From IMG/VR virus record IMGVR_UViG_3300045996_002343, positions 1-53,993 of that record: DNA of 53,993 nt; one strand, given 5' to 3'. Positions 1 to 53,993 of the stretch are shown in pieces. Below the pieces are notes generated by a model. The model saw nothing but the letters and a program-made list of their open reading frames with translations. It had not been told where the DNA came from and did no database searches. The stretch is from a virus. Lineage: Duplodnaviria; Caudoviricetes. Made by a program: the position numbers and the translations under genes. The number at the start of each line of letters is the position of its first letter. Position 1 is the first letter of the stretch.

Positions 1-127
1 CCTAAAATCACTCTATATTATTATTTGACGTGACACAACTGATGAACAGAAGTTATGTAGACGGCGAATAATAATATACGAGCTGATTTTACGGTATTAA
101 CTGAGGGTGGGAGAGACTGTACCCGGC
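1..127. repeat. Terminal direct repeat, copy 1 (probable circular-assembly overlap)
   Basis: Identical to 53867-53993; 127 is a common assembler k-mer length. Confidence 0.9.
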
Positions 128-366
128 GTTCTTCGTCTCTCCGTTTCAAAGAAGCACAGAACCTGCTGATAGCTTCATTACTCTACGCTGTCAACAGAAC
201 CCGCGCGAGGATCTCGATTCTACGATTTGCTCAGACCCCCCGGGCCCTTCAAAATTTCAGCGGCTTCCAAAAATTTGCCCCCTTTTCCATAGCCCCCACC
301 CGCCTTTGCAGCAGCATCTCTCTGGAGGAATCAATCTCTCATCAGCCCCCTTGAAGTAATATCAAG

Positions 367-544
367 AATAAATATCTATAAGGTGGTAGGGGGGTGGGGG
401 GAGATTTTTTATTTATATATATACTAGTACTAGGCCTCATTTGTACCACTTCAGTACCACAACTGGTACTATCGAGGCCTGGTACAACTGTATATATAAC
501 ATAAGCTCCTCCCCTATCACCCTATCACCCTAGTTATATTTATT
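367..544. repeat. Long imperfect palindrome A
   Basis: Nested arms: AATAAATAT (367-375) / ATATTTATT (536-544); GTACTAGGCCTC (427-438) / GAGGCCTGGTAC (474-485); AGTACCA (453-459) / TGGTACT (464-470). Confidence 0.75.
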
Positions 545-743
545 ACAGAGTTTATTCTAATAGAGTCCTTATAAATGCTCTGGGGATTCAATGTAGTTTT
601 CTGGTTTTTGGCTAAAGATACCCTTAAGGGGCTACAAAGTAGCAGCTCTAAGGAGGTAAGGGGATCAGATTTTGAAACACCCCCTCTAGCACAGCTGATC
701 CCCCTAACTTCCTATCAATATTTATTCTTGCAGCTCTTTTGAT

Positions 744-856
744 GGAGCCCACCTGGGATGAGAGCCTGATGATTGGTTCTCTCCGATAACCGCCTGGCAA
801 GGTGGTAATAACACGCTTTGATTTCGCTCATGAACGGAGCCCACCAGGGATGAGAG
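744..856 (+). repeat. 21-bp direct repeat pair GGAGCCCACC(T/A)GGGATGAGAG
   Basis: Copies at 744-764 and 836-856, one mismatch. Confidence 0.8.
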
Positions 857-937
857 AGAGCCATTGGTTTCCTGCGAAAAAGCCGCATGTGGTACTTTCT
901 CTAAAGTTGGCCGTGGCTTTTTATGTGGTCCATGGCT

Positions 938-943
938 TATAAT
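938..943 (+). promoter_or_regulatory. Putative -10 element of the late (packaging/structural) operon
   Basis: TATAAT about 20 bp before the ORF at 964, GGAG RBS downstream; no canonical -35 at normal spacing. Confidence 0.4.
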
Positions 944-963
944 ATTATTGGAGAGATCTGATC

Positions 964-1287
964 GTGATTGCTACTATCGACATCGGAGCAAAACCTATGT
1001 TACTAACAGCATCACGGCCTACATCTCAAGGGACCTCCTACAAGCTCACTGGAGTAGTTAGGGCTTCCAATATTTTCTTCTGGGCTGGGGAGCCTCTCAG
1101 GCTTGATCTCTCCAGGGCCACGAAGATCCTGGGAGAAGCTGCAGATGAGATCCTTAGGGCAGCTAATTCGGTGGTGGTTGAAATCATCGCGCAGGAAGGC
1201 TCTACTGGCGAGTCAGCTCTGCAGCTAACAGCTGTTTGGCCTTACCTCCGCAAATCGGCCGCAGGTGTTTACGAGGTGATCATCTAA
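964..1287 (+). CDS. Hypothetical protein
   Basis: GTG start after GGAGAG; its stop overlaps the next ATG (TAATG). Confidence 0.6.
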   Translation: MIATIDIGAKPMLLTASRPTSQGTSYKLTGVVRASNIFFWAGEPLRLDLSRATKILGEAADEILRAANSVVVEIIAQEGSTGESALQLTAVWPYLRKSAAGVYEVII

Positions 1288-1961
1288 TGGACACCGTGCA
1301 GATGCCTCCTCGGCCTCAGAGGAAACCTCGATCTACAGTCACCCGCACCGCTGATGGGCAGCATATCGAAACGGCTGCCCATCTCCAAGCCTTCAAGATC
1401 TGGGTCGACAACGATTTCAACATCATCAAGACCGCCAATGATGTCGGAGTCGCCCATATGGCGATTCGACGTTGGATTCGTTGGTTTAAGTGGGAAGAGA
1501 GAGCTCAGCAACGCAACGAGGCGGTAGCTCAAGAGATCACGACCAATAACGTAGAAGAAGTCACCGAAATGCTCAAGGGGCATTTCGAAGCCGGCTCCCT
1601 CCTGATTGATCGTGGTGCTCGCTACCTTATCGAGAATGGAATCGATAATCCCAAGGATGCTATTCGAGCTATTGAAGTCGGCGTCCGCATGCAGCGACAG
1701 GTCCAAGAACTTCCAGACTGGCTGCAAAAGACTCAAGGGGCCGACACCTCAACACTTCTCAGGGAAGCTTCAAGCCTTCTGGAAGAGTTAGAAAGAATCA
1801 GATCCAATGGTGGAGCAATCGACGTACCAGCCAGCACCTCCTCGCTCAGCGACGACGGGGGAGCAGTTATTGCTGGAGAGATTGTGGGCCATCAAGAAGG
1901 AACTGAATTCACGTGGGATGGAGCTGGACGCGGAGACGCTGCTATCGTCCGAGCAAGTTGA
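1287..1961 (+). CDS. terS: Putative terminase small subunit
   Basis: N-terminal HTH-like segment (KTANDVGVAHMAIRRW..WEER), then helical; immediately upstream of TerL. Start moved to the coupled ATG at 1287. Confidence 0.65.
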   Translation: MDTVQMPPRPQRKPRSTVTRTADGQHIETAAHLQAFKIWVDNDFNIIKTANDVGVAHMAIRRWIRWFKWEERAQQRNEAVAQEITTNNVEEVTEMLKGHFEAGSLLIDRGARYLIENGIDNPKDAIRAIEVGVRMQRQVQELPDWLQKTQGADTSTLLREASSLLEELERIRSNGGAIDVPASTSSLSDDGGAVIAGEIVGHQEGTEFTWDGAGRGDAAIVRAS

Positions 1962-3399
1962 GGACATCGAAGAGAGCGCCTATTCTATTTATAAGGATCG
2001 CCCTCGAGAGTTCATCGAAGAAGTTCTACACGGATCACCATGGTCGAAACAAGTCGAAGTACTGGACAAGCTGAACCGGAAGAACAAGGTTTCCGTGAGG
2101 AGCTGCCACGGAGTGGGGAAGACCTACATCGCTTCGGCAGCGGCAATGTGGTTCCTCTACACCAGACCGAATTCTATAGTCATTACCACAGCTCCAACCG
2201 CCCGACAGGTCAGCGACCTGATTTGGAGACAAATTCGTGAGCACCATTCAGCGAACAGGCTGGCTGGCCGATGCCTTACGACGCGACTCGAACTCGGGAA
2301 TCAATGGTTCGCACAAGGATTCTCTACCGATGATCCCGACAAGTTTCAAGGTTTCCATGCCCCAGACCTTTTGTTATTGGTTGACGAAGCGGCTGGCGTC
2401 GCGCAGGAAATCTTCACTGCTTCGGAGGGCATTCTTACGGCAGCAGGTGCGAAAGTACTTCTTATCGGGAATCCTACTTCTACCTCGGGGAAATTCTTCG
2501 ACTCTCATCACACTTTACGGGGAATCTGGAACCCAGTCCATATATCAGCATTTGATTCGCCAAACCTTACGGGGGAGCGGGTTAGCGATAAGGCCCGGGC
2601 CGCACTTATCACTGCAGAGTGGGTCGAAGAGCGGCGACAGGAATGGGGAGAGGATTCGCCGCTTTATCAAGTTAGAGTCCTAGGAAATTTCCCGGATCAG
2701 GGCGAGAAATCACTGATCGCGCTCTCTTGGTTGGAGGCGGCCAGAGATCGATTCTTTGGGATAGACTTCAAGCATTTGGGGCCGACGCATTGGCGAATGA
2801 TGCAGAAGCATCATGATGCGGGTTGGGCGGTTTCAGGATTCGATATTGCAAGAGGGGGCAACTGCGAGAACGTCATCTATGCCAGGCGGGGGCCCGTGAT
2901 TCTTGGGATGGATGCATGGAGATCTGCGGATCTCATGTATACCGTTGGAAGAGCCCGAGACTTCAACAAACGCTTTGGAGTCAAGGAATGCCGAATCGAC
3001 GAGAACGGAATGGGTGGTGGCGTCCACGATCGAATGAAGGAGCTCGGAGATAACGTTGTCGGGATCCTAACCGGAAAGCCATCATCCTCTCCTGAACTCT
3101 TCGGAATGCTCCGCGACGAGATGTTCTGGAACCTGAAAGAGAGATTCCGAGAAGGAAATATCGGTTGCTTGAGAGATGCAAAAACAGTCGCTCAATTAGC
3201 AACGATTGAATTGGATTACGATTCGAAGTCGCGAGTGCATGTGAGTTCTAAGGAAGACTTCGAGAAAAAAGGGATTCCATCACCAGACCGAGCCGACGCT
3301 TTGTGTCTAGCATTCGCCCCCACAATGGCCTCGAGGGGGAGAGCAGTTGCAGGTGGATATAGGGAACGCGAGAAGTTCCTGAAGTGGAAGCCTCGATAG
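1807..3399 (+). CDS. terL: Terminase large subunit
   Basis: Walker A SCHGVGKT, Walker B LLLVDEA, coupling motif GNP, nuclease acidic motifs GFDIARGG, IDENG and SPDRADAL. Confidence 0.95.
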   Translation: MVEQSTYQPAPPRSATTGEQLLLERLWAIKKELNSRGMELDAETLLSSEQVEDIEESAYSIYKDRPREFIEEVLHGSPWSKQVEVLDKLNRKNKVSVRSCHGVGKTYIASAAAMWFLYTRPNSIVITTAPTARQVSDLIWRQIREHHSANRLAGRCLTTRLELGNQWFAQGFSTDDPDKFQGFHAPDLLLLVDEAAGVAQEIFTASEGILTAAGAKVLLIGNPTSTSGKFFDSHHTLRGIWNPVHISAFDSPNLTGERVSDKARAALITAEWVEERRQEWGEDSPLYQVRVLGNFPDQGEKSLIALSWLEAARDRFFGIDFKHLGPTHWRMMQKHHDAGWAVSGFDIARGGNCENVIYARRGPVILGMDAWRSADLMYTVGRARDFNKRFGVKECRIDENGMGGGVHDRMKELGDNVVGILTGKPSSSPELFGMLRDEMFWNLKERFREGNIGCLRDAKTVAQLATIELDYDSKSRVHVSSKEDFEKKGIPSPDRADALCLAFAPTMASRGRAVAGGYREREKFLKWKPR

Positions 3400-3401
3400 A
3401 T

Positions 3402-3770
3402 ATGGATTTGCACTGGACAGGCACCATCGATATTGGGGCGATACTCACAGTTATAGCAAATGCGGTTGTGGCCCCTGTTCTGGTGCTGATCTGGCGTGGT
3501 ATTGTCTACCTGGTTCGAGAAGTCAAGTGGTGTGTGGGAGAGATTAAAGAAATTCGGGAGTGGCAGGAGCAACATCGAGACTTTGCCGACGAGACGCATT
3601 CCAACGAATTGAGATTGACCCGAATAGAGACAGTCCTGGATTTCATCATTCCCGAGAGTGTTCAGGATGCGCGAATTGCTCAGGTATTCCGAGATTCTAT
3701 TAAGAAGCCGGTGAGTAAAGAAGATGCAGCTAAAGCAGCCAAGCTTACTAGAGAGCAACGACTCTCCTGA
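3402..3770 (+). CDS. Membrane protein, holin/antiholin candidate
   Basis: One N-terminal hydrophobic helix followed by a coiled coil; two genes upstream of the endolysin. Confidence 0.5.
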   Translation: MDLHWTGTIDIGAILTVIANAVVAPVLVLIWRGIVYLVREVKWCVGEIKEIREWQEQHRDFADETHSNELRLTRIETVLDFIIPESVQDARIAQVFRDSIKKPVSKEDAAKAAKLTREQRLS

Positions 3771-4080
3771 ATTGGAAGAATCTGGGGTCCCTTTTTGGGC
3801 CCAGAAGTCTACAGTCAAGAGCATAAAAGCCATTATCATTGGTGCATCAACCATGGTTGCTGGACTTCAAATCGTCCCCAAAGACAAATTCTGGTGGGGT
3901 TTGGCGACTGGAATACTCGGTTTTATCTACATCTGTTACTCTGAAGGAGCGACAATAGCCTCGAGCAAGGCTGCAAAGGTAGCAAGAGTGGAGGCAGCTC
4001 CCGCATTGGCTGCAGTGGTAGTAGCGCAGGAGCAAGGCATCCTTCCCAGCGATGCAGAAGTGAAGAAGGCCACAGAATGA
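3724..4080 (+). CDS. Holin candidate (two TM segments)
   Basis: Hydrophobic stretches AIIIGASTMVAGLQIV and FWWGLATGILGFIYICY; adjacent to the endolysin. Start uncertain. Confidence 0.55.
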   Translation: MQLKQPSLLESNDSPELEESGVPFWAQKSTVKSIKAIIIGASTMVAGLQIVPKDKFWWGLATGILGFIYICYSEGATIASSKAAKVARVEAAPALAAVVVAQEQGILPSDAEVKKATE

Positions 4081-4550
4081 GCTACACGCCACTACAGCAG
4101 CGAACCCTGCAAGTAGCCAAGCGCTGGGTAGGGGAAAGAGAGACCGGAGTCAACCGAGGCAAGAAGGGCGGGATCATCCAAACTGCCCAGCTTTGGTTTG
4201 GCAACTGGATGGTAGGCCAGCCGTGGTGTGCAGCTTTTGCTACCTATTGCATCTTCAAAGCGGCCAAAGAGTTAGGGGTCAAGAATCCCTTCATCAAATC
4301 AGCCTCTTCTTCCGCAATCTATGCCTGGGCTAAGAAGACCGGTCGCCTCCTCAATGGGCCAGAACCTGGATGCATCGGTTTGGTGGTAGCCGGTCGAAAC
4401 GCAGCTAAGGGTAAAAGCCACGAGCATACCTTCCTCGTCCACAACATCGACGGAGATGAGGTGGTAACGATTGAGGGGAACTGGTCGAACAAAGTTCGAT
4501 GGAATCGCCGCAAGAAGGCAGCGGCCAATCTTGATTGGGTAAGGATCTAA
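4077..4550 (+). CDS. CHAP-domain endolysin/amidase
   Basis: PWCAAF catalytic Cys, HT His, and TIEGN motif. Confidence 0.85.
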   Translation: MSYTPLQQRTLQVAKRWVGERETGVNRGKKGGIIQTAQLWFGNWMVGQPWCAAFATYCIFKAAKELGVKNPFIKSASSSAIYAWAKKTGRLLNGPEPGCIGLVVAGRNAAKGKSHEHTFLVHNIDGDEVVTIEGNWSNKVRWNRRKKAAANLDWVRI

Positions 4551-5032
4551 TGGCCGATCAAAACTTCCCCCTATCTCCTACCGGTCAGCCGGCCATGGGA
4601 GCTCTCAATGCCGCTGGCGAGACCACTCCAGTTTCTCCTACTGACCCGATGCCCATTCCCGGGCTCGACACTGAGAATGACCATGTAGCAATCGGAGCGG
4701 ATGCACTGGTCAACGGATTGGCAGTAGATAGGGAAGCTGCTCTGGGATTGACCGTCAACATCGTCAAAGCATCGGAAGGCCGTCTCTACGGCCTCGATGT
4801 GTTCAACGCTGGAGGAGCGGTAGCCTATCTGCAGGTGTTCGATGCACCTTCTGGAGTGGTATTGGGAACTACCATTCCTATGTTGACCATTCCTATTCCA
4901 GCAGGTGCGCCCCTCAACAGGACCTATAACCCACCAATCGAGTGCTTAACCGGAATATCGATGGCCTCAACCGCTGCAGCTGATGGCAGTGGAGCCGCAG
5001 CCGCCGTATTGTGTAACGCTTTGTATCGGTAG
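4550..5032 (+). CDS. Putative virion structural protein (beta-rich)
   Basis: Coupled start (TAATG); Ala/Gly/Thr-rich beta-strand pattern. Confidence 0.5.
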   Translation: MADQNFPLSPTGQPAMGALNAAGETTPVSPTDPMPIPGLDTENDHVAIGADALVNGLAVDREAALGLTVNIVKASEGRLYGLDVFNAGGAVAYLQVFDAPSGVVLGTTIPMLTIPIPAGAPLNRTYNPPIECLTGISMASTAAADGSGAAAAVLCNALYR

Positions 5033-5040
5033 GAACTGAA

Positions 5041-6810
5041 ATGCCAGTAACCAAAGCTCTGAAAACTCCACAATACGTAGCTCCAAGGGTCGCGGCTTCC
5101 TACAGTGCTATTCCCTGCGTTACAGAGTGGTGGCGTCCGAATGTTTCCAACTTCACCGATACCGGTGGAACCACTGTGGCTGGGGACACTGAAGAGATAG
5201 CAAGAGTCAATGGGCAAAAGGGAGCTGGCAACCTTACCCAGGCAAATGCAGGGACTGCTAGGCCGACTTTGAGCCTCGACGCCTTGAATGGTCGAGCAGC
5301 TTGGAAGATGCAGGGAGCTGTAGGGGTTGGAGCTAGCTACCTGATATTCGACTCCTTAATGCCTCTCATCAAGGCTCGCAAACCCTTTGCTTTGTTCATG
5401 ACGGTCAAGATAGCCGTTCTGGGAACTCAGCAAACCTTTGCAAGCTTCGGTAAGCCGAATGCACCAGCCAACGGTACCCCCTATTGGCAGTGGCATGCCA
5501 ATGCATCGGCAGCAGCTGTTCTGACCGCTTTGTGGCGTAACGATGCTAACGTAACGAACACCAAATCAGGTGCCTGGGTCCCTACTCGGATCTGCACAAT
5601 TGGTTACGTCTACGATGGCAGAACCTGCCGCCAGATAATCGACGGAGCCGAGTTTACTGTCCAGCATCTAGACATCGGAGACACCACACTCAACGGTGGC
5701 ACGTTGTTTGCTTGGAGACGGACTGGAGCTCCCGCTGCATTCCTGGGGCAGAACTCACTGGTGGGAGATGTGGTGTTTTGCGCAGGACCGGTAAGTAGGC
5801 AGGACCAGAACCAGATCCTGACCCTGATGGCGGACTATTACAACCTGCCGAGAGTTCAGAATTACCGCAAAACCTACGAAAGCGCTCAGGGTCATCACGC
5901 TTTTCCAGACATAGCCAATTTCCAAGGCTACAGTTACTTCTGCTTCCGGGAATCTGAGGTACACGACGACTATATCGGTCCGACTTCTGGGATCAGGGTG
6001 TTGCGTCGACGATTCGGAGCCAGGCTGTGGGACTCCTTCGCCTTCTTTCCTGCTGATGAATCTTGTGACTACAGAGATCCGCACTGGTTGGAGAGTACAG
6101 ACGATTCCTGGTTGCAGATGCATTCAGTTCTGCGACAGGAAGGACAACCCCACAAGAGCTGCAGCTGGGAGTTGACTGAAGAGGGATGGACAGCTCGAAG
6201 ACTTGAGGGAGAGGATTACCGCTGGATCTTCCGACGGGCCTACAACCCTTACGATCTTCACTACTACGCTGCCTCCTACCGAGTGGGGGGAACCGGAGCT
6301 CTGCAGAGGCTATACAAGGGAGCTACTGCCGGGGATCGGTCGAACTGGGTTACCCATGTTGATGATTTCTTCCCTGATGTGGTCAATCCAACCGAGACTG
6401 GACTGATCTTTCAGGCAGATGGCCGAGCGGTATGCATTGTCAGGAACGAGGTTCCGGGAAACAGCATCGCCACTGCTTATCCTCCTTACCAGGCAGCTGA
6501 TTGGAACTATGTGGAGTGTTCCGCAAGAATGGATGCCCCCTATCTGCTGGATGAGGTCGGCCCAGAGCCCAATCAGCTACTGGTCGCCGGCCGAATGCCC
6601 GCCTCTCCTATGAAGGCCACCTTTGCTTGGATTGATACCGAAACCGGGGTGTTTACGCCGATCGCCGAAGTTCCTAACGCCACAGATGGAGCGTACTTCG
6701 GGATGCGCAAGGTCACTACAGATCCTCGAGCGTATCTGTTCGCCAACTACTCTGCCCACAGTGGGGCTATTCGGACTTATTCCGGAGAGTTGATCCTACC
6801 AAAATCATGA
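5041..6810 (+). CDS. Putative spike/receptor-binding protein: LamG-like N-terminal half plus beta-propeller glycosidase-like C-terminal half
   Basis: C-terminal half has HHAFPD..F.G..Y.CFRE..H and DYRDP, resembling BNR/sialidase-like propellers; N-terminal half looks like a concanavalin-type beta sandwich. Confidence 0.5.
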   Translation: MPVTKALKTPQYVAPRVAASYSAIPCVTEWWRPNVSNFTDTGGTTVAGDTEEIARVNGQKGAGNLTQANAGTARPTLSLDALNGRAAWKMQGAVGVGASYLIFDSLMPLIKARKPFALFMTVKIAVLGTQQTFASFGKPNAPANGTPYWQWHANASAAAVLTALWRNDANVTNTKSGAWVPTRICTIGYVYDGRTCRQIIDGAEFTVQHLDIGDTTLNGGTLFAWRRTGAPAAFLGQNSLVGDVVFCAGPVSRQDQNQILTLMADYYNLPRVQNYRKTYESAQGHHAFPDIANFQGYSYFCFRESEVHDDYIGPTSGIRVLRRRFGARLWDSFAFFPADESCDYRDPHWLESTDDSWLQMHSVLRQEGQPHKSCSWELTEEGWTARRLEGEDYRWIFRRAYNPYDLHYYAASYRVGGTGALQRLYKGATAGDRSNWVTHVDDFFPDVVNPTETGLIFQADGRAVCIVRNEVPGNSIATAYPPYQAADWNYVECSARMDAPYLLDEVGPEPNQLLVAGRMPASPMKATFAWIDTETGVFTPIAEVPNATDGAYFGMRKVTTDPRAYLFANYSAHSGAIRTYSGELILPKS

Positions 6811-7886
6811 TAGCAGCAGTAGCTCCACAAGCTCCCAGATCGACACGGATCAGTGAGATCTGGGACTTCACAACGGCTCGGCATACAGTCAAGATGGCCA
6901 GGCAAATGGTGGCCGACTCGACAAAGCTGCCCCAGATCCCTACCACCGGAGCAGCTAGATGTCTCTTTATAGTCGAGAGGACTGGCGACCTCAGCGAGGT
7001 GTCTCTGGTTGTTGAGGATACACTTGCAGTCAGCCCTACTGACTATGTTACACTGACTTTGACCAATAAGGGAGCTACTGCAACCAGTGTGGTAATGTTG
7101 ACTGCTACAGCTGTCAACTCGACCAACTCAGTTGGGGGCTCCTCACTTACTGGGAAAGTCCGACGCACCTTTTCCATAAGTGCAGGAAACACCACAAGGG
7201 TCTGTGAAGGAGATGTACTGGAAGGGGTACTGACTGTTACAGGCACCTTGGGTGCTGTGATTGACCTTCCCGTGCTGGAAGTCAAGATAGACACCATTGA
7301 CAGGCGCTGCTATCCAAGGGTCGAGAGGGTAGCGGCATTTCCTGCTGTATCGGTAGCTGCTGCAGCGGCCAACGGACAGGCCACGATTGCTCTGTCGAAC
7401 GCCACCGAGGCCATGATGGCTGGAATAGACCTCGGAGATCAGGTGATGGTTCCTGCCAACTCAGGATGGACCTTCAGAGCACGTGGAAGGTTTGCAACCT
7501 TGCCTGGAGCAGCTACAACCTGGTTCCTGGGAATAATCTCTGCCTACACAAACCCAGTTGACTCAGCTACTATCCTGGCCGGATTCAAAATAACCGGAGC
7601 GGGAGGGGTCCTGCAGATCCAAAGCGACGACAACGTTACTCCAAGAGGGCCGACTAACGTTGCTGGTGTGGTAACTGCCGGAACTACTCTGACCGAGTGG
7701 TATATCGACGGCACTGATCCCTCAGCGGTCGCCTTCTACTACGAGGGAGTGCTGCAAGGGACCTTGGATATGTCGGGGCTGGGAAATCAGCGAGTTCAGT
7801 GGGCCGACTACCTCTTCAAGAGTAGCTCCTCTGACGCTCCCAATCATCCGCTGGATTACGTCGAGATGGAGTGGAATAGGGTATAA
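6807..7886 (+). CDS. Putative minor virion protein
   Basis: 359 aa, Thr/Ala/Val-rich beta pattern, coupled to both neighbours. Confidence 0.5.
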   Translation: MIAAVAPQAPRSTRISEIWDFTTARHTVKMARQMVADSTKLPQIPTTGAARCLFIVERTGDLSEVSLVVEDTLAVSPTDYVTLTLTNKGATATSVVMLTATAVNSTNSVGGSSLTGKVRRTFSISAGNTTRVCEGDVLEGVLTVTGTLGAVIDLPVLEVKIDTIDRRCYPRVERVAAFPAVSVAAAAANGQATIALSNATEAMMAGIDLGDQVMVPANSGWTFRARGRFATLPGAATTWFLGIISAYTNPVDSATILAGFKITGAGGVLQIQSDDNVTPRGPTNVAGVVTAGTTLTEWYIDGTDPSAVAFYYEGVLQGTLDMSGLGNQRVQWADYLFKSSSSDAPNHPLDYVEMEWNRV

Positions 7887-8482
7887 TGCCAACCTATCAA
7901 GCATCGATAATCATTCCACTCAGTATCGACAAGGCTGCGTGGACACTTCAGGGACAGTTCGTCGATCCTGCAACTGACGACGATGTGGGTGATCCGGTAA
8001 CAACTGGATTCTCCAACAGGGGTGGAGGCTTCCACCGTTGGTATGGAACAGTCCCTCAAACTGGCCTCCTGGACTTTGAAATCTTCCGTGAAGGTGTACT
8101 GACGGCTCCTGTAGCCATCATGCCGATGCCGGCGACTATCGACAACTATCTCGGAGCGTTGCATGGAACTGGTGTGTGGGGGACCACTGCACCTTCAAGT
8201 GCTGATGTCTGTAAGGTCGAGGGCTACCTTTACGACGGTTCGGGCAATCCAGCAGCCAACAAGGTAATCAAAGCGTCTCTGCTGAACCCTCCTCAACAAA
8301 CAGGAGATGGAGTCCTCACCACCGAGTATATCAAGGCAGCTACAGGACCTGATGGTTACTTCTTCCTGAACATGGCTCGAGAGAAGCTGTACCGGCTCGA
8401 GGTGTTGGAGGCTGGAATCAACCAAATCATTACAGTCCCCAACTCTGCATCTGTTGATTGGCGCACCCTGCTCACTAGCTAA
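7886..8482 (+). CDS. Putative minor virion protein (Ig-like C-terminus)
   Basis: VEGYLYDGSGNP...TGPDGYF pattern typical of Ig-like/carboxypeptidase-regulatory folds. Confidence 0.45.
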   Translation: MPTYQASIIIPLSIDKAAWTLQGQFVDPATDDDVGDPVTTGFSNRGGGFHRWYGTVPQTGLLDFEIFREGVLTAPVAIMPMPATIDNYLGALHGTGVWGTTAPSSADVCKVEGYLYDGSGNPAANKVIKASLLNPPQQTGDGVLTTEYIKAATGPDGYFFLNMAREKLYRLEVLEAGINQIITVPNSASVDWRTLLTS

Positions 8483-8484
8483 TT

Positions 8485-10002
8485 ATGGCAGCACCATCAG
8501 TCCTAGAACAAGAAAATCCGACAGCGGTAGCTACCAAAGTCGGTGGTGATGGGAAGCCTCAAGCGGATCTGAGGAAGGAGTACGTAGCTGGCGGTGCCTA
8601 CATGGTTACCGCCCCCTACCAAACTCTGAACTGGTCGGTCGACGAGCTGGAGCAGGACTTCGGAGATGACATCTACGACCGGATGCGCAACGATCCTCAG
8701 GTCGAGTCGGTCATCGAAATTCTCCGCCTGGCTGTTATTGCGCAAGGCATCTATCTGGTCCCCGCCGCCAAAACGACCGATACGGATTCGGGTGAGAACG
8801 CTGATGGAACGCCGGTCCAAACTGAAGAATCCAGGAAGGCCAAGGAGATCACTACCTTCTGTCGGATTGTTCTGGAAAACCTGGACACCGACTTTATCGC
8901 CAATACAATCTATGATCTCCTGGATGGGGTCATCTACGGCTCGAGGGTGGCAGAGCTGGTCTATCACATCCCAGAGCATGGCCCTTTGAAGGGAAAGATG
9001 GCTCTGAAGGATGTAAAGATCAAGCCCCGCAAGGCAGTAGCGTTTGTGGTGGATCGGTTCATGAACGTGGTTGGGATTCTTGGACGACTTCCAAGCCAAC
9101 CTGCTACCTTCACATTAGGATCAATCGACAAGCTGGACAAGATTCCCAACCTGCTGCCAAGAGAGAAGTTCATCGTCTTCACCTTCAGGCCAGTCAACGA
9201 AGATCCGCGAGGCACCTCGGTAGCCCGCCCTGCATACACTCCTTGGTGGATCAAGATGCAGACGTGGCCAGAATATCTGAAGTTCATTACCCAGTTCGCT
9301 GGCCCATCAATCATCGGCACAACTGCAGAGAATGCAGAGAACACCCCACTCATCGATCCCAGCACGGGTGAGCCGATGGTGGATATCGCTGGAAACATCA
9401 TCTTCACCGAGCCCGAAGATGCCATGAAGGATGCTCTGGAGAACTTCAGGAATGGATCCGTTATCGCGCTTCCTTTCGGGGCCACTGTCAAAACCCTCGA
9501 CGTTCAGCACATTGGATCACCTTTCACCGATGCAATTGAACTCTGCGACAGGCAAATTGCAAAGGCAATCCTTTCCCAGACCCTCGCAACAGAAGAAGGA
9601 CGATATCAAGCAAGGGCGGCTGCACAAACTCATCAAGACGTCCTCGGATTAGTAGTTCAGAACCTGAAGGCAATTATTGCAGCGGTCATCAAAAGCGACT
9701 TGCTGAGAGCTTTGGTCAGCTACAACTTCGGGGCAGATATGATTCATCTGACTCCTGATGTCTCACTCACCCAAACCGAGCAGCACGACTTTGCAGTGAA
9801 CGCTCAAGCGATTGCCGGCCTCTACAAATCGGGATACATCCACTCCAGCCAGATGCCGCAGATCGATTCGATGATCGGACTACCTCCTAGAGATCCAGAT
9901 GCAAAGCCGGATGAGCCAGCTCAAGCACCTGCTGCTCCTCCGAATTCGCAACAACAGAAAGCACCTCCTAATGAGCCAGCAAAAACCGCTCCGACTAATT
10001 GA
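8485..10002 (+). CDS. Portal protein (DUF935/Mu gp29-like)
   Basis: YDRMRND, YGSRVAELVY, PRGTSVARPAY..W, CDRQIAKAILSQTL motifs; directly upstream of the protease. Confidence 0.85.
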   Translation: MAAPSVLEQENPTAVATKVGGDGKPQADLRKEYVAGGAYMVTAPYQTLNWSVDELEQDFGDDIYDRMRNDPQVESVIEILRLAVIAQGIYLVPAAKTTDTDSGENADGTPVQTEESRKAKEITTFCRIVLENLDTDFIANTIYDLLDGVIYGSRVAELVYHIPEHGPLKGKMALKDVKIKPRKAVAFVVDRFMNVVGILGRLPSQPATFTLGSIDKLDKIPNLLPREKFIVFTFRPVNEDPRGTSVARPAYTPWWIKMQTWPEYLKFITQFAGPSIIGTTAENAENTPLIDPSTGEPMVDIAGNIIFTEPEDAMKDALENFRNGSVIALPFGATVKTLDVQHIGSPFTDAIELCDRQIAKAILSQTLATEEGRYQARAAAQTHQDVLGLVVQNLKAIIAAVIKSDLLRALVSYNFGADMIHLTPDVSLTQTEQHDFAVNAQAIAGLYKSGYIHSSQMPQIDSMIGLPPRDPDAKPDEPAQAPAAPPNSQQQKAPPNEPAKTAPTN

Positions 10003-11434
10003 GTGGATGTCCAACCAGATCTGGGCAATCACTCCCGATATGCTGGGAGTAATGCAGGAGATTGCTCATCGGGAGGGTAATCTTGAAGCTGTGATGGCCA
10101 TGAGAGGCCAGCCTCTAGAGCATTCCAGCTACACCACGATGCGTGGCTCAACCGCGGTCATTGATGTAATCGGTCCCATCTCTCGTTATGGATCTTTCTT
10201 CAGCATGATCTCCGGCGGTTGCAACGTCGAGACGCTTGCAAAGGATTTCACCGGAGCTATCAACTCCGGAGGGGTCCAGAGGATCGTTCTGAACATTGAT
10301 TCTCCAGGAGGGGCTGCAAGCGGGGTCCAGGAACTGGCATCGATGATCCGCAACCTCTCCATGGAAAGCGGCAAGGAAGTAATTGGTTACGTCAGCGACC
10401 GAGCAGCTAGCGGGGGCTACTGGATTGCGGCGGCTTGCAGCAAGATCATTTGTTCTCCATCCGCAATGCTGGGATGCATCGGAGTTGTCGCAACATTCCG
10501 ATCCACTCAAGAACGTGATGAGAAGAACGGCGTGGTCTACAAAGAGATTGTGAGCTCGCTCACTCCCTTCAAAAGACCTGATCCCTTCAAGTCAGAAGGA
10601 GAGGCTCAGTATCTGAAGCTGATTGATTCGGTGGCTCAACAGTTCATCGAGTCGGTAGCTGACTTCAGAGGCTTCACCGGGTCGTTGGAAGAGAAAGCAA
10701 AATTGTGCGGCGAAGGGTTGATGTTCGTCGGACAAGAAGCGGTAGAGGCAGGACTCGCCGATGCCGTGGGTTCGTTAGAGTCCATTCTGAAAGAGCCGGC
10801 CGCGCATAAGCCGATGCCGGGGAGATCACTACAAATGAGTACCGCCAATCAAGAGGGGCCTACTGCCGGAGAACGCCTTGCGGCTTTCTTCACAGGGCTC
10901 ATCAACGGGAACTCTGAACCTCCCAAGGTGGAGGCAGCCGCAGAGACCCAAGTGCAACGATTCGAAGATACTCCTGCTTACAAGGAAGGGCTCAAGAAGC
11001 TCCAGGTACAGGCTAAGGGAGTCTTCGAGACTGCCACTGCTGACTTCATCGCTCAGCAGAAGAACTCTCTCAGGGTGATGCCTGCAGAGGAGCATCTGAT
11101 CTCCTTCCTGATGAACCAGCTCTACGAGGACGACCTTCGGGCAGCCTTCGAATCGCCCCAGCTGGTAGGTGAGGGAGCAGTGGGAGTTCAAGTAGGCAGC
11201 CGGGTCGAAGCCTTTAAGGCTCTGATTCAGAAGAGGACTCCCCACTCTCTGACGGGTGAGCGTCTGGCCGCAGTCCTTCCGGATGACGCCGCCGTGCTCG
11301 ACACCAAGGACAAAACGCCAAACTCTGGATTGGCTGAAGGAACTCCCTCTGCGGAGAGACTCGCGCGACTCAAGAGCTTGACCCCTCTGGGGTTGGAGGT
11401 CCTCAAGGACCAGAACGGGAACGGAAAGCACTAA
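9971..11434 (+). CDS. Prohead protease (peptidase S49) with C-terminal scaffold
   Basis: IDSPGG, AASGGYWIA, GCIGVV and AVEAGLAD motifs. Start moved to ATG 9971. Confidence 0.9.
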   Translation: MSQQKPLRLIEWMSNQIWAITPDMLGVMQEIAHREGNLEAVMAMRGQPLEHSSYTTMRGSTAVIDVIGPISRYGSFFSMISGGCNVETLAKDFTGAINSGGVQRIVLNIDSPGGAASGVQELASMIRNLSMESGKEVIGYVSDRAASGGYWIAAACSKIICSPSAMLGCIGVVATFRSTQERDEKNGVVYKEIVSSLTPFKRPDPFKSEGEAQYLKLIDSVAQQFIESVADFRGFTGSLEEKAKLCGEGLMFVGQEAVEAGLADAVGSLESILKEPAAHKPMPGRSLQMSTANQEGPTAGERLAAFFTGLINGNSEPPKVEAAAETQVQRFEDTPAYKEGLKKLQVQAKGVFETATADFIAQQKNSLRVMPAEEHLISFLMNQLYEDDLRAAFESPQLVGEGAVGVQVGSRVEAFKALIQKRTPHSLTGERLAAVLPDDAAVLDTKDKTPNSGLAEGTPSAERLARLKSLTPLGLEVLKDQNGNGKH

Positions 11435-11435
11435 G

Positions 11436-11861
11436 ATGCCTACTTCAGCAACCCACGTCTACACAAACGCAGGACTGCTTCCGTACATGGATCCGGACGA
11501 TGCCGTTGAAATCAGCGTCAAGCTGGTTGCATCCACTGACTACGCTGCAGGTCAAGTTCTCGGTGAAGTCGCAGCCACTCCAGGTGTCTTCGGCGTCTAC
11601 GGAGACGCAGGGGCTGGTGGTCTGGATACAGCCCGTTGCCTCCTGCACTACGACTGCCAGACGGATGCCGATGGCAAGGTCACACTTTCTCCTACTGCCT
11701 CTCAGGGAGGCGGTGAGCATCTGGAGAAGCTTGAAGGGGCACCTGCTTACTTCAAGGGAACGTTCCGGTGCCAGGATCTCACTGGACTGACTGCCGATGC
11801 AGTCGCTGATCTCGGCCGACTCATTCAGGGGACGTTCTCGGACGGCATCCTGGTAATGTAA
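11436..11861 (+). CDS. Head decoration protein (lambda gpD-like)
   Basis: Lies between protease and MCP; AGQVLG motif; 141 aa. Confidence 0.7.
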   Translation: MPTSATHVYTNAGLLPYMDPDDAVEISVKLVASTDYAAGQVLGEVAATPGVFGVYGDAGAGGLDTARCLLHYDCQTDADGKVTLSPTASQGGGEHLEKLEGAPAYFKGTFRCQDLTGLTADAVADLGRLIQGTFSDGILVM

Positions 11862-11876
11862 GGAAACCCCACTAAA

Positions 11877-12896
11877 ATGGCAACATTCGTTTACCCAACC
11901 AGCCAGGAGCTTTCCCTGATTGCTCAGGAAAAGGCCCCTCGATTGATGGCCGACAGGCCGATCTTCGACATCATGCCTGTGCGTGATGTCGATGCGTTCC
12001 TAGTTAGCTGGGAACAGATGGACAACTACACAGGGCTGCAGAACCTCCGTGGGCTGAACGGCGAACCCACGAGAGTCAAGCACCTGGGTTCCAAGCGCTA
12101 CGATATGCGCCCCGGGACCTACGGCGAGTTCACGACCATCGATGAGATGGAACTGACTGCTCGCCGTCAACTGGGAACGCACGGGACGGTGATCGACGTC
12201 AGCGACCTGGTGATGATGCGTCAGGATCATCTGTTAGGCCGCCGACTGGATCGCATCGAGTGGATCGGCTGGAAGCTTCTGACGGCTGGAATCTTCTCCG
12301 TAGCACTGCCATACGGAACTGGAGTCCTGCACACAGATGCATACACCTTCCAGACGTTTACTGCTTCCCCTCTGTGGACCGTCCCAGCAACTGCTACCCC
12401 GCTGCTGAACCTTCGGGCAATCAAGCTGCTGGGTCGTGGCAAGGGGGTCAACTTCGGCAACGGTGCTAAGCTCTACATGAACCAGACGATGGTGAATGCA
12501 CTGTTGAACAACTCCAATGCGAATGACCTCTACGGTCGACGCCACACCGGCCTGCAGACCCTCAACAACCTGGCCGACTTCAATGCACTCTTCATGGGCG
12601 ATGACCTTCCTCAGGTCGTTGTCTATGATGAGGGGTATCTGGACGAGAACGGGACCTTCCAGCTGTTCATTCCAGATGGCAAGGCAGTCCTGGTTGGTCG
12701 TCGAGCAGGTGGAGAGCGGATCGCTGAATACCAGATGACCCGCAACGTCAACAATCCGGATATGGCTCCGGGCGCCTACATGAAGGTCTTCGATCGAGGG
12801 GAAACTCACGTGCCCCGCTCCCTCGAGATCCATGATGGTCACAACGGCGGCCCGGCCATCTACTACCCAGGCTCGATCGTTGTCCTGACGATCTAA
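11877..12896 (+). CDS. Major capsid protein (lambda gpE-like)
   Basis: 339 aa after the decoration gene; RRLDRIEW, VYDEGY.DENG...FIPDGK motifs. Confidence 0.85.
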   Translation: MATFVYPTSQELSLIAQEKAPRLMADRPIFDIMPVRDVDAFLVSWEQMDNYTGLQNLRGLNGEPTRVKHLGSKRYDMRPGTYGEFTTIDEMELTARRQLGTHGTVIDVSDLVMMRQDHLLGRRLDRIEWIGWKLLTAGIFSVALPYGTGVLHTDAYTFQTFTASPLWTVPATATPLLNLRAIKLLGRGKGVNFGNGAKLYMNQTMVNALLNNSNANDLYGRRHTGLQTLNNLADFNALFMGDDLPQVVVYDEGYLDENGTFQLFIPDGKAVLVGRRAGGERIAEYQMTRNVNNPDMAPGAYMKVFDRGETHVPRSLEIHDGHNGGPAIYYPGSIVVLTI

Positions 12897-12914
12897 CAGG
12901 CCAGGAGCAATCGA

Positions 12915-13277
12915 ATGCCAAAGATTACCGAATACACAACCGACATCACCGAGGAAGCTAAATCAGCCCTCGAGGTAGCCACCAACGACGGAGAGGGATC
13001 TCCAGCTCCTGGTCAGCCAAGCGTTCAGGCCGAAGGGGGCCCATTGGAGGGCGTATCGACGACGACTGAGATCATTGCCGAAGCCGAGAAGGAACTCTCG
13101 ACGGGGGCGGCTCAGAAGTTTGAGATCGTCCACAACCTCGTAGGGACTCGCTACAAAGGAGAGCAGTTCACCTTCAAGGAGTTCTGCAAATCTCTCAACA
13201 TGGATCGAGAAGCTGGTCGAGCCGAGCTCTTCCGGCTGATCGATGCCGGAGCCGTCAAGCGAGTAGAGAAGGAATAG
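12915..13277 (+). CDS. Hypothetical protein (head-associated)
   Basis: AGGAG RBS; immediately after the MCP. Confidence 0.6.
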   Translation: MPKITEYTTDITEEAKSALEVATNDGEGSPAPGQPSVQAEGGPLEGVSTTTEIIAEAEKELSTGAAQKFEIVHNLVGTRYKGEQFTFKEFCKSLNMDREAGRAELFRLIDAGAVKRVEKE

Positions 13278-13304
13278 CGAGAGCTAGAAGGGCCCACTTC
13301 AATC

Positions 13305-13748
13305 ATGGCACTAAGCACTGCACAACTACAGCAAAAGATCCGGAGAGAAGTGGGCCTTCCTGACAATGAAGAATTGAAGCTTCAAGTCGAGGAAGCCTGG
13401 GAGCAATACGAGGATCGAGGGCTTCTGGGAAGGAGCCTTCGATACCTCTACGCGAAGCGGGACGCTCTGAACTGGATCCTAGGCCAGAACTGGAAACTCT
13501 TCAACTGGGTTGATCAAGGAGTAGTCCAGTCAGATTCGGACCGCTTCAAGCACCTGACTGAGATGCTTGACCGACTCGAAGAGGAGCTTGTCAGGATCGA
13601 GACCAGCGGAAGGAACAACCGAGTAATCGCCGTAGGGACAATTACCGCTCAGAACCCCTTGGACAATCCTTACGGATTGCCGGATCCTAACTCCAGGATC
13701 TACCGAGGAGATGCAGTCCTGAGGCGCGGAAAGATTAACCGGAGGTAA
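13305..13748 (+). CDS. Putative head-tail adaptor
   Basis: Helical 147-aa protein at the adaptor position. Confidence 0.5.
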   Translation: MALSTAQLQQKIRREVGLPDNEELKLQVEEAWEQYEDRGLLGRSLRYLYAKRDALNWILGQNWKLFNWVDQGVVQSDSDRFKHLTEMLDRLEEELVRIETSGRNNRVIAVGTITAQNPLDNPYGLPDPNSRIYRGDAVLRRGKINRR

Positions 13749-13753
13749 CTACC

Positions 13754-14167
13754 ATGGGGCTATCACCCCGCCAAGAAATCCTTTTTACCTCCGTGGTCGA
13801 TTTGTTCGAACCAGTAATGGAAGTCCAAGGAAAACTTGACTCCGATCCTGGCAAGGCCAAGAAGCGCTACCGGATCAAGCATCGAGATGTCCGTTGCTTT
13901 TGGCGTCAGTCCGTTTCGCAAACGGTCCCGCTACAGGTAGGGACTCTAGAAGCCGCAGGGCATCATACCTTTTCATTTGCAGAGGATCAAGAGATTCAGG
14001 ACGACTGGTATATCATCGATAGGACGCCTGGAACGACCGAGAACCATTCATGGCAGGTTGTGAGCAAACCCCAAAGAATTCAGAAGCGCGGCGATCGAGA
14101 CGCGGGTCAAGTCATTGTCCAAGCAATTCTGGTCGACACACCACATCAAGATATTCCAAGCTCATAA
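13754..14167 (+). CDS. Putative head-closure protein
   Basis: Position and beta-rich pattern; GGAGG RBS. Confidence 0.5.
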   Translation: MGLSPRQEILFTSVVDLFEPVMEVQGKLDSDPGKAKKRYRIKHRDVRCFWRQSVSQTVPLQVGTLEAAGHHTFSFAEDQEIQDDWYIIDRTPGTTENHSWQVVSKPQRIQKRGDRDAGQVIVQAILVDTPHQDIPSS

Positions 14168-14256
14168 TGGGACCAAAACCTTCCGGAAACATCGCGGGCG
14201 CCCTCTCTACCACCGGCGCCTGTAAGCAAGTAAGACTGATTGGGAGCTCCCGATAA
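14167..14256 (+). CDS. 29-aa ORF coupled on both sides
   Basis: TAATG overlaps at both 14165-14169 and 14254-14258; MGPKPSGNIAGALSTTGACKQVRLIGSSR. Confidence 0.4.
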   Translation: MGPKPSGNIAGALSTTGACKQVRLIGSSR

Positions 14257-14774
14257 TGCCGGTGATAGAAAGCCGATCTCTCATAAGCGACTTCTTCAAG
14301 GTCATGCGTCGAAGGATTTCCGACGTTTGGCCTGAAGTCATTGAGGAAGCCGAGGATGCTTCCGAGGGTAAAGTTCGGGGGATTTTTTCTCTAGATGAGA
14401 TGGGCGATACCCCTTTCGCAATGTTCGAAGCTCCCTTTTGCATTATCTATGTGAGTTCCTTCGACCGATCGAATTCAGCTGCAATGGATTCTCAGGAGTG
14501 GAGATGCCTCCTGGAGATTATCTATGTACGCTCTCCTGAACAAACTTCTGAAGAGTTAATGGAGAGGATGGTACAGCTACAGATCTACCTAGAGACCTAT
14601 CCCAACGACGTACTGGATGGGGTAGGTCAAATTGCCAGAGTCCACGGGATGCAGAATGCCCGTGGAGGTGCCAATGCTGCTTTCATCGAAAGGCACTTAC
14701 CTTCTAGAGCAGCTGCCATGCAAGTAGAGGCATGGATATCGAACGATCCTCTTCCCTTGGGAGATAGCAGCTAA
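14256..14774 (+). CDS. Putative tail terminator/completion protein
   Basis: Immediately upstream of the tail tube gene; size fits. Confidence 0.5.
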   Translation: MPVIESRSLISDFFKVMRRRISDVWPEVIEEAEDASEGKVRGIFSLDEMGDTPFAMFEAPFCIIYVSSFDRSNSAAMDSQEWRCLLEIIYVRSPEQTSEELMERMVQLQIYLETYPNDVLDGVGQIARVHGMQNARGGANAAFIERHLPSRAAAMQVEAWISNDPLPLGDSS

Positions 14775-15226
14775 TGGCTACAAAACCGGTTCATCTGATC
14801 GGGAGACATACTAACATCCAGATCACTCCAGCAACGATTGTTGACACGACTGGTGTACTGACAGAGGTTACTGCCAGCAACAAGAACTTTGCAGGCCGCG
14901 CAGATCGCTTCGAGATGCGGAACAATCCTGTATCGGACGAAATCTCGGCGATGGACGACGTCCAGACCAACGAGGTTGTCCTCAAGGATAACTGGTCGCT
15001 GACCCTCAACGAGATCGAGCGATACTCGGAAGTGCATCTGGCCGATCTCCTTATGGGGTGGTCGCATTTCAAGATCACTGCCATCATGGGTGGCAAAACC
15101 TGGGTCCTGTGGTGCACTTATGGACCTTCAACCTTCCCTGCTGAAATGGGGAAGAGCATCGCGTCGGTAGAGTTCCGCATCATCGCGATCGGTGCTGATA
15201 ACCCGACATACCTCCCAACTGCTTAA
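14774..15226 (+). CDS. Putative major tail tube protein
   Basis: 150 aa, beta-rich; precedes the chaperone and tape measure genes. Confidence 0.6.
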   Translation: MATKPVHLIGRHTNIQITPATIVDTTGVLTEVTASNKNFAGRADRFEMRNNPVSDEISAMDDVQTNEVVLKDNWSLTLNEIERYSEVHLADLLMGWSHFKITAIMGGKTWVLWCTYGPSTFPAEMGKSIASVEFRIIAIGADNPTYLPTA

Positions 15227-15247
15227 GGCTAGAGCAAGGAGTGATCA

Positions 15248-15715
15248 ATGCCTAAAGTGAATCCGTTCGCTAACCGGAGGCCAGGTGCGCCTCCGGTTAC
15301 CCAAATCTTTACCCATCCGGACTTTCCAGACACAGAAGTAGAGATGACACTTTCACAGATCAACTCGGTGGAAGTCTCTGTCTCGCTTGAAAAGGCACGA
15401 AACCTCTATACCCAGCATGGAGGCGAGGACGAAGATGGTAACCCTCGATACTGCATGCTGGCCGGACCCCCCTTCAAGGTGTCGCTGGAGTATCTCTCCT
15501 ACTGTACAGCTTTAGAGGCCATGCAGAAGGATAGCGACGATCCCTATGACTGGCTGGAGCTTATGGGCATGGCTCTCTACATGGAGCCTATCTTCGATCA
15601 GGTCAAGGACTTTTCAGGAAAGTTTCTACCTGATATGAAAGACCCTTTCCGGCCGGCCCGCACCTCGGATTCGTCGAAGATTGCCTCGAGCTTGGACAGC
15701 CCCACCCAGAGCTGA
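15248..15715 (+). CDS. Tail assembly chaperone (gpG-like)
   Basis: Between tail tube and tape measure; contains slippery heptamer CCCTTTC. Confidence 0.65.
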   Translation: MPKVNPFANRRPGAPPVTQIFTHPDFPDTEVEMTLSQINSVEVSVSLEKARNLYTQHGGEDEDGNPRYCMLAGPPFKVSLEYLSYCTALEAMQKDSDDPYDWLELMGMALYMEPIFDQVKDFSGKFLPDMKDPFRPARTSDSSKIASSLDSPTQS

Positions 15716-15903
15716 GCGAGAGGCATGACTTCCTGTTGAGGGGGATCTACGATCTACTTCGCCAGATCGCTGGGCAACAGGGAGTGGATGTTAGCCGATT
15801 CCCAGAAGTCACTCCACTGGGAGTTGGCTACATTCAGGATCTGACGACCATCCGGATGGAACGGGCCAAGGAATACAAGAAGGCTAAAGATGCGCAAGAG
15901 TGA
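15643..15903 (+). CDS. -1 frameshift extension of the tail chaperone (gpGT-like)
   Basis: C CCT TTC at 15643-15649; the -1 frame is open for 86 codons to TGA 15901-15903 (PFPAGPHLGFVEDCLEL...KKAKDAQE). Confidence 0.65.
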   Translation, partial: PFPAGPHLGFVEDCLELGQPHPELSERHDFLLRGIYDLLRQIAGQQGVDVSRFPEVTPLGVGYIQDLTTIRMERAKEYKKAKDAQE

Positions 15904-17551
15904 TCAAGGCGACTGGATCGATCCGCCTCCTCCTCCTGAGGACGATGGGCATCAAATAAAGAAGCCCCAGTATACCGGTCCAGCTGAAAGGTTGGGCCGT
16001 GCAAACTGGATAGAGTTGTGGGCACAGGACCGGGGAGATGAGGACGAGAAGTTCGATGCCGCCTACCTGAGGCATCAAGCGACCAAAGCCTACATTGCAG
16101 CTGATCAGGCGTTGGGCATTGAATCGGGTCGATACGCTCCCCAATTCTCTGGCCCTAATCAGGAAGTCAGTAAGTGGCAGCAGATTGTTGATGCAGTCAA
16201 GAATGCAGAGGTAGTCGCCCCAGGGCAGCTAGAGGATGCAGAATACAAGCTAGCCCAGGCCATGGATCGGCTGACCGAATCGCAGAAGCAAATGTTGATG
16301 AGGGGAAGAGTCGGGGATTTTTCAGGACCTTATCAAGACGTCCAGAAGTGGCAGAATATGCTCAATGAACTCCTCAGCAAGGGAGGAACAGCAGAGCAGA
16401 TTGCCGATGCTAACTACAAGCTCAAGCAGGCCAAGACGAAACTGGATGAAATAGAGCAGAAGCCTGATGAGGGATTCTGGAAGAATCTTGCCGATACCCT
16501 GATACCCCGCAGGTATCGTCAGATTATGCAAGTTCCCCTGCCCCCTAAGTTCACTGACTTTATGAGCCGCTTCTCTTTCATGGGAGGCTCTGGAGGGGCT
16601 GGAGGCGGAGGTCCTTGGAGTAGAGTTCTGGCTGGTAATGGAGGTTCGGGAACGTTGGGAGCTCTTCTGGCTCCGATTATGGGCAGGATAACCATCCCCG
16701 CCATCGCAACCGCAGCAGCTCTCTATCTGGTGGTCCAGGCAGGTAAGAAGCTAGTCGACCATATTGTTGACTCTGCCAGAGCCCAGGAGGAATATCGCAA
16801 GGCCATAACAGCTTCAGGATCCACGGCAGAGCAGATGGGCTTCTTCATGGCTGCTGGCTTCAGCCCCTCCCAGGCTGCCCAACAGGCAGCTGGGTTGAGG
16901 GGGCGGCTGTTTGAGGACCCCTTTGCCATTATGGCATCACTGCAAATAGGCGGCAGTGGGATGGCCGCTCCTAGATTCTCTAGAAGGGATATCAACGAAG
17001 GGGCAATTCTCCAACAGCACATTGAACTTCTCAGGCAGATCACCGATGCTGAAGAGCAACTCTATCAGGCAAGACAACTGGGCCTGGAAGGATCGCTGGA
17101 TGTAGTCAAAGCATCCGATCGGCAGTGGGAAAGGATCAAAACCGCCGGCGAGCAGACAGGCCAGGCTGGCCACACAGGCGTCCAACGGAATCTTCGAGAT
17201 GCCAGTCTCCAATGGGATGCCTTCAATCAATCTTTGCAGAACTTCAAGAACTCTACTGCCTCTATGGTAGCTCCCGCCTTCAATGAGATCCTGGGCTTCT
17301 TCACCTATCTAACCAATGCCGCTGCTGTCGGAGCTGGCAGGTTTACTCCTGGAGGTAGCGGGATAGATCCTGCAACTCAGGCCATCAAGGATAACACCAG
17401 AGAGCTTCAGCGCAACACTGGGGCAATTGCTGGCCAGGGAATCTACGGAGGTGGTGAGAGGGTTCGAGGAGCTATTCCTGCTCACATGCGCGGTGAGATG
17501 TATCGTCAGGCAATGAACGGAGCATCTTATCGCTGGGGAGCATTTGGATAG
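15890..17551 (+). CDS. Tape measure protein (short)
   Basis: Helical, Ala/Gln/Gly-rich, hydrophobic central segment, internal repeat FSGP.Q.V.KWQ...DA.YKL.QA; follows the chaperone. Confidence 0.7.
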   Translation: MRKSDQGDWIDPPPPPEDDGHQIKKPQYTGPAERLGRANWIELWAQDRGDEDEKFDAAYLRHQATKAYIAADQALGIESGRYAPQFSGPNQEVSKWQQIVDAVKNAEVVAPGQLEDAEYKLAQAMDRLTESQKQMLMRGRVGDFSGPYQDVQKWQNMLNELLSKGGTAEQIADANYKLKQAKTKLDEIEQKPDEGFWKNLADTLIPRRYRQIMQVPLPPKFTDFMSRFSFMGGSGGAGGGGPWSRVLAGNGGSGTLGALLAPIMGRITIPAIATAAALYLVVQAGKKLVDHIVDSARAQEEYRKAITASGSTAEQMGFFMAAGFSPSQAAQQAAGLRGRLFEDPFAIMASLQIGGSGMAAPRFSRRDINEGAILQQHIELLRQITDAEEQLYQARQLGLEGSLDVVKASDRQWERIKTAGEQTGQAGHTGVQRNLRDASLQWDAFNQSLQNFKNSTASMVAPAFNEILGFFTYLTNAAAVGAGRFTPGGSGIDPATQAIKDNTRELQRNTGAIAGQGIYGGGERVRGAIPAHMRGEMYRQAMNGASYRWGAFG

Positions 17552-17554
17552 GCC

Positions 17555-20164
17555 ATGGCAGATGTAAGAACTCTCTATCCTACCAATAACCGCCGCACAG
17601 TAGTCAACTTCGATGTCGGAGGAGTGACTGTCCAGATTCCGGCTCATCGGATAACCAGAGAAGGGAAGAATATCATCAATGGTATTCTTCCCGGTATGCC
17701 TCTGCCCCAGGAGGTAGGACTCTTCACATCCGGATGGTGGACCTCTGCCAATAACGGCATGTTCAAATGGATGAAGAACACCATCACTTGGGAGACCCAT
17801 ACCCTCCGAGAAGCCGATGTGGAGGCCGGTCCCTGGATAAAGGAGAACCCTCAATACAGACATCCCTCTTCTGACTTAGATGGTGTAGTGCTTCCTGGTG
17901 GGATTCAGGCAGAAGGTCAATATGCCTTTGAAAAGGAAGTTCCAGCTGGGGAGGACTGGACTTCGGAGCTGACCGTCGATGAACCGGAACCCCCTGCAGG
18001 TGAACAAACAACCACCCAGGTAGAGGACGTCTCGACAAGGCGGGCGCTGCAAGCAATTGAGAGCTTCAGAGCCAATCAGGGATTCCTTCTTGGATTCTCA
18101 CTACCAGAAGGGGTGAGCACTCGGCAGACGCTCTTTGTCTTCTATTTCGGAGGCCAGACTCCTGTCATGCCTCTCTCAGAGAGTGGGGGAAGGTTCTGCC
18201 TTCGGGTCAAGGGAGATGGGGTTGCAATCCTCTACGAGTTCCGAACATCTACTGCGGGGTTTGTGGAGCGGCACAGATTTAAGTGGGCCGAGACGGTCGG
18301 AGGCACTGGTGGCTACCACGAAATTGGTATCATGCCGCATGAACGGGACTACATAGAGTTCATCACGAAGGAAGCCGATTACGATGCCGGCCCTGCTACT
18401 TATCTCGACTTCATTATAGCCTCTATGGAGGCCCAGAAGAAACCCTGGGGAAGATCGCTATACGAAGAGACCATTGATGTAGTCGGCCATAAGCATGCCT
18501 ATTCGATGACTGGAGCAGGCAACTGTCTTCTGGACCTAGCAGAGGACTTCAACCATCCCTTCTCTATTACCAAGGTGTTCTATCCTGAAGATGGGAAGAT
18601 AGTTACTGGGATGTTCCAGGTCCCTGATATGCCCCAGGATACTCCTCTCTCACTTACCTGGAGATGGTATGGCCACGACGATACTTCCATCACTGCCCAG
18701 ATGTTTGACGGGACTACCCACGCCGCTCTGGGTGTAGACATTGATGGATACTTCCTGAGCAATCTGGGCCAGCGCAACTACTATGCCATCCTAACCCTAC
18801 ACGCCTCTCCAGATCAATACGCTTCTCCGATTCTTCAATCAGTTACCTTGAAGTCGCCGAGTTTCTCACACACCGAGCCTGCCGATATCAAGACAGGTGG
18901 GATCGTCCGAGAAGTTAACGTAACCGGTCCTGATCTCTTTCCGGATCACGATTCAGCTTCTCTGACCATCAAGGATGTCCGCAACGAGATCGGTGAGCTG
19001 CTGACCAAGCGCGGAAGAATAACCACTCAGATCGACATCGTGGAGGCAGATGACCCTGAGGAGATTGTCACCAGACTCTTTGAAGGTGAGACTGGAAAGA
19101 TTCGGGGACGCCGTAAAGTTAACGCTTCTGGACGTGGCTTCTCCAATCTCTGGATGGATTTCGATAATGCCCCCTTCGTCGGGGTGTGGGCTAGACTGGC
19201 TGATCAGGTCAATCTGGGAATTATGGACTTCTCAAAGTCCGATGAACTAGACGCCTTCAGAAAACAACTACCCTATCGAGTGACTGTCCTCGTAAGGGAG
19301 TTGCTGAATGCTGCCGGCTTCAACGATTCGCAGATCATCATTCCCACCTACCTGGATCCCATTAGGCTCTACCCATCTGCCACTGCCGGAAAAGATTATT
19401 ACACTCTACTACCAGGCAAGAGCTATATCAATGTCCTGCACCGCCTCATCCGGGAAACTTTAGGCCACTACATGGTGTGGGATCCTAACTCTGGGGTATT
19501 GCCACTGAATCCAGGAGGGGGTGCTTGGAGAATCCTTCCTAACCCCACAGCTAACTCTCTGGAGGTGTGGAACTTCGTAACAGCGAAGCCAGAAAGCTGG
19601 GGATCTTCTCCCAAGCTGACCTACGTCTCGGAAAGCTATGGAGTCAATACCTCTCCAATCTACCAGAACACCTATTTCGAGGAATGTGAGCCCCCAGAGT
19701 TCAACTACATTTCTGTAAGCGCAGCAGGATTTATCTCACCCAACAAGAACGGGAACTGGTTTCGCTACTCGAATGCTTTACAGAATCGGCCCTCGATCTT
19801 CGGATCTAGAGATCCAGAAGTGAATCCAGACTACCTCGGAAGGTATGTCCCAGTACACATCGTGGATGCAGCTATCGGGGGAGGCTCCAACGATCCTGCA
19901 GAGATTCAACGGCTGGTGAACATCGCTACCTATAGGTACTTCTTCTACGGAGCTTTTGCCAGACATCGGAAGTGCTTCTCTGCTCCTCTAATGCCAGTGT
20001 GGGGAGATGGAGACAACTATCAACTGCGCAAGCGTCCTATTCGGGTGAATGATATCATCAAGGTGGATGGCGTGAAACATATTGTTCGGTCGGCAGAGAT
20101 TGCCTACAACGATGACAAGCACCAGCAAATCCACATTGACTGCTACAAGGCAAGGTTCGGTTAA
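17555..20164 (+). CDS. Tail tip/baseplate hub-type protein
   Basis: 869 aa directly after the tape measure gene. Confidence 0.55.
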   Translation: MADVRTLYPTNNRRTVVNFDVGGVTVQIPAHRITREGKNIINGILPGMPLPQEVGLFTSGWWTSANNGMFKWMKNTITWETHTLREADVEAGPWIKENPQYRHPSSDLDGVVLPGGIQAEGQYAFEKEVPAGEDWTSELTVDEPEPPAGEQTTTQVEDVSTRRALQAIESFRANQGFLLGFSLPEGVSTRQTLFVFYFGGQTPVMPLSESGGRFCLRVKGDGVAILYEFRTSTAGFVERHRFKWAETVGGTGGYHEIGIMPHERDYIEFITKEADYDAGPATYLDFIIASMEAQKKPWGRSLYEETIDVVGHKHAYSMTGAGNCLLDLAEDFNHPFSITKVFYPEDGKIVTGMFQVPDMPQDTPLSLTWRWYGHDDTSITAQMFDGTTHAALGVDIDGYFLSNLGQRNYYAILTLHASPDQYASPILQSVTLKSPSFSHTEPADIKTGGIVREVNVTGPDLFPDHDSASLTIKDVRNEIGELLTKRGRITTQIDIVEADDPEEIVTRLFEGETGKIRGRRKVNASGRGFSNLWMDFDNAPFVGVWARLADQVNLGIMDFSKSDELDAFRKQLPYRVTVLVRELLNAAGFNDSQIIIPTYLDPIRLYPSATAGKDYYTLLPGKSYINVLHRLIRETLGHYMVWDPNSGVLPLNPGGGAWRILPNPTANSLEVWNFVTAKPESWGSSPKLTYVSESYGVNTSPIYQNTYFEECEPPEFNYISVSAAGFISPNKNGNWFRYSNALQNRPSIFGSRDPEVNPDYLGRYVPVHIVDAAIGGGSNDPAEIQRLVNIATYRYFFYGAFARHRKCFSAPLMPVWGDGDNYQLRKRPIRVNDIIKVDGVKHIVRSAEIAYNDDKHQQIHIDCYKARFG

Positions 20165-20167
20165 TTT

Positions 20168-20413
20168 ATGAAAGAACTGGCTGAAGAAAGAGAATGGGCC
20201 AGACGTAAGGCTACAGAACGAATCGGCACTGAAACCCGAATCGATCGGATCTTCAACGGCGAGCTGCAGATGGATAAGATGGAAGCATTCATCAAGAGCC
20301 TTCCCGTCGACAACCGCTATTGGTTTCCTCTGCAGGAAGTCGATGGCACTTTGATCTTCATGTATGGAGTGAGTGGATATGGAACAGCCCCTTACGGCGG
20401 AAGCGCCCCTTAA
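20168..20413 (+). CDS. Hypothetical tail-module protein
   Basis: Tightly spaced ORF ending in YG..GYG..PYGG. Confidence 0.55.
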   Translation: MKELAEEREWARRKATERIGTETRIDRIFNGELQMDKMEAFIKSLPVDNRYWFPLQEVDGTLIFMYGVSGYGTAPYGGSAP

Positions 20414-20876
20414 GATTCCTGCAGAGGGCCCATCCACTCTGCAGATGCTACATGCCGCCGCTCTCTGCCCTGATCTGGTGGGCCAGGTAAAGATTTGGGC
20501 TGCAGGGGCTGAGAAGGTCCACCACGATGCTGCAGTGAGTGCCCCAGCGTTTATCTGGAGACTATTCTGGGCTTGCGGTATTGAGGTCCCCTATGCACAT
20601 ACGGTAAGCAACCTCGAGCTAGGCTTCAAAAGAGCTGGATGGAGAATGCTGTCGGCAGCTGCTCCTATAGAGCCCTGCGACATATATCTGCAGGCCAATG
20701 AAGAGGGAATCCTGATCAACATTGGATTGGTAGTAAAAGTCGGAAAGGACTTCTTTACAGGGCTTGACGGATCTGTGGTAGAGCCTTACTATCCGAAGAG
20801 GATTACCAGATCCGAAGTGGTGTACTTCATGCGTTGTGGGTGTAAATACCGTAATGCCATCTCCAGTCACTCCTGA
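20373..20876 (+). CDS. Degenerate NlpC/P60-CHAP-like protein
   Basis: Pattern SAPAFIW..F..CG, PCDIYL, NIGLVV, TGLDGS resembles the fold, but catalytic Cys/His are not evident. Confidence 0.35.
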   Translation: MDMEQPLTAEAPLKIPAEGPSTLQMLHAAALCPDLVGQVKIWAAGAEKVHHDAAVSAPAFIWRLFWACGIEVPYAHTVSNLELGFKRAGWRMLSAAAPIEPCDIYLQANEEGILINIGLVVKVGKDFFTGLDGSVVEPYYPKRITRSEVVYFMRCGCKYRNAISSHS

Positions 20877-22521
20877 ATGTACCGTAGGATACACCTGGAA
20901 TCCAACCAGGAAGTGCTGCGAGTATGATGATATCTCTGAGAGCTGCAGAGACGGCCAGGGCTTCTGGAACTTTACAGAAGGCCGTTGCGACAACGAGGGA
21001 TATCCACCAGGGGCTTTCTCGGATGTAAGGCTCCACTCTACCTACTTCGCTGACAATTCAGGGACATGGGATGATCCAATTACCCCTGTATACTATACCG
21101 ATGAAGTAGACGTCGACTATACTAACTGGCCCTCTAGTCGATTCTGGGAAGGAGTCCCGAGTGGTGATACTGTTCGATCGCTGTCACAGGAATGTGGAGA
21201 CCTCATCAGCGGAGCAGGTGTAGCTACAGGCTTCCCTCCAGAATCTGGAGAACCTCCGTACTGTCGTGATGCCTCCGGAAATATAGTCACTTGTGATGAG
21301 CCCAACCCAGTTGATCCCTTCTTTCCTCCCTGCACTAATCCTATAGCAGTATGGGAGTGTTGGACCTATTGGGATCGATTCACCGGGCAATGCCATGAGG
21401 CTATAGTACCTATAGGCAACAGGAACACCGGAATAGGCTGCAATACACTACCAAACTCAGACAAGGGAATCCAATACGAAGTTGCATGGAGTGATGCTAC
21501 TCCCTATGCAGATTGCACAGCTCCTAACGGGTATCGAGGGGCTATTGTTAATCTGGACTGTCCGGGAGATCTCATTCCAATTGTCCGAACCACTACCTAC
21601 GACTATGGTGGGGATCCAGAACTCCCGACTACCAGACCCTACCCTACCACAGTAAACGAGGGGACTCTAGACACCTGCCGAGTAGCAGTGAATCCCACCT
21701 ACTTGGAAGGATCTCCAGATAATCCAACTACTGACTGGGTTAAAGCATCCCTGACTCTTGACAAATCGACAACCGGATCTTGCTACGAGCCCCAGGCTGC
21801 ATGGTGTCCGGCTCATTATGATGGATCACCTCCAAGTTGCGAACCTGAATGTCTCGATGGAGAGTGTCCGCCTAACTTTACCTATGACCCTCTTACTGGG
21901 ATGTGTATTCCAGATGTGGGGGATCACTCTAATGCTGCCTGCCTACATATTACCTCTCATGGCCGCCGCTACATAGTCTATGACGATGCCGGAACAATCA
22001 GAATCAAGGTTGCTTTGTTTGTTCAGGCTCCTTCGATTGCAGATCATGAAGTGGCTGCGGGCGAAGACAACTTTAGGCCCTACGTCACTTCTGAGAAGGC
22101 AGATCGATTGGTTGTTCTGTATGATCGGGAAGATAAAATCTACCTGTCATACTCCGCGGATAAGGGAGCTACATGGCTGCCAGAGGAAGAATTCATGGAT
22201 GGAATCGAAGGGGCCATTCTTTACGAGCCACCCGCCGGCGGACTCTTTGTTATTGCTCTGAGGCCGACTTTAGGAGATCCGGATATCTATTCTCTCTTCG
22301 CTAGGTGGAAGGGACCTGGAGAAGCCTCCTGGGGCTTAGAGTTTGAACCTCAACTTGACGGAGTCGGAGACTTCGCGCTGGAGAAGAGTAATATCGATCT
22401 GGCCATTTCTCCCAGCGACGCATCCAGACGGTGGATGATGACAGCCACCAAGGACGACGGATCTCTTTCCCTGTTCACCTCAAACGATAAGGGACATACC
22501 TGGACAGAGGTAACCATTTAG
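20854..22521 (+). CDS. Cys-rich tail protein with C-terminal Asp-box (BNR) propeller
   Basis: Many Cys in the N-terminal two thirds; Asp-boxes SADKGATW and SNDKGHTW. Confidence 0.6.
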   Translation: MPSPVTPECTVGYTWNPTRKCCEYDDISESCRDGQGFWNFTEGRCDNEGYPPGAFSDVRLHSTYFADNSGTWDDPITPVYYTDEVDVDYTNWPSSRFWEGVPSGDTVRSLSQECGDLISGAGVATGFPPESGEPPYCRDASGNIVTCDEPNPVDPFFPPCTNPIAVWECWTYWDRFTGQCHEAIVPIGNRNTGIGCNTLPNSDKGIQYEVAWSDATPYADCTAPNGYRGAIVNLDCPGDLIPIVRTTTYDYGGDPELPTTRPYPTTVNEGTLDTCRVAVNPTYLEGSPDNPTTDWVKASLTLDKSTTGSCYEPQAAWCPAHYDGSPPSCEPECLDGECPPNFTYDPLTGMCIPDVGDHSNAACLHITSHGRRYIVYDDAGTIRIKVALFVQAPSIADHEVAAGEDNFRPYVTSEKADRLVVLYDREDKIYLSYSADKGATWLPEEEFMDGIEGAILYEPPAGGLFVIALRPTLGDPDIYSLFARWKGPGEASWGLEFEPQLDGVGDFALEKSNIDLAISPSDASRRWMMTATKDDGSLSLFTSNDKGHTWTEVTI

Positions 22522-22526
22522 CAGCC

Positions 22527-23672
22527 ATGCCAGCCATCAGCTACAACTATACGGCCGTCAACTGCCCTATTCCGCAGGCTCCAAGCTCTCTCATCAATCC
22601 TGGGAGCATCACACCCGACTCGGAAATGACGGTCCATGAATACATCAACCTGGGAGAGGTCCTAGAGGGACTCAACAAGCACAACCGCAACACGATCCGC
22701 CAGGAAGCTTCCTCCCGCTTTGGAGGGGGTGGCTACGCAACTGCTTGGGGATTAGATCTGGAAGAGGTAGGGGGGCTAACCGGAAACATCTCGGATGGGA
22801 TTGCCCTTCTAGACGGCCCAGTAATCCATCCAGCGGATGAAAGCATCACGATTCCCAACTCCACAGCGCGATACTGTGTCTACTTCGACCAGACCGGTGG
22901 ATATCAGGGGATCTCTGGACTAGGAGCTCCAACAGGAGTCGCAACCTATCTCGGTTCCTATACAACCTCTGCTGGAGCAATCACCGAGCGAGATTACTCC
23001 GGCCGCATGATGAAACTACCTGGTGGTATGCTCTACCGAAGGACAGCCGACTTGGGAATGCCTGCCGACGGAGGATCACTTCCTGCGGGCATTCAATTCC
23101 TGAATCGCGGAGGTGATGGTAGCCTCTACCTCTGGGATGGAACCAAATACTGGCCTCTCAGCCCCCAGCCCAATCCTGCTGGATTCGATCACATCGATAC
23201 CTTGGGAGGTCAAAGGACTTTCTTGGGGGCTATGGGCAACCTTACTTGGGCCACGGCCAACAGGGCTATCCTCTGCCCAGTACGCCCCAGAATCGATACT
23301 CTGGTCACCAAATTAGTCTGGCGATCAGGAACAACAATGGCTGGGAACTATGATGTGGGGATCTATACCCAATCAGGAACTCGGCTATGGTCGAAAGGAT
23401 CCACTGCAGCTCCAGCTACGGCGACCAACACCATTGAAGTGGTAAGCCCATCGGTACAGCTAACAGGTGGAGAACTCTACTACCTGGCAATGGCCTGGGA
23501 CGGGACCACTCCGGTAGTTGTGGGGTTGGCACCTACCACTTCACAGCAACAGGTCAACATCGATAACCAGAACGACATCCTATCGGTGTTGAGTGCCTTT
23601 CCACTGCCCAACCCAATAGCTCCAGGAGCCACCGCATCCTCGTTGATCCCGTGGATGAATCTGCGAAAGTGA
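22527..23672 (+). CDS. Putative tail fibre/receptor-binding protein
   Basis: Last gene of the tail module; LYLWDGTKYW motif followed by a beta-rich C-terminal domain. Confidence 0.55.
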   Translation: MPAISYNYTAVNCPIPQAPSSLINPGSITPDSEMTVHEYINLGEVLEGLNKHNRNTIRQEASSRFGGGGYATAWGLDLEEVGGLTGNISDGIALLDGPVIHPADESITIPNSTARYCVYFDQTGGYQGISGLGAPTGVATYLGSYTTSAGAITERDYSGRMMKLPGGMLYRRTADLGMPADGGSLPAGIQFLNRGGDGSLYLWDGTKYWPLSPQPNPAGFDHIDTLGGQRTFLGAMGNLTWATANRAILCPVRPRIDTLVTKLVWRSGTTMAGNYDVGIYTQSGTRLWSKGSTAAPATATNTIEVVSPSVQLTGGELYYLAMAWDGTTPVVVGLAPTTSQQQVNIDNQNDILSVLSAFPLPNPIAPGATASSLIPWMNLRK

Positions 23673-23810
23673 TAAGGTGATATGGTGGTGGGGGTGATTT
23701 CTAAATCTATAATAGATTTCTACCAGGCCTCGTTGTACTAGTCTATCACAGGCCTGGTACAATTATCTATAGCTTTTAAGCACCACCCCCATCTCCCTAT
23801 CACCTTATCA
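23670..23810. repeat. Long imperfect palindrome B (related to palindrome A)
   Basis: TGATAAGGTGATA (23670-23682) / TATCACCTTATCA (23798-23810); TACCAGGCCT (23721-23730) / AGGCCTGGTA (23750-23759). Confidence 0.8.
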
Positions 23811-23830
23811 ATTGTTATTGAGGTAAGCTT

Positions 23831-23890
23831 GGTAAAGACTATCAAAGTACCACTTGATTGTTCCCTATGCAATGCTATATAATTATAACA
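23831..23890 (+). promoter_or_regulatory. Sigma70-type promoter with conserved upstream box (primase operon)
   Basis: TTGATT 23854-23859, 18-bp spacer, TATAAT 23878-23883; near-copy at 30057-30116. Confidence 0.75.
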
Positions 23891-23918
23891 GCAGCAGCAC
23901 CTCGAGAAACCTCTTGAT

Positions 23919-26309
23919 ATGACCCCGCGCGAAGACCTGCAAAACTCCGGACTCTCCGATTCCACGATCGCTCTGATGAGAGTCGCCTCTATTTCGGCAG
24001 AGGACCTCCACAACCGAGGAATCGTAGCCGAAGGTGGCTATACGATTCCTTACTTCGACTTTCAAGGGAATCCCATCCCCGATGCCTATCGAATCAAACT
24101 TCTCCCAGCCATCATTGGCTCGAAGGGGAATCAGGTCAAGTATCTTTCCCCGAAGGGAGGATCGAACCATGCTTATCTCCCGCCAGGAATCGATGAAGAT
24201 TCTTGGCTGGATCCTGGAGTGCCCCTTGTTATCACCGAGGGCGAGAAGAAGGCGGCTGCGGCTGCTCAGGCGGGGTTATGTTGCATGGGTCTGGCGGGAG
24301 TTGACAGTTGGCGAACTCGCACGGTCCGAGTTGGTGCGGCCCAACTCTCTAAAAAGGGCGATGAGTATAGTATTCAGGTCCGCTCCGACGAGACGATTGA
24401 GGTTCTCCAGGAAAAGGTAATTGAAGAGCTCCGGATCCTGCCTTTGGAAGAGCGGCAGGTATTCATCTGCTTCGATAGCCCCGATAGCCTCACGAATCCG
24501 AATGTCCAGAGGGCGGCCTTCGAATTGGCAGTCTGGTTACAGGATTCAGGGGCAGATGTGGTTCAGGTGGTACTGCCACTAGCAGCCGATGGCTCAAAGG
24601 TAGGATTGGATGACTATTTCCTTACGCATACGGAAGAAGACTTCTGGCAACTCCCAACGACGTTTCCTTCTCATCCGAGAATCAAAGTCTGGCTTCGGCG
24701 GACGCTCGATGATAAGTTCCTTAAACGCTCTGGAATGGTCCGTTGTGCACGTGCAATACTTAACGTCCTGGACACCAGAGGGCAGCGATACGTCGATCCT
24801 GATACCGGGTACTTCTATTACTACGATACGGAGACGTCCATACTACACGAGTTCGGTTGGGGGTCTCAGGATATCAAACAGGCACGGCTTTCGTCATTTG
24901 GTATTCTGCTCCAGGACGTATTCGGCGTGGGAGCGACAGATACGACACTCATGGGTCGCATCGCCGATCTCTATACCTCAGGGAAAAAGATACGTTCGAT
25001 CAAACCGCGCCGAGTGAGTTGGTGTAGCGACGATGCTCTCTACTATCAACTATCAGATTCGTTCATGGCGAAGGTAACTGCGGGCGCGATTGAAGTTCTC
25101 GACAATGGGACGGATGGGGTGCTCTTTCTATCGGGTCAGGTTGAGCCCTTACCGATCACTCCCTTCATGTCCCTATCAAGCACCGGAGCAAGCAAGCCTG
25201 TTGAGGGAGCACCCGATAAACACGGAGGTGGGCAATGGATGGAAATATTCCAGCAGGTAAACCTGCAACCGATAGCCGACATGACGATGGAAGAGACCAG
25301 GATCTTTCTGGCGGGGCTCTACTATTTGAATCCCTGGTTCCGGAGATGGAGGGGATTGATGCTCCCGATGGAGCTGATCATCTCCGAGCCAAACTCCGGG
25401 AAAACTTTTCTCTGCAACCTGCGGAGCTCGATCTACAAAGGCCAGCCCTCGCTGAACAATGCCCCTTCGAATCTGAGGGATTGGTATGCCCAGATTTCGA
25501 ATAGCGGAGGGATGTGGATCTGCGATAACGTAGGAGACCTCTCCCGAGAGATGCGGGAGCAGATGTCGGATGAAATTGCCAGGTTGGTGACCGATCCTGC
25601 ACCAAGAGTGGAGATGCGGAAGCTCTTCACGACTTCCGACTCTGCAAAGATGGCAATCGATCCTACATTCGTGATGACCGCTATCAGGAATCCGTTCTGG
25701 AAGCCAGACATCCTGCAACGCTCGATAGTGGTGCAGATGAGAGCCATTCCGAAGGGGCAGAGAGATTCCGGATGGTATCAACGGCAGATGGCTAATGGGG
25801 GAAGAGTCGAGAGAGTGAAGGATCACCTTTTGACAGCTCAAGCCTTTCTGCGAGCAGTAAGTGAGGAATGGAATGACCGATATCTCTCGAACCACAGACT
25901 CGTTCACTTCGAACAAGCGCTCCTCTGTATGGGAAAAGCTCTTGGCTCACCGGAGCTCATGGAAGGTGCTGTCTCCAAACTCTTCGGAGCTGTCCAACTT
26001 CAGATTGCAGAGTATGATCCCATTCTCGAAGCGCTCAGAGCCTTCGCCGACGAGTGGAGAGCGCTTCCTCGACATCCTGGATACATTAGGGCCGCCGACA
26101 TCGTGAACTGGGTCAGCTCGGATTTGGATTCGCGCTATGGCCATCTGAGGGTGTTGGGGAATCCCATATCTCTTGGGAAGTATATCTCCACTCACGCTTA
26201 TGACATTCAAGAGGTGGTAGGCCTCATAAGCGTCGAGAAGCAGAACCAAAAGGTCTACTACCTCAAAGACAAGGAGCCACAAAGCGATGACAGTGGGAAG
26301 ACCGATTAA
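23919..26309 (+). CDS. Primase-helicase (DUF3854/TOPRIM N-terminus, P-loop C-terminus)
   Basis: KYLSPKG, ITEGEKKA, ICFDS, KVGLDDY motifs; Walker A-like SEPNSGKT and ICDN. Confidence 0.8.
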   Translation: MTPREDLQNSGLSDSTIALMRVASISAEDLHNRGIVAEGGYTIPYFDFQGNPIPDAYRIKLLPAIIGSKGNQVKYLSPKGGSNHAYLPPGIDEDSWLDPGVPLVITEGEKKAAAAAQAGLCCMGLAGVDSWRTRTVRVGAAQLSKKGDEYSIQVRSDETIEVLQEKVIEELRILPLEERQVFICFDSPDSLTNPNVQRAAFELAVWLQDSGADVVQVVLPLAADGSKVGLDDYFLTHTEEDFWQLPTTFPSHPRIKVWLRRTLDDKFLKRSGMVRCARAILNVLDTRGQRYVDPDTGYFYYYDTETSILHEFGWGSQDIKQARLSSFGILLQDVFGVGATDTTLMGRIADLYTSGKKIRSIKPRRVSWCSDDALYYQLSDSFMAKVTAGAIEVLDNGTDGVLFLSGQVEPLPITPFMSLSSTGASKPVEGAPDKHGGGQWMEIFQQVNLQPIADMTMEETRIFLAGLYYLNPWFRRWRGLMLPMELIISEPNSGKTFLCNLRSSIYKGQPSLNNAPSNLRDWYAQISNSGGMWICDNVGDLSREMREQMSDEIARLVTDPAPRVEMRKLFTTSDSAKMAIDPTFVMTAIRNPFWKPDILQRSIVVQMRAIPKGQRDSGWYQRQMANGGRVERVKDHLLTAQAFLRAVSEEWNDRYLSNHRLVHFEQALLCMGKALGSPELMEGAVSKLFGAVQLQIAEYDPILEALRAFADEWRALPRHPGYIRAADIVNWVSSDLDSRYGHLRVLGNPISLGKYISTHAYDIQEVVGLISVEKQNQKVYYLKDKEPQSDDSGKTD

Positions 26310-26550
26310 CTACAACTACAAACCGTTCGCAACGTTTCAACAGGCTGAACTTACACTGCAAAGGGGGGAAGATGTCATCAAGTTTGAAGGGGCCCGTGCG
26401 TTCGGTCTTCATACGCAGATCGCCCTACAGCCCGATGATGGACGTCGAGATGAAGCTCTCAGTATCATCTGGGGACAAAACTCTCCCAGGACCGATGCAG
26501 TTTCAGGGCCTGCTGAGATTTCCCCCGCCGGGCTCCCCTTCGGGACCTAA
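26287..26550 (+). CDS. Hypothetical protein
   Basis: AAGGAG RBS; overlaps the primase stop. Confidence 0.45.
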   Translation: MTVGRPINYNYKPFATFQQAELTLQRGEDVIKFEGARAFGLHTQIALQPDDGRRDEALSIIWGQNSPRTDAVSGPAEISPAGLPFGT

Positions 26551-27001
26551 ACCCAAGAGAGGCCGCGGAAGGCCAAGCAAAGGCCACGGAGGAATGGGCA
26601 ATGCTACAACCGAGACAGCCCAATCATCGGCAGAATCCCAGGAGAAGATCGTCAAGAGATTCTGGAAGTTTGTTGATACTGGTGGTGAGGATCCTAACAG
26701 CGATTATCCTGTTCCGCCAGGAGTGGTCGCTGGGTCAGTGGATCATCGCTGCTGGACGTGGACAGGTACACGTAACGGAGATGGTTACGGACAGCTCACT
26801 GTTGACTGTCAGCAGCGTCTGGCTCATCGCGTTAGCGTTGCACTTCATCAAGGCTCGATAGACTACAACCAAGTAGTCCTACATGCCTGCGACAACCCTT
26901 CCTGCGTCCGGCCGTCACACTTAACTCCTGGGACACAATCCGAGAACATGCAAGATATGGTCGCTAAAGGTCGCGACCGCTGGAGGCATCAACGACAATG
27001 A
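26495..27001 (+). CDS. HNH endonuclease (start uncertain; frame open from 26372)
   Basis: CWTWTG..NGDGYG, AHRVS, VLHACDNPSCVRPSHL..GT.SEN..DM..KGR. Confidence 0.85.
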   Translation: MQFQGLLRFPPPGSPSGPKPKRGRGRPSKGHGGMGNATTETAQSSAESQEKIVKRFWKFVDTGGEDPNSDYPVPPGVVAGSVDHRCWTWTGTRNGDGYGQLTVDCQQRLAHRVSVALHQGSIDYNQVVLHACDNPSCVRPSHLTPGTQSENMQDMVAKGRDRWRHQRQ

Positions 27002-27285
27002 TACATGCACGAGAAGACTACAACAGGATCCAGGATCCGGCTCTGGAGGATTCCTCTCTCCTGGGGCCAGGATCAACTCCTATCGGTAAGGACGAGCCTG
27101 TGATTCTCTTCCGAGCCCAAGACAAGCACTTCGTTCAGATTTTGAACTTCTACTACGAGACACTGGAGAAGTTCGGAGAGGCCGAGGCAGACGTCTTCGA
27201 GTGCTTAGAGAATCATATGGTTCTGGCCGAGGAGTGGCAGGACAACCATCCAACCAAGGTTCCTGACCTGCCAAAAACCCAGTAA
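26998..27285 (+). CDS. Hypothetical phage protein
   Basis: Coupled start; DEPVILFRAQD motif. Confidence 0.6.
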   Translation: MIHAREDYNRIQDPALEDSSLLGPGSTPIGKDEPVILFRAQDKHFVQILNFYYETLEKFGEAEADVFECLENHMVLAEEWQDNHPTKVPDLPKTQ

Positions 27286-27318
27286 GAATGTACCTGGGAC
27301 ATCAATTCAAAAATCCAC

Positions 27319-27347
27319 TTGCATTTGCAATCAAATTGTCGTATAAT
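27319..27347 (+). promoter_or_regulatory. Sigma70-type promoter
   Basis: TTGCAT, 17-bp spacer, TATAAT in an AT-rich intergenic gap. Confidence 0.7.
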
Positions 27348-27413
27348 TTAATTGTGAATGCAGCAGAGCAGATTCAATAGTGATTCTGCCCTCGATCAAG
27401 GAGTGCAACGAAA

Positions 27414-28076
27414 ATGTCCGCAGTAGATGCAACCCCCGCAGCGGCTCCGGCAGCTGAAGTAGCCAAGGCTGTTATCGGGATCCAGTTGAATGATCCCCGT
27501 GAAGGTAAAGAGGGGCAGTCGATTGCCCGCCGACAACTCTGCCGTGAGCTGTTCCAAGGTGTCGGCGTTGAGAAGCCGATGAGCCGTGGCCTGATCGTCA
27601 AGTATCTGGCCGAGAAGTGCAACCACACGACTTCTCACCAGGTAGTGTTTCAGGCAACTCAAGGCCTGGAGCAGAACGGTGAAGTAGCTGCCAATCCCCG
27701 ATCCGGTGGCGGAGGTGGTGGTGGTACTCAGAAGACGATCAACGTCCCAGTTCTCGACGAGAAGGGTCAGCCCACCGAGACTCGTCAGGATGTCGGCCAG
27801 CGCGACTACATCTACGAGCTCTTCAAGTCGGGTCGCTCTCGCCGAGCCGTTCAGGACTTCCTGAAGCAGTACGGGATCGAGCTGAGCTACGGTGCCATCT
27901 TCCAGTATTCCAAGAAGTACAAGGAAGCTGGCGGCAACGTGACCGTCGATGCTAAGGGGGGCGGTAAAGGGGCGGCTGCAGCAGCAGCGATTAGCCCGGA
28001 TCAGGCACAGGCAGCCCTTGCCGGCGATCCCGACCTGGATGAAGAAGATGACGATGGCGGCGACGACATCATTTAA
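27414..28076 (+). CDS. Putative DNA-binding protein with two HTH-like repeats and an acidic tail
   Basis: Two related helical units separated by a Gly linker; resembles the small HTH proteins of the early region; AAGGAG RBS. Confidence 0.55.
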   Translation: MSAVDATPAAAPAAEVAKAVIGIQLNDPREGKEGQSIARRQLCRELFQGVGVEKPMSRGLIVKYLAEKCNHTTSHQVVFQATQGLEQNGEVAANPRSGGGGGGGTQKTINVPVLDEKGQPTETRQDVGQRDYIYELFKSGRSRRAVQDFLKQYGIELSYGAIFQYSKKYKEAGGNVTVDAKGGGKGAAAAAAISPDQAQAALAGDPDLDEEDDDGGDDII

Positions 28077-28605
28077 GTCACTCATCGATGCAAGGATTAA
28101 GCGGGAGCCTCTCTGGAGGCCTCCCGCTACCTTGCTTGCCCTGGATCCTGGTGGCACAACTGGATGGTCACACTTCAATAATGGGGAGCTTGCTGCCTTC
28201 GGGCAGATAGCTCATCCAAACAACGATGAAGCCATATACGATCTGATCCTTCACGTGAAGCCCGATCAGCTAGTGATGGAGGAATATGTCCTCTATCCCT
28301 GGAAGATGAAGCAACAGGAATGGTCGGATTTTCCAGAACCCCGCCTCATAGGGGCCATTCAGTTCATGTGCAAGAGGCGGAAGATTCCCTGCATGATGCA
28401 GGGAGCGAACCTGGCTAAAGGGTTCTGCACGGACGACAAGCTCAAGAGCTGGGGATACTTTCCAGCATCGGCGAAACACGCGAGGGATTCTATTCGACAT
28501 GGCTGTTACTTTCTCCTCTTCAACAACGGAAAAACGGGAGTACCTAGCCGAGCGAATAGAGGCTCACGGGGTGGCGGATCTTCGAGCCTTGTCGAGTCTC
28601 CGTGA
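28054..28605 (+). CDS. RuvC-like Holliday junction resolvase (start uncertain)
   Basis: LALDPGGTTGW, LVMEEY and HARDS motifs of the RNase H fold. Confidence 0.75.
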   Translation: MAATTSFKSLIDARIKREPLWRPPATLLALDPGGTTGWSHFNNGELAAFGQIAHPNNDEAIYDLILHVKPDQLVMEEYVLYPWKMKQQEWSDFPEPRLIGAIQFMCKRRKIPCMMQGANLAKGFCTDDKLKSWGYFPASAKHARDSIRHGCYFLLFNNGKTGVPSRANRGSRGGGSSSLVESP

Positions 28606-29899
28606 CTATCAAGTAGAGGGAGCATTCGAGCTCGAGCAAAAGCGGCGGTTTCTCCTTCTCGATACCATGGGCCTGGGTAAGACAATCCAAACGATTGTTG
28701 CGCTTCAGGCCCTTGGTTCTTTCAACACGCTGATTACCTCTCGCCGCTCTACCTTGAGTGTGTGGCAGGATGAAATGGAAAAGTGGTGGCCAGCATGCCA
28801 ACTGGTTTCGTGGGAAGGATCTCCAAAGAAGAGGGAGAATATCTGGACCAACTACCAGTCGCTTACGTGCACACGTGCACTCCTAGTGACTATGGACACA
28901 CTGGCGTCCCTGCCGTCGAAGCATTTCATATCGACAATCGTGGACGAGTGCCACAAAGCGAAGGGACGCAACACGAAGAGGTTCAAGAACCTCCAGCAGA
29001 TCAGGTCGGAAAACTTATTTCAATTAACGGGTACACCTACATCGCATTCCGGGGCGGACCTGTTTACTTACTTGAATCTGATTGACCCAAAAAACTTCGG
29101 TTCATTCTGGAACTTCGTTACTAAATATTTCGCCTGCGAACAGGGTGAGTGGGGGGAACTCAAAGTTCTAGCTGTCAAGAAGCCGGAAGAGTTCCGAGAG
29201 CTAATGCAGCGATATGCCCTTCGGAGAGAAAAAGATGTGGCAGGACTACCACCAAAGACCCTTCAAGCTATCCGAGTTGATCTCCCTCCGGCAACACGCC
29301 GACTCTACGACGAGTTTCGCAAGACCAGGCTGATAGAATATGAGGATACCGTCCTCATGGCCTCCACACCACTAGTCAGAACAACTAGGGAGAGGCAGCT
29401 CTTGGTCAGTCCTAGAATTCTGGGTTTCGATCTGCCGTCGCCAGCAATTGATGCAACTACCGAGATCACTTGCGACGCGCTTGATGGAGGTGAATCGGTT
29501 GGAATCTTCACTCCGTTCAGAGGAGCCATTCCATTTATCCAAGAGGCTCTTATCAGAGGAGGCGTTAGAGAGGATCAAATTTTTGTTGTCGAAGCCGGGG
29601 GAAGTGATACCGTTGCCAGTTTTCAAAGAGCTCCCAAAGAAGGAGTTATCATCTCTACGCAAGCGATGGCGGAAAGCTGGACAGCGACTAAGGCGTCTGT
29701 AGGGATAGCCTGCGGATACGACTGGTCACCTGTTACCAATCAACAAGCAGAGGATCGCCTACACCGCATCGGTCAGAAGCGTGGAGTGATCTTCTACTAC
29801 ATCCTCAACAGGAACACACTAGACGATCACGTCATGGACGTGCTTAACGGGAAGACAACGTGGCATAACCTAGTAACAAGGGCGGCTCAAGATGTTTGA
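28499..29899 (+). CDS. SNF2-like SF2 helicase
   Basis: DTMGLGKT, VDECH, LTGTP, QAEDRLHRIGQ. Confidence 0.9.
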   Translation: MAVTFSSSTTEKREYLAERIEAHGVADLRALSSLRDYQVEGAFELEQKRRFLLLDTMGLGKTIQTIVALQALGSFNTLITSRRSTLSVWQDEMEKWWPACQLVSWEGSPKKRENIWTNYQSLTCTRALLVTMDTLASLPSKHFISTIVDECHKAKGRNTKRFKNLQQIRSENLFQLTGTPTSHSGADLFTYLNLIDPKNFGSFWNFVTKYFACEQGEWGELKVLAVKKPEEFRELMQRYALRREKDVAGLPPKTLQAIRVDLPPATRRLYDEFRKTRLIEYEDTVLMASTPLVRTTRERQLLVSPRILGFDLPSPAIDATTEITCDALDGGESVGIFTPFRGAIPFIQEALIRGGVREDQIFVVEAGGSDTVASFQRAPKEGVIISTQAMAESWTATKASVGIACGYDWSPVTNQQAEDRLHRIGQKRGVIFYYILNRNTLDDHVMDVLNGKTTWHNLVTRAAQDV

Positions 29900-30041
29900 C
29901 GATCTGTTAGGAATCATCGGCCAGTCGATGGGAATGGTACTGGCTATGGGCATGTTTGCCTTCATCATCCTGTTGGTAGTGGTAGGGATCCTGGCCCTGA
30001 TTTTCATGATCAAGGGCCTGTGGCGGATGTTCGGCCTCTAA
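29892..30041 (+). CDS. Small membrane protein (49 aa, not in ORF track)
   Basis: MFDDLLGIIGQSMGMVLAMGMFAFIILLVVVGILALIFMIKGLWRMFGL; overlaps the helicase stop. Confidence 0.6.
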   Translation: MFDDLLGIIGQSMGMVLAMGMFAFIILLVVVGILALIFMIKGLWRMFGL

Positions 30042-30056
30042 TCAAGAGGGTTATCT

Positions 30057-30116
30057 GGTAAAGACTATCGATGTACCACTTGATTTTACCTATCGAAATG
30101 CCGTATAATTATAACA
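30057..30116 (+). promoter_or_regulatory. Sigma70-type promoter with conserved upstream box
   Basis: GGTAAAGACTATC..GTACCAC, TTGATT (30080-30085), 18 bp, TATAAT (30104-30109). Confidence 0.75.
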
Positions 30117-30128
30117 GAGAAAAAGCAA

Positions 30129-31397
30129 ATGAGCAGCGATAGATACGACCTTCCAGCAGTTATTGACCTCTCTATGGAGTGGGATGCAGCTCGCCCTCCA
30201 ACTGAGCTATTCCCCTCTGCCCTCACTGATTCGACCTTTCGACTTTCCACTTCTGAAAGAAACCTCTATCGACGCTGTCGTAGGAAATGGCTCTTCTCCT
30301 CTCCGAATATGATGGCCCGCTCGGCCTCTTCGGGGAATGTGAGCTCCCCTCTCTGGTTTGGAACAGGCATCCACTTTGCTCTAGAAGATTGGCATGGTCA
30401 GAGAATTTACGGAGATGCGGTCAAAGCCTTCTATGCCTACGTCAGAGCCTGCAGGCATATGCTTCCAGATGACGTGGCTGAACTGTGCGAACTAGCAGAA
30501 GGTCTTCTTCCAGCATTTTTGCAGTGGGAATATCAACGAGGGGAATGGGAAACTCTTTGGCATAACGGGAAGCCACTAGTGGAAGTGGGCTGGCAAGTAG
30601 ACCTATCCCATTACCTCCAGAGGCCGCAGGGGAGTGTTGTGTATACAGGGATCATCGACCGAGTGGTAAGAGAGATCTCGACAGGCTACAACTACATCCT
30701 GGATTACAAAACCTGCAAGAGCCTGGACATGCCGAAAGCTCTCGACATGGATCCACAAATCTCCGCATACCTAGGATTCGGTGGTCCACTTCTGGAATCA
30801 ATAGGCATTCCGATAGAGGGGTTGCTTTATGTTCAGATCCGAAAGGATGTTCCTAAAGAACCGGTTGAACTCTCTGATGGGTCGCTTAGTGTCAATGCTA
30901 ACCAGAAGACTACCTACGAACTCTACAAGGCAGCAGTCATTGAGAGGCATGGACGGAAGGTATCCCAGATTCCAGAGAAGTACAAACAATTCCTCGCTTT
31001 CCTCCGAACTAAGGAGGGTCCTGATGGAAATGGATTCTTCCAACGAACCATAGTGAGGAGGACTCAGCAACAGCTCCTGAGCGAAACTTCGAAGGTATTG
31101 GCGGAAGCTCGTGAGATGCTGAATCCGATGCTTCAGATTTATCCGAATCCCACACGAGATTGTTCGTGGGATTGCCCGTACGTCGGGGCATGCCTTGCTA
31201 CAGATGATGATGCCGACTGGCAAGGAATACTAGACGAGCAAACGCTCATTCAACACGAGCGACATCCGTGGAAGTACCACCTTCCACATCCTGAGGAACA
31301 TGATCAATGGCTGAACCTACAGCTCCACCTACCCAAGCAGCAAGCGGTGGTAACGGAGGAGTCGTCACTGCCCCAGCTAAGCCCCTTTTCAACGTAA
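30129..31397 (+). CDS. PD-(D/E)XK exonuclease (RecB/Cas4-like recombination nuclease)
   Basis: CRRKW, FGTGIHFALE, GIIDRV...ILDYKT, Q..AY, C.WDCPY...C. Confidence 0.85.
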   Translation: MSSDRYDLPAVIDLSMEWDAARPPTELFPSALTDSTFRLSTSERNLYRRCRRKWLFSSPNMMARSASSGNVSSPLWFGTGIHFALEDWHGQRIYGDAVKAFYAYVRACRHMLPDDVAELCELAEGLLPAFLQWEYQRGEWETLWHNGKPLVEVGWQVDLSHYLQRPQGSVVYTGIIDRVVREISTGYNYILDYKTCKSLDMPKALDMDPQISAYLGFGGPLLESIGIPIEGLLYVQIRKDVPKEPVELSDGSLSVNANQKTTYELYKAAVIERHGRKVSQIPEKYKQFLAFLRTKEGPDGNGFFQRTIVRRTQQQLLSETSKVLAEAREMLNPMLQIYPNPTRDCSWDCPYVGACLATDDDADWQGILDEQTLIQHERHPWKYHLPHPEEHDQWLNLQLHLPKQQAVVTEESSLPQLSPFST

Positions 31398-32215
31398 GAC
31401 ACCCACGACGCACCGAGAGATGGCTACGTGCTCTGATCTACGGAGAATATGGAGCCGGAAAGACCCACCTCGTGGGAACAGCCTCGGAACACGAGCCGAT
31501 GGGTAAGGTTCTCTTCATCGATGTAGAAAGCGGCGATCTGACCCTACACAGGTGGCCTGAAATGCACGTCGTTGGTATCGATAAGTACAGCGACATCAAC
31601 ACTATCTACGCCTGGTTGAAGCATCACGTGCAGCATCGAGACATCTACCTTTTCAGTGAGCAGCCCGAAGCTAAAGCTAAGGCTCGTGAAATACTGGTTC
31701 AGTTGCAGCAGAAACTCTTCCCGACTTATGATGGGAAGGAGGAGCCTTTTCTCTACAGGACTGTAATTCTGGACTCACTGTCGGAACTGCAACGATACAG
31801 CATGTATCAATTAACCGGCACCATCATCGGCATGGCGTCGCTTGCTGTGGAGCCTGGCAAGGCTGGATGGGATGAATGGGGCAAATCCACGGACATGATC
31901 CGACTGCTGATCCGTTCATTCCGGGATCTGAACATCCACACCATCATGGTCTGCTCTGAGACCATGTCGGCTAACGCCGAGAAGAAGAAATCACCTATTA
32001 CAGTCAACCTCCCCAAGAAGTTGGCTGAAGACGTGCCGGGGTTTTTCGACATCGTCGGATACCTCGCCGCGAACGTCCACGCGCAAACCGGGACAACCGA
32101 AAGAAGGCTCTACCTCAATCCGGGGCAGAACTTCATGGCCAAAAACCGCTTCGGGTTTGACAAGCAGTTCATCGAATCGCCAACCATGGCGAAGGTGATG
32201 GCTCTCGTCAAGTAG
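31307..32215 (+). CDS. AAA ATPase, Sak4-like recombinase
   Basis: LIYGEYGAGKT, FIDVESG, VILDSLSE, FDIVGYL, AKNR; lies between exonuclease and SSB. Confidence 0.8.
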   Translation: MAEPTAPPTQAASGGNGGVVTAPAKPLFNVRHPRRTERWLRALIYGEYGAGKTHLVGTASEHEPMGKVLFIDVESGDLTLHRWPEMHVVGIDKYSDINTIYAWLKHHVQHRDIYLFSEQPEAKAKAREILVQLQQKLFPTYDGKEEPFLYRTVILDSLSELQRYSMYQLTGTIIGMASLAVEPGKAGWDEWGKSTDMIRLLIRSFRDLNIHTIMVCSETMSANAEKKKSPITVNLPKKLAEDVPGFFDIVGYLAANVHAQTGTTERRLYLNPGQNFMAKNRFGFDKQFIESPTMAKVMALVK

Positions 32216-32265
32216 GCTGCGCAATCAACCGAGGCTGATGCCTCATCTGTGAAAGGTCAAAGACA

Positions 32266-32742
32266 ATGAGTTGGGATACAAGCGCTGTTATGGATCTGTC
32301 GAGTCTGGACGAGACAAAGCTCTTCACGCCCTTGCCTCCGGCCGACTATCCGATCGTTGGTGTGGCAGAGGGATCTGGTCCCGGAACGTCGAAGGAAGGC
32401 AATCCGAAGATCACCTTGGTCTGGAAGATCCAGGACGATGGTACGCTGGAGGATATCCTCGCCGCGAACGGATCCGAGGTCAGCTACGACGAGGCGAAGA
32501 ATCGGAAGTTCTATCAGCACTTCCCGATGCACACCGACGTGGGCAAGAAGCGTTTCAAGGCTACTGTCAAGGCAGTCAATCCGAATGCAGATTTCTCGGC
32601 AGTCCGACCGGATGATGTCGGCGAATTGATCGCCGGCTACACTGGCGTCGCTCGGATCGCTGTCGGTGCATATCAGGGCAAGCCTACCAACGAGCTGAAG
32701 GAAATCAAGCCCGCCGGTATTGAAGGCTTCCTGAGCCGATAA
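32266..32742 (+). CDS. Putative ssDNA-binding protein (DUF669-like)
   Basis: FTPLPPADY, SKEGNP and YQGKP.N motifs; follows the Sak4-like gene. Confidence 0.65.
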   Translation: MSWDTSAVMDLSSLDETKLFTPLPPADYPIVGVAEGSGPGTSKEGNPKITLVWKIQDDGTLEDILAANGSEVSYDEAKNRKFYQHFPMHTDVGKKRFKATVKAVNPNADFSAVRPDDVGELIAGYTGVARIAVGAYQGKPTNELKEIKPAGIEGFLSR

Positions 32743-32787
32743 CCTCCATCTTGCTCGCAAGGCAAGGAAGCTCATCGCTTCTTCTCT

Positions 32788-32819
32788 GGGATCCCTCCTA
32801 ACCGGGGGATCCCCTTTTT
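32788..32819 (+). terminator. Intrinsic terminator
   Basis: GGGATCCCTCC / GGGGGATCCC stem followed by a T run. Confidence 0.75.
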
Positions 32820-32840
32820 AGATCTCCACGGAGTGCCCTC

Positions 32841-33551
32841 ATGATTCGTGCAGTTAACCTGCTATCGGGAGGGATCGATTCCCTCACCTGCCTCGCCATC
32901 GCCAACTCGAAATACCACCGCGAAGAAATCTTTGCTCTTTCTCTTCACTACGGCCAGAAACATTCTCGTGAGCTGGGAGCAGCCGCAAGAATCGCCGCCC
33001 ACTACGATGTCTCGCATCAGATAATGAGTCTCAACCAGGACCTCTTCAAAGGAGCAGGATCTACCCTCATCGATCCAGGAGCTGAAACTCCTTCCGAGAC
33101 CTATGCATCGATGGATGCAAAGACCGAAGGAATCTCACCCACATACATTCCATTCAGGAATGGAAATCTCCTCTCGGCCGCAACTGCTCTGGCTTTGACT
33201 CTCCACGAGGAAGGTCAAGAGCCCATCGAGCTCTACTACGGAGCCCATGCAGAGGATAGCGCTAACTGGGCTTATCCCGACTGCACACCAGAATTCAACG
33301 GAGCTATGGCGAATGCCATCTACATCGGCTCCCATCGAAGAGTAAGGCTGGTCACTCCCCTCCAGTGGATGGAGAAGTCGGTTGTGGTAGAGATGGCTTC
33401 CCTTCTATCGGCTCCTCTGCATTTGAGCTACTCCTGCTATCGGGGAGGAGAGAATCATTGCGGAACTTGCCCGACTTGCATCGCTAGGAGCGCTGCGTTC
33501 CACTTCGCCGGTTTGAGCGATCCTACCACCTATGATCAGGAGCCTGGATAA
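32841..33551 (+). CDS. queC: 7-cyano-7-deazaguanine synthase
   Basis: SGGIDS, YGQKH, YIPFRN, YPDC, SCY..HCGTCPTC. Confidence 0.95.
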   Translation: MIRAVNLLSGGIDSLTCLAIANSKYHREEIFALSLHYGQKHSRELGAAARIAAHYDVSHQIMSLNQDLFKGAGSTLIDPGAETPSETYASMDAKTEGISPTYIPFRNGNLLSAATALALTLHEEGQEPIELYYGAHAEDSANWAYPDCTPEFNGAMANAIYIGSHRRVRLVTPLQWMEKSVVVEMASLLSAPLHLSYSCYRGGENHCGTCPTCIARSAAFHFAGLSDPTTYDQEPG

Positions 33552-33986
33552 ATGGTCTACACAGCCATTGGGAAGATCTTTCGATTCGAGGCAGCTCACC
33601 AACTGCCCAACCACAACGGAAAGTGCCGAAATCTCCACGGCCACTCCTACAAGCTGGAGGTGGAGGTCACCGGACCAATCAAGGAAGCTAACGGCGATTC
33701 GGACGAGGGGATGATCATGGACTTCGGCGATCTGAAGAAGATCGTTCAGGAAGAGATCATTGATCTGGTTGATCACCAGTTCCTCAACGAAGTCGTCCCA
33801 CCAGAACATCAACCCACCACAGCGGAGAACATGGTCAACTGGATGTCTCATCTTATCTGGGACAGGTTGTGGGAAGACATCATCGAACTACGAGTCAGAC
33901 TGTGGGAAACGGAGACCAGCTATGCAGAACTTGTCATTGTTGTCGACACCGAAGATGCCGGAGAAGACATCCCAGTCCGAACGTAG
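33552..33986 (+). CDS. queD: 6-carboxytetrahydropterin synthase
   Basis: FEAAHQL, CRNLHGHSY, DHQFLN, TAEN, WETETS. Confidence 0.95.
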   Translation: MVYTAIGKIFRFEAAHQLPNHNGKCRNLHGHSYKLEVEVTGPIKEANGDSDEGMIMDFGDLKKIVQEEIIDLVDHQFLNEVVPPEHQPTTAENMVNWMSHLIWDRLWEDIIELRVRLWETETSYAELVIVVDTEDAGEDIPVRT

Positions 33987-34686
33987 ATTCTCGGTCAACG
34001 AGATCTTCGGACCGACAATGCAAGGGGAAGGGGCTCTTATCGGAGCCCTGACTCACTTTGTGAGGTTTAACGGATGCGACTACCGATGCGCATGGTGCGA
34101 CAGCCCAGAGGCGGTCTTGCCGGAGCTCATCAAGAACCACCACACTCCAATGACTGCAAAGGAGATCAGTGATAAGCTCCTCACCTTCTCAAAGGCCTGT
34201 TGGGTGACCCTCTCTGGAGGCAATCCTGGAATGCATGAGCACCTCAGAGAACTAATCGGGCGCTTAAGATGCAATTGGAAGGTTGCCTGTGAGACACAAG
34301 GGACAATCTATCAGGATTGGTTCGAGGAGCTAGATCATCTGGTAGTCTCACCGAAGCCTCCCAGTGCCAATCAGGGAGCTCCCAACTACCACACATTGGC
34401 GAAAATCTTTACAGGGGCACTGTCTAAGAAGACCAGTGTGAAGATAGTCGTCTTCGATGCTGTAGACTTGGGCTGGGCATTGGAACAGGGGCACATTCTC
34501 TGCGGAGACGTTCGGCCTCTCTATCTTCAAGTCGGAACAGATCCAACCGACAGCAACGAAGAAATCCTGAATAGTTACCGAGAGCTGGTTGAACAGGTTC
34601 ATCACCATCCAGCAGCTATTCACCTGGACGTGAGAGTGCTGCCGCAGACCCACAAACTGCTATACGGTCATGGAAGGGGAGTTTAA
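33955..34686 (+). CDS. queE: 7-carboxy-7-deazaguanine synthase (radical SAM)
   Basis: EIFGPTMQGEG, CDYRCAWCD, SGGNP, ETQG, SPKP, LPQTH. Start moved to ATG 33955. Confidence 0.95.
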   Translation: MPEKTSQSERRFSVNEIFGPTMQGEGALIGALTHFVRFNGCDYRCAWCDSPEAVLPELIKNHHTPMTAKEISDKLLTFSKACWVTLSGGNPGMHEHLRELIGRLRCNWKVACETQGTIYQDWFEELDHLVVSPKPPSANQGAPNYHTLAKIFTGALSKKTSVKIVVFDAVDLGWALEQGHILCGDVRPLYLQVGTDPTDSNEEILNSYRELVEQVHHHPAAIHLDVRVLPQTHKLLYGHGRGV

Positions 34687-35273
34687 TGAGTGAGGTGCCA
34701 GAAGGAAAGCCTGGGCTGCTTCCGAGGGTTCGAAGAGCTGAGATGGCTGCTCAAGCCCTCTTGGCTTGCTATGGAGATGAAGTTCCCGGGACAGCCAACC
34801 GGATCGCCCGATTTCTCGAGGAGTTCCACCAAGAAGTGGATCTCCAGGAGTTGATGAAGACATTCGACTATGAAGAACCTAAAAACGGTGGGCAGCCTAT
34901 GGTTGCTATCTCTCGGATTCCTCTTGGGGGGCTGTGCGAGCACCACCACTGCCCCTTCTTCGGAACCGCCGATATCGGCTACATTCCCTCCAGGAAAGTC
35001 CTGGGACTATCGAAGTTTGCTCGCCTCACGAAGGCCGCGGGACACTCGAAGCCCACGATACAAGAAAGGCTCACGAATGAGATCGCCGATGCGATCAACA
35101 AGGCCCTCGACCCGAAAGGGGTCATCGTCGTTTTGAGGGCTCAACACACCTGCATGACTGTGCGTGGGATCGCAGCTCCAGGAGTCGTAACCGTAACCTC
35201 TGCAGTGCGAGGAAACTTCGTCCATGTACCTGCTGCGAGGCAGGAATTCTTCTCCCTCTTGAAGGAAGGATAA
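34686..35273 (+). CDS. folE: GTP cyclohydrolase I
   Basis: CEHH..PF.G, GLSK, QERLT, HTCM..RG. Confidence 0.95.
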   Translation: MSEVPEGKPGLLPRVRRAEMAAQALLACYGDEVPGTANRIARFLEEFHQEVDLQELMKTFDYEEPKNGGQPMVAISRIPLGGLCEHHHCPFFGTADIGYIPSRKVLGLSKFARLTKAAGHSKPTIQERLTNEIADAINKALDPKGVIVVLRAQHTCMTVRGIAAPGVVTVTSAVRGNFVHVPAARQEFFSLLKEG

Positions 35274-35279
35274 CCGGCT

Positions 35280-35612
35280 GTGTTGATGACTACTCTGGAG
35301 GTCCTGAAGCTAACAGGGTTCATCAACCTAGGAAGAGAAACTCTAGAAGTTTGGACTCCCTGGATGGATGGAGATGATGATCCTTCATATACTCCAGAAG
35401 AGTGGGAAGTATTCAAGAGATCTGTCAAGGAAGAGGGAGTCCTGCGGCCTCTATATCTTCACGCAGATGGGGAGTTAGAAGACGGATTTCACAGACTGAT
35501 GGCAGCATATCAGTTGAGAATAGAAAGTATTCCTGTAGAAAGAGAACTCAGTTATGATCAAGACGGACGCCAAGATCAACGAGGACCTGGAGAAATTCAG
35601 GAGCTTCGCTAA
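35280..35612 (+). CDS. ParB N-terminal-like domain protein
   Basis: SVKEEGVLRPL...LEDGFHRLMAA..L....IPV. Confidence 0.75.
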   Translation: MLMTTLEVLKLTGFINLGRETLEVWTPWMDGDDDPSYTPEEWEVFKRSVKEEGVLRPLYLHADGELEDGFHRLMAAYQLRIESIPVERELSYDQDGRQDQRGPGEIQELR

Positions 35613-36048
35613 ATCACACCCAGACCGATTCGCCCTCATGACCAAGATGGTCGAGATCCAAGTAGCGAAGGGCCACGACTATTCGGGCCAACAGGTTGAC
35701 GATCTCCAGAACCTCCGCGAATCTGAGAAGCTAGGAATTCCGGGATGGTTAGGAATTTTCCTGCGCATGGGCGACAAATGGGCTCGCCTGAGCAACTTCG
35801 CCAAATCTCGGGAGCTCAAGGTCAAGGACGAGAACGTCGAGGACACGCTCTTGGATCTTTCCATCTATGCCCTGCTGGGCATCATCCTCTGGCGCGAATC
35901 TAAGGGAGCATCCATCGATCCAACTATTGGGCTCCCAATGCGCGGAACACCGCTGGGACTGCAGAGAGATGAGGTTTCGCGCGAAAACACCGAAGAGAAT
36001 TCACCGAGGCGAGATGCAATATTGAGGTCAACACCGGGAGGTATCTAG
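35554..36048 (+). CDS. DUF1599/nucleotide-modification-associated all-alpha protein
   Basis: KGHDY, RMGDKWARL, ENVEDTLLDLSIYALL. Confidence 0.7.
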   Translation: MIKTDAKINEDLEKFRSFAKSHPDRFALMTKMVEIQVAKGHDYSGQQVDDLQNLRESEKLGIPGWLGIFLRMGDKWARLSNFAKSRELKVKDENVEDTLLDLSIYALLGIILWRESKGASIDPTIGLPMRGTPLGLQRDEVSRENTEENSPRRDAILRSTPGGI

Positions 36049-36050
36049 AG

Positions 36051-36329
36051 ATGTTGAAGATAATCAATCCGCTCAACAACAAGACTCGAGAACTCTCCAG
36101 AGCAGATCTGGAGAAGGCCTTCAAGAAAATGAAGTTTATCATCTCCGAGCGGAAGCATGAGATGGGGAACTTTCTCTGCTCAATCTCCTGCCCTCAGGGA
36201 ATGCTTCTTGGGCAGGCAGAGAGTAAAGAGCTAGATGGTGCTTTCTTTGCTGCAGCTGGGGGAGTTCTGAGAAGGATCTCTGCGGAAGATCGGGATCGGC
36301 TCTGGAAGGAGTGGTTTCTAAGTGGCTAA
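36051..36329 (+). CDS. Hypothetical protein inside the modification cluster
   Basis: GGAGG RBS; tight packing with neighbours. Confidence 0.6.
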   Translation: MLKIINPLNNKTRELSRADLEKAFKKMKFIISERKHEMGNFLCSISCPQGMLLGQAESKELDGAFFAAAGGVLRRISAEDRDRLWKEWFLSG

Positions 36330-37101
36330 ATTCGCCCCAGTGTGCGGCATCAACATGATGTGGGAGCTCCTCAACAAGGATCCTCAATACATCGGGGACT
36401 ACCATCTCTGGTTGGCTCATGATGTGTTGAAGGATCCAGAACAGTGGAGGAGGCTCTCACAAGCCATCAGGATGTACTATCCAGAGGCGACTATCATCAT
36501 GGATAATTCCCTGATAGAGCTCGGCGCTCCGATTAGCGGAGAGAACCTAAAGCTCTCTTCGCTTGCAGTGGGCGCGGACTATTTAGTGTTGCCCGACGTC
36601 CTTACGGACATGGACGCCACATTAGATGGATCCCGAGACTTCCTGGCGCGCATGGGTTCTGACCTGGATATCAAAACTCTTGGAGTGATCCAAGGGAAAT
36701 CCATCGGAGAACTCCACCGCTGTGCTTCGGCATTGGTGGGGATGGGATGCTCTGCATTATCGATTCCGAGGATTGTACAGAAGCAGTTCGGGGATCGCAA
36801 AGGAATCGTTCGGGAGATTGCTGGTGCCTTTCCACACATCAAGATCCATCTACTTGGCTTCAGTGACAACCTAGAAGCCGATCGGGAAGCCTGCCGAACC
36901 TCTAGGCATTTCCCGAACGTGATGGGGATCGATTCAGCGGTCCCTATCCGAGTAGGCCAGAAGAACGAGCTCCTCTATGGCTACACAGCCATGAAGGTAG
37001 GATCTCGCGCGGAGGATTACCTTGAGCGCAGCGATCCACCAACCCCCTACACGTTGGTCAATCTCAGAGAGTTCAGGAGATCCATTCAATGCGATGCGTG
37101 A
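36322..37101 (+). CDS. TGT-fold TIM-barrel protein, DpdA-like deazaguanine transglycosylase candidate
   Basis: IIMDNS, LPDV, GVIQG, IHLLG and GIDS occur in the order seen in TGT/DpdA enzymes; sits in the que/folE cluster. Confidence 0.65.
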   Translation: MAKFAPVCGINMMWELLNKDPQYIGDYHLWLAHDVLKDPEQWRRLSQAIRMYYPEATIIMDNSLIELGAPISGENLKLSSLAVGADYLVLPDVLTDMDATLDGSRDFLARMGSDLDIKTLGVIQGKSIGELHRCASALVGMGCSALSIPRIVQKQFGDRKGIVREIAGAFPHIKIHLLGFSDNLEADREACRTSRHFPNVMGIDSAVPIRVGQKNELLYGYTAMKVGSRAEDYLERSDPPTPYTLVNLREFRRSIQCDA

Positions 37102-39521
37102 AGCCCTGCGAATTCTGCCCCTTCCAAAAGGAGGGGCGACCTCCTAAGTTTGTCCCTTCGACGCTCCCCTTTCCTGGGGAGCGTTATGACTTGATGGTGG
37201 TAGGGGAAGCTCCAGGAGAAAACGAGGTTAGGCTCGGAGCTCCTTTCGTGGGGGAATCGGGAGAGTGGATTCGCTCTGCATTCCGAGAGTTCGGTTTGGA
37301 TCGAGAAGCTAAGGTAGGGTTTAGCAACGCATTAGGATGCCCTACTCCGATGGGACAGAAGATCACGAACTCCATTGCCCAGATATGCCGTCAGAGGATG
37401 TTGGATGAGATTTCCGGGGCGCGTCCGAGGGTGGTTCTGGCGTTGGGGAATTGGGCCCTTCGAGGAATCACAGGGGACTACTCACTCAAGATCACCGCGG
37501 AGAACGCAGTGGTGCGGGATTGGGGGGATTCGAAGTTGGTCCCTTGCCTGCATCCAGCAGGTGTAATGAGGAATCCCGGCTCGATTACCCAATTCCGGCA
37601 TGCGATCAAGTTGGCAGTCGATCTCGTGAAGGGTATAGAACGAGAAGGGACCGGCGAGGTTTCCTACTTCGTTGCAAAGGACCATCCCACAGCCCAGAAA
37701 GCATTCCATCATCTCTGGAACCTTCCGTGGGGTCATCTGCTCGGGGCTGACATCGAGACTACTGGATTCTCTCCTTTCCGCGATCGAATAATGTGTATGG
37801 GGATTGCCTACGAGAAGAACAAGGTAATTGTTCTGCCTCCGGAGTTCTTTCGGAACATCCAATTCCGCAAGTGGTTAGAGCTTCTCATGCGCTCCAGGAA
37901 GTTTAGATGGGGGTGGCATGGTGGAAAATTCGATGTTAAATTCCTCCGACATCTCGGAATCCCGGCGAGGATCGACGAAGACTCGATGCTACAGCACTAT
38001 ACGCTTGAAGAACAAAGCGGAACACACGGTCTTGAACAGCTTTCCTCGACTATTCTGGGGGCTCCACCTTATAAAGGCCAAGTCGAGGAGGGTCGCAAAA
38101 ATGGATGGGTTGGGGCCAGTCGCAAAGACCTCTTCAGATATCAGGCAGAAGATGCTGACTATACCAGGCAACTTATTCTGGCTCTGCGAGAACCGATGCA
38201 CGCTGTGGACGGGCTCAAGGAGCTCTACAACGGGATCTTGATTCCGGTGGCTAACTTCTTGGCTAATGTAGAGCTCAGGGGAATGCCCTTCAACATCGAG
38301 AGAGCCAAGGAAGCTGCTGCAGAGATAGGACCTCAATGGGAAGCGGAGAAGGCTCGGCTCAACACTCTCATTGCCGAGAGATGGCCCTCTACCTTGGAAT
38401 TCAAGCGGACAGGCAGTGCTCCGCCATTGATCAATCCCAACTCTCCGCAACAGGTAGAGCAACTAGTATATGACTGGCTGGGCTTTCAGGTTCCGAAGGG
38501 TTTTCAGAAGGATACCCAAAAAGGGACCTTGACCGCTATGGGCCATGATCCTATTCTGGAATCTCTGTTGGAGTGCAAGAAGCTGTCCAAGAAGCTTTCC
38601 ACCTACTCGGGACACCTACTGCCTTCGGGGCAGCTAGTTAAGGGGCTACAGAGAAGGGTTGAGCCTTCAACCGGTCGCATCCATACTACTTTCCAGGAGC
38701 ACGTAACCACAACCGGACGTCTCTCATCGGTGCAGCCGAATTTGCAGAATGTCTCGCGAGGGCCGGTCCTCCGCGGGATGTTCGAGATGCCAGAAGGGAG
38801 ATGGTTCCTCGAGGCCGATCTGAAGAGTGCCGAGTTGGTGGTGTTGGCTAATCTCTCCAAGGATCCGGTGTTGTGCGGAATTCTGAACTCCGGCCGGAAT
38901 CTCCATCATGAGGTCTCGGTGGATCTCTATGGAGAAGGCTACAACGAGGATCAATACTTCCGAGCGAAGGCGTTGAACTTCGGGATCATGTATGGACGGA
39001 TGCCTTCCTCTCTCGTGAAGGAATATGGGCATCAGGGGATCAAGCCCGAAGATAGGCTGACCCTACCAGAAGCTCAGAGGCTGTGGGATGGTTGGACGCA
39101 GAAGTTTAAGGTTGCTTACGACTACATCCTCTATCTCCGAGCAGCTCCCGAGAATGGAGTGAACCTCCGAGCACCTACTGGGAGAAGGAGGCGATTTGGT
39201 GCAGTTACTCAACGGAAGCTCAACGATGCTCAGAACGAAGCGGCAAACTTTCCCATTCAAGGACCCGCCTCCGATATTGTCCTTGTGGGAGGCCAGAGGA
39301 ATGAGGAGTTTGCAGCGAAGCGTGATGCCTGGGCGGTCAATCTCATCCACGATGCCATCTACTACGATGTTCCATCCCAGGAGGTAGCAGCGGAAGTAGG
39401 CCGGGAGATAGCTCGGCTGTTTAGAGAGGTGGGGGCGGAAATCTGTGGAGATCTGGTTCCATTCACTGCCGAGTTCAAGTTCGGCAATCGATGGGGACAT
39501 CTCCAGAAAGTAGAGTTCTAA
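37089..39521 (+). CDS. Family A DNA polymerase with N-terminal UDG (family 4-like) domain and 3'-5' exonuclease
   Basis: GEAPG, PFVG, HPA (UDG); DIETTG, FDVKFL, Y..ED (exonuclease); TGRLSS..PNLQN, AK.LNFG..YG, NFPIQG, HD (polymerase). Confidence 0.95.
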   Translation: MRCVKPCEFCPFQKEGRPPKFVPSTLPFPGERYDLMVVGEAPGENEVRLGAPFVGESGEWIRSAFREFGLDREAKVGFSNALGCPTPMGQKITNSIAQICRQRMLDEISGARPRVVLALGNWALRGITGDYSLKITAENAVVRDWGDSKLVPCLHPAGVMRNPGSITQFRHAIKLAVDLVKGIEREGTGEVSYFVAKDHPTAQKAFHHLWNLPWGHLLGADIETTGFSPFRDRIMCMGIAYEKNKVIVLPPEFFRNIQFRKWLELLMRSRKFRWGWHGGKFDVKFLRHLGIPARIDEDSMLQHYTLEEQSGTHGLEQLSSTILGAPPYKGQVEEGRKNGWVGASRKDLFRYQAEDADYTRQLILALREPMHAVDGLKELYNGILIPVANFLANVELRGMPFNIERAKEAAAEIGPQWEAEKARLNTLIAERWPSTLEFKRTGSAPPLINPNSPQQVEQLVYDWLGFQVPKGFQKDTQKGTLTAMGHDPILESLLECKKLSKKLSTYSGHLLPSGQLVKGLQRRVEPSTGRIHTTFQEHVTTTGRLSSVQPNLQNVSRGPVLRGMFEMPEGRWFLEADLKSAELVVLANLSKDPVLCGILNSGRNLHHEVSVDLYGEGYNEDQYFRAKALNFGIMYGRMPSSLVKEYGHQGIKPEDRLTLPEAQRLWDGWTQKFKVAYDYILYLRAAPENGVNLRAPTGRRRRFGAVTQRKLNDAQNEAANFPIQGPASDIVLVGGQRNEEFAAKRDAWAVNLIHDAIYYDVPSQEVAAEVGREIARLFREVGAEICGDLVPFTAEFKFGNRWGHLQKVEF

Positions 39522-39530
39522 GGCGAAGTA

Positions 39531-39740
39531 ATGCAACTACGACTACTGATCCAGAAGATCAACAACGAACGGAAGGAGATCAAACAGGGAGTGGTTAAAG
39601 GAACAGCCGAAGGGTCCGAGAAGACAGAAGTGAGCATCCAATACCATGACGGGAGGATGGAGTTCTGGGAAGGCAAGCTACAATCAGGAGTGGACAAGTG
39701 GCACACCGAGATGACACTCCGAGGAGAGCTTCATGGTTAG
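39531..39740 (+). CDS. Hypothetical protein
   Basis: Tightly packed ORF. Confidence 0.55.
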   Translation: MQLRLLIQKINNERKEIKQGVVKGTAEGSEKTEVSIQYHDGRMEFWEGKLQSGVDKWHTEMTLRGELHG

Positions 39741-39975
39741 GAAGTGGCAAGTAGTCGACTGGATAAAGGATGCCCTCCATCTCATGGAGGGACCGGCTGA
39801 AGAAGGTCATGAAGTGTCTAGGAGCAACGACAATGGATTCGATCTGAAACTGCAGGACCAAACGTTTGAGGTCCGTGTTGAGGAAGTTGTAAAACCTCCA
39901 CAAGCTCACCGCCAGAAGATCGGGGAGCTCCGCAAGAGCCTCCTCGACGATAACCTAGAACAGGAGATGATTTGA
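39733..39975 (+). CDS. Hypothetical protein
   Basis: GAGGAG RBS; overlaps both neighbours. Confidence 0.6.
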   Translation: MVRKWQVVDWIKDALHLMEGPAEEGHEVSRSNDNGFDLKLQDQTFEVRVEEVVKPPQAHRQKIGELRKSLLDDNLEQEMI

Positions 39976-40370
39976 TGCTGAATCTACCAGCACTGCCCAA
40001 CATAGCAGAGAGGGTCCTGGAAGCACTGGATCGAACTCGAGGCTTCGGCAATACTACTTGCGTGGTTCGGGGAGCCCGTGAGCATGGTGGGATGATCGTG
40101 GTTATGACTCATCACGAGGCTGATAACGTCGCTGTGCAGTTTGGTAAGGGATACGTTCCCTACTGCACAGCGATCGATCTCCCCACCCGGCAGCTGGGAC
40201 ATCAGAAACCTCTGGTGTTCGACAACACAGTCGTTCGAGCTCTGGCTCTGGAGGCAGTTCAATACCGAGCCAATCTCCAACAGGCCATGAACGAGGTCGA
40301 TCGGCTCAGCTCAGAGCTTCGCAAGAGCGAGCTCATGATCGACATGGTAAGGAGTCAACTAAATGTATGA
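39972..40370 (+). CDS. Hypothetical protein
   Basis: AGGAG RBS; C-terminal coiled coil. Confidence 0.6.
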   Translation: MMLNLPALPNIAERVLEALDRTRGFGNTTCVVRGAREHGGMIVVMTHHEADNVAVQFGKGYVPYCTAIDLPTRQLGHQKPLVFDNTVVRALALEAVQYRANLQQAMNEVDRLSSELRKSELMIDMVRSQLNV

Positions 40371-41286
40371 AGCGAAGGTCGTGGCAGATTCCGTTAGTCC
40401 ATGGGGAGCTCGCATCACCTCGATGCAACTCCGCTATCCACTGATTATTCATGCAGAGATGTGCAGGCATCGTTGCTTCTCGAGAAGCGTGGCCTCGAAC
40501 CGAGCCATCCCAACAGCCAAGCAGCTCACGACTGTCAAGGACACTCCTTACATCCCAGAACAGTGGGGAACTAACATTCCTGGAATGTCTGCAGGGCCTC
40601 CTTTGGAGGGGGCCTACCACAATGCAGCAGATACTTTCTGGCTGGATGCCCGCGATGCTGCCTTGGAAAGAGTTCGGTGTCTGCTCAATCTCGAGGTACA
40701 CAAGCAGTGGACGAACAGACTGCTTTCACCCTTCCAGTGGGTTACGGAGATTATTACCGGAACCGACTGGGCGAACTTCTTTGCCTTGCGGGTCCATCCG
40801 GCAGCTCAACCCGAGATGCAAAAGATCGCCGGGATGATGAAGGGAGCCTACGATTCCTCTGAGCCTGAAGAGATGCACGTAGGAGGCTGGCATCTTCCCT
40901 ACATCAAAGAGGTCGACTTCGAGTGGTCCTATAATCGAGTCGAGGATCTATCTGTTGGAGCAGCTCAGAGAGATTTGGCAAGGATCTCGGCAATGAGATG
41001 CGCTCGAGTGAGCTACCTCACTCACGATCGAGAGGATCCCGATCCTCGAAAGGATCTCTCGGACTTCGAGGAGAAGCTCAATAAGCAGGTCCCCAAGCAT
41101 GCCGCGCCGATGGAGCATCAAGCGATGTGTATGCCCCACTCCCTCAATGAAATCTCGATGCCTTCCTTCTCGGATAGTGGAGAGGTAAATGGAATGTTTA
41201 GAGTTCGGCAAGAAGCCCGGTGGGGGAATCTTCGCGGATGGTATCCGTTCAGGATGATGCTGCCGGGACATGTTGTGGAGGGTTAG
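40363..41286 (+). CDS. thyX: Flavin-dependent thymidylate synthase-like protein
   Basis: RHRCFSRSVASNR matches RHRxxSxxxxSxR; also HKQ..NRLL.P and LRVHPAAQPE. Confidence 0.85.
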   Translation: MYEAKVVADSVSPWGARITSMQLRYPLIIHAEMCRHRCFSRSVASNRAIPTAKQLTTVKDTPYIPEQWGTNIPGMSAGPPLEGAYHNAADTFWLDARDAALERVRCLLNLEVHKQWTNRLLSPFQWVTEIITGTDWANFFALRVHPAAQPEMQKIAGMMKGAYDSSEPEEMHVGGWHLPYIKEVDFEWSYNRVEDLSVGAAQRDLARISAMRCARVSYLTHDREDPDPRKDLSDFEEKLNKQVPKHAAPMEHQAMCMPHSLNEISMPSFSDSGEVNGMFRVRQEARWGNLRGWYPFRMMLPGHVVEG

Positions 41287-41341
41287 CCACGGGCCTCCGG
41301 CAGCCACCCGACCAAGCACCGAGGCGAGAAAGGAGCCTGGA

Positions 41342-41617
41342 GTGATAGACGTTAAGAAGCAACGAGGAGGAAGAGTTAAAGAAGGAGCCCTGCAGAGTAT
41401 CACCAGAGTCCCTCACTGGAGGCCGGGCCAATGGATCATCGTGCCTGGGGGAAAGGTCAAGAAGATCCGGACCATCAGCACTCACATTGGTGAGGGACAC
41501 GTGGGGGCTTGTGTCTGGTATGCCAACTGCGAGGATGGTACCAGGCTGGAGGTGAAGAAGATCGTTCGGGAGGCTACTGAACACGAAGTCAATGCTTGGC
41601 TTTTCAAGCTTCAGTAG
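41342..41617 (+). CDS. Hypothetical protein (start uncertain)
   Basis: GTG after AAGGAG; last + strand gene before the terminator. Confidence 0.5.
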   Translation: MIDVKKQRGGRVKEGALQSITRVPHWRPGQWIIVPGGKVKKIRTISTHIGEGHVGACVWYANCEDGTRLEVKKIVREATEHEVNAWLFKLQ

Positions 41618-41623
41618 CAGGGG

Positions 41624-41660
41624 AAGAAAGCCTACCTCCGGATGGGGGTAGGCTTTCTTT
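41624..41660. terminator. Bidirectional intrinsic terminator between the convergent arms
   Basis: AAGAAAGCCTACCTCC / GGGGGTAGGCTTTCTT inverted repeat. Confidence 0.85.
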
Positions 41661-41663
41661 GGG

Positions 41664-41936
41664 CTAAAGACCTTTAGCTTCTACAGCTAACATGACCTGG
41701 TTTTCGAAGTAGGCATCTTCCTTTGCTCTTAAGCGCTCGGCTTCGTAAGGGGCCCCTTCTGGTGTTTGGTCGAAGGCTCCGTCGAGCATGAAGAAGTCTT
41801 CTGCACAGGTGGCAGAAGTGACCACCAGATCTTCCTGATCTTCATCGATGTCGATTGTCATCCCATACTCAAGGCCGAGTCGGATGACTGCATCTAGGAA
41901 TTGCCTGACTCTTGGTGATTGAGTTGATCTCAACAT
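41664..41936 (-). CDS. Hypothetical early protein
   Basis: ATG overlaps the upstream TGA. Confidence 0.6.
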   Translation of the reverse strand: MLRSTQSPRVRQFLDAVIRLGLEYGMTIDIDEDQEDLVVTSATCAEDFFMLDGAFDQTPEGAPYEAERLRAKEDAYFENQVMLAVEAKGL

Positions 41937-42484
41937 CAGAACACCCATTCTCCTTCATCTGGTTGGGGTTGCGGAGGAGGTTCTGGGATTGGCCTTTCGA
42001 CCTTCGGCCCCTTGATCGTTGCGCTATCATTCTCCAGAGCATCTGATCGGATGCGACAGTTGATAGCCGATATGCAGAACACCTCCGTTTTGTTATCGTA
42101 TGTGACGAACGTTGCGATGTCTCGTGAGGTTCCTTCCCTCTTGCACCTCTGACAGGTTCTCGGACGATTCAGGATCGATGCATACTTCTCACTGGATTCC
42201 AAGGTGGGTTCTGGAAGGATCTGATCGTTGCCGATCCTCTGCAGAACCAACTTGTAGTTCCTTACACAGGCATGCACCGAGGCTTCTAGTCCTAGATTCT
42301 GAATCGCCTTGACGAAGCCACCTCTCTGAGGATACTCACCTTCCTCGACGTAGCCCTCTACTACTACTGCATCCTTACCAGATTCGTAGAAGGCCCTTAC
42401 CAATTCCTGAACCGGCCGTCGAGGCATCCGGGATTTCATCCCCTCGAGGTCGATCTCAGTCTGTGTTGGATCCCTCATCCTCAT
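41936..42484 (-). CDS. Putative DNA-binding protein with C-terminal CxxC/CxxxxxC (paralog of 46099-46365)
   Basis: Shares F..S.K..V and F..AI...GL pattern with the paralog; CQRC...CISAINC. Confidence 0.55.
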   Translation of the reverse strand: MRMRDPTQTEIDLEGMKSRMPRRPVQELVRAFYESGKDAVVVEGYVEEGEYPQRGGFVKAIQNLGLEASVHACVRNYKLVLQRIGNDQILPEPTLESSEKYASILNRPRTCQRCKREGTSRDIATFVTYDNKTEVFCISAINCRIRSDALENDSATIKGPKVERPIPEPPPQPQPDEGEWVF

Positions 42485-42752
42485 CTGTTTGGATTCTCCT
42501 GATGTAACGGCGTAGAGGGTTGATCTTGGATCCTACTGATGTCCGGGCAGTGACCCATAGCTTGTGGTCGTCTACCCAGAACTTGTCTCCCTCTTGGATC
42601 TCCCCTTCGTAGACCCTCTGATATCCTTCCGGAATCTCGGGAGAGTCTTTCTTGTAGTGCCGATCAGCTCCCTGGGGAAAGCTTGCAGCCCTGATAGCTG
42701 CAGCAATCGCTGGAGGGATTTGCTCTTTGGGCGGCTGTTGCTTCTTACTCAT
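42456..42752 (-). CDS. Hypothetical protein (P.GY...G....GD.FW motif)
   Basis: Motif shared with the adjacent ORF. Confidence 0.6.
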   Translation of the reverse strand: MSKKQQPPKEQIPPAIAAAIRAASFPQGADRHYKKDSPEIPEGYQRVYEGEIQEGDKFWVDDHKLWVTARTSVGSKINPLRRYIRRIQTDEDEGSNTD

Positions 42753-43152
42753 CTTTGTGCTCCCAGGATACCTTGATATCCAGCTGGACTCCGTCTCTGG
42801 TGAGAGTGGTTTCGGTTTCGGATACGAGATGCAGTTGACTTGCATCGACAATAGTTCCGCGGTCTTTCCACCCCTTCCCCTTGAGATTGTCGATGATCTC
42901 CTCGAAGGTTTGCCAGACCCTGCTGGGTTCTTTCTTCTTGCGGATCAGGCAGACAAACGTGTTCAAGTGTCCAGGACTTTGAACCCGCTTCCAGCATGTT
43001 CCTGCTGGATACCAGAAGAGATCCCCCATCTCTACGGTTCCTCCCTGGATGTGCTCGTAACCGGGAGGAAGGGTAAGCCAGAGTGGTTTGCTCACCGAGG
43101 TCTTTGGGATCTCTACGACTGCGCACTCTGCCCCTTCGATTGGATCGCTCAT
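42745..43152 (-). CDS. Hypothetical protein (P.GY...G....GD.FW motif)
   Basis: Coupled to neighbours; motif shared with the adjacent ORF. Confidence 0.6.
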   Translation of the reverse strand: MSDPIEGAECAVVEIPKTSVSKPLWLTLPPGYEHIQGGTVEMGDLFWYPAGTCWKRVQSPGHLNTFVCLIRKKKEPSRVWQTFEEIIDNLKGKGWKDRGTIVDASQLHLVSETETTLTRDGVQLDIKVSWEHKDE

Positions 43153-43445
43153 TGCTTGACTGCCTTTCTGAAGATAGTTACCTTCACTTTGCGGACACCC
43201 CACTTGATGGCTCGGTTGTAGGGCATCCTAGCATCGAACTTCCACTTGGGATGGCCGGCCCCCATCAGATCATTGATGGGAGCCTTGCCATAACCAGGGA
43301 TTAGGATCCATTTCCCGATGAGATGCTTCTGGTGCCTGTTGACTGCTACACCCCATAGCCTCCTCGAGCCTGTGTAGCTCTTGTGGCCTTTGAGGCAATA
43401 GGCCGTCACCGTTGCTTGGTGTGTAACTATGGCACTGTTCTCCAT
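43149..43445 (-). CDS. 3D-domain (MltA-like) protein
   Basis: VTAY, GVAV, GKWILIPGYG, ND, FD, A.KWG.RKVKV pattern of 3D domains. Confidence 0.7.
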   Translation of the reverse strand: MENSAIVTHQATVTAYCLKGHKSYTGSRRLWGVAVNRHQKHLIGKWILIPGYGKAPINDLMGAGHPKWKFDARMPYNRAIKWGVRKVKVTIFRKAVKQ

Positions 43446-43675
43446 TCTTCTCCTACTAACTCCTGGATCAACACAGGAGGTGCCTGACTCCATCTCCTAA
43501 CCGGTAGGTCGTCGACGTAGAGAGTGATATGCTGAATGTTGGCCCATCCGTTGACTGTCAGGATATTTACTATCCGATCGTAGTCAGGATAGCCCAGGTT
43601 CTCCGAGAAGCCTCCGAAGTCTACCGACTTGGACTTCTCATCCCGATCGACGAACAACAGGTATGTCTCTTTCAT
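43427..43675 (-). CDS. Hypothetical early protein
   Basis: AAGGA RBS; tight packing. Confidence 0.55.
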   Translation of the reverse strand: MKETYLLFVDRDEKSKSVDFGGFSENLGYPDYDRIVNILTVNGWANIQHITLYVDDLPVRRWSQAPPVLIQELVGEEWRTVP

Positions 43676-43679
43676 CTAA

Positions 43680-44090
43680 CTATCCTTGTTGTGCGACTGA
43701 TCGATCCTCAAGGACCAACTTGACGTTTCGGAGAGCGGGGCACTTGGTGCATCTCTGCCGATCTCCCAGAGAATTGCTGACCCAGTTGTGTTCGCAGGTC
43801 TCCTCACTGTGGTTGTCATCCCATGTTGGAGCGCCCGTTGACTCCTCGGCACCCTCATCTGCAGCCCTTGGCACCTCGACTGTCAACACCTGCTCCATCT
43901 CGATCCTTCTCCGATCCACTGCATGTAAGAGATCGTTGAATTGCTCCAGCGAGAGCCAGATCCCTACTGCACACTCTCCGCTTGAGACCTGAAGGAACGT
44001 TCTATTCTTCTCATGGTCTGAAGGATCTCCTTCGACCTTGATCCTGGCTTTATCATCTTGCCACGGATGGCAGTATATTGTGTTGATCAT
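43680..44090 (-). CDS. Hypothetical protein with C-terminal CxH/CxxC
   Basis: CEHNW...RCTKC; ATG overlaps the upstream stop. Confidence 0.55.
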   Translation of the reverse strand: MINTIYCHPWQDDKARIKVEGDPSDHEKNRTFLQVSSGECAVGIWLSLEQFNDLLHAVDRRRIEMEQVLTVEVPRAADEGAEESTGAPTWDDNHSEETCEHNWVSNSLGDRQRCTKCPALRNVKLVLEDRSVAQQG

Positions 44091-44398
44091 TCTGGATCCT
44101 TTTCTCCCGACGGTTCGGGAAGATCGTTGAGATCGACGGACTCCCCCTCTTTCGAAGGGGAGCCGAAGATTGAATCTACATCCCAGCCACGAGGAGTGAG
44201 GACTTCCATTCCACATTCCCCCTCTGCTGCTACCAGCTCGTCAGCCTTTTCGGTGGCCTCTACCTCTGAGGCTGCTTGGACGTAGCGAGTCCGCTTTGAT
44301 CGTGGGTGTAAGGTGTAGAGTCGAAAGGGCTTGTCGCTGTTCCCTCTCTTTGCCTGCTGCAACTCGAAGTGTTTGTTACCATGTTCCTGTTTCGACAT
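44087..44398 (-). CDS. Hypothetical early protein
   Basis: GGAGG RBS. Confidence 0.55.
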   Translation of the reverse strand: MSKQEHGNKHFELQQAKRGNSDKPFRLYTLHPRSKRTRYVQAASEVEATEKADELVAAEGECGMEVLTPRGWDVDSIFGSPSKEGESVDLNDLPEPSGEKDPE

Positions 44399-44504
44399 AA
44401 TCCTCCATAATGCCATCCACGATGTCGACCATGAAGTTCGCGAACCACCACAGCGCTACCAGGCCCAGGAAGCTAAAGCACGCGGCCGAAAGAAGTTGGT
44501 TCAT
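44376..44504 (-). CDS. Small membrane protein (42 aa, not in ORF track)
   Basis: MNQLLSAACFSFLGLVALWWFANFMVDIVDGIMEDYVETGTW fills the gap between neighbours. Confidence 0.45.
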   Translation of the reverse strand: MNQLLSAACFSFLGLVALWWFANFMVDIVDGIMEDYVETGTW

Positions 44505-44964
44505 CTTCGGTAGATTCCTTCTCGAGAGATGCGACATAGTTGGGGGCATCGGCGATGAGGTAGTCGAGCAGTTCGATGAGATCGTCTCGCCGCTCGCGCA
44601 TGACCGACGTCATTGAATCGTCAGTGATATTGCGGAGTCCTGGCAGACTCCAGTGCTCCTGATTCGGCCTCATGACCCGATGCGAGTTTGCAGCCATTGC
44701 GTATTGACCTGCAAGCATCGCTACCGGCTCTACGTATTCGTATCCTCCCTGACGCATGAGATCGACTGCATTCATGATGGTATGGAGGCATCCTTTAATG
44801 GATTTGGCCTCCTCTTCAGATTCTTTAAACTTCCGCTCGATGTGGTCGGTCTCGTCCTTGATCGTTTGCAGCACCTTCACGATCCCATCGACTGATTGGC
44901 AGGCCTTTCGAGCCGTCAGCATCAGCAGTACCTCGGTCATCATGTTCTCAAAGCTCATCTTCAT
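44473..44964 (-). CDS. Hypothetical helical protein
   Basis: GAGGA RBS before MKMS. Confidence 0.55.
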   Translation of the reverse strand: MKMSFENMMTEVLLMLTARKACQSVDGIVKVLQTIKDETDHIERKFKESEEEAKSIKGCLHTIMNAVDLMRQGGYEYVEPVAMLAGQYAMAANSHRVMRPNQEHWSLPGLRNITDDSMTSVMRERRDDLIELLDYLIADAPNYVASLEKESTEDEPTSFGRVL

Positions 44965-45229
44965 CTTCCTCGAGTTCACCTTCTTGGAACTCCTGAATCG
45001 TGTCTGTTTGGTGTTTGGGAGCTCGGTGTTCGATTCTTGCTCCCTTTGCTTTCTCCGCTTCAACATCGTTGCGGAGACCTATTGAATAGCGCAGGACGTT
45101 ATAAACTTGTTGGTATCGGCACTTCCCTCCGTATTCCTTTTCGATCTGTTCTGCAATGGCAGAGATGCTCATCTTTTCGGCCGCTAGCTCCCGCATCCTA
45201 GCGGCTTTGCTTCCTTGCTCCGAAGCCAC
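44948..45229 (-). CDS. Small HTH-like protein (paralog family)
   Basis: SK...RELAAEKMSISAIA...YQQVYNVL; GGAGG RBS. Confidence 0.65.
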   Translation of the reverse strand: MASEQGSKAARMRELAAEKMSISAIAEQIEKEYGGKCRYQQVYNVLRYSIGLRNDVEAEKAKGARIEHRAPKHQTDTIQEFQEGELEEDEDEL

Positions 45230-45725
45230 GTTTGACCTCCTCCATCATCCGAAGGTAGTTTTCCAGCTCCGGTCTTGAGCTATCTATTTTGGCTTTCTGC
45301 ATCCGCTTCTCGAGATCCAACTTGATTGCTCGGAAGGCAGCAGGATCGTCGTTCCAGCCTTTCTGCAGATCCGCCAGTTGCTTCTCATCTGTAGGCCAGA
45401 TGTAGTTGTCGATAGATGGCATCTCAGCCACGTCACACTTGAAGACATCGACATGCTGGATCATCTTACGGATCTGAAAGCACCTCAGAGTGTTATCGCA
45501 CTTCTTCAGTTGACCGTTGAGCCCCATCTTTGTGGCTGCGAGCATGTTGGTGACTCGATAGATCCGATTCCGATTGGAGTCCCCCTCTCCTGGATCCTCG
45601 CAGAGATATTGCTTCAATCTCTCCAGAGCATCCTTGCAGCTCTTTTCATCTTGGAAGCTCAATCCGATCCGGAGGCATTGCCAGTTGTAGTCGTAGATCA
45701 ACTTCCTCACGACTTGAACCTCCAA
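45198..45725 (-). CDS. Hypothetical early protein
   Basis: 175-aa ORF in the operon. Confidence 0.6.
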   Translation of the reverse strand: MEVQVVRKLIYDYNWQCLRIGLSFQDEKSCKDALERLKQYLCEDPGEGDSNRNRIYRVTNMLAATKMGLNGQLKKCDNTLRCFQIRKMIQHVDVFKCDVAEMPSIDNYIWPTDEKQLADLQKGWNDDPAAFRAIKLDLEKRMQKAKIDSSRPELENYLRMMEEVKRGFGARKQSR

Positions 45726-45799
45726 CTGCAGTAGAGCGCAGTGATCACAGATCCTATCAGAGATCCGATAAAGCCTGCCAGAATGAATTCACTGATCAT
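45707..45799 (-). CDS. Small hydrophobic ORF (30 aa)
   Basis: MISEFILAGFIGSLIGSVITALYCSWRFKS after GGGAG. Confidence 0.4.
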   Translation of the reverse strand: MISEFILAGFIGSLIGSVITALYCSWRFKS

Positions 45800-46106
45800 T
45801 GATCTTCTCCCCAGCTGCTGGAACTTCCAGTGTAGCTAGTGATCGTTTGTCGACCCAGAAGACAAACTTCTCATCTTCGTGGCGGACAGACACTCCCCAT
45901 CCAGCATTCCTGAAATGAATAGCCACGAAGTTGAGTGTCCTTGCACGTGTTCCAGAAGGGAAGATGATCTCCAGTGTCTTCCCTTCGTAGGCTTGCTGCA
46001 AGGTGTTGTTCAATGCATTGATCATCTCGGTTGCATTAAGAACATCCCCTTCCGCAAGATCCATTACCTCTTGAGGCGTTACCGCTCTTGGATAGGTCTT
46101 ACCCAT
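45789..46106 (-). CDS. Hypothetical early protein
   Basis: Overlapping neighbours in the operon. Confidence 0.6.
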   Translation of the reverse strand: MGKTYPRAVTPQEVMDLAEGDVLNATEMINALNNTLQQAYEGKTLEIIFPSGTRARTLNFVAIHFRNAGWGVSVRHEDEKFVFWVDKRSLATLEVPAAGEKINDQ

Positions 46107-46365
46107 TTTCTTCAGCTTCCTCCTTGAACTTGATCAGGTAGAGGTTCAGGCGACGGCGCTTTACCGTCATCTTCTCGGCCAACCCCATCCGATCGATTGC
46201 GTTGCGGAATGCAACGTTGGCCTTGTTGGCTTCAGCAGAATCGTCGAACTCGTAAGCTACCTGCTGCTTATCCGAATCCGCAAACTGCTGAACGTATTCT
46301 ACCCAGAAGCCCATTGGCTTTCGGGCAGTTTCATTTTCCAGCTTCTTATCAGTTTCCTTCAACAT
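46099..46365 (-). CDS. Putative small DNA-binding protein
   Basis: GAGGAG RBS; paralog of the N-terminal part of 41936-42484. Confidence 0.6.
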   Translation of the reverse strand: MLKETDKKLENETARKPMGFWVEYVQQFADSDKQQVAYEFDDSAEANKANVAFRNAIDRMGLAEKMTVKRRRLNLYLIKFKEEAEENG

Positions 46366-46819
46366 TGGATCTCCTCAACTTGCTAGGTCTCCCGACCTTG
46401 CGTCGCATCTCATTCTCTAACCGTTCTTCAGGCTCTGTATCTTCTGAGCCTTCCAGCCTCTCGACGCTGTGTTCGATCAGCCGGATCGCTGCCACCAGAT
46501 CGTTGTTCCAGTTAGTAACTCTCGACCATCTCTTCTCCCTTTTCCCTGTAGGATTCCGAACTTCAATCCAGAACGCTCGTTCCTCTACTGACATGTTATC
46601 GAGGATGCTCAGAAGTTTCATGAGGTATGCAGAATTGAAAGTCCGTTGGACCGTGAACTTCTTGGTTCGCAGATTGTACGTCTCGACTCCGTGATCCGTA
46701 AGGAACTCGTACAGGATCGGATAGGTATCCTCCAGAGCTTCATACTTCAGAGGTTCGTGAGAACCTGCTTCGAAGACATACAGCCGGTAGTGCTTATAGC
46801 GGTTCCTGTTACGTCTCAT
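46349..46819 (-). CDS. Hypothetical protein with basic C-terminal RKVGRP
   Basis: First gene after the promoter at 46872-46901. Confidence 0.6.
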   Translation of the reverse strand: MRRNRNRYKHYRLYVFEAGSHEPLKYEALEDTYPILYEFLTDHGVETYNLRTKKFTVQRTFNSAYLMKLLSILDNMSVEERAFWIEVRNPTGKREKRWSRVTNWNNDLVAAIRLIEHSVERLEGSEDTEPEERLENEMRRKVGRPSKLRRSNVEGN

Positions 46820-46871
46820 CGCATCTTTCTTTCAGGTTCGAATGTTACTTTCTTTTCGATCTATCTATATA

Positions 46872-46901
46872 ATTATATATCAAAACGTGAGGTAAAATCA
46901 A
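46872..46901 (-). promoter_or_regulatory. Sigma70-type promoter
   Basis: TTGATT, 18 bp, TATAAT on the - strand; shares CTTGATTTTACCT with the promoter at ~30080. Confidence 0.75.
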
Positions 46902-46955
46902 GTTCTTACCCGGTACATTTTTTAAGTTATTTTTGATCATTGGCTCCCTGGCATA

Positions 46956-46988
46956 GGCTTCCAGATCCTGGTGGGGAATCTGGAAGCC
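46956..46988 (-). terminator. Hairpin downstream of 47002-47232 (terminator or processing site)
   Basis: GGCTTCCAGAT / ATCTGGAAGCC inverted repeat. Confidence 0.45.
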
Positions 46989-47001
46989 CTGCGCCACCCG
47001 G

Positions 47002-47232
47002 CTACGCAGCCTTGTTGCTGGGGAAGTTCTCTTCATCCCAAATGAGAGACCTCCAAAGTCCCCTTCTTATCTGCTCGACCTCTCCTCTCTTCTTCGCATT
47101 AGTGATAGCAGGACCGCTAGAAGATGGATGAGCATCTACTAGTTCAGTCCTCATAGCCTCGTCGAACTGTGCTCTGGTGAATTCAGGATTCGCCACACAG
47201 AAGTGGTAGAGTAGCTCCTTGACCGTCTTCAT
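47002..47232 (-). CDS. Hypothetical, possible winged-helix protein
   Basis: KKRGEVEQIRRGLW wing-like motif. Confidence 0.55.
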   Translation of the reverse strand: MKTVKELLYHFCVANPEFTRAQFDEAMRTELVDAHPSSSGPAITNAKKRGEVEQIRRGLWRSLIWDEENFPSNKAA

Positions 47233-47616
47233 CTAAGCAGCCTGGGATTCCTGCTTGCTGGCGTACTGCTTATGCTTGGCGTCCATCACTTCATGATCGC
47301 TCGTGGTCAGCTTTCGTGGGTAGACCTGAGCTCCTCCCTTGTGGGTCTTGTTGACCCTGTTAGCTTCCTGTTGCGCGATTGTAATGCTGTTCAGAGCGTT
47401 GTAGTTCCAATGGCGTTCGATCCCTCCCGGCAAGCGGTAGAAGAGGCCATACGCTCGTCCGATTCGGTCGTTGTTGTTCCTATTCATCTTACCCTCCTCG
47501 TTCCTAACCATTGCACACGCAGTTTGCAGGTCGAGCATCACAGTCCCACCTGCTTCATCGACGAGCTGACGCACACGGGCAATCTGCTCCTTGGTGAGAG
47601 GCTGCCTATTCATCAC
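47233..47616 (-). CDS. Hypothetical early protein
   Basis: Abuts both neighbours. Confidence 0.55.
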   Translation of the reverse strand: MMNRQPLTKEQIARVRQLVDEAGGTVMLDLQTACAMVRNEEGKMNRNNNDRIGRAYGLFYRLPGGIERHWNYNALNSITIAQQEANRVNKTHKGGAQVYPRKLTTSDHEVMDAKHKQYASKQESQAA

Positions 47617-47902
47617 CTTCCTCGCTGAGATCCATCACTCCGTAGAGATGATAGACCAACCAGCCAAGTTGTGCTGTTCCGAAGTAGAACTCCTCATCTG
47701 TCGGTTCGAAAGGCTGTCCTGTGAACCTCAAGAACCAACTCGAGATTTCTCCCTCTCCCTCCAGATCATGTTCGATCCAGAGAACCAGTTGATTCCCCTG
47801 GGCAGCGAACGCTCTTGCCAATCCGAATCCTGGATACTTGATCTCCTGGACCTCATCGATCTTGTCGGGATCCAGAACGTATTTGTAGATGACGCGCTTC
47901 AT
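47606..47902 (-). CDS. Hypothetical phage protein
   Basis: MKRVIYKY..TGQP..Y.GT....LVYHLY, a pattern familiar from small phage proteins. Confidence 0.6.
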   Translation of the reverse strand: MKRVIYKYVLDPDKIDEVQEIKYPGFGLARAFAAQGNQLVLWIEHDLEGEGEISSWFLRFTGQPFEPTDEEFYFGTAQLGWLVYHLYGVMDLSEEGDE

Positions 47903-47903
47903 G

Positions 47904-48149
47904 TTAACGGCTTCCTCTCGGCTCCCCTTGCTCTTCAATGATCTCGACCTTGGCTATGTGGCAGTACCACATCAGTTGAAATTCGTAGAGGCTCTTCTTA
48001 ACCTCACGAGCCTGTTCTAGGGTCTCCCTCTCGATAAGGTACTCCAGATCATTGATCTGCACCCCTTTCCTCTGTTGAATGTACCACTCCAGTGCACTGC
48101 TCGGAGTGTTCATTGGACTGAACACCAGCATGTAGGTAACTTTAGGCAT
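47904..48149 (-). CDS. Hypothetical early protein
   Basis: AGGAG RBS. Confidence 0.55.
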   Translation of the reverse strand: MPKVTYMLVFSPMNTPSSALEWYIQQRKGVQINDLEYLIERETLEQAREVKKSLYEFQLMWYCHIAKVEIIEEQGEPRGSR

Positions 48150-48155
48150 CTGCTC

Positions 48156-48419
48156 CTACTCCCCTTTCAATTGCATCCGGATCTCGTAGATCTCCTCTTC
48201 AGAGATCACGACCCCTTCGCACAGCATAGCTGAACTCACCAGTTCAGCTATGGCGTCGGCTATCGATAGGGCTGTTTCGTCTTCCCATCCGAACCGTTGT
48301 GCCACTCCGAAGCGTGCCTGCTCCATCAGCCGAATGGCTTCCAGAACCGCTTCCTTCTGGCGTGCTGGTGACTGATCGTCGCTTGGCTTCACATAGAGCT
48401 CGTCGTTCTGCTCGCTCAT
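48156..48419 (-). CDS. Hypothetical acidic protein
   Basis: First gene after the promoter at 48475-48512. Confidence 0.6.
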   Translation of the reverse strand: MSEQNDELYVKPSDDQSPARQKEAVLEAIRLMEQARFGVAQRFGWEDETALSIADAIAELVSSAMLCEGVVISEEEIYEIRMQLKGE

Positions 48420-48474
48420 CGTTCATGTTGCTCCTGTCGTATATAGATGAAGCGCCTTTCGCTCTATCTATATA

Positions 48475-48512
48475 ATTATATAACAAATCTCAAGGCCCGA
48501 CAAACTCTTTGG
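48475..48512 (-). promoter_or_regulatory. Early promoter, CCAAAGAGTT-N22-TATAAT
   Basis: Same box and spacing at 50288-50325 and 51698-51735. Confidence 0.75.
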
Positions 48513-48534
48513 CCCTAAGTATTTTTTACCTCCC

Positions 48535-48984
48535 CTACTGGATCCCATGAATGTCCTGGTACGCTGAGATTGCATAGTCGCGCAACTCCAGAGGATCCAG
48601 TAAGTCGAGATCACCATCATACCATTCACACGCGATGAGATACTGGTACATAAGACGTTGAGTCTCTTCGTCGTAGGGATCCATCGTTCCATTGTTGAAC
48701 TGGTCGTATGCGACCTCCATCGCCCCTTCGACGAATTGGTTCAGGGCATCCCACATCTGCTGCTCGTCGAAGTATCCACCAGGGATCATGAACATCCTGC
48801 CCACGACTTCGTGCATCTCCTCAGGCGTTGGAACCAAATGGAATCCGAACTCCTTCTCTCCCATGAAGTTGATGCCCAAACTGAGTACAGGTTGATCAGT
48901 CACTTCGTCATCCATCTTCCGGTAGAAATTGTGCACGAAGTAAGAATCTACGAACAACGCCTGAATTGGCTTCACATCTTCCAT
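48535..48984 (-). CDS. Acidic hypothetical protein (paralog of 50372-50803)
   Basis: Shared M.M.PGG..D motif. Start moved to MEDVK. Confidence 0.6.
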   Translation of the reverse strand: MEDVKPIQALFVDSYFVHNFYRKMDDEVTDQPVLSLGINFMGEKEFGFHLVPTPEEMHEVVGRMFMIPGGYFDEQQMWDALNQFVEGAMEVAYDQFNNGTMDPYDEETQRLMYQYLIACEWYDGDLDLLDPLELRDYAISAYQDIHGIQ

Positions 48985-49049
48985 GACTTCCCATCCTTTC
49001 AGGGGGCAGAGGGAACCCGCATCTCGACGTACGGGCTCCCTTGATTGCT

Positions 49050-49520
49050 CTACTGGCTGAACTCCCAATCTTCCTTGAACTGCTCTCGTCCTGTGATCCC
49101 CATGATCACCTCTCGTAGGTATCGCGCCCCGATCTGTTGGATCCAGAAGCATGCACTCTCGCGAGCTTCCTTCTCATCTGTCATGTTGTCTTCTTCTTCG
49201 TCGAAGACTTCCTTCATAGACTGGACGATGTCGAGATCCCATCCCTCTAACTCATTGGGGTACCTGACTTGTGCCAGCTCCCGTGCATCCTTGTAGATCT
49301 CGGCGATCCTGGTATCTTCGAGTTCCTCCAGTTCGAAGAGAATCACTTGGTACAGGTGATCCTGAATTTGATCGGCTGTGGCGTCTGTGTAGAAGTGGTG
49401 AGGACTCGGGATGTTAGCCTCTCTCGAAGCAAAGTCCAGCGTCTGCTCGTGCGCCAGCGGTTGAACCCTCAACGCGGCCTGAAGAAATGTGTAGATCAAA
49501 GTTCCCGGTGTTGTGCTCAT
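49050..49520 (-). CDS. Acidic hypothetical protein
   Basis: 156 aa, Asp/Glu-rich. Confidence 0.6.
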   Translation of the reverse strand: MSTTPGTLIYTFLQAALRVQPLAHEQTLDFASREANIPSPHHFYTDATADQIQDHLYQVILFELEELEDTRIAEIYKDARELAQVRYPNELEGWDLDIVQSMKEVFDEEEDNMTDEKEARESACFWIQQIGARYLREVIMGITGREQFKEDWEFSQ

Positions 49521-49586
49521 AACGGTTCTCGTTCTTCCTGTTGTGTGGGGAGCCTAGATCTCTCCAGGCTCCCTTGATGCCTTGCT

Positions 49587-49850
49587 CTACTTGTTGCGCA
49601 GAGCGTTGATCTCTTTCATGAGCTCTTCTGTTTCCAGAACTCCGTAGGTATCCGGATCGGTCCTGAAGCAGAAGGGATCTTCTTCGTGGGAGTTGATCAT
49701 CTCAACGAAGATAGCTTCCCGCTCATCGGAAGTCAGATCTTCACTAAGAATGATCTCTAGTTCTCCCTTCTCGCTGATGTAGTACGTTCCCACTTTACGG
49801 CCACCCATCTTGATGGCTCCCATTGTCAGGTCGTGGAATGTCACTCGCAT
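49587..49850 (-). CDS. Hypothetical early protein
   Basis: AAGGAG RBS. Confidence 0.6.
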   Translation of the reverse strand: MRVTFHDLTMGAIKMGGRKVGTYYISEKGELEIILSEDLTSDEREAIFVEMINSHEEDPFCFRTDPDTYGVLETEELMKEINALRNK

Positions 49851-49854
49851 CCAA

Positions 49855-50223
49855 TTACTCCTTGCTCTCAGAGGCCACCTTATCGAAGACGCCCTTGCGC
49901 TTCAGTGTGTTGTAGACCATCTGATACTTGACGTCCCAGCCATAGAGCTCCTTGAGCTTCTTGGGGATCTCGTTAACTGGGATGTCTTCGTTCCACAGCT
50001 CCATGATCGCCGAGCTCTTGCTTTTCTCACCGTCAGGAGTCGCTTTGTTGATCGTGGCTCCTTTCGCCTTCAACGTAGAGTAGACTGCCTGATATGAGGT
50101 TCCTGTCGCTTCGGCAATCTGGGCGACTGTCTTCCCCTCGGCATTGAGCTCCAGGTATCGTGAGGTGTTCGTTACGCCCTCGGCGTTTCGTGCTGCTCGC
50201 TCGGACAGATTGGACCTTCTCAT
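49855..50223 (-). CDS. Tandem HTH protein (paralog family)
   Basis: EGKTVAQIAEATGTSYQAVYSTL and SKSSAIMELW...YQMVYNTL. Confidence 0.75.
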   Translation of the reverse strand: MRRSNLSERAARNAEGVTNTSRYLELNAEGKTVAQIAEATGTSYQAVYSTLKAKGATINKATPDGEKSKSSAIMELWNEDIPVNEIPKKLKELYGWDVKYQMVYNTLKRKGVFDKVASESKE

Positions 50224-50287
50224 CGTTCTTCTCTTCTTTCCAGGCTTCATGAGCCTTATGCTAGAGAGCATTTGTGCTCTCTATATA

Positions 50288-50325
50288 ATTATATTTCAGA
50301 TCTCTTCGCCCAACTAACTCTTTGG
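50288..50325 (-). promoter_or_regulatory. Early promoter, CCAAAGAGTT-N22-TATAAT
   Basis: Repeated box with an A/T tract upstream. Confidence 0.75.
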
Positions 50326-50371
50326 CCCTTATTTATTTTTATTTCTTTATCAGGGCCTCCGAGCTTGTAAA

Positions 50372-50803
50372 CTACCCCTTCTTGTAGAGCATCTCTGCCT
50401 GCTGAACTACTTCCTCTTCCGAGAGGCTATCCAGATGACGCGTCCATCCCACCTTGGAGATGATGTACTGCTTCGCCCATGCGCTCAGATGTTTCACCTG
50501 GATCTGGTTCCCGTAGACATCTTTGACCCTCCCGACATGAATGGCGATCGGCTCTGCTGCCCATCCGTTCATTTCAGACAGGATGTAGGATGGATCCTGG
50601 CAGCCTCCAGGGACCATCAGCATGGCGCTGCAGATATCCTCCAGCTCCTGATCGTTGAGAGGGGCATACCAGTCGTAGTAGCAGTCGCCTGATGCGCAGA
50701 GGGTTATTGTCAGGAGTTCTTCTCGGCCGCTCGCTGGTTCCTCTCCTTCATAAGCCTTCCAGAACGTAAAGCTACTGCGGGCATCGAATCCTACTGAGTT
50801 CAT
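50372..50803 (-). CDS. Hypothetical protein (paralog of 48535-48984)
   Basis: MLMVPGGCQD vs MFMIPGGYFD. Confidence 0.6.
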   Translation of the reverse strand: MNSVGFDARSSFTFWKAYEGEEPASGREELLTITLCASGDCYYDWYAPLNDQELEDICSAMLMVPGGCQDPSYILSEMNGWAAEPIAIHVGRVKDVYGNQIQVKHLSAWAKQYIISKVGWTRHLDSLSEEEVVQQAEMLYKKG

Positions 50804-50895
50804 CTTATTCTCATCCTTCCTGTTGTCATTGGGATGCGTTGCGACTACATCGCTTCATTGCTTCTTTACTTAGGGCTCTTAATTAACTCGCGCGA

Positions 50896-51294
50896 CTACC
50901 AGGTTTCGTAGTTGTCCATGTTGCGCTTATCTCCCAAAGCGTGCGCGAGGATCCACTTCGCGACACTGCAATGTGTATGGGAGATCCGATCCTTCTCGTC
51001 CGCACCTTCCTCTTCGGGAGCATCTTCCTCCTCTGCTCGTTTACGCGCCCACGTCTCGATTGTCCAGATATTCACCTCTCTCGGTTCGCTCATGTACCAC
51101 AGCGCAGCCAGATGGTACGCGATTGATGTGGCCTCGTAGTCACTCTCAGGACCTTCAACTCCGACGTCGCTCGACATCGTCATGTATGTGTCCGCCTGCT
51201 GAAGTTCGACGTAGTCTTCTGTGAACCCATTAGCGACTGGATCGATCGAACGTGCTGTGTTGACCATCTCTTCGAAGGTTTCTGGTGCTTTCAT
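50896..51294 (-). CDS. Acidic hypothetical protein
   Basis: AAAGGT RBS; abuts the upstream gene. Confidence 0.6.
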   Translation of the reverse strand: MKAPETFEEMVNTARSIDPVANGFTEDYVELQQADTYMTMSSDVGVEGPESDYEATSIAYHLAALWYMSEPREVNIWTIETWARKRAEEEDAPEEEGADEKDRISHTHCSVAKWILAHALGDKRNMDNYETW

Positions 51295-51295
51295 G

Positions 51296-51640
51296 TTACT
51301 TACCTTTCAGGAATTCGGAGGAGATCTGGATCCCCTCGAAGTTATTCGCCACGAGCCTCAGATCGTGTTTGTACTCATCCATGATCTTGACCAACTCGTT
51401 GTCCTCTCCGAACTGTCGGACTAGGATGTCTCGCGCGTTCTGGAGCCTACACAGTACTTCCATTACTGCGTTCTCGTCACTCACCTCCTCCTTGGTGACC
51501 GTTACTTCTCGACCCTTTCGAAGTTCTTCCTGCTCGAGGTACTCTGCCTCCTCCTTGTTATCGGTGTTCGTGGTCTTTGACAACCAATCCACCTTCTCGT
51601 GAGGTCGTGGTTTCGCTGTTACGCTGTAGATGTAGTTCAT
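51296..51640 (-). CDS. Hypothetical early protein
   Basis: GAGGA RBS; first gene after the promoter at 51698-51735. Confidence 0.65.
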   Translation of the reverse strand: MNYIYSVTAKPRPHEKVDWLSKTTNTDNKEEAEYLEQEELRKGREVTVTKEEVSDENAVMEVLCRLQNARDILVRQFGEDNELVKIMDEYKHDLRLVANNFEGIQISSEFLKGK

Positions 51641-51697
51641 GTGTTCCTCTAGGCTCCTGTAGTAATATAAAAGTTTTTTGTTCCTTTTATATAATAA

Positions 51698-51735
51698 ATT
51701 ATACTACAGATCAAAGAGCTCAACTAACTCTTTGG
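51698..51735 (-). promoter_or_regulatory. Early promoter, CCAAAGAGTT-N22-TATAAT
   Basis: Third copy of the box. Confidence 0.75.
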
Positions 51736-52647
51736 TACGTTAAAATTTTTTAACACAACAGCTCGCCAAATCTCTGGCTCTTGCTCCCGGTTTTTCGCGC
51801 AGAACCAATCTCATCAGACATCACTGGAGATAGCTTGCGGGGCTTCCGTACAAGGAATGGGAAGCTACTTCATAGAGGTGGATTAGGAAGGCTAGGCTCG
51901 TCCACATTGACTGGGAAGCCTAATCCCCATTTTGCTATGAGGGCAGGTATGCCGGAACTCCGAGAGGGTACGAAGGTACGGATCTTCCCTATAGCGCTAA
52001 TAGAAATCGTTACTAATACTATTAAGGCTCGCTAGAGGGGCTGGGCTGATGGCTATAGAGAACCGTTATTGTTAGTGGAGGCCCTTTAGCTACAGCAACA
52101 CACACCGAAGATCACTTTGCGCCTGCCGGAGATACTGTAGGTTTGGTGTGCCTAGAAGTACGGATATCACCCTTGGGAGGGGAGAAACAGACCGACCGCG
52201 GCCTCAAAGGCGCCATTGCGTTCTATACGTACCCCACCCGCCTCACTTCCGCTAGTGGTGGGCTCCTCTACTGAAAGGGCGGCCCGAAAGCCCTCTGGCC
52301 CCTTCGCCCTCTAGGCTGCCGGCGCCAATTCCCGATTTACCCGCGCGCCTAAGCGCCCGTGGTCGCCGGAAAGGCCGATTTACCCGTGGACGCAGTGGGT
52401 GGTAAGCTCATGGCGTCTGAGGGTGGGGCCCTGAATCCGTTGAAAATCTGAAAATAGGGGCCTGGCAACATTTGGCGGCCTCTCCGGATTGCCTGAGGAG
52501 AGGCTGAAGTGGAGATATGGAGTTCTGATGGAGTTTTGACTCCCTGGAGTTAGAGAGGCGTCGACACCTCCTATTGTAGCGTGGCGTCACATCTCCAGCC
52601 GCGCACCCGGCCGCGAATAACACGGCTTTTATCCGTGACCTGAAATC

Positions 52648-52999
52648 CGCGAAGCGATTCCCGCGTGAGCGACCTTGTTCGGACTACTCCACAGGAGACC
52701 TTGTTTGGAGGGGGTGGGGGATGATGGGGGTTGGGGGCAACTGGGGGAGGGGGAAAATACCCGCGGAGCGATAACGTGCGAAGCACACCAATGCACGAAG
52801 TGCAGCCGTCGGCACGACATGGAGCACGGCGCAGCGAAACGAAGTGGAGAGTGTCTGCGAAGCCGAATAACGGGGCGATGCGAACCCCGACAAAAATCCG
52901 CGAAGCGAAAATCGATAACCGCGTAGCGACAGCAGCCGATCAAATAACGCCGAAGGCGACATACAGGAACGAAGTGACTGCCACCAGGCCCGCGGAGCG
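52648..52999 (+). other. Array of GNA-triloop DNA mini-hairpins
   Basis: cgcGAAgcg (52648, 52899), cgcGGAgcg (52762, 52991), gtgcGAAgcac (52776), tgcacGAAgtgca (52792), gtcgGCAcgac (52808), cgcGTAgcg (52920), cgccGAAggcg (52948), plus shorter ones. Confidence 0.7.
52710..52753 (+). other. G-quadruplex-forming motif (six G5 runs)
   Basis: GGGGG-T-GGGGG-ATGAT-GGGGG-TT-GGGGG-CAACT-GGGGG-A-GGGGG. Confidence 0.7.
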
Positions 53000-53098
53000 A
53001 AAAACCTACAGCCTATCACCCTCTACAGCGTGGTAGCCGACAAAAATGTAAGCAGACCGACAATGTCAGCCTACCTACATTCTATCACACCCTACCTT

Positions 53099-53224
53099 TC
53101 ATCCTCCCTTCCATTTATCAAACCTCTTACCCCTCTCACCAATCCACCACACTTTCACCTTTACCACTTTCTTAACCACCACTTCACTTCCCCACCACTT
53201 CACACTCTTAATCTTCACACTCAT
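53099..53224 (-). CDS. 41-aa basic Val/Lys/Trp-rich ORF, cytosine-free
   Basis: MSVKIKSVKWWGSEVVVKKVVKVKVWWIGERGKRFDKWKGG with AGGA upstream. Confidence 0.45.
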   Translation of the reverse strand: MSVKIKSVKWWGSEVVVKKVVKVKVWWIGERGKRFDKWKGG

Positions 53225-53296
53225 ACTATCCTAACCTTTCTCCCACCCACCACCCATAAACACTACCTACCTTACAAACCAACCCTCACCTCTATC

Positions 53297-53500
53297 CTAT
53301 TTCTCCTTTCTCTTAATCTCCCCTATCCTCACCAAATTATTATACACCATATTATAACTCACCTCTAACCCTCTCTTATTCATCTCATCCCTTATCTCAC
53401 TAATACTCATATCCTTATCCCACAACTCCTTCATCACACTCACCTTACTAACACCCTTTACCACCTTACCATCCACCAACTCACTTTTTCTCACACTCAT
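53297..53500 (-). CDS. 67-aa HTH-like protein encoded without cytosine
   Basis: AAGGAG-N7-ATG at 53500; SKVSVMKELWDKDMSISEI...YNMVYNNL aligns with the paralogs at 49855 and 44948. Confidence 0.8.
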   Translation of the reverse strand: MSVRKSELVDGKVVKGVSKVSVMKELWDKDMSISEIRDEMNKRGLEVSYNMVYNNLVRIGEIKRKEK

Positions 53501-53538
53501 CTCATATCTCCTTAACTTCAACACTACCCTACACTCAT

Positions 53539-53567
53539 ATAATACCACAACCTATACACCTATACAA
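53539..53567 (-). promoter_or_regulatory. Sigma70-type promoter of the C-free unit
   Basis: TTGTAT, 17 bp, TATTAT with extended -10 TG; A/T-rich upstream. Confidence 0.7.
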
Positions 53568-53685
53568 CCTTTTCAAATAAAAACTTCCCTAATTCTTTTC
53601 TTCATATTTCCAAATGCCATTCTGCAATACACCCGACTACTAACAATCCCATACACCTAACACTCCACCTCATACTAACCTCTCC

Positions 53686-53850
53686 GCATATCATACCCTC
53701 TCCACCGCATACTACCTCTTCACACTCTATCCTCTGCATATCATACTCTACCTACCGCATACTACCTCTACATAATCTCTACAATAACTCAACATCTCTT
53801 CTCCCCATAATCTCTACAATATCTCAACATCCTATCGCCAACTCTCAACA
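53686..53850. repeat. G-poor tandem repeats
   Basis: GCATATCATAC (53686, 53736) and ACCGCATACTACCTCT (53704, 53754) with 50-bp period; CATAATCTCTACAATA (53771, 53806) with 35-bp period. Confidence 0.8.
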
Positions 53851-53866
53851 TTCACGCAACATAATA

Positions 53867-53993
53867 CCTAAAATCACTCTATATTATTATTTGACGTGAC
53901 ACAACTGATGAACAGAAGTTATGTAGACGGCGAATAATAATATACGAGCTGATTTTACGGTATTAACTGAGGGTGGGAGAGACTGTACCCGGC
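53867..53993. repeat. Terminal direct repeat, copy 2
   Basis: Identical to 1-127. Confidence 0.9.

Follow-up and report, generated by a model that had tools for sequence, protein, structure and literature searches.

Near one end of the window, by which we mean the whole 53,993-base stretch of phage DNA analysed here, lies a tract without a single G on its plus strand, and on it sit a putative minus-strand promoter, a ribosome-binding site, a gene for a small helix-turn-helix (HTH) protein, a second small open reading frame (ORF) and the beginning of a terminator-like hairpin (Table 1). A scan of the window placed the longest plus-strand G-free run, of 546 bases, exactly on this tract, as the earlier note had claimed, and its minus strand has no C over the same 546 bases. 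The runners-up among plus-strand G-free runs (79, 50 and 36 bases) all adjoin the tract, at 53636-53892. Away from the tract and its neighbourhood, plus-strand G-free runs in the window reach about 33 bases at most, the longest expected run being about 32 at the window's G fraction of 0.26, and runs free of any one base do not exceed 47 away from the tract and the adjacent zone. The probability of a 546-base run is about 1e-71 for a single start and about 1e-66 across all starts, strands and bases. In a background of 39 loci (some 515 kb, including overlaps), the longest single-base-free run was 102 bases, in a contig of 29% G+C. An 86-base C-free run in locus L006 was considered as a second case and rejected, as it is a simple 10-base tandem repeat.

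Table 1. Positions of the features discussed in the text, with their basis or a descriptive remark.
Feature	Position	Strand	Basis or remark
G-free tract (plus strand), C-free (minus strand)	53070-53615		Base-run scan, composition, matching X1 and X2 contigs
Promoter-like site	53539-53567	-	TTGTAT (53567-53562), 17-base spacer, TG, TATTAT (53544-53539); read by eye
Shine-Dalgarno AAGGAG	53508-53513	-	Seven bases 5' of ATG at 53500
67-aa HTH gene, no C in codons	53297-53500	-	ORF call, paralog match, orthologues P0002 and P0004
41-aa Lys/Val/Trp-rich C-free ORF, probable small gene	53099-53224	-	Same frame as HTH gene
Intrinsic-terminator-like hairpin	53042-53079	-	Core 53079-53047, then five U at 53046-53042
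G-poor upstream zone	53616-53892		9 G in 277 bases (plus strand)
Mini-hairpin array, T-poor on plus strand	52600-53069	-	Directly downstream of unit
138-aa two-repeat HTH paralog	49855-50271	-	Ordinary composition, coding-strand C 0.24
queC	32841-33551	+	QueC, 8e-51 (Pfam/PHROG)
queD	33552-33986	+	PTPS, 2e-34
queE	33760-34686	+	Radical_SAM at cut-off; PHROG QueE-like, 4e-30
folE	34686-35273	+	GTP_cyclohydroI, 8e-46
Candidate DpdA-like transglycosylase	36322-37101	+	Between que genes and family A DNA polymerase (PolA)

The plus strand of the tract is composed of C (40%), T (32%) and A (28%). On the sense strand G therefore makes up 40% of the bases, compared with 28.5% in the other minus-strand genes, which indicates that the G+C content of the tract was kept and not dropped; the GC skew is 1.0 over the 546 bases, and 72% of the sense-strand bases are purines. 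This strand has 15 runs of at least three G, densest past the HTH stop codon, and the tract contains no canonical four-run G-quadruplex motif. All 17 of its palindromes (16 of four bases and one of six) consist of A and T only; since palindromes with G or C are impossible on a strand without G, this is a logical consequence of composition and not evidence of purpose.

Read from the minus strand, the promoter-like site matches at three of six bases in its -35 hexamer and at five of six in its -10 hexamer, which has an extended -10 TG, and an UP-like A/T-rich stretch lies upstream of it, to about 53592. A promoter-like sequence is present where the earlier note proposed a promoter and is the top minus-strand candidate across 53480-53993 in a relaxed scan, but a stricter scan omits it because only three bases of the -35 hexamer match. 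The proposed ribosome-binding site was found in place. Downstream of the ORFs, a G+C-rich hairpin immediately followed by a U run is a predicted intrinsic terminator, with a predicted fold of -31 kcal/mol for 53091-53032; a scan with a terminator tool missed it and gave three other sites farther downstream. The 3' part of the tract forms the 5' arm of this hairpin, and the first C of the minus-strand RNA (53069) lies in that arm beside the loop, after both stop codons. From a predicted start near 53532 the predicted RNA is C-free for 463 bases, and the C-free stretch extends a further 83 bases upstream, across the promoter and the UP-like DNA. The earlier idea of an mRNA without C consequently holds for both ORFs but not for the whole RNA, because the terminator needs C. 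Predicted minimum free energies were -17 kcal/mol over 466 C-free bases and -127 kcal/mol over the next 361.

The match of the 67-aa HTH protein to a paralog elsewhere in the window (E 7e-10) indicates that its gene is real, and an open frame of at least 84 codons has a probability of 0.002-0.004 in C-free shuffles. Other starts are conceivable: initiation at an in-frame GTG (53548) would lengthen the protein to 83 aa, and in the public gene call it has 75 aa. The protein has no Ala, Pro, Thr, Gln or His, as had been reported from the sequence, and the reported alignment with the paralog was reproduced, including YNMVYNNL in the tract and YQMVYNTL in the paralog. Among the 19 residues identical between the two, the paralog uses C-containing codons at 13 and the tract copy at none, which argues for selection on the alphabet and not on the protein. 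Transversions and two-step codon changes (TCG to AGT or CGC to AGG, for example) are numerous between the two copies, and positions with Gln and Thr in the paralog have become Asn or Met in the tract copy, not stops or Ile. Conversion by deamination or a bisulfite-like process was considered and discarded on these grounds and because C was mostly exchanged for G.

An orthologue of the HTH protein, P0004, is 57% identical to it (E 3e-7 library-wide). Residues whose codons require C number 11 of 66 in P0004, 4 of 68 in a second orthologue (P0002) and 6 of 55 in the C-terminal part of the paralog. The earlier note had held that orthologues of normal C content would speak against its proposal, and P0004 goes part of the way in that direction, as it suggests that C-free coding is specific to a lineage and not a trait of the family. 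We regard the low figure for P0002 as weak grounds for a graded trend, since the domain family is low anyway, as in the paralog. The best Pfam matches of the tract protein score 13.7-14.7 bits, all under their cut-offs, and the paralog scores 22.0 bits against HTH_23 (cut-off 24.6), while P0004 scores 24.6 bits, the cut-off itself, and 22.4 bits against HTH_7; a relation of the tract protein to HTH_23/HTH_7 thus comes from homology to P0004, which reaches the threshold, and not from its own score. The motif VSYN-VYN-LVR-GEI is invariant in the three aligned sequences and spans the recognition helix.

The 41-aa C-free ORF described in the earlier note was recovered and is probably a real small gene, as judged from its sequence in a diverged relative found in a further run (X4, see below), in which three of five changed codons are synonymous and the frame is still open. 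It too has no Ala, Pro, Thr, Gln or His, and family searches with the 41-aa protein gave no match. Neither this protein nor the HTH protein resembles known anti-restriction or DNA-entry proteins. In a crude set of 76 ORFs from the window, coding-strand C has a mean of 0.237 and is at least 0.18 in 73; the exceptions are the two tract ORFs and a 45-aa ORF (53602-53739, C 0.043) that sits in the adjacent C-poor zone. Within this set, the C-free composition affects only the one unit.

Two soil runs from separate studies (X1 and X2) yielded contigs that match the tract without a difference and span both of its edges, those of X2 leaving a gap at about 53097-53291. A run from a third study (X4) contains the diverged relative, in which the differences within the tract are confined to A, C and T: none of the 10 substitutions among those listed is to G, and the 80 displayed letters of its unalignable flank contain no G. 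An assembly, sequencing or spike-in artefact, for which nothing speaks beyond the oddity itself, is extremely improbable in view of these contigs and this natural variant, and of the fact that a gene in the tract has a homologue at another place in this genome. Together with the paralog comparison, in which 13 of the 19 shared residues are recoded synonymously, the G-free relative also upholds the earlier view that the constraint acts on the nucleotide alphabet and that the tract is not low-complexity junk. A further run (X3), labelled RNA-Seq and flagged as probably DNA, has no more than 53687-53985 and some short pieces, and among the runs listed as matching the window there was no RNA dataset carrying the tract.

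Searches for kin place the evidence within one lineage. No nucleotide relative of the tract was found by blastn in 50,697 phage records, the HTH protein and two neighbouring proteins had no match in IMG/VR, nor had the HTH protein one in JGI metagenomes, and an alignment of three HTH sequences found no match in IMG/VR or GTDB genomes. A word-based protein search returned the window's own HTH protein only. A 19-mer of the window is absent from IMG/VR and a 24-mer from IMG/VR and genomes; six metagenome matches to the 19-mer were rejected as chance matches without blastn similarity. A terminase at 23-42% identity is common to 19 IMG/VR loci, of which five completed records (G001-G005) have no single-base-free run longer than 72, no QueC and no match to the HTH protein, and are therefore uninformative on co-occurrence.

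Both flanks of the tract are unusual. Upstream, the G-poor zone contains direct repeats of 50 and 35 bases, and a TATGCRG motif that recurs on the minus strand accounts for four of its nine G; the start of the G-depleted zone is adjoined by an 18-bp inverted repeat (53880-53944). Downstream, the array contains nine perfect 3-bp stems with GNA triloops where 0.56 would be expected, a 16-fold enrichment, three further minus-strand terminator-like sites (52962-52897) and a block of G runs on the plus strand (52700-52756). Folds of 51760-52700 were no better than shuffles on either strand (z -0.5 and -0.2). Searches found no Rfam family at gathering score and no tRNAs, the sole sub-threshold Rfam match being a plant microRNA family (E 0.14). 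The tract sits at the point where gene orientation and cumulative GC skew switch, and the small and large terminase subunits, TerS and TerL, follow across the circular junction. A 127-bp terminal repeat of the window resembles an assembler overlap, and TerL, at most 35% identical to that of any cultured phage, is too distant to indicate the packaging type.

Matches in Pfam and PHROG bear out a four-gene preQ0 pathway (folE, queD, queE and queC) in this phage; QueC occurs in 335 of the 50,697 phage records. The DpdA named in the earlier note is less certain, as the candidate is 33% identical (E 2e-30) to a syntenic ORF of Brevundimonas phage StAshley, its structural neighbours in the Atlas (TM 0.82) belong to a cluster with 17% of members assigned to PF23859 DpdA, and it matches NCBIfam DpdA at 25.1 bits, but this is far under the cut-off of 200 and Pfam TGT had no match in the genome, although the control matched in 14 of 14 genomes; its identity as DpdA is weakly supported. 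Since there is no amidotransferase gene among the ORFs scanned, dPreQ0 would be the expected base. The phage also encodes a family A polymerase (PolA) and a DUF3854 primase-like protein. In two cultured que phages, StAshley (whole genome) and BSTP12 (50,000 of 55,418 bases), no single-base-free run exceeds 51. According to the available text of a published study, the preQ0 pathway protects DNA from restriction, polymerases are not inhibited by 7-deazaguanines, and the share of G that is modified in comparable phages is only about 28-32% (Hutinet 2019, PMC6884629).

Taken together, we consider it very probable that the tract belongs to a real, self-contained minus-strand transcription unit, which begins with the UP-like promoter region, includes a regulator gene of HTH_23 type and the 41-aa ORF and reaches into the 5' arm of its own terminator, and that selection keeps its sense strand C-free and its template strand G-free. 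As to why, we tentatively favour, at a probability of roughly 0.3, a constraint that acts on the DNA duplex and not on the RNA, the unit being an early module without G/C palindromes at the leading end of the genome. Confining G to one strand and C to its complement would retain about 40% G+C while making G:C palindromes, and likewise recognition sites that need G and C on the same strand, impossible. The G-depleted zone of about 820 bp (53070-53892) would be the leading end of the packaged genome at entry into the cell, placed just upstream of the terminase genes over the circular junction, and would have to survive host restriction and methylation and to express two small proteins before the rest is safe; the hairpin array and the G-run block just inside the zone may mark the end of this first segment.

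A constraint on the DNA is favoured because the non-transcribed promoter and UP-like DNA is C-free and the next 277 bases contain only 9 C. The boundaries also fit, with the inverted repeat at one edge and at the other the terminator, for which G:C pairs are indispensable, followed by the hairpin array and the terminase genes, and so does the investment of this phage in a preQ0 pathway known to protect DNA from restriction. Against it, site avoidance alone would not demand that G be wholly absent, sites made of G, A and T only are still possible on the minus strand, and TGCA palindromes arise from the nine G in the zone upstream; sequence-level protection moreover seems redundant if virion DNA is already modified, and the two small proteins are, by sequence, unlike known anti-restriction or DNA-entry proteins. 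The restriction-site-free strand suggested in the earlier note fits the boundaries best of its three options but hinges on assumed genome ends.

A broader reading, possible but doubtful in our judgement, is that an immediate-early operon has been rewritten at the level of the alphabet as an immunity device that dispenses with the rC:dG pair altogether; its expression could then no longer be stopped by whatever works through this pair, be it CTP depletion, ddhCTP-type terminators, C-directed RNases or damage or modification of template G in the phage's own 7-deazaguanine DNA. ddhCTP is a chain-terminating C analogue made by viperin, and MazF-type endoribonucleases cut at ACA. An RNA-level reading, in which both ORFs can be transcribed without CTP and would resist CTP shortage, ddhCTP and endoribonucleases with C in their sites, accounts for the 463 C-free bases, the position of the first C past both stops, the absolute absence of C at synonymous and non-coding sites and the restriction to one unit. 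It is nevertheless unlikely, as it predicts neither the C-free promoter and UP-like DNA nor the C-poor 277 bases upstream, which the C-free mRNA option of the earlier note also leaves unexplained, while the genome shows no viperin or CTP link and the HTH protein and 41-aa peptide are not obvious counter-defences. A template-level reading, in which host RNA polymerase reads the incoming immediate-early unit without meeting a modified base or lesion, appears improbable to us as well. The G-free template, which includes that of the promoter and has its 3' edge at the terminator, does coincide with a preQ0 pathway (QueC being rare) and a DpdA-like gene; but that gene is weakly identified, all other genes have ordinary template G, including 23 further ORFs of the crude set in the early minus-strand block (41936-51640), and StAshley and BSTP12 have no comparable run. 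Modification of the duplex is not avoided either, the non-template strand being G-rich, including the TTG of the -35 hexamer, and together with the modest and non-inhibiting modification described in the available text of PMC6884629 these points weaken the G-free-template option that the earlier note had put forward.

The skew of 1.0, the purine-rich sense strand with its G runs past the HTH stop and the location at the switch of gene orientation and cumulative skew could also be those of a transcription-primed replication origin, at which an R-loop of purine-rich RNA on the pyrimidine-rich template primes the family A polymerase, and the phage has both PolA and a primase-like protein. We think this quite unlikely, because ribosomes translating the two ORFs would counteract an R-loop, such a structure requires neither complete loss of C nor a promoter without C, the tract has no canonical quadruplex motif and a strong predicted terminator would stop the transcript at about 490 bases. 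Rho prefers C-rich RNA loading sites, which an RNA lacking C does not provide, and such an RNA is also incapable of G-C pairing; the weak predicted folding of the C-free RNA relative to the RNA that follows would suit an mRNA that avoids both termination by Rho and attack by RNase III and is fully accessible to ribosomes; in a variant, the antisense RNA, which over 546 bases has the composition of a Rho utilisation site (40% C and 0% G, on composition only), would block rightward read-through to the late genes. Either version is very unlikely, as such effects are graded, so that a few C should be tolerated, the C-free promoter is left unexplained and the other early genes have no such bias. 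Strand-specific loss of C without benefit, for instance by non-template deamination or an editing enzyme, would agree with the strand-specific pattern in a region that is probably highly transcribed. This is most improbable, as relative to other minus-strand genes the lost C was replaced mainly by G (+0.11) and less by T (+0.085), transversions and two-step codon changes are many, the edges are sharp, and the ORFs, ribosome-binding site and promoter are intact; the genome has no reverse transcriptase, which also disposes of a diversity-generating retroelement.

The recoding and the diverged relative indicate that the constraint is selective, and, if so, a natural protein-coding operon, promoter included, is held in a three-letter alphabet and selection can target whether a nucleotide is present at all. 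This would hint at an undescribed pressure on phages, be it that the entering DNA end must generally evade restriction and methylation or that defences acting through one base pair must be escaped, and would make the first minutes of infection testable by simple recoding, besides supplying a natural C-less cassette. If the immunity-device reading were true, this would rank as the first natural gene demonstrated to keep to a three-letter code for function. Full-text searches of the literature listed no natural gene or transcription unit free of one base.

A DNA-level constraint at the leading end invites comparison with systems already known. Phage T5 has a first-step-transfer region without EcoRI sites followed by a stop region rich in repeats and hairpins, and the leading 850 bp or so of T7 hold early promoters. 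The likeness would lie in a short end segment with strong host-type promoters and small early genes that lacks sites before protection is in place, and when restriction-site lack was tested as such a leading-end trait, the tract had no G/C-containing palindrome at all. In T5 and T7, however, particular sites are avoided with all four bases in use, whereas one base is excluded altogether from a strand of the tract. Phage genomes also avoid palindromes and restriction sites, and ACA-less mRNAs resist MazF; these share synonymous recoding against host nucleases but concern short words, genome-wide or by design, and not a whole letter in one short unit. Phages such as CAjan and Rosebush modify their DNA with 7-deazaguanine by means of a preQ0 pathway plus DpdA, and in the present phage folE, queD, queE and queC cluster by a candidate DpdA-like gene and PolA; but the available text of PMC6884629 reports no G-free strand, and the DpdA candidate here is far under the family cut-off.

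In form, the tract has parallels among man-made sequences. The G-less and C-less cassettes devised for transcription in vitro are also a few hundred bases long, and as their transcript lacks one nucleotide, transcription proceeds without that NTP and halts where it first occurs. These cassettes are synthetic and non-coding, while the tract occurs in nature, codes for a protein with homologues and persists in a diverged relative. Strand asymmetry in which the G-rich strand has little or no C is also found under Szybalski's rule, the purine loading of mRNA-synonymous strands, and in telomeres with their G-strand and C-strand repeats. Purine loading is a mild genome-wide bias and telomeres are simple repeats, whereas the tract is complex, coding and absolute over 546 bases.

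The earlier note had reported 546 consecutive bases without G on the plus strand; this run spans exactly 53070 to 53615 and is the longest in the 53,993-base window. The next three G-free plus-strand runs (79, 50, and 36 bases) lie immediately to its right, and at all other window positions runs lacking any one base reach at most 47. At 26% G the longest G-free run expected is about 32 bases, and the probability of 546 is about 1e-66 over all starts, strands, and bases. On the plus strand the tract has 40% C, 32% T, and 28% A, and just nine G occur in the next 277 bases on the right (53616-53892), giving a G-depleted zone of about 820 bases. As an IMG/VR virus record the window is complete, and its first 127 bases recur at its end; most simply, this would be an overlap left by the assembler on a genome that is circular or terminally redundant.

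Features of the C-free minus-strand unit and of the surrounding genome
Feature	Position	Strand	Basis or remark
UP-like A/T-rich stretch	upstream of promoter-like site	-	sequence
Promoter-like site (TTGTAT, 17 bases, TG + TATTAT)	53567-53539	-	top candidate in 53480-53993, relaxed scan
AAGGAG, seven bases 5' of ATG at 53500		-	sequence
67-aa ORF (HTH gene)	ATG 53500, ends 53297	-	open frame and homology
41-aa ORF, frame shared with 67-aa ORF	53224-53099	-	
Predicted terminator-like hairpin, then five U	core 53079-53047; U 53046-53042	-	fold -31 kcal/mol
TerS, TerL, portal, protease, capsid	within ~960-41,600	+	
Replication block: DUF3854 primase-like protein, SNF2, PD-(D/E)XK nuclease, AAA_24, ThyX, PolA with UDG-like domain		+	
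queC, queD, queE, folE	32841-35273	+	
259-aa ORF between que genes and PolA	36322-37101	+	DpdA-like candidate
Family-less ORFs	41936-51640	-	no family match

The promoter-like site was not among the results of a stricter promoter scan, nor was the hairpin among those of a terminator scan. The first minus-strand C after the 546 bases, at 53069, lies in the 5' arm of this hairpin beside the loop. From a predicted start near 53532, 463 RNA bases would be C-free, with the first C lying beyond the ends of both ORFs. No G-C pairs are possible in such an RNA; over 466 bases it is predicted to fold at -17 kcal/mol, no better than shuffles, against -127 kcal/mol for the next 361 bases.

Sequence words from the stretch are present in five public runs from five studies, four of which were covered by contig comparison. 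The artefact that would have undone the claim was not borne out, as contigs of X1 (a soil run of 2021, possibly the source sample of the window) and X2 (soil, 2025, a separate study) equal the window and bridge both tract edges. A diverged relative in X4, a run from a third soil study, shows 11 differences over 126 aligned bases (53103-53228) and 4 over 152 (53298-53449); all 10 itemised in-tract differences exchange A, C, and T only, the other 5 of the 15 not being itemised. Its flanks, no longer alignable at 80%, have no G in the 80 letters shown, and outside the tract it shows changes to and from G. The case for a C-free unit is that of one lineage. Contigs of X1 and X2 both break at 53096 and near 53290, X2 having no contig between, and the region of the 41-aa ORF (53097-53291) could represent a cassette that varies between co-occurring strains.

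An open frame of at least 84 codons arises in 0.2 to 0.4% of C-free shuffles of the tract, stop codons surviving such shuffling because all three contain no C. The proposed paralogy and C-avoiding swaps are both upheld: the HTH protein matches the C-terminal repeat of a 138-aa two-repeat paralog of ordinary composition (49855-50271, minus strand) with 43% identity over 44 residues (E 7e-10), and at the 19 identical residues C occurs in 13 paralog codons and in no tract codon (for example, AGC to AGT, CTG to TTG, CGC to AGG, and GTC to GTG). The paralog also uses C in 12 of its codons at the 24 residues that differ. Judged from the open frame and these alignments, the HTH gene is real and recoded. 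The changes itemised in the X4 relative are one synonymous and Leu45Met in this gene, and three synonymous and two conservative in the 41-aa ORF, whose frame is still open there, a pattern that lends this small ORF weak support as a gene.

A phmmer search, exhaustive over 1.84 billion representatives, returned six proteins at E <=0.001, namely, the window's own, the small orthologues P0002 (54% identical) and P0004 (57%), whose contigs measure 2,059 and 11,447 bases, and three long proteins built from repeats of the HTH-gene domain. P0004 scores exactly at the Pfam HTH_23 cut-off, and the window protein falls below every Pfam cut-off. Residues requiring C (Ala, Pro, Thr, Gln, and His) number 0 of 67 in the window protein, as claimed, but 4 of 68 in P0002 and 11 of 66 in P0004, so the comparison indicates that C-free coding is a derived state of the window lineage and not a trait of the HTH family.

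Plus-strand genes span about 960 to 41,600. Coding-strand C is 0.20 to 0.25 in all minus-strand ORFs of 41936-51640 and 0.00 in the two tract ORFs. The approximately 3.2 kb between the two gene blocks holds few plausible genes and contains the tract unit; counted across the junction, the unit lies about 1.6 kb upstream of terS. PolA (37089-39521), of DNA polymerase family A, bears an N-terminal UDG-superfamily domain (E 3e-18), and the 259-aa ORF preceding it would probably be DpdA-like. Here, as in Brevundimonas phage StAshley (L038 6975-7775, annotated as hypothetical), a family of about 260 aa lies between queE and PolA; it looks like a very divergent DpdA. The nearest cultured phages are distant (PolA 33% and QueC 42% identical to StAshley; TerL <=35% to anything). 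In StAshley (whole genome) and Bacillus phage BSTP12 (50,000 of 55,418 bases), both que-bearing, single-base-free runs reach at most 51, so in this small sample of two the G-free unit is no general companion of que genes. A full-text literature search, its results surveyed in outline, found no natural gene or transcription unit excluding one base; the nearest known likenesses are synthetic G-less cassettes, restriction-site avoidance, purine loading, and telomeric repeats.

Any explanation has to account for the total absence of C, synonymous and non-coding sites included; for a composition kept where sequence diverged, with its 3' edge inside the terminator; for a C-free non-transcribed promoter on the 5' side with a further 277 C-poor bases; for a G-enriched sense strand; for the confinement of the pattern to one unit; and for the que genes. 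Loss by deamination was rejected, as G is the main replacement for the lost C, and transversions or two-step changes make up many of the codon differences. We tentatively favor a constraint on the DNA itself (probability about 0.3), which matches the whole 820-base zone. Placing G and C on opposite strands is the only means of retaining about 40% G+C yet ruling out both G:C-containing palindromes of every kind and any site needing both bases on one strand. In lambda-like phages packaging runs rightward from near terS; if it did so here, the zone, whose start adjoins an 18-bp inverted repeat, would be packaged last and enter first. The first-step-transfer DNA of T5, which lacks EcoRI sites, and the leading 850 bp of T7 are precedents. 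More speculatively, the nine-hairpin array and G-run block beside the unit might mark the end of such a segment.

Two readings based on avoidance of a base pair appear unlikely, and equally so. An RNA independent of one nucleotide would not need CTP, would be immune to ddhCTP, and would offer no C-containing RNase sites; other RNA-level ideas invoke an absence of Rho loading or of structure. All of these fit the 3' edge well but predict neither the C-free promoter nor the C-poor zone upstream. A template free of modified G for the polymerase to read would agree with the que genes, but template G is at ordinary levels in all the other genes, the duplex overall is not depleted of G, and, according to Hutinet et al. 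2019 (PMC6884629), 7-deazaguanines do not inhibit polymerases. The same paper puts the share of G that is modified at about 28 to 32% in phages carrying these genes (PMC6884629). An explanation of another kind, as yet not thought of, is hardly more probable than either.

Beside the unit, 52600-53070 (plus strand, only about 10% T) contains nine perfect 3-bp stems with GNA triloops versus 0.56 expected. GCGAAGC, as DNA an unusually stable mini-hairpin, has four of its seven genomic copies in this array. Several of the mini-hairpins precede U runs on the minus strand and look like tandem terminators. The same CCGCGGAGCGA-type motif occurs in loose ends of the relative in another run, X3. Six runs of five G occupy 52700-52756 (plus strand, 60% G), which holds the sole canonical G-quadruplex motif on that strand of the genome; as minus-strand RNA this block is C-rich and G-poor, directly after the terminators. 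The 0.9 kb at 55 to 60% G+C between the minus-strand gene block and the unit (51780-52640) has no Rfam match, lacks a convincing ORF, and folds no better than shuffles.

Within the G-poor zone, 53665-53831 carries direct repeats (two of 50 bases and two of 35), and four of the nine G fall in a repeated minus-strand TATGCRG motif that may represent operator sites; 53677-53775 is replaced in the X4 relative by 97 unalignable letters. Promoter-like sites on both strands overlap the A/T-rich inverted repeat at the outer edge (53880-53944, 29-base spacer), a candidate for a role in packaging or control. G and C are strand-segregated at a second place, 235-423 upstream of terS, where a C-rich stretch (235-345) precedes one with G runs and no C (377-423), with inverted A/T-rich repeats after that. 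In L006, a distant terminase-sharing contig, a 10-base TGTAGGTTGA unit occurs seven times in tandem at the contig end (1-86), about 3 kb upstream of terminase, followed by many copies of a ATGACATTTGTGTCAT-type palindrome, and both repeats look iteron-like.
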